This document shows, piece after piece, positions 1 through 34,033 of a stretch of DNA of 34,033 nucleotides. Within the stretch, counting starts at the first letter, position 1, and every line of letters begins with the position of its first letter. Under the pieces are notes generated by a model, which did not search any database, was not told where the DNA came from, and was given only the letters and a program-made list of their open reading frames with translations. The stretch covers positions 1 to 34,033 of the forward strand of contig CAZFAZ010000036.1 of the NCBI GenBank assembly GCA_964517155.1, read 5' to 3'. The translations under genes and the position numbers were made by a program. Origin of the DNA: an uncultured Thermoplasmatales archaeon. GTDB lineage: Archaea; Thermoplasmatota; E2; DHVEG-1.

Positions 1-28
1 ATTCCAACAGGGAAAAAATGGTAAAATA

Positions 29-100
29 AGCCGCTGACGGGAATTGAACCCGCGACCTATTCCTTACCAAGGAATCGCTATACCTCTAAGCCACAGCGGC
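29..100 (-). tRNA. tRNA-Thr (anticodon GGT), no intron, CCA not encoded
   Basis: Reverse complement GCCGCTGTGGCTTAGAGGTATAGCGATTCCTTGGTAAGGAATAGGTCGCGGGTTCAATTCCCGTCAGCGGCT folds as a cloverleaf: acceptor GCCGCTG/CAGCGGC, anticodon stem ATTCC/GGAAT around TT-GGT-AA, T-loop TTCAATT. Confidence 0.96.
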
Positions 101-208
101 GGAATGTAACCCCTGAATAACAAAGCATTTATTTTACTTTTTGCAAAAACTGAGTTGAATGCAAAATTTATTTTAACACTATTCTTTTTGAGGTATTGGT
201 AAAAAAGT

Positions 209-1087
209 ATGAATTCGATAGATCTTCCAGATGTTCAATCAAGCCCATCATCTTCAAATTTCAAATTAACTCGTGTGGGCGTAACAGGTGTAAAAAAGCT
301 TGTTCAGATTAAAAGACCTGATAAAAAATCAGCAATGCCTCTTGTTGTTAAAATGGATCTTTTTGTTGATTTACCTGCTTCTCAAAAAGGAAGCCACATG
401 TCTAGAAATCTAGAACTAGTATCAGAAATAATAGATGTAAATATTCAAAAACCTGTTACAGATCTTGAATCTTTTTGCGAACAGATTGCAAAACGGCTTC
501 TTATAAAACATGAATATGCTACTTTTTCAGAGGTTAAAGCAGAGGCTGATTATTTTTTGGAAAGAACATATCCTGATGGTAAAACGGGCATGGAGCCTTA
601 TAAACTTGTATCTGAAGCACGAGCAAAAAAAACAGGTGATGTAAAAAAACTTATTGGTGTAAAAGTAATTGGTATGACTGCTTGTCCTTGCGCTCGTGAA
701 GTAATTAAAACAATTGGAAAATACAGTGATAAAGATGTACCCCCAACCCATAATCAACGAAATATTACAACTTTGATGATTGAAGTCCCTGGTGATTATA
801 AAGCAGTTGATGCAAATGATCTTATTGATATTGCAGAAAAATCTTTTAGCAGCCCTACATTTAGTATTTTAAAACGTGCAGAAGAAGGAAAACTTGTATA
901 TGATGCTCATAAGAATCCTAAGTTTGTAGAAGACGTTGTAAGAGATATTCTTAGCGCTATTCTTAAAAAATACAAAGATCTCCCTGATGACGTAATTGTT
1001 GTTGTTAGAAGTGAAAGTGAAGAATCTATTCATAAACATAATGCTTTTGCAGAGCGTGTAACTACTCTTGGTGAGCTTAGGAAATAA
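209..1087 (+). CDS. mptA: GTP cyclohydrolase IV (MptA/FolE2 family)
   Basis: Motifs LPDVQ, RVGV, KGSHMSR, MTACPC, HNQR, NPKFVEDVVR and ESIHKHNAFA are typical of the FolE2/MptA family. Confidence 0.92.
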   Translation: MNSIDLPDVQSSPSSSNFKLTRVGVTGVKKLVQIKRPDKKSAMPLVVKMDLFVDLPASQKGSHMSRNLELVSEIIDVNIQKPVTDLESFCEQIAKRLLIKHEYATFSEVKAEADYFLERTYPDGKTGMEPYKLVSEARAKKTGDVKKLIGVKVIGMTACPCAREVIKTIGKYSDKDVPPTHNQRNITTLMIEVPGDYKAVDANDLIDIAEKSFSSPTFSILKRAEEGKLVYDAHKNPKFVEDVVRDILSAILKKYKDLPDDVIVVVRSESEESIHKHNAFAERVTTLGELRK

Positions 1088-1089
1088 AT

Positions 1090-2040
1090 ATGAGTGCATC
1101 ATCTGAAATCAAAAATGTTTTTTTTGATGCATGTAAAACTAGTTTTACACTTTTTAAAATAATTATTCCTGTAAGTATTATTGTAAAGATTCTTAGCGAT
1201 CTAGGTCTTGTTGAAGTGATAGGTAGAAATCTTTCACCAGTTATGGGACTTGTTGGTCTGCCTGGAGAGTTTGGTATCGTATGGACTACTGCAATGATTA
1301 CTAATCTTTATGGCGGCATGATTGCTTTTTTTCATCTTTCACTTGAAAATTCTTATTCTGTTGCCCAAGTAACAGTCCTTGCAACTATGATGCTTATAGC
1401 ACATACTCTTCCAGTGGAGGTGCGTATCGCTCAAAAAGCAGGTGTGCGAGCGTGGTTTACAATTTTATTTCGTATTGGTTGTGCATTTATAATTGGTGTT
1501 GTTCTCAGTTTTATTTTTAATAAACTTAATATTTTACAAAATGAAAATAAAATATTCTGGCAACCGGAAATATCAAATCCTAATCTTATCCAGTGGATTT
1601 TTGATCAACTTAGAAACTATGCAATAATTTTTCTGATAATTTTTGCTCTGATGATTTTAATGCATGTTTTGAAAAAAATTGGTGTAATGCAAAAACTTAA
1701 TGATTTAATGGAGCCAGGGCTGCGTTTTCTTGGAATGAGTAAAAATGCAGCACCGGTTACAATTATCGGTATGACTCTTGGTCTTTCGTATGGCGGAGGT
1801 TTGATAATTAAAGAAGCAAAAGAAAAAATGCTTAGTAAAAAAGATGCTTTTCTTTCTCTTTGCCTGATGGGTCTTTCACACAGCCTTATAGAAGATACAC
1901 TTTTAATGATTGCAATTGGTGCAAATTTAATAGGTATTTTAGGCGCAAGAATAATATTTACAATTGTTGTAATGTTTGTTTTAATTAAGCTTATTAAACA
2001 TATTTCCAAAAATAGTTTTCAAAAGTTTTTTGCTAGATAA
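1090..2040 (+). CDS. Multi-pass membrane protein, nucleoside-recognition (Gate) domain type
   Basis: About 8 hydrophobic segments; PVMGLVGLPG, AHTLPVE, GLSYGGGL and HSLIEDT motifs; starts 2 nt after the mptA stop. Confidence 0.7.
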   Translation: MSASSEIKNVFFDACKTSFTLFKIIIPVSIIVKILSDLGLVEVIGRNLSPVMGLVGLPGEFGIVWTTAMITNLYGGMIAFFHLSLENSYSVAQVTVLATMMLIAHTLPVEVRIAQKAGVRAWFTILFRIGCAFIIGVVLSFIFNKLNILQNENKIFWQPEISNPNLIQWIFDQLRNYAIIFLIIFALMILMHVLKKIGVMQKLNDLMEPGLRFLGMSKNAAPVTIIGMTLGLSYGGGLIIKEAKEKMLSKKDAFLSLCLMGLSHSLIEDTLLMIAIGANLIGILGARIIFTIVVMFVLIKLIKHISKNSFQKFFAR

Positions 2041-2091
2041 AAAATCATGCTTTGAAAACCTTTAATACAAGTTTTTTGATTACATTTTTTC

Positions 2092-3234
2092 ATGTCAAAA
2101 TATAAAATTGCATGGTTACCCGGAGATGGTGTTGGAAACGATGTAATGGATGCAGCAAAAATAGTTCTTGACACCATCGGACTAGACGCTGAATATATAC
2201 CAGGGGACATTGGCTGGGAGTTTTGGAAATCTGAAGGAGACCCACTACCAGAGAGAACACTTAAACTTTTAAAAGAAGTAAATTGCGGTCTATTTGGTGC
2301 TATTACAAGCAAACCAAAAGAAGAAGCAGAAAAAGAGCTCTCATCTAAACTTAAGGGAAAAGGAATTACTTATTCAAGCCCAATTGTAAGACTTAGACAG
2401 ACTTTTAATCTTCATACAAATCTTAGACCTTGCAAAGCATATGAAGGCAATCCTTTGAACTTCCGTGATGACATTGACCTTGTAGTTTTCAGAGAAAACA
2501 CAGAAGGACTTTATGCAGGAGTTGAGTTTCATCCTGTGCCAAAAGAAGTTTTTGATGTTTTAAAAAAGAATCATCCTAAAATGAAAAAATTTCAAGATAC
2601 AAAACTTGAGGATTTAGCAATATCTACTAGAATTTTTACTCGAAAGGCTTGTCAAAATATAGTCAGACAAGCATTTGAATATGCCAAAAACAACAATCGC
2701 AAGAGTGTAACAGTTGTAGAAAAACCAAATGTTATACGTGAAACAAGTGGCCTGATGATTCGTGAGGCGCGTAAAATTGCACAGGAATATCCAAAAATAG
2801 CTTTATGGGAGACAAATGTAGATGCTATGTGTATGTGGCTTGTGAAAAATCCACAAGACTATGATGTACTTGTTGCAAGTAACATGTTTGGGGATATAAT
2901 TTCTGATTTATGCGCTCAACTCGTAGGGGGTCTTGGTTTTGCTGCTAGTGGAAATATTGGTGACAGGCTTGCTGTTTTTGAACCAACTCATGGCAGTGCT
3001 CCAAAGTATGCAGGTCAATACAAAGTAAATCCAACTGCTATGATTCAATCAGTTAAATTAATGCTTAACTGGCTTGGTGAAAAACAAGATGCAGAAATGC
3101 TTGACAAAGCAATTGCAACAGTAATCAAAGAAGGAAAATACAGAACATATGATGTAGCAAATGGGCAAAATACAACTATTGAAGTCGCAGAAGAAATAGC
3201 AAAGAAATACAAAAAACTTGTTCAGACAATCTAA
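2092..3234 (+). CDS. Isocitrate/isopropylmalate (beta-decarboxylating) dehydrogenase family protein; substrate not assignable
   Basis: LPGDGVG, FRENTEGLY, NMFGDIISDLCAQLVGGLG and EPTHGSAPKYAG motifs. Confidence 0.9.
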   Translation: MSKYKIAWLPGDGVGNDVMDAAKIVLDTIGLDAEYIPGDIGWEFWKSEGDPLPERTLKLLKEVNCGLFGAITSKPKEEAEKELSSKLKGKGITYSSPIVRLRQTFNLHTNLRPCKAYEGNPLNFRDDIDLVVFRENTEGLYAGVEFHPVPKEVFDVLKKNHPKMKKFQDTKLEDLAISTRIFTRKACQNIVRQAFEYAKNNNRKSVTVVEKPNVIRETSGLMIREARKIAQEYPKIALWETNVDAMCMWLVKNPQDYDVLVASNMFGDIISDLCAQLVGGLGFAASGNIGDRLAVFEPTHGSAPKYAGQYKVNPTAMIQSVKLMLNWLGEKQDAEMLDKAIATVIKEGKYRTYDVANGQNTTIEVAEEIAKKYKKLVQTI

Positions 3235-3301
3235 AATTTTTTAGCCAGAAAAATTCATATAATCTATATCTATTACCGGTGACCAACTGAGGCTTTAGTT
3301 T

Positions 3302-4633
3302 ATGTCAAAAAAAAAGAAAGTAATGATAATGGGTGCAGCAGGTCGAGATTTTCATAATTTTAATACTTATTTTAGAGACAATGAAGAATTTGAAGTAGTA
3401 TGCTTTACAGCAACTCAGATTCCAGATATTCATGGTCGTAAGTATCCGCCAGAACTTGCAGGAAAACTATATCCTAATGGCATTCCAATCCATGATGAAA
3501 AAAATCTTACAAAGTTAATAAAAGAAAACAACATTGACATTGTTGTTTTTGCTTATTCTGATGTACCACATTCCTATGTTATGAACAAGTCTGCAATTGT
3601 TAATGCAGCTGGTGCAGATTTTATGCTCATGGGTACTGAAAACACTCAGATAAAATCTAAAAAACCAGTAATTGCAGTATGTGCAGTAAGAACTGGTTGT
3701 GGTAAATCTCAGGTTAGCCGTGCGATTTTTGAAATGCTTCGCAATAAAGGCATTAGGGTTGCAAGTATACGTCATCCTATGCCTTATGATCAAGATTTAG
3801 TAATGCAGACTGTTCAGCGTTTTGCAAGCTATGAAGATTTAGATAAATACAATTGTACTATTGAAGAGCGCGAAGAATATGAGCCTTATATTGACATGGG
3901 TGGAGTAATCTTTGCAGGTGTTGACTATGGCAAAATCCTTCGTGAGGCAGAAAAAGAAGCAGATGTAATAATATGGGATGGCGGAAACAATGATTTTAGC
4001 TTTTACAAAACCGATCTCTTGATTACAATTGCAGATCCGCATCGTGCAGGTCATGAACTTATGTATTATCCTGGTGAGCTTAATTTTCGCTCTGCAGATG
4101 TTATAATTATAAACAAGGTTAACACTGCAAAAAGAGGAGATATTGAAACTGTTCGTAAAAATGTTGAGATGGCAAATCCTAAAGCAAAACTGATAGAAGG
4201 AGTATCTAGTGTTTTTGTAGAAGGAGAGCATAACCTAAAAGGTAAAAAAGTTCTTGTAATTGAAGATGGACCCACAGTTACTCATGGTAGTATGCCTTAT
4301 GGTGCTGGAACTGTTGCTGCACGAGATGCTGGTGTAAAAGATATAATAGACCCAAGACCTTTTGCAGTTGGAAGTATTAAAGATACTTTTGATAAATATA
4401 CTCATTTAACAAATGTTCTTCCAGCGATGGGATATGGTAAAAAACAAACAAAAGAACTTGAGCAGACCATTAATAACAGCAATGTTGACATTGTTTTAAG
4501 TGGAACTCCTATTGATATAACTCGTGTTATAAACTCTAGTAAAACAATTATTCGAGTAAGCTACGGCGTTGGTAAAGAAACTTATGAAGAGATTGAAAAA
4601 ATAGTTACAAATTTTATCAGAAAACATCTCTAA
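3302..4633 (+). CDS. COG2403 P-loop protein (cDPG-synthetase-like), probable arginine synthetase ArcE-type
   Basis: N-terminal MGAAGRDFHNFN...FTATQIP...RKYPPELAG, P-loop AVRTGCGKS, TIEEREEYEP, WDGGNND and EDGPTVTHG. Confidence 0.75.
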   Translation: MSKKKKVMIMGAAGRDFHNFNTYFRDNEEFEVVCFTATQIPDIHGRKYPPELAGKLYPNGIPIHDEKNLTKLIKENNIDIVVFAYSDVPHSYVMNKSAIVNAAGADFMLMGTENTQIKSKKPVIAVCAVRTGCGKSQVSRAIFEMLRNKGIRVASIRHPMPYDQDLVMQTVQRFASYEDLDKYNCTIEEREEYEPYIDMGGVIFAGVDYGKILREAEKEADVIIWDGGNNDFSFYKTDLLITIADPHRAGHELMYYPGELNFRSADVIIINKVNTAKRGDIETVRKNVEMANPKAKLIEGVSSVFVEGEHNLKGKKVLVIEDGPTVTHGSMPYGAGTVAARDAGVKDIIDPRPFAVGSIKDTFDKYTHLTNVLPAMGYGKKQTKELEQTINNSNVDIVLSGTPIDITRVINSSKTIIRVSYGVGKETYEEIEKIVTNFIRKHL

Positions 4634-4642
4634 ATATTTTTT

Positions 4643-5602
4643 TTATTTTAGTTTTCCGCCTTCTTGAACAAAATATGCTAGTAGTGTTTCTAGTTGTATA
4701 TGAGCATTGCTTCCTTGTATGAGTCTGAACTCTGTTTCACCTGTTTTTTCAATGAGATGTACTTTGCTTTCCTCAGGAATTGTTAAATCAAAAATATTTT
4801 GATGTATTTGTTTTACTATGTCTTCTCCTGACAAACCATATTTTATTAGTAAATCATATAGCTGGTTTCTTGCAGCCATAAATTTACCGCCTAGTGCTGT
4901 GTTTATCAAATTTTTGATATCCTCTGGTTTTGCAGTTGCAGTTGTTTCATATATTAATTCTGCTGTAATTTTATCTGAAGTCGATGCCCCTACTTGAAGT
5001 ATATTTATTGCTTTTCTCATATCTCCCCGGCTTATAAATATAAGTGTATCAAGGCCATCTTGTGTGATTTGTAGTTTTTCATTTTGTGCAATTTTTCTCA
5101 TATATTTTTTAATATCATCAGGCTTTATCGGACTGAAACGAAATACAGTACATCTGGATTGTATCGGATCTATTACTTTTGATGAATAATTTACAGATAG
5201 TATAAAACGACAGATATGAGTATATTTTTCAATGGTTCTTCTAAGTGCAGATTGTGCATCGTTTGTAAGTGAATCTGCTTCATCTAGAAAGATTATTTTA
5301 AACTGTGCTTTTCCCATGGGTGCTGTTCTTGCAAAATCTTTGATTTTACCACGTATGATATTAATTCCTCTTTCATCACTTGCATTAAGTTCATTGAAGT
5401 TTTGTTTCCAGGTATCACCAAAAAGTTCTTTTGCAAGTGCAATAGCTGATGTGGTTTTACCAGTGCCGGCAGGTCCTGCAAACATTAGATGCGGAACATT
5501 TTTTGTTTTAACATATGCTTTTAGCCTTTCTACTATTTCATCTTGACCTACTACATCATCTAGTTTCTTTGGCCGGTATTTTTCTATCCAGATTTCCTCC
5601 AT
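4643..5602 (-). CDS. rfcS: Replication factor C small subunit
   Basis: WIEKYRP, Walker A GPAGTGKT, ELNASDERG, Walker B FLDEAD, SRC motif and GDMRKAIN. Confidence 0.97.
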   Translation of the reverse strand: MEEIWIEKYRPKKLDDVVGQDEIVERLKAYVKTKNVPHLMFAGPAGTGKTTSAIALAKELFGDTWKQNFNELNASDERGINIIRGKIKDFARTAPMGKAQFKIIFLDEADSLTNDAQSALRRTIEKYTHICRFILSVNYSSKVIDPIQSRCTVFRFSPIKPDDIKKYMRKIAQNEKLQITQDGLDTLIFISRGDMRKAINILQVGASTSDKITAELIYETTATAKPEDIKNLINTALGGKFMAARNQLYDLLIKYGLSGEDIVKQIHQNIFDLTIPEESKVHLIEKTGETEFRLIQGSNAHIQLETLLAYFVQEGGKLK

Positions 5603-5635
5603 TAAAAGCCCCTTTGTGGTAATGTATTGTATTAG

Positions 5636-6178
5636 TTAATCTTTTTGCTCTATTACTTTTTTTATTATATTTGGTAGTTTTTTAATATTTTTTGTAAAAC
5701 TATGATCGTCATGATAAAATTTTATTGTTGCTTGTTGTGATTTTGCAAATTCTACAGACCAGTTATTTGGCACAACATCATCTAGTGTTCCTATAAGTAT
5801 TGTTATATCTGCTTTTATTTTTTTATCAAATAGCCGTGGATCTTTCATGTCTTTTAATATTGATTGTGGCATGTCTTTTATTTTTGTTATATCGTAATCT
5901 TTTGGCATTATCGCTGGATTCAAAAGAATTAACTTATTAATATTATCAGATTCTATAGCAGTTTCTACTGCTAAAAATCCACCTAGGGATGACCCTATTA
6001 ATACTACATCTGAATCTTTTTTGATTTCTTTTTTTATATTTTCAAGACATTCTGATATTATTAGTTCCTCTGGTTTGCAGTTTCTATATTTTATAGGCTT
6101 TGCATTTAGTGTTTTTTTAAAAAGTGTTCCTTTTGTACTATTTGGATCTGACAGGTAACCATGTATATAGTATAGCAT
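5636..6178 (-). CDS. Alpha/beta hydrolase, YqiA/UPF0227-like esterase
   Basis: YIHGYLS, nucleophile elbow GSSLGG, DDVVP and DHSF catalytic triad elements. Confidence 0.85.
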   Translation of the reverse strand: MLYYIHGYLSDPNSTKGTLFKKTLNAKPIKYRNCKPEELIISECLENIKKEIKKDSDVVLIGSSLGGFLAVETAIESDNINKLILLNPAIMPKDYDITKIKDMPQSILKDMKDPRLFDKKIKADITILIGTLDDVVPNNWSVEFAKSQQATIKFYHDDHSFTKNIKKLPNIIKKVIEQKD

Positions 6179-6287
6179 ATGATACGCATAATAAGTAAAG
6201 GTTTATAAAATCGATACCTTTTACAACAATAAATTTATATATAATTAAAACAATATAATTTTATATATTTGTTTGGTGCAACAGAAT

Positions 6288-6881
6288 ATGAAAAAAACAA
6301 TACTTACAATAGCTATAGGTTTAATACTTATTTTAACATGTACAATAAACACTATTTCTACAGATATAACTAAACAAACAGAAGATGAAACATATTACCT
6401 TGCAGCAACATATGGGCCTGCATGGGCCAAACTATTTACAAAAATCGAAATTATAAACGGAGATGCAGAACAAATTAGTCAGATAGAATCACGTCTAACA
6501 AAACATAACGTAGGAGAAGATGAAAATTTATATGTATCTGTTGAAAAACTAACTTTTAAAGTCACATATAAACTACCAACAACTATTTTCTCTAGATTCT
6601 TGTACTATTCAATTAATACAAAAATAAGTTTTAGCGAATTTTCAGATTTTCAAAACATTTCAAGTTTTCAGGATTTCAAAGAATTTGTCAACAACTCAAT
6701 TGAAACACTTAAAAACAGTACAAATATGACAAAGAGTAGACGACATAGTGTTACTTATGAAAATTTCACAGGTTTCTTTTATCTTGTAAAACCTAGAATG
6801 TTTAGAATTTTACCTCCAAAATTATTCATACCTGCAAAATTTGCTTTTGTAGGCGTATGTGAAAATATGATTATAAACTAA
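6288..6881 (+). CDS. Hypothetical secreted or membrane-anchored protein
   Basis: ATG at 6288 gives MKKTILTIAIGLILILTC (signal-peptide-like), with GGTG upstream; the upstream TTG at 6273 is a less likely start. Confidence 0.65.
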   Translation: MKKTILTIAIGLILILTCTINTISTDITKQTEDETYYLAATYGPAWAKLFTKIEIINGDAEQISQIESRLTKHNVGEDENLYVSVEKLTFKVTYKLPTTIFSRFLYYSINTKISFSEFSDFQNISSFQDFKEFVNNSIETLKNSTNMTKSRRHSVTYENFTGFFYLVKPRMFRILPPKLFIPAKFAFVGVCENMIIN

Positions 6882-6895
6882 AAAAAATCTTTTTT

Positions 6896-7291
6896 TTATT
6901 TTGAAAAACAATCAATTATCACTTTTCTATTTCTAGGCCCATCTGCTTCATAAAAAAATATATGCTGCCATGTTCCAAGAACCAATTCATTGTTTTTTAT
7001 AAGAACAGTTGATGAAGAACCCATAAGACTTGCTTTGATATGTGCATCACTATTTCCCTCCATATGATGATAATTATCATTTTCAGGAATTAATTTTTCC
7101 AAAGTAGCAATTATATCTCTTTGAACACTTGGATCAGCACCTTCATTTATTGTAACACCAGCAGTTGTATGAGGCACATAAATTACTACAAAACCATCTT
7201 TGATGTTTTCTTGCTTGATTATTTCTTCAACTTCATGTGTAATATCTATCATTTCGTTTCTATTTTTTGACTTAATCTTTATTTCTTGCAT
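6896..7291 (-). CDS. yjbQ: YjbQ/UPF0047 family protein
   Basis: VPHTTAGVTINE, GNSDAHIKASL and LGTWQHIFFYEADGPR motifs; ATG at 7291 preferred as start. Confidence 0.9.
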   Translation of the reverse strand: MQEIKIKSKNRNEMIDITHEVEEIIKQENIKDGFVVIYVPHTTAGVTINEGADPSVQRDIIATLEKLIPENDNYHHMEGNSDAHIKASLMGSSSTVLIKNNELVLGTWQHIFFYEADGPRNRKVIIDCFSK

Positions 7292-7350
7292 AACAAATTT
7301 TGTTATAAACAAAGTATTATAAAATAAATAGGGTTGCAGGGTTTTTTGTT

Positions 7351-7944
7351 ATGAAGTTAAACCCAAAAGCAGTTCTTTTTGATATGGATGGAGTACTTGT
7401 GGACTCAATTGAATCTTGGAGAAAAGCGTTAAATCATGCTTTAGAAAAATATAATATGGACAAAATTTCAAAAGAAGTATTTATCAAAAAATACTGGGGT
7501 CATGACCTTTATGATAATTTAAAACGCAATAATCTACCCTTAAAAGTTGGAATGTTTTGCAACAAGGTTTACTCAGAACATTTAGAAGATGTAAAGATTT
7601 ATCCAAATGTAAAAGAAGTCTTAGAAAAACTATCAAAATATCCAAAATGCGTCATTACAAACACACCGTGTGATTGCACAAAACAAATACTTGAAACTTT
7701 TGATATAGCAAAATATTTTGATTTTATTTTTACAAGCGACGATGTTAAACTTGCAAAGCCAGACCCTGAAATTGTCCTTCTTGCATGTAAAAAACTTGAA
7801 CTTGAACCAAAAGACGTGGTTTTAGTAGGAGATACAGACAGCGATATTGCTGCAGGTCACGCAGCAGGATGTAAAGTAATAGGCGTTAGAATAAAAGCAG
7901 ATTATTTTATTGAAGATATCACTGATCTTTTAAATATTTTATAA
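7351..7944 (+). CDS. HAD-superfamily hydrolase (phosphoglycolate phosphatase-like)
   Basis: Motif I FDMDGVLVDS, motif II ITN, motif III KPDP and motif IV VGDTDSD. Confidence 0.9.
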   Translation: MKLNPKAVLFDMDGVLVDSIESWRKALNHALEKYNMDKISKEVFIKKYWGHDLYDNLKRNNLPLKVGMFCNKVYSEHLEDVKIYPNVKEVLEKLSKYPKCVITNTPCDCTKQILETFDIAKYFDFIFTSDDVKLAKPDPEIVLLACKKLELEPKDVVLVGDTDSDIAAGHAAGCKVIGVRIKADYFIEDITDLLNIL

Positions 7945-7994
7945 AAGAAGTTTTAAGTAAATAAAATCGATTCAAGTCCTGAGGAAAATAGATT

Positions 7995-8756
7995 ATGGAC
8001 GATATAGAACTTATTGAATATGAAAATGTAGATCTTTCCAGCTGTTTACTGATTGTTGCTTTTCCTACAGTGGGTCTAATAAGTAGTATCGCAGGTCATT
8101 TTATTATTGATTCTTTGAAACTAAAAGAGATAGGCGCAATTGTATCCAAGGAGTTTATGCCTGCAACAATTATTCATAACGGTAAACCTAGCCCACCTGT
8201 TAGAATTTATGCAGGAGATAAAAAATGTGGACCAAATGGCACATGCGAGCAGATAGCAGTAATTATTTCTGAGTTTATGCCACCGTATAACATAATCAAA
8301 CCTCTTGCAGATAAAATTCTTGAATGGGCCACAAAAAAAGGCTGCCACTCTATTGTTTCTCTTGAAGGAACTCATGCAGTAGACAGCAAAAAAAAGTTCA
8401 AAGTTTATGGTGTCAGCAGCAATGATACAATGAAAGAAATTTTGAAGAAATATAAAATCGAGGAAACACTTGAAGGCATGATTACGGGTGTAAATGGCGT
8501 AATGCTTTACCAAGGCGCTTTAAAGAAACGTGACGTGTTATGCCTACTTTCAGAGGCAAATGCGTCTTTTCCAGATAGCCGTGCCGCAGGAAACCTACTG
8601 GAAAAAATAGATATTATGCTACCTGGTATTAAAATCGATCCTAAACCTTTGTATAAAGAAGCAAAAGAAATTGAAAAAAAGATTCGACAGTTTATGCAGC
8701 AAAGTAAACCTACGGCACCTCAGATCCCACCTATTCCACTGCATATGTACGGATGA
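7995..8756 (+). CDS. PAC2-family proteasome assembly chaperone (Pba-like) with C-terminal HbYX motif
   Basis: AFPTVGLISSIA, PPVRIY, GMITGVNG and FPDSRAA motifs; C-terminus MYG; GAGG upstream. Confidence 0.85.
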   Translation: MDDIELIEYENVDLSSCLLIVAFPTVGLISSIAGHFIIDSLKLKEIGAIVSKEFMPATIIHNGKPSPPVRIYAGDKKCGPNGTCEQIAVIISEFMPPYNIIKPLADKILEWATKKGCHSIVSLEGTHAVDSKKKFKVYGVSSNDTMKEILKKYKIEETLEGMITGVNGVMLYQGALKKRDVLCLLSEANASFPDSRAAGNLLEKIDIMLPGIKIDPKPLYKEAKEIEKKIRQFMQQSKPTAPQIPPIPLHMYG

Positions 8757-8762
8757 ATTTTT

Positions 8763-9266
8763 ATGAATACTAGAGAAGAAAAATTACAAAAAGCCTATGA
8801 TTTAGCATTTAAATATGAAGCAGAAAGAGGAAGCTGCCCGCAGTGTGTATATTCAGCGCTTATGGAAACACTTAATATTGGTGACAAAAACGTTGTAAAA
8901 TCAATTGATGCACTTGCTGGTGGAACAGCACTTTCTGCAGAAGGAACATGCGGTGCTTTGGTAGGAGGGCTTTGTGCGATAAGCAGTATTGTTGGTAGAA
9001 CCTATGAAGATTTTAGTGCAGGTGAGCACAAAAGACGCATTTTTATGTATTCAAAGAAACTTTATGATAAATTTATGCAGGAATATGGCTCTATTCTTTG
9101 TAAAGAGGTACATAAAAAACTTTTTGGAAGAACCTTTAATCTTATGAATAAAAATGATTACGCAGAATTTGAAAAAATGGGCGCACATGTCGATAAATGC
9201 CCAGATGTTAGCGGTAAAACAGCTAAGTGGGCTGCAGAAATCATTTTAGATGATCTGAAAAAATAA
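8763..9266 (+). CDS. C-GCAxxG-C-C family putative redox protein
   Basis: SCPQCV, GTCGALVGG, YGSILC and KCP cysteine pattern. Confidence 0.85.
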   Translation: MNTREEKLQKAYDLAFKYEAERGSCPQCVYSALMETLNIGDKNVVKSIDALAGGTALSAEGTCGALVGGLCAISSIVGRTYEDFSAGEHKRRIFMYSKKLYDKFMQEYGSILCKEVHKKLFGRTFNLMNKNDYAEFEKMGAHVDKCPDVSGKTAKWAAEIILDDLKK

Positions 9267-9343
9267 AAATCTTATTTTTTGTATTATTTTAAACCAAAAT
9301 TTATATATATCATTTAATATCTATATTAATAGGGGGCAATAAG

Positions 9344-11068
9344 ATTAAAAAGAACATTACAATAGTACTAATCATTTTTCTATTAAGTGTTTTGTGTTTA
9401 CAAAACATAAGTATTGCTTTTAATACAACTTACGAAAAATTAAAAGAAAACGAAAAAATATTTTCTATTTCATCTGAACTACCTAGCTATTTTAGTTGGA
9501 CAGATATAGATGGAGTTGATTTTACAACACCTATCCGCGCACAACAACCCTATTCAAGCTGTGAAGCATTTGCATATGTTGCAGCACTAGAAGTAATGGC
9601 TCATAAAGAGATAGGTTATCCTTTTGGCTGCGATCTTTCTGAAGCACACTTATATTTCTGCAACGGGGGCAATACTGGTTGGGGAAGTTACCCTGAAAAT
9701 GGAACAAATTTTTTAGTAGAATATGGTGTTCCTGATGAAGCATGCTGGCCGTATCCTAATTATTTAGATGAAGCAGAGATGTTTCCCAAGAATACAACAT
9801 GTGCTAACTGGCAGGAGCGAGTTGTTAAAATTAAAAACTGGAGTTATTTACCCCCTGGAGATATCAACGCTATAAAAGAAGCACTTGTAAATAACGGGCC
9901 GGTTCCTACGCATCTTCATTCCTATCAAGATTTTGGATATTACAAAAGTGGTGTATATCAACATAAATGGGGTGATACCTCAGGTCTTCATTGTGTTTGC
10001 ATAATGGGATACCAAGATGATGAAAGTATTGCTTCAGGCGGTTACTGGATTGTTAAAAACAGTTGGGGAACTCATTTAAGATCAGGTCGCCCTTGGGGTG
10101 AAGACGGCTGGGTAAGAATTGCATATGGCGAAGCAAGTATTGAAGAAATGGCAATATTATTTGAAGGAGTATACGGTCAATTTCCTATACTATATGTCGA
10201 TGATGATAATGTTGCAGGTCCTTGGAACGGCTCTGAAGAGTATCCTTATAAAACAATATCTGAAGCGATAAATAAAGCCTATGACGGTTGGACTGTGTTT
10301 GTTAAGAACGGAACATACACTGAAAATCTAGTTATTAATAAAACAATAAATTTAGATGGTGAAAACCCGGAAACCACAATTATTGATGGAAATAACAATG
10401 GAATTGTTATATATGTTCAAAAACCAAATGTGAGAATCTCAGGATTTACTATTCAAAACTCTGGCTCAAAAAGACTTGATTCAGGTATTAGAACACTTAC
10501 ACTTCAATCAGATTTACTTGTTAAAAACTGTATAATAAAGGATTGTGATGTTGGAGTTTATTTGAATTGTGTAGATTTTGATATATATACTCAGACTAAA
10601 AACACTATTATAAATAACACTATAAAAAACAACAATATAGGAATTTTTACAACCTGGGTTCAAAACAACATAATCACAGATAACAAAATCTACAATAACA
10701 AACTACATGGAATTGAAATGGAAGCAAGTAAATATTCTATTATAAAAGATAATGAGATTTATAATAACAAAGAAATTGGAATTTATCTTCACGGCCATTG
10801 TGATGAAACAGAAATTTTTTCCAATCTGATAAAAAATAACTCTAACGGCGTAATTATAAAAGAAACAAATAACTGTATAATACAAAAAAACAATTTTGTT
10901 GATAACACAGAGCAAGCAAGTTTTATCAGATCACGTGCAAATAAATGGAACAGTAATTTTTGGTCTGATGCAAAAGGGATACTACCTTATCTTATTAAAG
11001 GCACAATTAATTTTAAAAATCTTCCTTGGATAAACTTTGATTGGAGACCTTTAGTTGTTCTAATCTAA
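9344..11068 (+). CDS. Secreted papain-family (C1A) cysteine peptidase fused to a right-handed beta-helix (NosD/pectin-lyase-like) domain
   Basis: QQPYSSCEAF (catalytic Cys), DLSEAHL, HCVCIMGY (His), WIVKNSWG (Asn), then YVDDDN...TISEAI and Asn/Ile-rich beta-helix repeats. The start is extended from TTG 9392 to ATT 9344 to complete the signal peptide (inferred). Confidence 0.85.
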   Translation: MKKNITIVLIIFLLSVLCLQNISIAFNTTYEKLKENEKIFSISSELPSYFSWTDIDGVDFTTPIRAQQPYSSCEAFAYVAALEVMAHKEIGYPFGCDLSEAHLYFCNGGNTGWGSYPENGTNFLVEYGVPDEACWPYPNYLDEAEMFPKNTTCANWQERVVKIKNWSYLPPGDINAIKEALVNNGPVPTHLHSYQDFGYYKSGVYQHKWGDTSGLHCVCIMGYQDDESIASGGYWIVKNSWGTHLRSGRPWGEDGWVRIAYGEASIEEMAILFEGVYGQFPILYVDDDNVAGPWNGSEEYPYKTISEAINKAYDGWTVFVKNGTYTENLVINKTINLDGENPETTIIDGNNNGIVIYVQKPNVRISGFTIQNSGSKRLDSGIRTLTLQSDLLVKNCIIKDCDVGVYLNCVDFDIYTQTKNTIINNTIKNNNIGIFTTWVQNNIITDNKIYNNKLHGIEMEASKYSIIKDNEIYNNKEIGIYLHGHCDETEIFSNLIKNNSNGVIIKETNNCIIQKNNFVDNTEQASFIRSRANKWNSNFWSDAKGILPYLIKGTINFKNLPWINFDWRPLVVLI

Positions 11069-11158
11069 AGATTCTTATTTTCAATTACACTAAAAATTGC
11101 TTTTAAAAAGGTAAAGTTTAAACCCTATGAGCATCATATATATTATGGTGGGTGGGTA

Positions 11159-12100
11159 ATGGAAGAAAATGTTTCCAAATTAATTCAAAGCATGGGTAAA
11201 GATGAAATTGAAACACTTCTTGATATTTATTATACTCATGAAGAAATTGAAAAAACTGACTCTGATATTTTATCACTAATTGATAAAAATCTTGTATCAA
11301 CAAAAGTTTTACAAGGTAAAAATCTGCTAAGTCTTACAAATGAAGGTTTATCTGTTTGTGGCAGCGTGATGTTTCAAAGGATAAATGAAAACAAAGAAAT
11401 TTTTAAAGAAAAAATAAATGATTTGCCCCCGCAGGGTGTTTCATGTATCATTAATAGGATTATGTTTAAAAATCCTATAGTTAAAGAATCAGGTTTAATC
11501 GATCCGTTTCATGAAACATACGGTCTTGATGAAAGTCTTTGGTTTGAAAGAGTGCTGCTTAAAGATACAAGGATAACTGTGTTACTTGATACGCTTTATG
11601 GTATTTTACAAGATGTTGGTCTTGTAAAAAACATTAATGGAGAGAATTGGTGTACACCTGAAGTTGAAAGTTTTTTAAAAAAAGATTTTGGAAATACTAT
11701 GGATTTATCCTGGATGCAGGAAGATTCGCTTAAGTATTATTACTTTTTTTATGTTTATGCTCAGGATCAGAAAAATATTATTAATTTTAAAGGTAGCGGA
11801 GAGGAATACCGCTCTATGTTTTTAGGTGAAAATGCAGCACCTGTAGATTACTGGTTTTCATCTAATAGATCTGATCCAAAGAATTTTATTGCAAACCTTG
11901 GTCTTGCCGAGCCGCGGGTAATTGAATTTTTAGATGAAATGCAAGAGAAAGGCTTCATCTCTGAGCGTTATTATCCATTTTCTTCGTTTTCATTTTTCAG
12001 TGATGAAGATACAATATATGTGATACAGGATATAAAGAAATATATGCAGTTTTGTTATAGCAAGTTTCTTGCACCTGTTGTTGATTCGCTGCTGTCTTAA
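11159..12100 (+). CDS. Hypothetical protein, possibly with winged-helix elements
   Basis: 313-aa ORF with GGTGGG upstream; SLIDKNLV...LSLTNEG resembles a wHTH wing; no family recognised. Confidence 0.6.
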   Translation: MEENVSKLIQSMGKDEIETLLDIYYTHEEIEKTDSDILSLIDKNLVSTKVLQGKNLLSLTNEGLSVCGSVMFQRINENKEIFKEKINDLPPQGVSCIINRIMFKNPIVKESGLIDPFHETYGLDESLWFERVLLKDTRITVLLDTLYGILQDVGLVKNINGENWCTPEVESFLKKDFGNTMDLSWMQEDSLKYYYFFYVYAQDQKNIINFKGSGEEYRSMFLGENAAPVDYWFSSNRSDPKNFIANLGLAEPRVIEFLDEMQEKGFISERYYPFSSFSFFSDEDTIYVIQDIKKYMQFCYSKFLAPVVDSLLS

Positions 12101-12187
12101 AATAATAATTTTTTCAATAAATTGTAGTATTCGCTGAGTCTTCTGTATGATATTTTAGTTCTATTGATATTGTGCATATTTTTTATT

Positions 12188-12210
12188 TTATGCATTAATT
12201 TTGTGCATAA
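12188..12210. promoter_or_regulatory. Palindromic operator-like site TTATGCA-N9-TGCATAA with extra TGCAT half-sites
   Basis: Perfect 7-bp arms about 30 bp upstream of the ATPase ATG; further TRTGCAT copies at 12171 and 12221. Confidence 0.45.
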
Positions 12211-12241
12211 AGTTAATAAATATGCATGTCTATTAAGTATT

Positions 12242-13561
12242 ATGGATGAAAGACACAGACGTCTGCTTGTAAAGCAGAATCCTTGGTGGAAAAACGAAAA
12301 AACATCGCTACCTGAGTTTGAACGTGACCTTCTAAAAGAACTGCTCAAGTACCTAAAATATAAACAAATACTAGCAATAGTCGGATTAAGACGAGTAGGA
12401 AAAACAATCTTGATGAAACAAATAATACAAAAATTACATGCGCCAAAAAACAATCTCTGTTACATATCATTTGATGATATTGACTTCCAGAAATACACAA
12501 TCGCAGAGGATCTTATCAATTATTTCTTAGAATTCTCAGATAAAACAAAAAGTAGATACCTTTTCTTAGATGAAATACAGAAACTTCCCCACTGGGCAGA
12601 TCTTATAAAAACATGCTATGACACTGAAGAAAATCTAAAAATTATTCTATCTGGTTCTGCTAGCCTTGAAGTAAACCTTGACAAAGAAACACTGGCGGGA
12701 CGAATACTCACGTTTCATTTGCCGACTCTGACCTTTAAAGAATACACAAGATACTTTAAAATTGAGAATAATGTAACATCAGATGAATTTATTCGAATAT
12801 ATGACCTTAATTTTGCCAGCAAGAAAGAACAATATAATGATTTATTCAAAGAATATATTATCAAAGGTGCATTTCCTGAGTTACTAACTGTAAGTCTTGT
12901 AGAAAAAGATTACATCAAAAAATACATCAAAGAATCAGTTATAGAAAAATCTATAGTCGATATTTCACGTCTCACAAAAGAAGATGAACATATTATATAT
13001 GATCTTTTTAGATTACTGGCAAATGGCAATGCACGATTATTTGAGATATTAAATATTTCAAATATACTTAAGGTTAACAGAAATCGCATATCACAATATA
13101 TAAACCTACTTGAAAAATCATTCTTATTAAAAATTTCATATAACTATACTGCAAGTGTCGCCAAACAGATAAGGGCAAGTAAAAAACAGTATACTATTCA
13201 CAGCTCATTGGTAATTGCATTACTTGACTATCCTTTTGAAGTAATTAACACAGAAATCATAGGACATCTTGTTGAAAGTGTTATAGCAAATGTATTAGAG
13301 AAACCATCCTTTTGGAGAACACCACAAAAAGATGAAGTTGATTTTATCGTAGATCAAAAGTTACCAATAGAAGTAAAATACAAGTCACAAATAACTAACG
13401 ATGACTTAAGATCACTGCTAAAATTTTGCAAAAAATTTCACACAAACAAAGCGATTATTGTCACCAGAGATTTACTCGAAAAACGCAATATTGACAACAT
13501 AGAAGTAATCTTTATCCCGGCCTGGTATTTTTTACTATGTTGGGGTTCAATAAAGCTATAA
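12242..13561 (+). CDS. AAA+ ATPase (AAA_14/COG1373) with DUF4143 and C-terminal PD-(D/E)xK-like domain
   Basis: QNPWW, Walker A GLRRVGKT, Walker B FLDEIQ, SGSAS, LAGR, GAFPE and C-terminal EVDF...PIEVKY; ATG at 12242 preferred as start. Confidence 0.9.
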   Translation: MDERHRRLLVKQNPWWKNEKTSLPEFERDLLKELLKYLKYKQILAIVGLRRVGKTILMKQIIQKLHAPKNNLCYISFDDIDFQKYTIAEDLINYFLEFSDKTKSRYLFLDEIQKLPHWADLIKTCYDTEENLKIILSGSASLEVNLDKETLAGRILTFHLPTLTFKEYTRYFKIENNVTSDEFIRIYDLNFASKKEQYNDLFKEYIIKGAFPELLTVSLVEKDYIKKYIKESVIEKSIVDISRLTKEDEHIIYDLFRLLANGNARLFEILNISNILKVNRNRISQYINLLEKSFLLKISYNYTASVAKQIRASKKQYTIHSSLVIALLDYPFEVINTEIIGHLVESVIANVLEKPSFWRTPQKDEVDFIVDQKLPIEVKYKSQITNDDLRSLLKFCKKFHTNKAIIVTRDLLEKRNIDNIEVIFIPAWYFLLCWGSIKL

Positions 13562-13746
13562 AAAATACAGTATTTATTAAAAATTGCTTAAAAAATATTC
13601 GCCTCTTAAATAACAAAATTGTTATTTTACAGACATATATTTTAACAGATAAGTTTCTAAATATTTTTGTTGATTTGCTACTATCTTAATAAATAAACCT
13701 TTTTCTAGTTTAGCAGTTGCGAAAGCAACAAAAATAGGTTTATTAT

Positions 13747-14004
13747 TCATCGTAATTTCACACCTGAGGATTTAATTTTTTCTATCATCTCAGGATTCCA
13801 TGTCCAGATTATTTTGTTGTCGTCGTCTATCATGATTTTACCGGATTCTTTTAGATAATCTATTATCATGCAGAATGTTTGATACATTACTTTTTTTGGC
13901 AAAGCTTTCCATAGTTCTGTTTTTTTTGGATAATTCATTTTTTGGATTGTTTCTTCTACCATTAAGATTGTATCTAGTTGCGGGTAGTGAATCTTTTTTG
14001 TCAT
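13747..14004 (-). CDS. Small winged-helix-like protein (85 aa)
   Basis: MTKKIHYPQLDTILMVEETI...KTELWKALPKKVMYQTF..IIDYLKESGKI reads as helix-turn-helix plus wing; ATG at 14004. Confidence 0.7.
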   Translation of the reverse strand: MTKKIHYPQLDTILMVEETIQKMNYPKKTELWKALPKKVMYQTFCMIIDYLKESGKIMIDDDNKIIWTWNPEMIEKIKSSGVKLR

Positions 14005-14328
14005 TTCAACAAACCTATTATATATATTTATATAACTATGATATTTAAGGTTTTTGTTTATATTTTGCATATTTATCAAAAACATATTGAAAAAACTCCA
14101 TTATATACGTAAAGAGGGGAAATTGAAAGTATTAATAAAAATTCAAAAATATATATTGTAATATTATAATGTAGATATTTTGGCGTTCATTATGCTTCTT
14201 GCTTACGTCTAAATAATATTTTTAGGTCATATTCTTTCTACATTTTACAAAGTATTTTTATGTTATAGTATTGGTTTTTCTGGTTATACAGCAAAAGTTT
14301 TGCTATATAAGCTTGTCTTTTTATCATT

Positions 14329-14407
14329 TTGACATTCTAACTAGAAACGTTTAAATACCAAAACTTGACAGAATATAACATGTCAATATATGACAATGGA
14401 TGGTGAG
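14329..14407 (+). promoter_or_regulatory. Archaeal promoter (BRE-like GAAA, TATA TTTAAATA 14350-14357) with TTGACA-N10-TGTCAA operator and SD GGTGAG
   Basis: TTGACA at 14329 and 14365, TGTCAA at 14381, TGACA at 14391; GGTGAG at 14402-14407 precedes ATG 14415. Confidence 0.55.
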
Positions 14408-14414
14408 AGAAAAT

Positions 14415-14498
14415 ATGGAAAAAATAATGGTCATAGGAGCTATTATCTCTTTGGGCACTATTTCATATGGAATATGTCCTCAATTATTAAGTTTATAA
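14415..14498 (+). CDS. 27-aa hydrophobic small peptide MEKIMVIGAIISLGTISYGICPQLLSL (not in the ORF track)
   Basis: TATA box, SD GGTGAG 7 nt upstream of ATG, and a downstream hairpin. Confidence 0.5.
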   Translation: MEKIMVIGAIISLGTISYGICPQLLSL

Positions 14499-14500
14499 CC

Positions 14501-14533
14501 TAGCATCTAAAGTTGTAAAAATAAATGATGCTA
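14501..14533. terminator. Inverted repeat TAGCATC...GATGCTA between the convergent sORF and Lrp gene
   Basis: 7-bp perfect arms at 14501-14507 and 14527-14533. Confidence 0.35.
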
Positions 14534-14563
14534 AATTAAGTATATTTGTTTAATTATTCGTTG

Positions 14564-15532
14564 CTATATCTCTGGTAACCAACGTTCTTTATGAATTTTT
14601 TCGAATATCCAAAAGTTTTGTTTTTTAATTACGTTAGGAAACTTAGCATTTACCTCATCCATAATCTGACCTAACTTATCGACATTTTCAGTTATAATCT
14701 CAAATTCCAAATCACACCAACCAACCGCCACATTTAATGTATCACAATAAGCTTTTTCTTTTAAATAATCCCAAATTGCTCTTCTTGAACCATAGTTCCT
14801 TAAGTAAATCTCAAGTTTGTAATGTTGAAGTCCTAACTTAGATATATCAACATTTACTCGAAATGCATTAATAACACCATTTTTAATTAGATTTTTTATA
14901 CGATAAGCAACTGTCTGTGAAGAACACTTTAATTTTTCTGCCAGATCAATAAGAGGAATTCTTGCATTTATTGCAATTTCGTTTATTAAATCATAATCAA
15001 TCAAGTCAATTTCAATTGTTTTAGTCATACAAGCAGTTCGGTACATTAATCGATTAGATTCCTTACATTCTTCCAAAAGATATGATTTTTTATAATTAAA
15101 AGCCTCAACAAATATTGAAATAACATATTTTGCGAAATAATCTTGGTATTTGTCAAGAGTTTTACTCCAGAACTGATAAAATTCATAGACATCCTTAACC
15201 CACACAACAACATCAAAATCTATTTCTGCTTTTAGTGAAATTACAGCCCAAACATTTTTATATTCAACAAAATGTTGAATTATTTTATTTTTAATATCTG
15301 AGCTAACATATTGGAAATTAATATAAATTCTATAAACATGATATCCTAACTTAAAGGTATTGATTGCTGTCCAAAAATTCTTAATAATTCCTTCATCCTG
15401 CATTCTTTTAATTCTATAAGCTACTACATCTTTTTTCAACCCTACTTTTTTACCTATTTGAGTATTTGATTGTCTACAATTTAAATCAAGCTCATATAGT
15501 ATTTTTCTATCTTTAAGATCAATTTTAGTCAT
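14564..15532 (-). CDS. Tandem (double HTH-RAM) Lrp/AsnC family transcriptional regulator
   Basis: Two repeats: DLKDRKILYELDLNCRQSNTQIGKKVGL..VAYRIKRM and DLIDYDLINEIAINARIPLIDLAEKL..TVAYRIKNL, each followed by a RAM-like domain. Confidence 0.92.
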   Translation of the reverse strand: MTKIDLKDRKILYELDLNCRQSNTQIGKKVGLKKDVVAYRIKRMQDEGIIKNFWTAINTFKLGYHVYRIYINFQYVSSDIKNKIIQHFVEYKNVWAVISLKAEIDFDVVVWVKDVYEFYQFWSKTLDKYQDYFAKYVISIFVEAFNYKKSYLLEECKESNRLMYRTACMTKTIEIDLIDYDLINEIAINARIPLIDLAEKLKCSSQTVAYRIKNLIKNGVINAFRVNVDISKLGLQHYKLEIYLRNYGSRRAIWDYLKEKAYCDTLNVAVGWCDLEFEIITENVDKLGQIMDEVNAKFPNVIKKQNFWIFEKIHKERWLPEI

Positions 15533-15638
15533 ATTATCTATAGCTTGTAATTTTCTTTGGGTTATTTTATTGTTTGTATTTTAAGAATAAAAACTTTAGT
15601 TAAATATATAAGTAAACAAAGTATTTTTAAATAATAGG

Positions 15639-17534
15639 ATGCACACGGAAAACAAAAAAGTTTTACTAATCTCTATGCCATTTGCGGGGGTTGATATACC
15701 ATCTATACAACTTGCAATATTAGAATCATATCTAAAAGAAAGAAACATAAAAATAAAAACATTACATCTCTACCTTAAAGCTGCAGAAATATATGGTCTT
15801 ACAAACTATTTTAACTTGATTTATCCTCCAAATGACTCATATACCGCTCAGATTATTTATTCAAAATATCTTTTCCTAGAACACTTTAAAAAGAACAAAG
15901 AAAAATTTAAAGAATATTTTCATAAAAGTCATGAAAAACTTAGTTTTCAAGAATACTTAGAAAAAACAGATGTTTTTTACAACTGGTTTTTTGAAAATAT
16001 AAATTGGCAAGAATTTGACATAATAGGTTTTAGCTTAAATTATGGACAATTTTTACCATCACTTTCATTTGCAAAAAAAATAAAAGAGACAAACCCTGAA
16101 AAAATAATAATTCTTGGAGGTAGCAGAACCACCGGTTTAATTGGCGAAAGAGCTCTTCAAACCTTTGACTTTATTGACTATATCGTATCTGGTGATGGTG
16201 AAGAGCCGCTTTATAATATTTCAACTCAATCTGAAAACTTAAGACAAATACCAGGTCTTATATATCGCAAAAATGGCAAAATAATATCAAATGGTATCAA
16301 CAACACCACAAATATTAATGATTTACCGATACCATCGTTTGATTCATATTATGTTGAATTAAAAGATGTTTCTCCAGATATACAGCAATTCTTTTCTTAT
16401 GCTGGAAAACTACCAATTGAAATATCAAGAGGCTGTTGGTGGAATAAATGTAGTTTTTGTAATTTAAACCTTCAACATAAAAGATATCGTGAAAAAAATG
16501 TTGAAAAAATAGTTAAAGAAATAGATTTTTTATCAAATAAATATAAAATGTTAAATTTTCAAATAATTGGCAATACACTACCTGTAAAAGATCATAAAAT
16601 ATTATGTAAAAAAATTATACAACTTAAAAAAGATCTCACGTTTTTTGCAGAAGCAAGAGCAGATCACCTAAAAAGTGATGATTATAATCTACTCAAAAAA
16701 GCAGGTTTTAAAAATATTCAAACCGGTATAGAATCCTTTAGTTCGAATTATCTTAAAAAAATGAATAAAGGCACAAGAATAATAGATAATATTGCAGCAT
16801 TAAAATTTTGTAAAGAAAACAACATAAAAAACAGCTATAATTTAATAGTGGGCTATCCAAATGAAGAAAAAATTGATTTTGATGAAACAAAAATTAATAT
16901 TGAATTGTTCAAAAAATATCTTGAGCCACCGAATCTCTGCCAATTTAGGTTAGTTTACGAAAGTCCGATTCATTGCAACCCTATTTTATATAACATAGAT
17001 AAAATAGAAAATACAACAGTTGACAAAATTATGTTTCCTCAAGAAATTATAGATAAAAAATTTAATTTTGTGTTTGATTTTAAAAGAAAAAATGAAATAG
17101 CCGAAAACCCTTGGAAAAAACTAGTATCAAATTGGAAAAATACATATGAAGAGCAAAAAACGTTGAGCGTAAAACGAAATACCGAGCTTGAAGAACTAGT
17201 CTTTTATTTCAAAGACGGTGGCAATTTTATAAAAATATATGATAAAAGACATAGTGATAACGCAATGATTTACATGCTCAACAGTGATGAAAGAAAAGTG
17301 TTTTTAGCATGTAGTAATGTTATATCAAAAACAGAGTTGCAAAACAAATTTGAAAATATTAGTTTGTCTGAACTAAATGATATGCTAAATAGTTTTGTAG
17401 AAGCAGGAATTCTTTATAAAGAAAACGAATGGTACCTATCACTGCCAATCAGCTATCAAAAATATTATAATAAAGAGCCAGATAAAAAGACTGAAGATAT
17501 CGAGGAAATCAGGGAATATATAAATAATCTGTAA
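15639..17534 (+). CDS. Cobalamin-binding (class B) radical SAM protein resembling RiPP-maturation C-methyltransferases (TIGR03975-like)
   Basis: N-terminal VLLISMPF...PSIQLAIL, B12-domain DIIGFS...IILGGS...VSGDGE, rSAM EISRGCWWNKCSFC (CxxxCxxC), QTGIESFS..LKKMNKG, YNLIVGYPNE and a C-terminal wHTH/PqqD-like extension. Confidence 0.82.
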   Translation: MHTENKKVLLISMPFAGVDIPSIQLAILESYLKERNIKIKTLHLYLKAAEIYGLTNYFNLIYPPNDSYTAQIIYSKYLFLEHFKKNKEKFKEYFHKSHEKLSFQEYLEKTDVFYNWFFENINWQEFDIIGFSLNYGQFLPSLSFAKKIKETNPEKIIILGGSRTTGLIGERALQTFDFIDYIVSGDGEEPLYNISTQSENLRQIPGLIYRKNGKIISNGINNTTNINDLPIPSFDSYYVELKDVSPDIQQFFSYAGKLPIEISRGCWWNKCSFCNLNLQHKRYREKNVEKIVKEIDFLSNKYKMLNFQIIGNTLPVKDHKILCKKIIQLKKDLTFFAEARADHLKSDDYNLLKKAGFKNIQTGIESFSSNYLKKMNKGTRIIDNIAALKFCKENNIKNSYNLIVGYPNEEKIDFDETKINIELFKKYLEPPNLCQFRLVYESPIHCNPILYNIDKIENTTVDKIMFPQEIIDKKFNFVFDFKRKNEIAENPWKKLVSNWKNTYEEQKTLSVKRNTELEELVFYFKDGGNFIKIYDKRHSDNAMIYMLNSDERKVFLACSNVISKTELQNKFENISLSELNDMLNSFVEAGILYKENEWYLSLPISYQKYYNKEPDKKTEDIEEIREYINNL

Positions 17535-17663
17535 AAAAACTGATTTTTATTAATTATTCCTACAATCGTAATCAAAAACTAGGTATTTTAGAATTTTGTA
17601 GGATTTTTTAGATATGGGGCTTTATGTCTTTATAACAAATTACTATTCTTGAGGCAAAAAAAG

Positions 17664-17852
17664 ATGAAGGGAACAAATGGCCTAGAAAATGAAAGAATGC
17701 TGATGGATGGTTGCATATCCAATTGCATAACTATATGCGAAAAAGGTATTTATTCAAACATTTTCTGTCACAAAAAAGCTGAAAAAACATCAAAATTAAG
17801 GGAGGAAGAAAAAATAGCTCCAGAGATAAAATGTATAGGAGGTATGAAATAA
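17664..17852 (+). CDS. 62-aa Cys-containing small peptide, candidate precursor or leader
   Basis: GAGG 9 nt before ATG 17664; MKGTNGLENERMLMDGCISNCITICEKGIYSNIFCHKK...KCIGGMK; the stop is 1 nt before the next ATG and the ORF end holds the next SD (GGAGGT). Confidence 0.55.
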   Translation: MKGTNGLENERMLMDGCISNCITICEKGIYSNIFCHKKAEKTSKLREEEKIAPEIKCIGGMK

Positions 17853-17853
17853 T

Positions 17854-18459
17854 ATGTATTTTTTCTTAATTGCCTATTCTATACTAGGAGCTGGCATTAA
17901 ATACATTGATGATGCCTTTGATGAAAAAACATTCAATAAAATAATAGCATTAACTCTTGCACCGTTTCTAGGCATTCTTGGAGCCTATGCAATGATAATT
18001 GATCCTATATCAGCTACAATACTTCTAGCAGTTCTAGCCGGAGTATTAATAAAAGGAAAGGTTGACAATTATGCATTCATAATAGGATTTATAACAGTTT
18101 TAACAATTGCAATACTTGCCGGAATGCAATTTTTAATAATACCGTTAATACTTCTTTCAGCAGCAGCGATACTTGATGAAATCGGCAATGATTTTATAGA
18201 TAATAAAAAAAACAGCTTGAATCCAAATAATCCAGTGCATATCTTCGGAAAATATTTTCTTGGACACAGATGGATAATGAAAACAACAATAATATTCTTA
18301 GTAATACTAAACATGGTGCCAATATATTTCTTACTAGCCATGATACTCTTTGATTATGCCTATCTAGCAGTCAATGCTTACAGTCAAACAAAAGAAAAAA
18401 TGATAGATGCAACAACAATGAATAAAATCATTGGAACAGTTGGATACATATTTAAATAA
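17854..18459 (+). CDS. Multi-pass membrane protein with Asp-rich motifs (IDDAFDE, GKVDN, LDEIGND)
   Basis: About 6 hydrophobic helices; strong SD GGAGGT; acidic motifs loosely recall UbiA/MraY-type Mg-diphosphate sites. Confidence 0.7.
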   Translation: MYFFLIAYSILGAGIKYIDDAFDEKTFNKIIALTLAPFLGILGAYAMIIDPISATILLAVLAGVLIKGKVDNYAFIIGFITVLTIAILAGMQFLIIPLILLSAAAILDEIGNDFIDNKKNSLNPNNPVHIFGKYFLGHRWIMKTTIIFLVILNMVPIYFLLAMILFDYAYLAVNAYSQTKEKMIDATTMNKIIGTVGYIFK

Positions 18460-18487
18460 AACATATTACCATATCTTTTTTTAACTT

Positions 18488-19738
18488 ATGACAATAGAAT
18501 GTGATGTGTTGGTAGTCGGTGGTGGACCAGCAGGAAGTAGTGCTGCTAGAGCAGCTGCAAAAGAAGGAGCAAAGACGATTCTTGTTGAGGAACATGAAGC
18601 TATAGGTGTTCCAGTCCAATGCGCAGAAGGAATAGGAAAATACCTAATTCCTTTTTTACCCTTTAAAATTCCAAAAGAACAACTCTTATGGGAAATCAAA
18701 GGAATGACTTTTTGGGCAGATGATAATTTAATCGAGCGTAACGGCGGGATATGGTCTGGTTATACTATTAACAGGACAAAATGGGATCAGTGGCTTGCAA
18801 CACTTGCAAAAAACAAAGGAGCAGAAATTAAACTAAATTCAAAATTAACAGATTTAGAATACAACGATGAACTTGTTGTTAAAAAAGCAATTGTTAAATC
18901 AAATAATAAAAAAATAGAAATTGAACCAAAAATAGTAATAGCCGCAGATGGGGTAAACTCAACAGTTGTTGAGTTATTAAGAATAAGGAAAGAATCTAAA
19001 CAAGATCTTGGAGAAGTCAAAAGTTACGAAATTAAAAATATAAATTTAACATATCCAAATCATGACCAACTATTTCTAGGAGAATTTGCACCAAATGCAT
19101 ATGCTTATATTTTCCCAATGACAAAAAACAGAGCAAATATTGGCATTGGAAAAGTATATGATGAAAAAAACAACATAGAAACACTTTATAAAAATTTTAT
19201 AGAAACACCAATTGTTAATAAACAAATTAAAAATGCAAAAATAGTCTCTGAAAAAAGCGGATATGCTCCTGTAAAATATACAACGAATGAATGGATTTAT
19301 GGAAACACATTATTAGTCGGCGATGTTGCAAATCAAAACTTCAAACCATTTATAGAAGGAAACCTACCAGCCATCATATGTGGAGATATTGCAGGTAAAA
19401 TATCAGCAAAAAACAAGCAAAACATTGAAAATTTATACAAATACAAAAAAAATGTATACAAAAAAATTGGACCAATGTTTAAAAGCTCCGATATTGTAAC
19501 AGATATGCTTCTAGAGATACAAGAGCTTAAAAACAAGGATTTACTCTATATGATACTGTTTTCCAATATTTATTCTATAAAAACGCTTAAAAAATTAATG
19601 AAAACAGAAGAAAAAGATGAAATAATGCAAAAAATAACATCCTGGAAAGAAGGAAAAATAAATCAATCAAAAACATTGTTAACAGAAGCCTCTTACTTGA
19701 TTCTATTATCAATATGGCATCAAATAAGGAGGCTGTAA
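18488..19738 (+). CDS. Geranylgeranyl-reductase-family FAD oxidoreductase (divergent) 1
   Basis: DVLVVGGGPAG, CAEGI, AADG, YAYIFP and LLVGD; TTTAAATA at 18451 suggests its own leaderless promoter. Confidence 0.85.
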   Translation: MTIECDVLVVGGGPAGSSAARAAAKEGAKTILVEEHEAIGVPVQCAEGIGKYLIPFLPFKIPKEQLLWEIKGMTFWADDNLIERNGGIWSGYTINRTKWDQWLATLAKNKGAEIKLNSKLTDLEYNDELVVKKAIVKSNNKKIEIEPKIVIAADGVNSTVVELLRIRKESKQDLGEVKSYEIKNINLTYPNHDQLFLGEFAPNAYAYIFPMTKNRANIGIGKVYDEKNNIETLYKNFIETPIVNKQIKNAKIVSEKSGYAPVKYTTNEWIYGNTLLVGDVANQNFKPFIEGNLPAIICGDIAGKISAKNKQNIENLYKYKKNVYKKIGPMFKSSDIVTDMLLEIQELKNKDLLYMILFSNIYSIKTLKKLMKTEEKDEIMQKITSWKEGKINQSKTLLTEASYLILLSIWHQIRRL

Positions 19739-19741
19739 AAT

Positions 19742-20911
19742 ATCCAAAAAACATATGATGTTATTATCATAGGAGGAGGAATCTCAGGATGTTTAACAGC
19801 ATTAGGGCTGCAAAAAGCTGGATACGAAACTCTTTTATTGGAAAAACAAAGAACAATAGGCAACTATCCTCAAAAAATAGATATAACTGAAGATATCGAC
19901 CTGCAAAACATTCTAAAAGAACATAATATAAAGCCAGAAATTACTTCAAATACATCTTTTTGGCATGCCGGAGAACACACTTTTGAGTTCAAATCAAAAA
20001 TCAAGGAATTGTTTTTTTTACGAGGCGATAATGAAAAATCATTAGAAAAACAATTATTTAAACAAGCATTAAATGCTGGACTTGAAACAGTTTTTTCTGC
20101 AAAAACAAAAATAAAAAACAAAAAAATATCATTAAACAATAAAGAGATAAATTCAAAGATTATAGTTGGTACAGATGGCGTAGATTCGATAATAACAAAA
20201 TATTGTGCCCCAAATGAAAAATTCAAAATCATTGAAGGATATGGACAGTCGTATAATGATCTAGATCTACCTGTTGGACAAACACATGTTTTTTTTGAAC
20301 AAAATCAAATACCAGGAGGGTATGTTTATATAAGTAGAACCTCAACTCTTGGAACTATAGTTCTAGGCTGTAAAAACAAACCTAATGAAAAATATCTTGA
20401 TAAAATAAAAAAATCTGATCCTCAGATAAATGAAATCATTGGAAAAAGAAAAGGAACAAACATATGGGGAAAAGGAATTATATCAAATATAAACAAACGA
20501 GTATATGATAACATTATACTAGTAGGTGATGCAGCTAGAGTTGCAGATCCAACGTTTTTATATGGTGTTAGGCAGGCGTTGATATCTGGAGACATAGCCA
20601 TAAAAACGATAATAAATCATCTGGAAAATGGAGAAAAACTAGAACAATACGACATACTTTTGAAAAATAAACTATTGCAGGATTATTATCTTTCAAAAGT
20701 TGCTAGAAACACACTTGAAAAAACCAGTCAAAAAGATATAGAATTTATAATAAGAAACCTTGATGAAATAAATAATAAAATAGGCCTTGATGGAATAAGT
20801 CAAAGACCAATAGATACATTAAAAATAACAGCCCTGCTTTTTGCTAAAAATCCATATAATATAACAAAAATAAGTTTCAAAGTAATAAAATCATTATTTG
20901 AAGCATTATAA
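19742..20911 (+). CDS. Geranylgeranyl-reductase-family FAD oxidoreductase (divergent) 2
   Basis: The in-frame extension upstream of TTG 19838 encodes the Rossmann motif (IQKTYDVIIIGGGISG); also GTDG, PGGYVYI and LVGDAARVADP. Start inferred at ATC 19742 after AGGAGG. Confidence 0.8.
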   Translation: MQKTYDVIIIGGGISGCLTALGLQKAGYETLLLEKQRTIGNYPQKIDITEDIDLQNILKEHNIKPEITSNTSFWHAGEHTFEFKSKIKELFFLRGDNEKSLEKQLFKQALNAGLETVFSAKTKIKNKKISLNNKEINSKIIVGTDGVDSIITKYCAPNEKFKIIEGYGQSYNDLDLPVGQTHVFFEQNQIPGGYVYISRTSTLGTIVLGCKNKPNEKYLDKIKKSDPQINEIIGKRKGTNIWGKGIISNINKRVYDNIILVGDAARVADPTFLYGVRQALISGDIAIKTIINHLENGEKLEQYDILLKNKLLQDYYLSKVARNTLEKTSQKDIEFIIRNLDEINNKIGLDGISQRPIDTLKITALLFAKNPYNITKISFKVIKSLFEAL

Positions 20912-20917
20912 CAAAAA

Positions 20918-22189
20918 CTAATTTTTAACTGTTAAACTATTCAAACTTTCATAAAGATAATGTGGAACACCATCACCATAAGAAACACTTTCACCGCCTA
21001 CAAATAATACTAAAAATGGGTTGTTAACCTTATTTTTAATCATATCATATATTTTGTATATTTGACCACCGAGTGTTTCAATATATGTTTCGCACATAAT
21101 CATAAGATTCAAATTAAGATCATTGCTAAAAGAACTAAATAATTCTTCTGTACTTTTTAAAATCTGTTTGCCAGTTAACTGGAAAAGCTTTAACTTTGCT
21201 TGATCTGCCTGATTTGCAAAATAAATCTTTTCACCAAGAATTCCTGAAACAATACAGGCATGAATAAAATCATTACTGTAACATCCAAATGGATAATAAA
21301 AAGATTGAGAATAAAATTTATCAAGCATCCTTACGTTATCTTTATCTATACCAACTATGTTAAAAAGTTCTTCAGTTGCTTTTTTACCATTTATTTTTTG
21401 TACAAGTCTCATATCTGGGTTTAATTCAAAATCAAACGTATCCTCTTGTTTTTCAACAAGGCCAAATGATGTATTTAGATCACATTTCATATTACAATTT
21501 AATTTCATAAGACAAAGAGCATTTTCAAGAACTTCTTTATCAAAAAATTGATAATTGTGTATAAACTTTCTATCATCCATACAAGTCATACCAATTAGTT
21601 TTGAACTTTTAAAAAGATCAACGATGTTGTCAAGAATCTCATCTGCTCTATCTGCACCCATATTCAGACGCGAAATCAAAGGCAACAATTTGATTGATGT
21701 TTCACCAGCACTTTTTGATTTAATCACACTTTGTCTACCAATTCGTGGAAAATTAGGGATTTCAGCACCTGATACAATCTCAAAAATAAACTGATTGTTA
21801 TTATCATCTAGTTTTTTAAAATTTGATAAACACTCATCAACAGCTTTTTTGGGATTTCTCTTAGTATTATGCCCCAATCCAATTTCAACATCCATACCTT
21901 CTGAATAAACTGCAAGACTAGTAGCACCTCTAGTGAAACAACCAAATTGATTCATAAAACCTGCAACAGTACCACCAATCAATGGTGTTCCTTCAGGTAA
22001 AACATCCCAAACTCCTTTTAAAAATTCTTCAAAACCACCATTATCTTTATAATGAATAGTTGAGAATAAAATAAAGAAACTTGGCGGTGCACTGAGTTGT
22101 TGAATCGTATCTCTAGCTACTTCTCTACCGGCTTCTCGTGCATCCCATTTACGAGTCATTCCAACTGCTGCATCTATATTTTTTTCCAT
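20918..22189 (-). CDS. Stand-alone FIST-domain sensory protein
   Basis: AVG...DAREAGREVA, FILFST, PLIGGTVAGF, INGKKA, YPFG and C-terminal GGES fit FIST_N/FIST_C; no output domain seen. Confidence 0.8.
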   Translation of the reverse strand: MEKNIDAAVGMTRKWDAREAGREVARDTIQQLSAPPSFFILFSTIHYKDNGGFEEFLKGVWDVLPEGTPLIGGTVAGFMNQFGCFTRGATSLAVYSEGMDVEIGLGHNTKRNPKKAVDECLSNFKKLDDNNNQFIFEIVSGAEIPNFPRIGRQSVIKSKSAGETSIKLLPLISRLNMGADRADEILDNIVDLFKSSKLIGMTCMDDRKFIHNYQFFDKEVLENALCLMKLNCNMKCDLNTSFGLVEKQEDTFDFELNPDMRLVQKINGKKATEELFNIVGIDKDNVRMLDKFYSQSFYYPFGCYSNDFIHACIVSGILGEKIYFANQADQAKLKLFQLTGKQILKSTEELFSSFSNDLNLNLMIMCETYIETLGGQIYKIYDMIKNKVNNPFLVLFVGGESVSYGDGVPHYLYESLNSLTVKN

Positions 22190-22207
22190 TTTCTCAATTC
22201 TTACAAT

Positions 22208-22609
22208 TTATGCAACTGCTAATCTTTCTTGTTCTTGTTTGTTTAATATATTTTGAATTTCCCTGCGGGAGTTCTCCATTTCAACTTCAATGAGGCCCTT
22301 GTTTGAAAGAGCGGGTATTATTGCCACTAGGGCGTTGTCTGTCTCATGGAAAACGTAGAATAGTACTTCGTAGTCTTGAAGTCTGAACTCCATTTCAGAC
22401 AGTCCTGCTTGTGAATAATCACGTATAACATTAAACACATCATCCATCGCACGATGCAATATATCCCATATCTGATTAATTTCTGAGCTAAAGCCATCTG
22501 TTCCATCAGAAGGCATCACACTAATCATGTTTTGCCTTGCAACCATACATGCAAGAATATCATCTAGTTTCAGAAGGTCATCTAATACAATTGAAATAGG
22601 GTCACCCAT
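22208..22609 (-). CDS. Roadblock/LC7 (MglB)-like small protein
   Basis: 133 aa with helix, beta-hairpin, helix, three strands and helix pattern (VLDDLLKLDDILACMVA...ALVAII...NKGLIEVEM); SD GAGGTG; 18 nt upstream of the FIST gene. Confidence 0.55.
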   Translation of the reverse strand: MGDPISIVLDDLLKLDDILACMVARQNMISVMPSDGTDGFSSEINQIWDILHRAMDDVFNVIRDYSQAGLSEMEFRLQDYEVLFYVFHETDNALVAIIPALSNKGLIEVEMENSRREIQNILNKQEQERLAVA

Positions 22610-22690
22610 ATATCATCCCACCTCTAAGTGTAATATATTAAACAGTTATTAAGTATAAAACAGTTTTTATAAGAAATGCTTACTCCACCC

Positions 22691-22763
22691 CAACCCCGTC
22701 CAATCTTCAGGGCACACAACAGAAGAAAAAACCCTCACTCAACTCCGTTCAATCCTCAGGGCA
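22691..22763. repeat. Direct repeat, 2 x 24 bp (21/24 identical)
   Basis: caaccccgtccaatcttcagggca (22691-22714) and caactccgttcaatcctcagggca (22740-22763). Confidence 0.8.
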
Positions 22764-22789
22764 TAAATTCTCATTATATTTAAACCTAA

Positions 22790-22914
22790 GTTCGGTATGC
22801 GGGGCATGACCCTTGTTCAGAACTCGAGTCATACGCCTCATAATTCTTGTTCGGTATACGGGTCATACTACCTCATTTTTTAATTTATATTTTTGTTCAG
22901 AACTCGGGTCATAC
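22790..22914. repeat. Four 20-bp imperfect direct repeats, GTTC-x6-CGRGKCAT core, REP-like
   Basis: gttcggtatgcggggcatga (22790), gttcagaactcgagtcatac (22815), gttcggtatacgggtcatac (22849), gttcagaactcgggtcatac (22895). Confidence 0.8.
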
Positions 22915-23210
22915 TATCTACTTTTAACTTTAATACCTACTTTTTCAAACACATCCGTATCTAATAACCCCTTCAAAGAACCCCTCTTCAAAGAAAAAAT
23001 AGCCACTAAGCCTATAATCTTTTCCTATTTTTACATAATAAAAAATCGATTTAAATATTTTTTAGTCAATCAATTTCTTTTGTTGTTTACTACACTCTTT
23101 ATTACTTTTTTTCTTAAGCCAATCAACATATTTGTCAATAAATTCAAGGCGTTGTTGAAAATTATCTTTTTTTTGTTTTTCTAATTCTTTTAAATCAATA
23201 TTTGGAGTTT

Positions 23211-23810
23211 TCATTTTATAAACCTATCAAACAGTTCATTTGTTTTAAGCTTTTGGTTAAATTCCATCAATAAGCTATTATCAATATGATCCTTAAAAAA
23301 TTTATACAAAAATCTTGCATCTTCAATATCTTTATCGCTACCCAAATAAAGTTTGTATGGAATTTCTAATTCTATAGGTGAAATAAAAAGTTTGTAATCA
23401 TTTATCAAAACCTTTCTTTTTTCATATAATGTCCATCTGTCAAGTTCAGATTTTGGAAATTTAATTTCAAAATTTGGTATAAATTCATTTTTTCTAGCGA
23501 AACGAATTGGGATATTGTCCGATAAATATTCTTCAAATGCTTTTTTTGGATTCTTTGTGTTAATGCATTCATATTTTTTGTTTATGTTATCCCAAAATAC
23601 TTTAAAATCATCATAATCGGTTTTTTTTATAAATACATCAATATCTTCTGAGTTACGACTTCGTCCAAACAATATAGCAACGTATCCACTTATTATTACG
23701 TAATTCATATTTTTTTCAAGAATTGAAACAAAGTTTTTTACAAATGTATCTAACTTAGTAAGTTCTTTATTTCTAAGTTCAATGTACTCATTTGTATAAT
23801 TAAATTCCAT
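23211..23810 (-). CDS. Nucleotidyltransferase-superfamily protein (AbiEii/DUF6036-like)
   Basis: YVIISGYVAILFGRSRNSEDIDVF motif and C-terminal KL..GSDKDIEDA; ATG at 23810. Confidence 0.7.
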   Translation of the reverse strand: MEFNYTNEYIELRNKELTKLDTFVKNFVSILEKNMNYVIISGYVAILFGRSRNSEDIDVFIKKTDYDDFKVFWDNINKKYECINTKNPKKAFEEYLSDNIPIRFARKNEFIPNFEIKFPKSELDRWTLYEKRKVLINDYKLFISPIELEIPYKLYLGSDKDIEDARFLYKFFKDHIDNSLLMEFNQKLKTNELFDRFIK

Positions 23811-23904
23811 TAATAACCCAATAAATAATATGAAAATCAATGTTTTAACTTCTTCGCTAAAAAAATAGAAATATAACTTATATCTTCAGAGAAATACGTA
23901 TAAC

Positions 23905-25608
23905 ATGAGAAAAATAGCAATAATAGACGGATACATCGACGAGCCGACGTGCCTAGGGGTTCCACCATATATTAGTCCATATCCTAGATACATTACAGGT
24001 GCGATTTTAAAACACGACAAAAAAAACCTAGTTTCATATTATACAATCGATCAAATAAGACAAAAAAGCGATCTTAGTTTTTTATCAAAGAACAATTTAA
24101 TAATAGTAATTGCGGGAACATCTGTTCCTGGAAGATATCTTTCAGGATACCCGGCAAGCCCAAATGAACTAAAAAAATTTTTAGAAAATACACCTGTAAA
24201 AAAAATACTTACAGGACCTGCGGCAAAACACGGTTTTGGCATGCAAGGCGGACAAAAAACATATGATTCAGCTTTACTAAAAGACATATTTGATTTAATA
24301 ATTACAGGCGACCCAGAAATAGTAATAAAAAACTATCTAGATGCAAATCTAAAGTCAAAAGATTTAAACATAAATGAAAAAAGAAAAAATGCACACAAAG
24401 TAAAAGAATACGCAAACCTTGGAAGCAAAATTGTAACACAGCATCCATTTTATCCAGATTATATTATCGCAGAAATAGAAACATATAGAGGATGCCCGAG
24501 AACCATTGTCGGCGGCTGTAGCTTCTGCAGTGAACCTGGTAAGGGCCTACCCGATTTCAGACCAATAAATGATATCGCCCAAGAAATACAAAAACTATAC
24601 CAGCATGGAATACGACATATAAGGCTTGGAAATCAACCTTGTATTTTTTCATACCAAAGCCGTGATGCAGGAAAAAAAGAGTTCCCCCGACCAAATCCTG
24701 AGGCATTAGAAGAACTATTTTCAAAGATAAGAAAAGTTGCACCAGATCTTTTAACACTACATATCGACAATGCAAACCCTGGAGTAATAGCACGCTATCC
24801 AAAAGAGTCAGAAGAAATTGCAAAAACAATAATAAAATATCACACGCCCGGCGATGTTGCCGCTATGGGTGTAGAAAGCGCAGATCCAACAGTCATAAAA
24901 AATAATAACTTAAAAGCAACACCTGAAGAATCACTAAAAGCAATAAAAATAATAAACAAAGTAGGTGCAAAACGCGGTAATAATGGAATGCCAGAACTAC
25001 TACCCGGGCTTAACTTTGTATTTGGCCTAAAAGGAGAAACAAAAAACACATTTGAGCTAAACTATGAATTTTTAAAACAAATCCTTAATGAAAACCTGCT
25101 ACTTAGAAGAATAAATCTTAGACAAATAATACCAATACCAAACACAAAAATGTATCAAACAGGTAACAAACTTGTAAACAAACACAAAAACCTATTTAAA
25201 AAATTTAAAAACCAAGTAAAAGAAACAATAGAAAGACCAATGCTTGAAAAAATACTACCACAAGCAACAATTGTAAAAAACATATATACCGAAAAACACG
25301 ATGGAAAACTAACATTTGGCAGACAACTAGGAAGCTACCCCTTACTAGTAGGAATACCTGGAGTATACACATTAGGCCAATTCATGGACGTAAAAATTGT
25401 AGACTATGGATACAGAAGTATTACTGCAATACCTTATCCAATAAACCTAAATGATGCACAACGACAAACTATAGAAGCAATACCGGGAATTGGAAAAAAA
25501 CGAGCGATTAGAATACTTGCAAATAGGCCTTTTAAAAGTAATTCTGAATTAGAAAAGATACTAGACGAAGAAGAAATTGTAAAAAAAATAATGCCGTTTA
25601 TAGAATAA
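23905..25608 (+). CDS. Archaeal radical SAM protein with C-terminal helix-hairpin-helix (COG1031-like)
   Basis: IIDGYIDEPTCLGVPPYISPYPRY, ETYRGCPRTIVGGCSFC, LHIDNANP, GRQLGSYP and HhH AIPGIGKKRA. Confidence 0.85.
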   Translation: MRKIAIIDGYIDEPTCLGVPPYISPYPRYITGAILKHDKKNLVSYYTIDQIRQKSDLSFLSKNNLIIVIAGTSVPGRYLSGYPASPNELKKFLENTPVKKILTGPAAKHGFGMQGGQKTYDSALLKDIFDLIITGDPEIVIKNYLDANLKSKDLNINEKRKNAHKVKEYANLGSKIVTQHPFYPDYIIAEIETYRGCPRTIVGGCSFCSEPGKGLPDFRPINDIAQEIQKLYQHGIRHIRLGNQPCIFSYQSRDAGKKEFPRPNPEALEELFSKIRKVAPDLLTLHIDNANPGVIARYPKESEEIAKTIIKYHTPGDVAAMGVESADPTVIKNNNLKATPEESLKAIKIINKVGAKRGNNGMPELLPGLNFVFGLKGETKNTFELNYEFLKQILNENLLLRRINLRQIIPIPNTKMYQTGNKLVNKHKNLFKKFKNQVKETIERPMLEKILPQATIVKNIYTEKHDGKLTFGRQLGSYPLLVGIPGVYTLGQFMDVKIVDYGYRSITAIPYPINLNDAQRQTIEAIPGIGKKRAIRILANRPFKSNSELEKILDEEEIVKKIMPFIE

Positions 25609-25611
25609 AAT

Positions 25612-25720
25612 TTACTCTAAATTCTTAGACATTTCAACAATAAAAGGTTTAGTTTTAGGAAGAGTTTCTATCAATTGATTCAAGTATATCCTCTAAAAAT
25701 ACTTTATATGATCTTTTCAA
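25612..25720 (-). pseudogene. HEPN (DUF86/HepT) toxin remnant with internal deletion
   Basis: The TTG start overlaps the MNT stop and reads MKRSYKVFLEDILESIDR (DUF86-like N-terminus). In the +1 frame it reads IETLPKTKPFIVEMSKNLE* (DUF86-like C-terminus). Total 109 nt. Confidence 0.7.
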
Positions 25721-26007
25721 GAGTAAACAACCTCTTTAAAAATAGACTCTCGTAATTGCGGTTTTAATGCTTTTATTGTTACTAAATCAACTTTTAAATC
25801 TAATATCCGTTCAAGATACTCCTTAAGATCAACAAATTCCCAACCTACAACATCTGAAAATTTAACAAGAATATCAATATCGCTATCTTTTGACTGCTCA
25901 TTTCTTGCATATGAGCCAAATATACCAATTTCTTCAACCTTGAAATTTTTCTTAAGAAAAGATTTATGTTTTTTTAATATTTTTTCAACTTCTTTTCTTG
26001 TTTTCAT
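25717..26007 (-). CDS. Minimal nucleotidyltransferase (MNT/MntA) antitoxin
   Basis: GIFGSYARNEQSKDSDIDILV and KVDLV motifs; 96 aa. Confidence 0.92.
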   Translation of the reverse strand: MKTRKEVEKILKKHKSFLKKNFKVEEIGIFGSYARNEQSKDSDIDILVKFSDVVGWEFVDLKEYLERILDLKVDLVTIKALKPQLRESIFKEVVYS

Positions 26008-26105
26008 AACTTTACCTTACTATACAATATATCTTTTGTATATATAATAATTCTAGTCAAAAAAAATGATAAATTAAAATTAGAGCAACACAATATAGGT
26101 ATAAG

Positions 26106-26564
26106 ATGAAAGAAAACTTTGAAGAACTACAAAAAAAGATAAACTACAAATTCAAAAACCCTGAGCTTTTAGAAAAAGCATTGACACATAAAACATATGC
26201 TTTTGAAGCAAAAACAGCAATAGAATATAACGAAAGATTAGAATTTTTAGGAGACAGCATCCTTGGTTTTATAGTTGCAGAAAAACTATATCAGGCAAAT
26301 AAATATTTTTCAGAAGGGGAGCTTACCCGAAGGCGTTCAACTCTTGTAAACAATCTTTTTTTAGCAGAAAAAGCAAAACAACTAGAGCTAGGCAAATACC
26401 TACTGCTTGGAAAAGGAGAAAAACTACAAAACGGAGATAAAAACTTAACAAATCTTGCAAACACACTAGAAGCATTAATAGGTGCAGTATATTTGGATTC
26501 AGACATAAAAACAGTTGAAAAATTTATAACAAAAAATATTTTTAATGAAAAAATTGAGTTTTAA
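26106..26564 (+). CDS. rnc: Ribonuclease III, nuclease domain only (no dsRBD)
   Basis: ALTHKT, signature NERLEFLGDS, EGELT, LGKGE and LANTLEALIGAVYLD; the ORF ends right after the catalytic domain. Confidence 0.88.
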   Translation: MKENFEELQKKINYKFKNPELLEKALTHKTYAFEAKTAIEYNERLEFLGDSILGFIVAEKLYQANKYFSEGELTRRRSTLVNNLFLAEKAKQLELGKYLLLGKGEKLQNGDKNLTNLANTLEALIGAVYLDSDIKTVEKFITKNIFNEKIEF

Positions 26565-27182
26565 CTATTTTTTCAAACAATAAATATCAATTGTTTCATC
26601 ATTGAAATTGCAACTATTTACAATTTCAAAAATAAAATTATTTTTTTTAATTATAACTTCAAGTTTTTCTCTATCCGAAAGGCTACTGAAAACAAAATAA
26701 ACTCTACCATTTTTTTTTAAAAAAACTGATACAGAATTAATAAAACGCTTTATAATTTCAAGACCATCAAAACCACCATTAACTGCTTTATCAAACCAAC
26801 CAGCGCCACCTACTAATTCTTCTTTAGCGGTAGGCAGATAAGGAGGGTTAAAAACAATTATATCAAAAGAATCCAAATTGTTTAAAACCGAGAAAAGATC
26901 ACCTATGCGGACATCAAAACTACCCTGAAGTTTATCTTTATTTACCAAAAAATTTTTCTTGACAAGTTCCACTGCAAAGGGATTGATATCGCAACATATA
27001 ACATTTGCACCAAGGCTTGCGCAATAAAGTGCTATTAAACCAGAGCCGCAACCAATTTCAAATACAGATTCATCCTCAGATACATCCAAGGAATCGGCAA
27101 GCAGAAATGTATCCTCGGCTGGCTCATAAACCTCAGGATGCAGTTCAATTGTTAAATTCTTAAATGTAAAACTTTTAGACAT
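26565..27182 (-). CDS. HemK2/Mtq2-type release-factor glutamine methyltransferase
   Basis: VYEPAEDTFLL, EIGCGSG, DINP, FNPPYLP and GGFDG motifs; ATG at 27182. Confidence 0.9.
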   Translation of the reverse strand: MSKSFTFKNLTIELHPEVYEPAEDTFLLADSLDVSEDESVFEIGCGSGLIALYCASLGANVICCDINPFAVELVKKNFLVNKDKLQGSFDVRIGDLFSVLNNLDSFDIIVFNPPYLPTAKEELVGGAGWFDKAVNGGFDGLEIIKRFINSVSVFLKKNGRVYFVFSSLSDREKLEVIIKKNNFIFEIVNSCNFNDETIDIYCLKK

Positions 27183-27261
27183 ATCTAAATTCAAAATATA
27201 CAACTACTTTTTATGACCTTTTAAAAAAATATAAATAATACATAATACCTGACAATCTCTC

Positions 27262-27543
27262 ATGGAGAATAGAACAAAATCACAAATAATGATAGGGCTT
27301 CTTGCTTTTTTTGCGTCAATGTGGATAATTATACAGTGGGCTTTAAACTATGCTGAGCCTTTGAAGATACTTGGAATAATACTACTTTTATTAGTAGTAA
27401 TGTTAGTTTTATCCTATATCCTTATATCGATTTTAGAATGGATGGCGATATTTGATTTGAAAACAAATGCTGTATTAACTCTTATTGTTCTTACTACATT
27501 TATGATAACATTAACGATTTATCTTTTATCTACTTATAAATAA
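27262..27543 (+). CDS. Small membrane protein (3 TM), hypothetical
   Basis: 93-aa ORF with three hydrophobic stretches. Confidence 0.6.
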   Translation: MENRTKSQIMIGLLAFFASMWIIIQWALNYAEPLKILGIILLLLVVMLVLSYILISILEWMAIFDLKTNAVLTLIVLTTFMITLTIYLLSTYK

Positions 27544-27560
27544 CACATTAAGATAAAATA

Positions 27561-28175
27561 TTACTTTTTTATTTTCTTTAAAAGATTTTTAAAATTCTGT
27601 TCACTTTCAATAAGAGCATTTTCTGCAATTTTATTATCTGTGTTGTTTTTAATTATAAAAGTTCCACCAATTCGACCGTCATCAAATGTAGTTGGAACAA
27701 TTTTTATTATAAAAAAATAAGTGTCTCCCTGCCTCTCAAAATCAATTTCCTGTTTGAATTTTTTACCTTCTAAAGATTCTTTTATACCTACAAGAATCTG
27801 GGAAATATCCTCTAGTATCTCTTTTAATAATTCATGTATAAACTGTCCAATTATATTTTCTCGGGATGTGTTTATAAAATTTAGAAAGGAATCATTAATC
27901 ATTGTTATTCTTAAATCATGGTCAAATACTAAGATAAAATCAGATGTATAGTTTAACAGGTCATTAATTGGGACCCTGCGTGATGGGAAAAAAACTTTTG
28001 CAGGTCCAAATGTTATCATTTCAACGTGACCTGATATTCTCATTATATCTAGATATTTTGCAACAGAGTTGCGGTTGATTTTAATTTTTCTTGCAATGTC
28101 TGTAACAGTCATTCCTTTGGAATTTTCTCTAAGGATCTGTTTTATTTGTTCGATTTCCTGCTCGTACCCATCCAT
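27561..28175 (-). CDS. Winged-helix plus PAS domain transcriptional regulator
   Basis: GMTVTDIARKIKINRNSVAKYLDIM..SGHV (wHTH), then a PAS domain (ILVFD...IN.SF....REN.IG) and a coiled-coil tail ALIESEQNFK. Confidence 0.85.
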   Translation of the reverse strand: MDGYEQEIEQIKQILRENSKGMTVTDIARKIKINRNSVAKYLDIMRISGHVEMITFGPAKVFFPSRRVPINDLLNYTSDFILVFDHDLRITMINDSFLNFINTSRENIIGQFIHELLKEILEDISQILVGIKESLEGKKFKQEIDFERQGDTYFFIIKIVPTTFDDGRIGGTFIIKNNTDNKIAENALIESEQNFKNLLKKIKK

Positions 28176-28221
28176 TTGTTTGTGTATCGTTTCTTTTATA
28201 TTTATGCATTTCTCTATTAAC

Positions 28222-28312
28222 TTGCACTATTGCCATGCAAAGAGCGAAATATTTAAATACTAAATATAACATATTGGGTATTGCAGTGCAGTATTGCATT
28301 GCAAAGGTGAGG
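28222..28312 (+). promoter_or_regulatory. Divergent promoter with TGCA palindromes, TATA TTTAAATA (28252-28259) and SD GGTGAGG
   Basis: TTGCA-N9-TGCAA (28222-28240), TTGCAGTGCA-GTAT-TGCATTGCAA (28281-28304, one mismatch), GGTGAGG (28306-28312). Confidence 0.55.
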
Positions 28313-28314
28313 AA

Positions 28315-28584
28315 ATGAAAGGTTTCATCAAAAAAACACAAAACAAGTCTTCCAACAAAAAGATGAAACCTACATACAAAACAATTACACTCAAAACAAA
28401 TGGGGGAGAAAAGTGCCAGACAAGAAAAAAAGTGCATCCCAATCCACATCCTAAAAACTTGTCTGCACTAAACTTTTTTAAAAATCACATACATCCTAAC
28501 ATCCTCTCCACCACATTCCTCCTAAAAAAACAAAGAGGTGCCTCCGCATCCCAAATTCCCGTCTCTCATCATTCTTTAAAATAA
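28315..28584 (+). CDS. Putative small basic ORF (89 aa), possibly decayed
   Basis: TATA and SD before ATG 28315; Lys-rich low-complexity product with no recognised family. Confidence 0.3.
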   Translation: MKGFIKKTQNKSSNKKMKPTYKTITLKTNGGEKCQTRKKVHPNPHPKNLSALNFFKNHIHPNILSTTFLLKKQRGASASQIPVSHHSLK

Positions 28585-28595
28585 AGAAATGAGAG
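28563..28595. terminator. Hairpin CTCTCAT-ca-TTCTTTA-aaa-TAAAGAA-ATGAGAG
   Basis: 14 paired bases with a 2-nt bulge, overlapping the stop codon at 28582-28584. Confidence 0.45.
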
Positions 28596-28689
28596 GTACC
28601 TCTTCTAATTTTCTTAGCATTAATATTAAAATATCCAAAAATTAATAAGCGTTAATCACCTAATATATATTATATAACGGGGGTAATTA

Positions 28690-30006
28690 ATGAAAAAAAT
28701 TACATTAAAAATACTATCATTTCTAATATTAATTATACTAATTATCAGCCCACTACTAACCGCAAATACAAGCATACAAAAAAAACAAAATATCAAAGAA
28801 ACAAACCTAGAAACAAAAATAACAAATCCAAAAATACAAGAAATAATAGAAAAAATAAATGAATCACTTGTAAGAGAATTCATGGAATATCTAGTATTTG
28901 AAATAGGATGCAGATACACAGGAACATACGGCTGTGAAAAAGCAGCAAGTTACATATATGAACAATTCGAAAACATGGGACTCCAAACAAGATACCAAGA
29001 TTGGAGCTCTTTGGGAAACCGATGGCATCCTAGTTTTTTCAAATCACAAAATGTTATAGGGACACATATTGGAACAGACCCTGCTTCTGATGAAATAATA
29101 ATTTTTAATGCACACTACGACACAGTAAAAGAAACAGTTGGCGCAGTAGACGACGGATCAGGAACAGTAGGTGTACTTGCTGCAGCCTACGTACTAAGCC
29201 AATACGATTTTAAAAGAACAATGGAATTTGTAACTTTTTCAGGAGAAGAAATAGGTCTACGCGGAAGTCATGCATACGTAAAAGAACTATATGAAAAACA
29301 AACACCCGTACTTGTCGAATTTAATGCAGATATGATAGGAAAAGCAACATCTGCAGAAACAGGCAGAAAAATTAGACTGTCAGTCACTGAAGATGCAGGA
29401 TGGATTGCAGATATAATGAAAGATATGACAAATGATTACGGCTTTAATTTTAATATCACAAAATGGGACATGGATAGAGATGCAAAAAGTGGTGGAAGTG
29501 ACTATTTTGAATTTATTCAACTAGGATATGAATCAGTCGCAGTATGGCAAGGCGAATGGGATCCATATATGCACACACCTCAAGATAACATAAGCAATGT
29601 AAACTTCAGCTATCTTGTAAACACAACAAGACACATTGCCGCAACAATGGCAATACTTGCGGATATTGATATAGAACAACCACAAATCTATATTGCAAAC
29701 CCAAGATTTGGAAAAATATTTTACAATGATAATTCACAAAAAACATATAGATACAAAACACCAATAATAATTGACAAAACAAACATATACGCAGAAGTAA
29801 ACGAAGGACTACACCCGATTGAAAAAGTAGAATTTTATTACAATAACAAACTGATAGCCACCCTAGATGAAAAACCATATGAATACATGCTAAATAAAAG
29901 GTCATTAGGCTTTCAGAAAATAAAAGTTGTAGCCTATGACACACAAGGAAACAATGCAACAGATGAAATGAAAATACTTTTTTTAAACATACTAAAAAAC
30001 AACTAA
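28690..30006 (+). CDS. Secreted M28-family aminopeptidase with C-terminal Ig-like domain
   Basis: Signal peptide MKKITLKILSFLIL..., NAHYDT, GAVDDGSG, SGEEIGLRGS, NADMIG, SDY, HTPQD, then VEFY...IKVVAYD..GN. Confidence 0.9.
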   Translation: MKKITLKILSFLILIILIISPLLTANTSIQKKQNIKETNLETKITNPKIQEIIEKINESLVREFMEYLVFEIGCRYTGTYGCEKAASYIYEQFENMGLQTRYQDWSSLGNRWHPSFFKSQNVIGTHIGTDPASDEIIIFNAHYDTVKETVGAVDDGSGTVGVLAAAYVLSQYDFKRTMEFVTFSGEEIGLRGSHAYVKELYEKQTPVLVEFNADMIGKATSAETGRKIRLSVTEDAGWIADIMKDMTNDYGFNFNITKWDMDRDAKSGGSDYFEFIQLGYESVAVWQGEWDPYMHTPQDNISNVNFSYLVNTTRHIAATMAILADIDIEQPQIYIANPRFGKIFYNDNSQKTYRYKTPIIIDKTNIYAEVNEGLHPIEKVEFYYNNKLIATLDEKPYEYMLNKRSLGFQKIKVVAYDTQGNNATDEMKILFLNILKNN

Positions 30007-30073
30007 CTTTTTTTTCTATAACAACATTTTAAAAAACATTAGATATTTCAAGCTTTAAAGGATGTAAAATATT

Positions 30074-30898
30074 ATGAAACTTGCACTAATTTCAATGAGA
30101 CCAAAAATTGCAGATACAAAATCAAACTTAGAACAAATAGAAAAATACATTAAAAAAACAAAAGCAGACATGTATGTTTTTGGGGAAATGAATATAACAG
30201 GGTATCCACTAAAAGATGAACTTAGAGACTTTGCAGAAACAAAAGATGGAAAAATTATAAAACAAATAAAAAAACTTGCAATAGAAAACAACGCATATAT
30301 AGTTGCAGGACTACCGACAAGAGATGAAAAAGTTAAAGGACTTATTTACAACTCTGCGATACTTGTCCATCCAAATGGAAAAGCCGATATTTACAATAAA
30401 TGGTTTTTACCGACATTTGGACCATTTGAAGAAAAAATATTTTTTGATGAAGGAGAAAACCTAACAGTATCAGATACAAAATTTGGAAAAATAGGACTTA
30501 TTATCTGCTATGATATATTCTTTCCTGAACTGTGCAAAGCATATGCTCTTATGGGATGTGACATAATAATATGTGTATCTGCATCACCTTCTACAACACG
30601 TAAATATTTTGAAACATTAATACCTGCACGAGCAATAGAAAACACAGTCTTCATCGTTTATGCAAACATTGTAGGAACACAAGAAAATCTAGTATTCTGG
30701 GGAGGATCACAAGTATACGACCCGCTGGCAAACCAGCTTGTTAAAGCACCATACTTTAAAGAAAGCGTAGTAACCTGTGAAATAAATTTAAAAGATCTTG
30801 AAAAAGCACGAGCAAACAGACCAGTAATTAGAGATGTAAGACCTGAGATATACACTGATTTATATGAAATATCAAGAAAACATAAAATCAAAAAATAA
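30074..30898 (+). CDS. Carbon-nitrogen hydrolase (nitrilase/amidase superfamily)
   Basis: Glu-Lys-Cys triad in FGEMN, YNKWFL and ICYDIFFPE; ARAIEN and WGGS motifs. Confidence 0.92.
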   Translation: MKLALISMRPKIADTKSNLEQIEKYIKKTKADMYVFGEMNITGYPLKDELRDFAETKDGKIIKQIKKLAIENNAYIVAGLPTRDEKVKGLIYNSAILVHPNGKADIYNKWFLPTFGPFEEKIFFDEGENLTVSDTKFGKIGLIICYDIFFPELCKAYALMGCDIIICVSASPSTTRKYFETLIPARAIENTVFIVYANIVGTQENLVFWGGSQVYDPLANQLVKAPYFKESVVTCEINLKDLEKARANRPVIRDVRPEIYTDLYEISRKHKIKK

Positions 30899-30999
30899 AA
30901 AATAAAGGCTCATTGAAATATTTTCAAAAAGTATTTACCCATTAAAAACATTCGGGAAAAACTGTTGATTCATCTTAATTATGCGGGGAGTAAAAACAA

Positions 31000-31860
31000 A
31001 TGAAGAAACTTTCAAAAAAAGAACTACTTAAACTAGAAATAACCGCGGTTAAAATTAGAAAACACGTAATAGAAATGCTATACTGCGCAAGATCTGGTCA
31101 TCCTGGTGGAAGCCTATCGGCAGTAGATGCAATAGTAGCACTTTATTTTTCACATATGAATCATAATCCTAAAAAACCAAAAGATCCAAACAGAGACCGA
31201 TTTATACTAAGTAAAGGCCACGCCGCACCAGCATTATATGCTACACTTGCAGAAAGCAGTTATTTTAATGTAAAAGAATTAGAAAAACTAAGGAAAATAA
31301 ACTGCATGCTTCAGGGACACCCAGTATGTACATACATACCTGGGGTAGAAGCATCAACAGGATCACTTGGCCATGGACTTTCATTTTCAAACGGTGTAGC
31401 CCTTGCAGGAAAACTAGATGAAAAAGATTACAACGTATACTGCATGATGGGAGATGGAGAAACTGCAGAAGGACAAGTCTGGGAAGCAGCAGCAGTTGCA
31501 TCACACTATAAACTTGATAATCTAACAGCGATGATTGATAGAAACTACCTGCAAATAGATGGAAACACAGAAGACGTGTTAAAACTTGAATCTATAAATG
31601 AAAGATGGAGCAGTTTTGGCTGGCATACAATTGAAGTAGATGGACATAACATTGAAAAAATATTAGAAGCATTAAAACAATCAAATGAAAACAAAAACAA
31701 ACCAACAATAATTATACTAAACACTACAAAAGGAAAAGGAGTAAGCTTCATGGAAAACAACGTAGACTTCCATGGAGTACCACCAAACGAGATGGAAAGA
31801 AACCTTGCAATAGAAGAACTTACAATGCTTGAGAAAAAACTGGAGGCACAACTAGCATGA
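31000..31860 (+). CDS. Transketolase, N-terminal subunit
   Basis: SGHPGGSLS, DRFILSKGH, STGSLGHG and the TPP motif GDGE...N. Confidence 0.95.
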   Translation: MKKLSKKELLKLEITAVKIRKHVIEMLYCARSGHPGGSLSAVDAIVALYFSHMNHNPKKPKDPNRDRFILSKGHAAPALYATLAESSYFNVKELEKLRKINCMLQGHPVCTYIPGVEASTGSLGHGLSFSNGVALAGKLDEKDYNVYCMMGDGETAEGQVWEAAAVASHYKLDNLTAMIDRNYLQIDGNTEDVLKLESINERWSSFGWHTIEVDGHNIEKILEALKQSNENKNKPTIIILNTTKGKGVSFMENNVDFHGVPPNEMERNLAIEELTMLEKKLEAQLA

Positions 31861-32807
31861 GCAGTAGATTAATGTTTAACCCAAGAAACGCATATGGAGA
31901 AGCACTTATAGAGCTTGGTGAAAAACACAAAAATTTAGTAGTTCTTGATGCCGATTTATCAAAATCTACAAAAACTATTATGTTTGCAAAAAAATATCCA
32001 CAGCGTTTTTTTGAAATGGGAATTGCAGAAGCAAATATGATTTCTACAGCAGCAGGTTTTGCAAGCTGCGGAAAAATACCTTTTGCAAGTACATTTGCAG
32101 TATTTGCAACAGGACGAGTATATGATCAAATCAGAATGGACGTGGCATACTCAAAGGCAAATGTAAAAATCTTTGCAACACATGGTGGCATAAGTGTAGG
32201 AGAAGACGGGGCAAGTCATCAAATGATAGAGGATTTGGCACTTATGAGAGCACTACCTTATATGACAGTACTTGCACCAAGTGATGCACCTCAAACAAAA
32301 AAAATCGTTCATCTAATGGCTGAAACCAAAGGGCCAATGTATGCAAGAGTGGGAAGAGCAGATGCACCAGTGATATACTCAGAAAAAGATTTAGAAGAAC
32401 TAAAAATCGGAAAAGGAATAGTAGTCGAAGATGGAACTGATATAACATTTATTGCAACAGGTACAATGGTTGAACCAGCACTTGAAGCAAAAAAACTGCT
32501 TAAAGAAAAAAAAATATCTGCAAGAGTAATAGATATGCACACTATAAAACCACTAGATGAAAAACTAGTTTTAAAATCTGCTAAAGAAACAAATGCAATA
32601 ATTACTGCAGAAGAACACTCAATAATCGGCGGACTTGGCGCCGCAGTCGCAGAAACACTTGCAGAAAACCGTGTTTCAACAGGATTTCTTAGAATGGGTA
32701 TAAAAGATGTATTCTGTGAAAGCGGATCACCCAAAGAACTATGGGAAAAATACGAGCTTAACGAAAAACATATGGTAAAAAAAGCACAAAACCTACTTAA
32801 AAAATAA
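31857..32807 (+). CDS. Transketolase, C-terminal subunit
   Basis: DADLSKST, MGIAEANM, GEDGASHQ and EEHSIIGGLG; ATGA overlap with the N-terminal subunit gene. Confidence 0.95.
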   Translation: MSSRLMFNPRNAYGEALIELGEKHKNLVVLDADLSKSTKTIMFAKKYPQRFFEMGIAEANMISTAAGFASCGKIPFASTFAVFATGRVYDQIRMDVAYSKANVKIFATHGGISVGEDGASHQMIEDLALMRALPYMTVLAPSDAPQTKKIVHLMAETKGPMYARVGRADAPVIYSEKDLEELKIGKGIVVEDGTDITFIATGTMVEPALEAKKLLKEKKISARVIDMHTIKPLDEKLVLKSAKETNAIITAEEHSIIGGLGAAVAETLAENRVSTGFLRMGIKDVFCESGSPKELWEKYELNEKHMVKKAQNLLKK

Positions 32808-32811
32808 TATT

Positions 32812-33924
32812 TTACCTAGATACAACAATAGTTAAAATATCTCCATCTTTTAATATATGCTCAAGACCAACCTTTTGAACATCATGCTTAGCACTAGGAC
32901 CTGATACATTTGCATACCTAAATTTATCCTTAAAATTTCTATGAAGCTTACGACAAGCATCTTCAACAGTACTACCCGTTCTAAGAATCAAAGGCTCATC
33001 CATATCTGGTTTTTCACCAACAGGTTTCATAAAAACGCGAATAAGCTTTAATTCCTCAAAGATACGCTTTCGCAGCTCCTTAAGACCAAATCCCTTAGCA
33101 GCAGAAATACCAATAACCGTCCAACCACGAGATTTAACACTTTGAATTTGTCTTTTAAGCGAATCAGAACTAATTAAATCAACTTTATTTACAACAACAA
33201 TTGCAGGAAGATACACACGATTTTCAACAAAAACATCAATAAGTTGATCCTCAGTTATATCCTCACGAATAATAATATCAGCATTAATAACATACTCAGA
33301 AGCGATAGATTTTATAAGCTCTTCATCAAGAAAAGAAAGCTTAACTGTTGAAAAAACATTAATTCCACCAAAACCTGTTTTTTTTATAACAACATCAGGA
33401 CGAGTATAATTAAGCCTAAGACCTGCTTTATGAAGCTCACCAGCCATAAGATCAAGATGATAAGGATGATTTGCATCAATCATAAACAAAATAAGATCAA
33501 CGTTTCTCACGGCAGATAAAACCTCGCGACCACGGCCTTTACCCTCAGATGCACCAGTTATAAGACCAGGTAAATCAAAAACCTGAATTTCAGCACCATT
33601 GTAATACATCATCCCTGGAATTGCATCAAGAGTCGTAAAATCATAAGAACCAACTCTACTTTCGGCACTAGTAAGCTGATTTAAAAGAGTACTTTTACCA
33701 ATACTTGGGAAACCCACAAGACCTATAGTTGCATCACCCTGTTTTTTAATCGAAAAACCTTTACCTTTACCACCAGCGCTTTTACGTTTATCAATATCTT
33801 GTCTGAGTCTAGCAATCTTAGCTTTTAATTTACCAATATGATGCTCTGTAGCCTTATTTTTCTGAGTATTAAATATTTCATCTTCAATATCTTTTATTTG
33901 TTTTTCAATATCTGACGTGTCCAT
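32812..33924 (-). CDS. DRG/RBG-family OBG GTPase with TGS domain
   Basis: KNKATEHH, GFPSIGKS, YDFTT, DLPG, NKVD, ISA and C-terminal TGS domain; ATG at 33924. Confidence 0.95.
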   Translation of the reverse strand: MDTSDIEKQIKDIEDEIFNTQKNKATEHHIGKLKAKIARLRQDIDKRKSAGGKGKGFSIKKQGDATIGLVGFPSIGKSTLLNQLTSAESRVGSYDFTTLDAIPGMMYYNGAEIQVFDLPGLITGASEGKGRGREVLSAVRNVDLILFMIDANHPYHLDLMAGELHKAGLRLNYTRPDVVIKKTGFGGINVFSTVKLSFLDEELIKSIASEYVINADIIIREDITEDQLIDVFVENRVYLPAIVVVNKVDLISSDSLKRQIQSVKSRGWTVIGISAAKGFGLKELRKRIFEELKLIRVFMKPVGEKPDMDEPLILRTGSTVEDACRKLHRNFKDKFRYANVSGPSAKHDVQKVGLEHILKDGDILTIVVSR

Positions 33925-34033
33925 AGTAGTTAAAAAACCCAAATACAAAAGTATTTAATAAAAACTACTCACGAATAATCATTTACAAACAATATTATTT
34001 TACAATATGAGTGCCGGTTTTACCAATAAATGC

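Follow-up and report, generated by a model that had tools for sequence, protein, structure and literature searches.

A two-part gene island around a B12 radical SAM enzyme in one family of MBG-D-type Thermoplasmatota, possibly directed at a modified peptide

The window analysed here, a stretch of 34,033 nt from an MBG-D-type Thermoplasmatota MAG, carries a gene for a B12-binding radical SAM enzyme (rSAM) among small ORFs, a regulator, a membrane protein and flavoproteins, and raises the question of whether these genes belong together and what they might make. An initial annotation had proposed that they produce, and also sense, a methylated and possibly prenylated or reduced peptide or lipid-like signal; every gene that it named was found again, at or near its original coordinates. 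We compared 64 distinct related loci, 35 of them fully flanked (rSAM with at least 1.3 kb on both sides), scored module linkage within 8 kb of rSAM at 39 loci, and surveyed 36 genomes of the window's family and 8 of its sister family (60 relatives in all). The genes are kept together far beyond chance. Since the island recurs in dozens of genera, all of one family of uncultured archaea from sediments, it is not a chance neighbourhood, and the co-occurrence first suggested from a single sequence was borne out as a conserved island across related loci. Because all loci come from this one family, however, the counts are not independent.

Across the 64 loci, the constant core consisted of a small ORF (sORF), a tandem Lrp regulator and rSAM, which occupy these positions in the window:
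14269..14414, + strand: sORF promoter and 5'UTR, conserved, with 72-88% nucleotide identity to ~40 related loci
14415..14498, + strand: 27-aa sORF, candidate rSAM precursor peptide, read from the aligned ATG
14564..15532, - strand: tandem Lrp/AsnC-type regulator, with two wHTH + effector-domain units in one chain
15596..15612, + strand: BRE/TATA-like promoter of rSAM, kept in 21/21 aligned loci whatever the upstream gene
15639..17534, + strand: B12-binding radical SAM enzyme of the TIGR03975 family, a full-length profile match

The Lrp protein matched HTH_24 and HTH_AsnC twice each, and NCBIfam Lrp equivalogs aligned over both of its halves, none reaching its cut-off. Its divergence from rSAM was as annotated (14564-15532(-) versus 15639-17534(+)). 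It lay no more than 1.2 kb from rSAM in 30/35 fully flanked loci, and orthologue-level matches were limited to the window's family. The order around the core differed among loci, with Lrp divergent or convergent and other genes inserted; the order sORF, rSAM, Lrp was found wherever Lrp was downstream, and a single locus had three tandem sORF-plus-Lrp units ahead of rSAM.

An ORF of 23-39 aa (median 25) began at the aligned ATG in 32/32 loci examined, whereas just 12% of random ATGs from the same loci yielded an ORF of that length. Its promoter region, for which no matching Rfam family was found, includes a TATA-like box (14350-14357), an inverted repeat (TGTCA, 14381-14385; TGACA, 14391-14395) and a Shine-Dalgarno-like GGTGAG (14402-14407). 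The repeat was kept in 93% of the cells scored, with 12 double-sided changes, a number equalled by 0/500 shuffles. An nhmmer profile of the element matched the window at 14269-14450, 34/35 fully flanked rSAM loci and 46/64 loci overall. BLASTN detected it in 5/8 loci without a nearby module; of the three misses, nhmmer recovered it in L029 and L059, not L039.

The encoded peptides have a hydrophobic front rich in Ala, Gly, Val and Ile and a variable end containing Cys and Pro. This C-terminal part, hypervariable and often with internal repeats, resembles that of a RiPP precursor; in alignment A5 several peptides finished with two copies of a 4-7-residue unit, and mean column identity was 68% for the 5'UTR versus 27% for the peptide. 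Counting against the peptide reading, the excess of third-codon-position changes was modest (0.45 versus 0.29 and 0.28), and the front is hydrophobic enough that the product may be a membrane micropeptide, not a precursor. Both this sORF and a downstream 62-aa ORF proved conserved, with homologues across related loci. Since loci that lack the downstream cassette still keep the sORF with rSAM and Lrp, the sORF, which the initial annotation had mentioned only in passing, appears a better candidate substrate than the 62-aa ORF.

rSAM matched TIGR03975 with 358 bits (cut-off 281.85) over profile positions 1-606 of 606, as anticipated, and no lipid-, hopanoid- or tRNA-type NCBIfam model fitted: the next-best family scored 102 bits, and the lipid/hopanoid models HpnR, HpnJ and TIGR04072 just 62-72 bits against cut-offs of 360-650. 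Pfam Radical_SAM gave 70.1 bits and B12-binding 20.4 bits, under its cut-off of 32.1. The Cys triad C266/C271/C274 was invariant in 21/21 orthologues. Orthologues (48-60% identity) were present in 27/36 genomes of the family and, among the 60 relatives, absent beyond it except in one sister-family genome; the TIGR03975 cut-off was reached in 0/14 control genomes.

PoyB and PoyC of polytheonamide are B12 radical SAM C-methyltransferases of TIGR03975 that belong to a proteusin-type RiPP pathway. The island resembles such pathways in that its rSAM falls in the same NCBIfam family, at full length and above the cut-off, beside a gene for a short peptide whose C-terminal part varies. It is this part of the sORF peptide that rSAM would modify, by C-methylation if it acts like its characterised relatives. 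Unlike proteusin-type systems, the island is archaeal, its putative precursor is 23-39 aa long with a hydrophobic front and no long NHLP/Nif11-type leader, and its rSAM comes with a tandem Lrp and a predicted prenylation/reduction module. Nor does it contain a protease or exporter, in keeping with the annotation's remark that no transporter or leader peptidase was visible, and the RRE/PqqD-type domain suggested there as a check was not found in rSAM (a genome search with PF05402 at E<=10 matched two other genes only); both results count against the peptide reading. The nearest non-archaeal relatives of rSAM, from Desulfobulbales (28-34% identity), sit among housekeeping genes, between queA/murI/lolA-like and S1-domain genes, which is not a RiPP context and weakens the RiPP-type reading of rSAM. 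One paper (PMC9426513) reports antiSMASH calls resting on TIGR03975 alone as likely false positives.

Downstream of rSAM, the window carries a module with its own operator:
17557..17627, + strand: cassette operator/promoter, an inverted repeat followed by a G-rich/TATA-like box, aligned in 14 loci
17664..17852, + strand: 62-aa Cys-motif peptide, putative partner of the prenyl-transfer module
17854..18459, + strand: 201-aa polytopic membrane protein, with 388 homologues, all unnamed
18488..19738, + strand: GGR1, GGR-family flavoprotein paralogue 1 (TIGR02032, 163.5 bits; cut-off 158.8)
19742..20911, + strand: GGR2, GGR-like flavoprotein paralogue 2 (88.2 bits over profile positions 1-296, under the cut-off)

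The inverted repeat of the operator, TTCCTACAA (17557) ... TTGTAGGA (17596-17603), is followed by a G-rich/TATA-like box (17616-17627), also conserved. This palindrome has a single copy in the 1.59-Mb genome and stood upstream of the module in 26/31 module-bearing loci; changes in its arms were uncompensated, more in line with a site bound by protein. Control of the peptide gene, and perhaps of the module too, would fall to the tandem Lrp through putative binding sites. In the Cys-motif peptide, S19, C25, E26, K27 and Y30 were invariant in 13 homologues. Its profile matched 19/31 module-bearing loci; the other 12 had no recognisable Cys-motif peptide, which counts against the peptide reading. 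At 5 distinct loci, and in 16/120 public homologues, the motif was fused in frame to the N-terminus of an ABBA prenyltransferase.

The module takes two alternative forms. In one, that of the window, GGR paralogues accompany the Asp-rich membrane protein; in the other, present elsewhere, an ABBA-fold aromatic prenyltransferase comes with an AAR-like (AAR/PigE-like) reductase. Of the 31 modules found within 8 kb of rSAM at the 39 loci, 19 were of membrane type, 11 of ABBA type, 1 was other and none had both; at the genome level (n=36), 13 genomes carried the membrane type, 15 the ABBA type and none both. The ABBA enzyme showed no sequence-level membership in any described family. Its AF2 model (pLDDT 78.8) had 102 PDB matches at E<=0.001, and all 50 among the matches listed were aromatic prenyltransferases; LimF, a RiPP prenyltransferase, was among the structural matches. 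The membrane protein had no Pfam or NCBIfam match, and its AF2 model (pLDDT 85.8, 8 helices) gave no convincing fold match; D19, D23, K69, D71, N72, D108, E109, N112, D113, D116, R139, K143 and D167 were invariant. It is probably a membrane-bound, non-homologous equivalent of the prenyltransferase. From the ABBA fold of the replacement, the mutual exclusivity and the fusion of the Cys motif to a prenyltransferase, we infer that the prenyl chemistry proposed initially is likely, with transfer by either the soluble ABBA-fold enzyme or, in the window, the membrane protein.

GGR paralogues or the AAR-like reductase would then reduce the product. Of the two flavoproteins first assigned to the GGR family, GGR1 passed the cut-off but GGR2 fell short of it. 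GGR1 also scored 37.9 bits against GGR_cat and is one of five GGR-family matches in the genome, three of which outscore it. GGR2 matched DAO and FAD_binding_3. Its frame is open from just past the GGR1 stop, and its FAD-binding N-terminus, with a GxGxxG-type motif, is in frame from ~19742, upstream of the first ATG/GTG/TTG; an AAGGAGG lies 11 nt upstream of an ATC. We know of no precedent for GGR-type saturation of a peptide-bound prenyl group.

The isoprenoid type of the module enzymes (GGR paralogues, ABBA prenyltransferase, AAR/PigE-like reductase) also suits the main rival explanation, lipid or quinone tailoring, in which rSAM would methylate an isoprenoid chain or prenylated aromatic head group of a molecule that the prenyltransferase or membrane protein assembles and the GGR paralogues saturate, and the two small ORFs would be membrane subunits or regulatory leaders, not substrates. 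The hydrophobic sORF and the non-RiPP contexts of the nearest bacterial rSAM relatives fit it as well, as does one genome in which the module is replaced by an unclassified protein whose Asp-rich motif, as judged by eye, resembles DDxxD. Archaeal tetraether lipids are known to be methylated or cyclised by the B12 radical SAM enzymes Gmm, GrsA and GrsB (PMC11214058); like lipid-tailoring enzymes of this kind with GGR, the island has an archaeal B12 radical SAM enzyme near isoprenoid-saturating flavoproteins. However, the island rSAM falls in a different model family, by 358 bits on TIGR03975 versus the low lipid-model scores above, is confined, among the 60 relatives, to one family plus a single sister-family genome, and has peptide genes and an aromatic prenyltransferase as neighbours. 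In addition, 8/39 loci had the sORF-Lrp-rSAM core without any module within 8 kb, membrane-type cassettes occurred in rSAM-negative genomes, and the three higher-scoring GGR paralogues could serve ordinary lipid saturation. To our knowledge, the acceptors of ABBA enzymes are aromatic compounds and not glycerol lipids. A structural subunit would also not be expected to have hypervariable peptide ends with internal repeats. We consider lipid or quinone tailoring unlikely.

Two genes converge on the module from its far side:
20918..22189, - strand: stand-alone FIST-domain protein (PF08495, 48.2 bits)
22208..22609, - strand: 133-aa strongly conserved protein, 60-92% identical across genera

FIST stood at the module's far end in 25/31 loci. 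The 133-aa protein had no Pfam match even at E<=10; a language-model search gave Robl_LC7 in 30% of the members of the cluster ranked 6th (score 0.92), a weak lead on which its 'roadblock-like' label depends. It was present in 29/36 family and 6/8 sister-family genomes, including some without rSAM or either module, and the two genes were also paired in a complete genome without the island. Since both occur order-wide, also where the island is missing, their membership of the system is doubtful, and they give no support to the claim that it senses its own product.

This independent conserved pair is compatible with another alternative, that core and module are unrelated neighbours. The sORF-Lrp-rSAM unit would then be a small regulatory or housekeeping unit, its rSAM modifying a protein, RNA or cofactor and its sORF encoding a leader peptide or membrane micropeptide, and the module an independent metabolic cassette often found beside it at a recombination-prone spot. 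The variable order around the core, the different palindromes of the module and sORF promoters, and the modules that are unlinked in several genomes or present in some without rSAM point the same way. Against this, the module remained within 8 kb in 31/39 loci of many genera despite rearrangements, and was present in 24/27 rSAM-positive versus 4/9 rSAM-negative genomes. Among those examined, operator and Cys-motif peptide accompanied the module only in rSAM-positive genomes: the membrane-type cassettes of 4 rSAM-negative genomes had neither, whereas in rSAM-positive genomes three unlinked cassettes each had a Cys-motif match (one only at E = 0.46) and 3/4 of a slightly different set had the operator. 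A 15-nt module-promoter motif also recurred in the Lrp-rSAM intergenic region of ~9 loci, though it is unspecific in AT-rich DNA such as this. We regard unrelated neighbours as slightly less likely than lipid or quinone tailoring.

A peptide-centred island would have partial parallels in bacteria. The island shares features with prenylated peptide systems, namely the ComX/ComQ pheromone of Bacillus and the cyanobactin ABBA prenyltransferases PagF and LimF: its ABBA-fold prenyltransferase adjoins small peptide genes, many sORF ends contain Trp, Tyr or Phe, and one Tyr and one Cys are invariant in the Cys-motif peptide. Unlike in those systems, the ABBA enzyme lies outside any described sequence family, can bear the Cys motif in an N-terminal extension of its own, and gives way in half of the genomes to a membrane protein unrelated to it. 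Streptococci combine SHP/Rgg quorum sensing with the streptide radical SAM operon (StrA/StrB). The island likewise has a short hydrophobic peptide gene and its own transcription factor beside a radical SAM enzyme, and the peptide-plus-regulator unit can be tandemly duplicated; it differs in its tandem Lrp instead of Rgg, its B12 instead of SPASM rSAM and its archaeal host. By analogy alone, Lrp might sense the peptide as in SHP/Rgg.

With moderate confidence, we interpret the region as a two-part, peptide-centred island (RiPP-like, possibly prenylated and possibly signalling) of one MBG-D-type Thermoplasmatota family. The constant core would supply the 23-39-aa precursor-like peptide, its tandem Lrp and the TIGR03975-type enzyme; the second part, usually adjacent and under its own operator, would add the Cys-motif peptide, a prenyl-transfer step and product-reducing enzymes. 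The likely output would be a short modified, possibly isoprenylated peptide with a signalling or antagonistic role, exerted extracellularly or in the membrane. The island has the appearance of a system that makes a modified peptide for use as a signal or antibiotic, a type for which we know of no description in archaea.

Every gene that the initial annotation reported for this region was found in the window, which is contig C36 of a MAG of 1.59 Mb in 91 contigs (completeness 90.8%, ~30% G+C). The genes are laid out as follows:

14415-14498, + strand: 27-aa small ORF (sORF)
14564-15532, - strand: tandem Lrp regulator, divergent from the radical SAM gene
15639-17534, + strand: B12-type radical SAM enzyme (rSAM), 631 aa
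17664-17852: 62-aa Cys peptide, 3' of the rSAM gene
17854-18459: 201-aa membrane protein, after the 62-aa peptide
18488-19738: GGR-like flavoprotein 1 (GGR1)
~19742-20911: GGR-like flavoprotein 2 (GGR2)
20918-22189: FIST protein, convergent on the GGR genes
22208-22609: 133-aa protein, convergent on the GGR genes

A tRNA scan of the region found none. Neighborhoods were compared in 78 pooled loci (20 fetched with flanks, 57 archaeal loci from a genome scan, and the window), representing 64 distinct rSAM genes. The co-occurrence proposed earlier was borne out in that the core (sORF, tandem Lrp, and rSAM) and the module, i.e., the genes behind a downstream palindrome, recur together among the 64 distinct loci of one lineage; the pooled genomes are kin, so the counts describe that lineage and not independent events. 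The related public records include SM1-50, SG8-52-3, and M9B1D, which we take to be members of MBG-D (Marine Benthic Group D). Outside the island, the flanking genes differ from locus to locus. In the window they include a secreted-type papain-family peptidase with beta-helix repeats (9392-11068), which is kept near the island in ~8 loci, an AAA_14/DUF4143 ATPase (12164-13561), and a small gene that by eye is nucleotidyltransferase-like (25717-26007).

The rSAM matched TIGR03975, as the initial annotation had expected, above the curated cut-off (358 bits; cut-off 281.85) and over the full model (residues 8-604 on profile positions 1-606 of 606), and a genome-level repeat of the search gave 357.9 bits. 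The second-best family was BchE (102 bits), and none of 14 control genomes reached the TIGR03975 cut-off. The radical SAM cluster cysteines and an SRGCWW-type box are present, with R264, G265, C266, W267, W268, C271, and C274 invariant in 21/21 orthologues. The Radical_SAM Pfam model scored 70.1 bits, and the N-terminus matched the Pfam B12-binding model at 20.4 bits (E 4.8e-4), under its cut-off of 32.1, in a region that falls inside the TIGR03975 alignment. An orthologue (48-60% identity) occurs in 27 of the 36 genomes of the window's family and in one sister-family genome, the other 24 relatives searched giving weak, paralogue-level matches only, and the gene's own promoter-like box is kept in 21/21 loci. 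Species-representative genomes, when scanned, yielded 57 archaeal loci of the rSAM clade and, at 28-34% identity, 22 bacterial loci. The bacterial relatives lie in housekeeping-like or other non-RiPP contexts (checked in 18 of the 22 loci), and the order queA, murI, LolA-like gene, rSAM, S1-domain protein is fixed in 11 of these 18 (stored loci L098-L121, from Desulfobulbales and kin), which suggests that this branch of TIGR03975 has a non-RiPP role.

Since B12 radical SAM enzymes act on archaeal isoprenoid lipids, a passage of PMC11214058 describing methylation or cyclization of such lipids by Gmm, GrsA, and GrsB, the main rival to a peptide substrate is isoprenoid tailoring with a lipid or quinone role, which we consider rather unlikely. 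Lipid, hopanoid, phosphonate, and tRNA models scored the rSAM at 18-72 bits, far under their cut-offs; the lipid-type models compared, a set that holds no model for Gmm or Grs, were HpnR (62 bits; cut-off 650), HpnJ (71.9; 577.6), and TIGR04072 (68.2; 360), and none gave a family match. A whole-genome search with the PqqD model (PF05402) at E<=10, a sequence profile that a divergent RRE could escape, returned nothing in the window, so that the RRE/PqqD partner raised in the initial annotation was found neither in nor beside the rSAM. Elsewhere in this genome, two stand-alone PqqD-family (RRE-like) genes scored above the Pfam cut-off (contig C10, 25009-25173; contig C40, 19816-19965) and may belong to other peptide-modification systems.

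The candidate substrate of the rSAM lies past the 3' end of the Lrp gene, where the sequence (~14276-14445) shows 72-88% nucleotide identity to ~40 loci. The alignment contains a TATA-like box, an inverted repeat, a Shine-Dalgarno-like GGTGA, and an ATG, to which the spacing is fixed, and the aligned ATG is the start of the 27-aa sORF. An nhmmer profile of this element matched 34 of the 35 fully flanked loci (46/64 overall); a small precursor-like peptide gene thus lies near the TIGR03975 enzyme in 34/35 loci, its product being a candidate substrate. In all 32 loci examined, the aligned ATG opens an ORF of 23-39 aa (median 25), a length produced by 12% of random ATGs in the DNA of these loci. 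The encoded peptides share a front rich in Ala, Gly, Val, and Ile, and their last 8-15 residues, rich in Pro, Cys, Met, and aromatics, are almost wholly divergent; in at least six loci the C-terminal end consists of two copies of a 4-7-residue unit. Mean column identity is 27% for the peptide vs. 68% for the 5'UTR, and third-codon-position change is in modest excess (0.45 vs. 0.29 and 0.28). Conservation of the small peptides, the lack of which the initial annotation would have counted against its proposal, extends to both the sORF and the 62-aa peptide. The 5'UTR inverted repeat is kept in 93% of cells and shows 12 double-sided changes, a result reached by 0 of 500 shuffles, and it is compatible with an RNA hairpin as well as with a palindromic operator. 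An Rfam search of 13900-18000 found no family for either conserved non-coding element, i.e., this one or the palindrome ahead of the module. Pieces of the promoter ahead of the sORF, namely the box together with the first palindrome, recur on other contigs and may adjoin tandem-Lrp paralogues.

In 30 of the 35 loci with at least 1.3 kb on both sides, no more than 1.2 kb separates the tandem Lrp from the rSAM; among the remaining five the Lrp is 2-4 kb off in four and was not seen in one. Loci with the Lrp gene downstream of the rSAM are ordered sORF, rSAM, Lrp, and in one locus three tandem sORF-plus-Lrp units stand ahead of a single rSAM. HTH_AsnC and HTH_24 each match the protein twice, and AsnC_trans_reg is absent among the matches listed. 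Lrp equivalogs align over ~120 residues per half at 34-77 bits vs. cut-offs of 180-250. A siroheme-decarboxylase-like role was rejected, given that AhbA and AhbB match the HTH only (27-34 bits) and that the family is expanded to up to 17 paralogues per genome, as transcription-factor families are. Matches to the tandem Lrp at E<=1e-40 numbered 17 in one complete genome, 10 in another, and one in the window's genome.

Downstream of the core, a palindrome with the arms TTCCTACAA and TTGTAGGA, ~30 nt apart, stands with a conserved G-rich/TATA-like box after it 5' of the next genes in 14 aligned loci, and the palindrome occurs once in the window's whole genome. Since an altered arm is not matched by a compensating change in its partner, we favor a candidate protein-binding site. 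A 15-nt motif common to both promoter regions was rejected as not specific in this AT-rich window (2 matches vs. 1.6 expected). Among the 39 loci with at least 5 kb downstream, 31 have a module within 8 kb. Nineteen of these 31 are of the membrane type found in the window, with one or two copies of the 201-aa protein and, in 17/19, GGR paralogues; 11 carry instead one or two copies of a ~420-aa protein, in 9/11 with a ~320-aa reductase; and in one an unclassified protein is present twice. No locus of the 39 combines the membrane protein with the 420-aa protein, and at the genome level they are present in 13/36 and 15/36 genomes, respectively, and both in 0/36. In one complete genome (stored locus L052, identical to L027), two paralogous 320-aa proteins (4824-5795 and 10035-10994) with an Asp-rich, DDxxD-like box replace the module behind the same palindrome; they gave no Pfam, NCBIfam, or PDB sequence match.

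The 420-aa protein had no Pfam or NCBIfam match. Its AF2 model (pLDDT 78.8) displays five alpha-alpha-beta-beta repeats, the PT-barrel pattern, and Foldseek returned 102 PDB chains at E<=0.001, the best 50 of which are all ABBA aromatic prenyltransferases. TM scores against the ABBA structures listed were 0.36-0.59, and the listed matches include PriB, DMATS enzymes, NphB, IptA, AmbP3, CymD, and the RiPP enzyme LimF. By its predicted fold, therefore, the 420-aa protein is an ABBA (PT-barrel) aromatic prenyltransferase. The accompanying ~320-aa reductase is similar, at scores under the cut-offs, to acyl-ACP reductase and to PigE in its N-terminal part. None of the 388 homologues of the 201-aa membrane protein, which make up an archaeal family, is named; the family has many invariant Asp, Glu, Asn, Lys, and Arg residues, and the protein was modeled confidently with eight helices. 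It had no Pfam or NCBIfam match, Foldseek gave nothing at E<=0.001, a wide structural search reached a best Z of 6.7, which is noise for helical bundles, and a language-model atlas placed it in unnamed archaeal clusters only. UbiA structures were absent among the matches listed, and we read its two invariant Asp-rich boxes as standing in an order unlike that of UbiA. Because it is strictly exclusive with the prenyltransferase at the same position, we infer that the membrane protein may carry out the same prenyl-transfer step in the membrane.

Of its companion flavoproteins, GGR1 passed the TIGR02032 cut-off (163.5 vs. 158.8 bits) and scored 148 bits against the lipid reductase equivalog (cut-off 780), so that it is not that equivalog. 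GGR2 is FAD-binding by Pfam and reached 48 bits against TIGR02032 from the annotated start and 88.2 bits in an extended frame, both under the same cut-off. Its FAD-binding motif lies in frame right after the GGR1 stop (19739-19840) with no ATG, GTG, or TTG before it, and AAGGAGG stands 11 nt upstream of an ATC; barring an assembly error, GGR2 is therefore likely to start at a non-canonical codon.

In the 62-aa peptide, S19, C25, E26, K27, and Y30 are invariant in 13 homologues that are otherwise variable. A profile of this Cys motif, searched over 63,634 stop-to-stop frames from all stored loci, matched 19 of the 31 module-bearing loci (membrane type 11/19, ABBA type 8/11). Five distinct loci have the motif in the prenyltransferase's frame with no intervening stop, and it lies within the first 90 residues of 16 of 120 public prenyltransferase homologues, the motif-bearing ones having a median length of 450 aa vs. 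416 aa for the others. These fusions point to the 62-aa peptide as the substrate of the prenyl-transfer enzyme or, alternatively, as its small subunit or adapter. In some membrane-type loci the peptide is degenerate or a stub and is therefore not essential.

The module is carried by 24/27 rSAM-positive vs. 4/9 rSAM-negative genomes. Both the operator and the Cys-motif peptide are missing from four membrane-type cassettes in genomes without an rSAM orthologue. Among unlinked or distant cassettes of rSAM-positive genomes, three have a Cys-motif match (one only at E = 0.46) and the operator is present in 3/4 examined, a slightly different set; this comparison involves small numbers and several incomplete genomes. 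With module-bearing genomes on both sides of this division, it is conceivable that core and module are two unrelated neighboring units, an explanation that we regard as unlikely.

The FIST protein (PF08495, 48.2 bits; cut-off 23.2) and the 133-aa protein form a conserved neighboring pair that is probably outside the island, since the 133-aa protein is present in genomes that lack the rSAM and both modules and in one of these is paired with FIST. The 133-aa protein, 60-92% identical across genera, occurs in 29/36 family and 6/8 sister-family genomes, including a complete genome and others without the rSAM and both modules. In the complete genome without the island, its gene is still paired with FIST and adjoins thiolase/DUF35-type and glycine-cleavage genes. 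The label "roadblock-like" given to it initially is not backed by Pfam: the protein had no Pfam match at E<=10, Roadblock/LC7 (PF03259) included, and no PDB sequence match below E 0.1, and the language-model atlas gave unnamed archaeal clusters and one weak Robl_LC7 lead. In that complete genome (stored locus L139, 7020-10234), the FIST gene overlaps the downstream thiolase-like gene by 8 nt, and DUF35/ChsH2-type genes come next. In archaea, thiolase-like and DUF35/ChsH2-type genes accompany the first steps of the mevalonate pathway, and it is possible that FIST is independently linked to isoprenoid supply. A second radical SAM protein (window 23905-25608; 567 aa), with a C-terminal helix-hairpin-helix region and weak TIGR04013 similarity, is found again beside the FIST pair in several related loci (64-79% identity).

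The initial annotation had proposed an island that makes and senses a methylated, possibly prenylated peptide or lipid-like signal; its gene content stands in full, and its interpretation is partly supported and can be sharpened. We rate it an evenly balanced matter whether the region is a peptide-centered system. Five observations argue for this reading: the family to which the enzyme belongs, the close linkage of the three core genes, a sORF family shaped like precursors, the duplicated peptide-plus-regulator units, and the aromatic prenyltransferase with its fused peptide motif. Against it stand the failure to find an RRE/PqqD domain in the rSAM, the presence of neither a protease nor an exporter in the island, the non-RiPP context of the nearest bacterial relatives, and a passage of PMC9426513 that treats antiSMASH clusters called on TIGR03975 alone as likely false positives. 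A more specific version of the peptide-centered reading, an archaeal peptide-pheromone circuit with a lipopeptide product, strikes us as quite improbable. A hydrophobic precursor of 23-39 aa would be C-methylated by the B12 radical SAM enzyme, the adjacent module would isoprenylate it and then saturate the prenyl tail, and the cognate tandem Lrp would sense the resulting lipopeptide and control both promoters. Such a circuit, if true, would give archaea their first lipidated quorum-sensing-type signal of ribosomal origin, and the Lrp family its first peptide receptor.

At the level of listings and abstracts, no description of this system was found in the literature. None of the terms radical SAM, B12, prenyl, methyltransferase, and Lrp appears in the main text of a survey of archaeal RiPPs published in 2025 (PMC12144867); the survey's supplements may list such clusters under an antiSMASH label. 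The island includes three protein or peptide families without prior description, and sequence comparison partly supports it as a variant of radical-SAM peptide maturation that is specific to this lineage and is coupled both to prenyl chemistry and to a tandem Lrp of its own. Knowledge of ribosomal natural products and of cell-to-cell signals among uncultured sediment archaea is very sparse. The island offers a concrete, testable set, made up of a tiny precursor family with its B12 radical SAM enzyme, a pair of non-homologous enzymes that are candidates for prenyl transfer (one being from a membrane family that is wholly uncharacterized), and a dedicated regulator whose candidate operators are defined. 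It would connect archaeal isoprenoid chemistry with peptide modification and, since MBG-D archaea are among the most abundant archaea of sediments, a peptide that is secreted or membrane-active would be relevant to their ecology.
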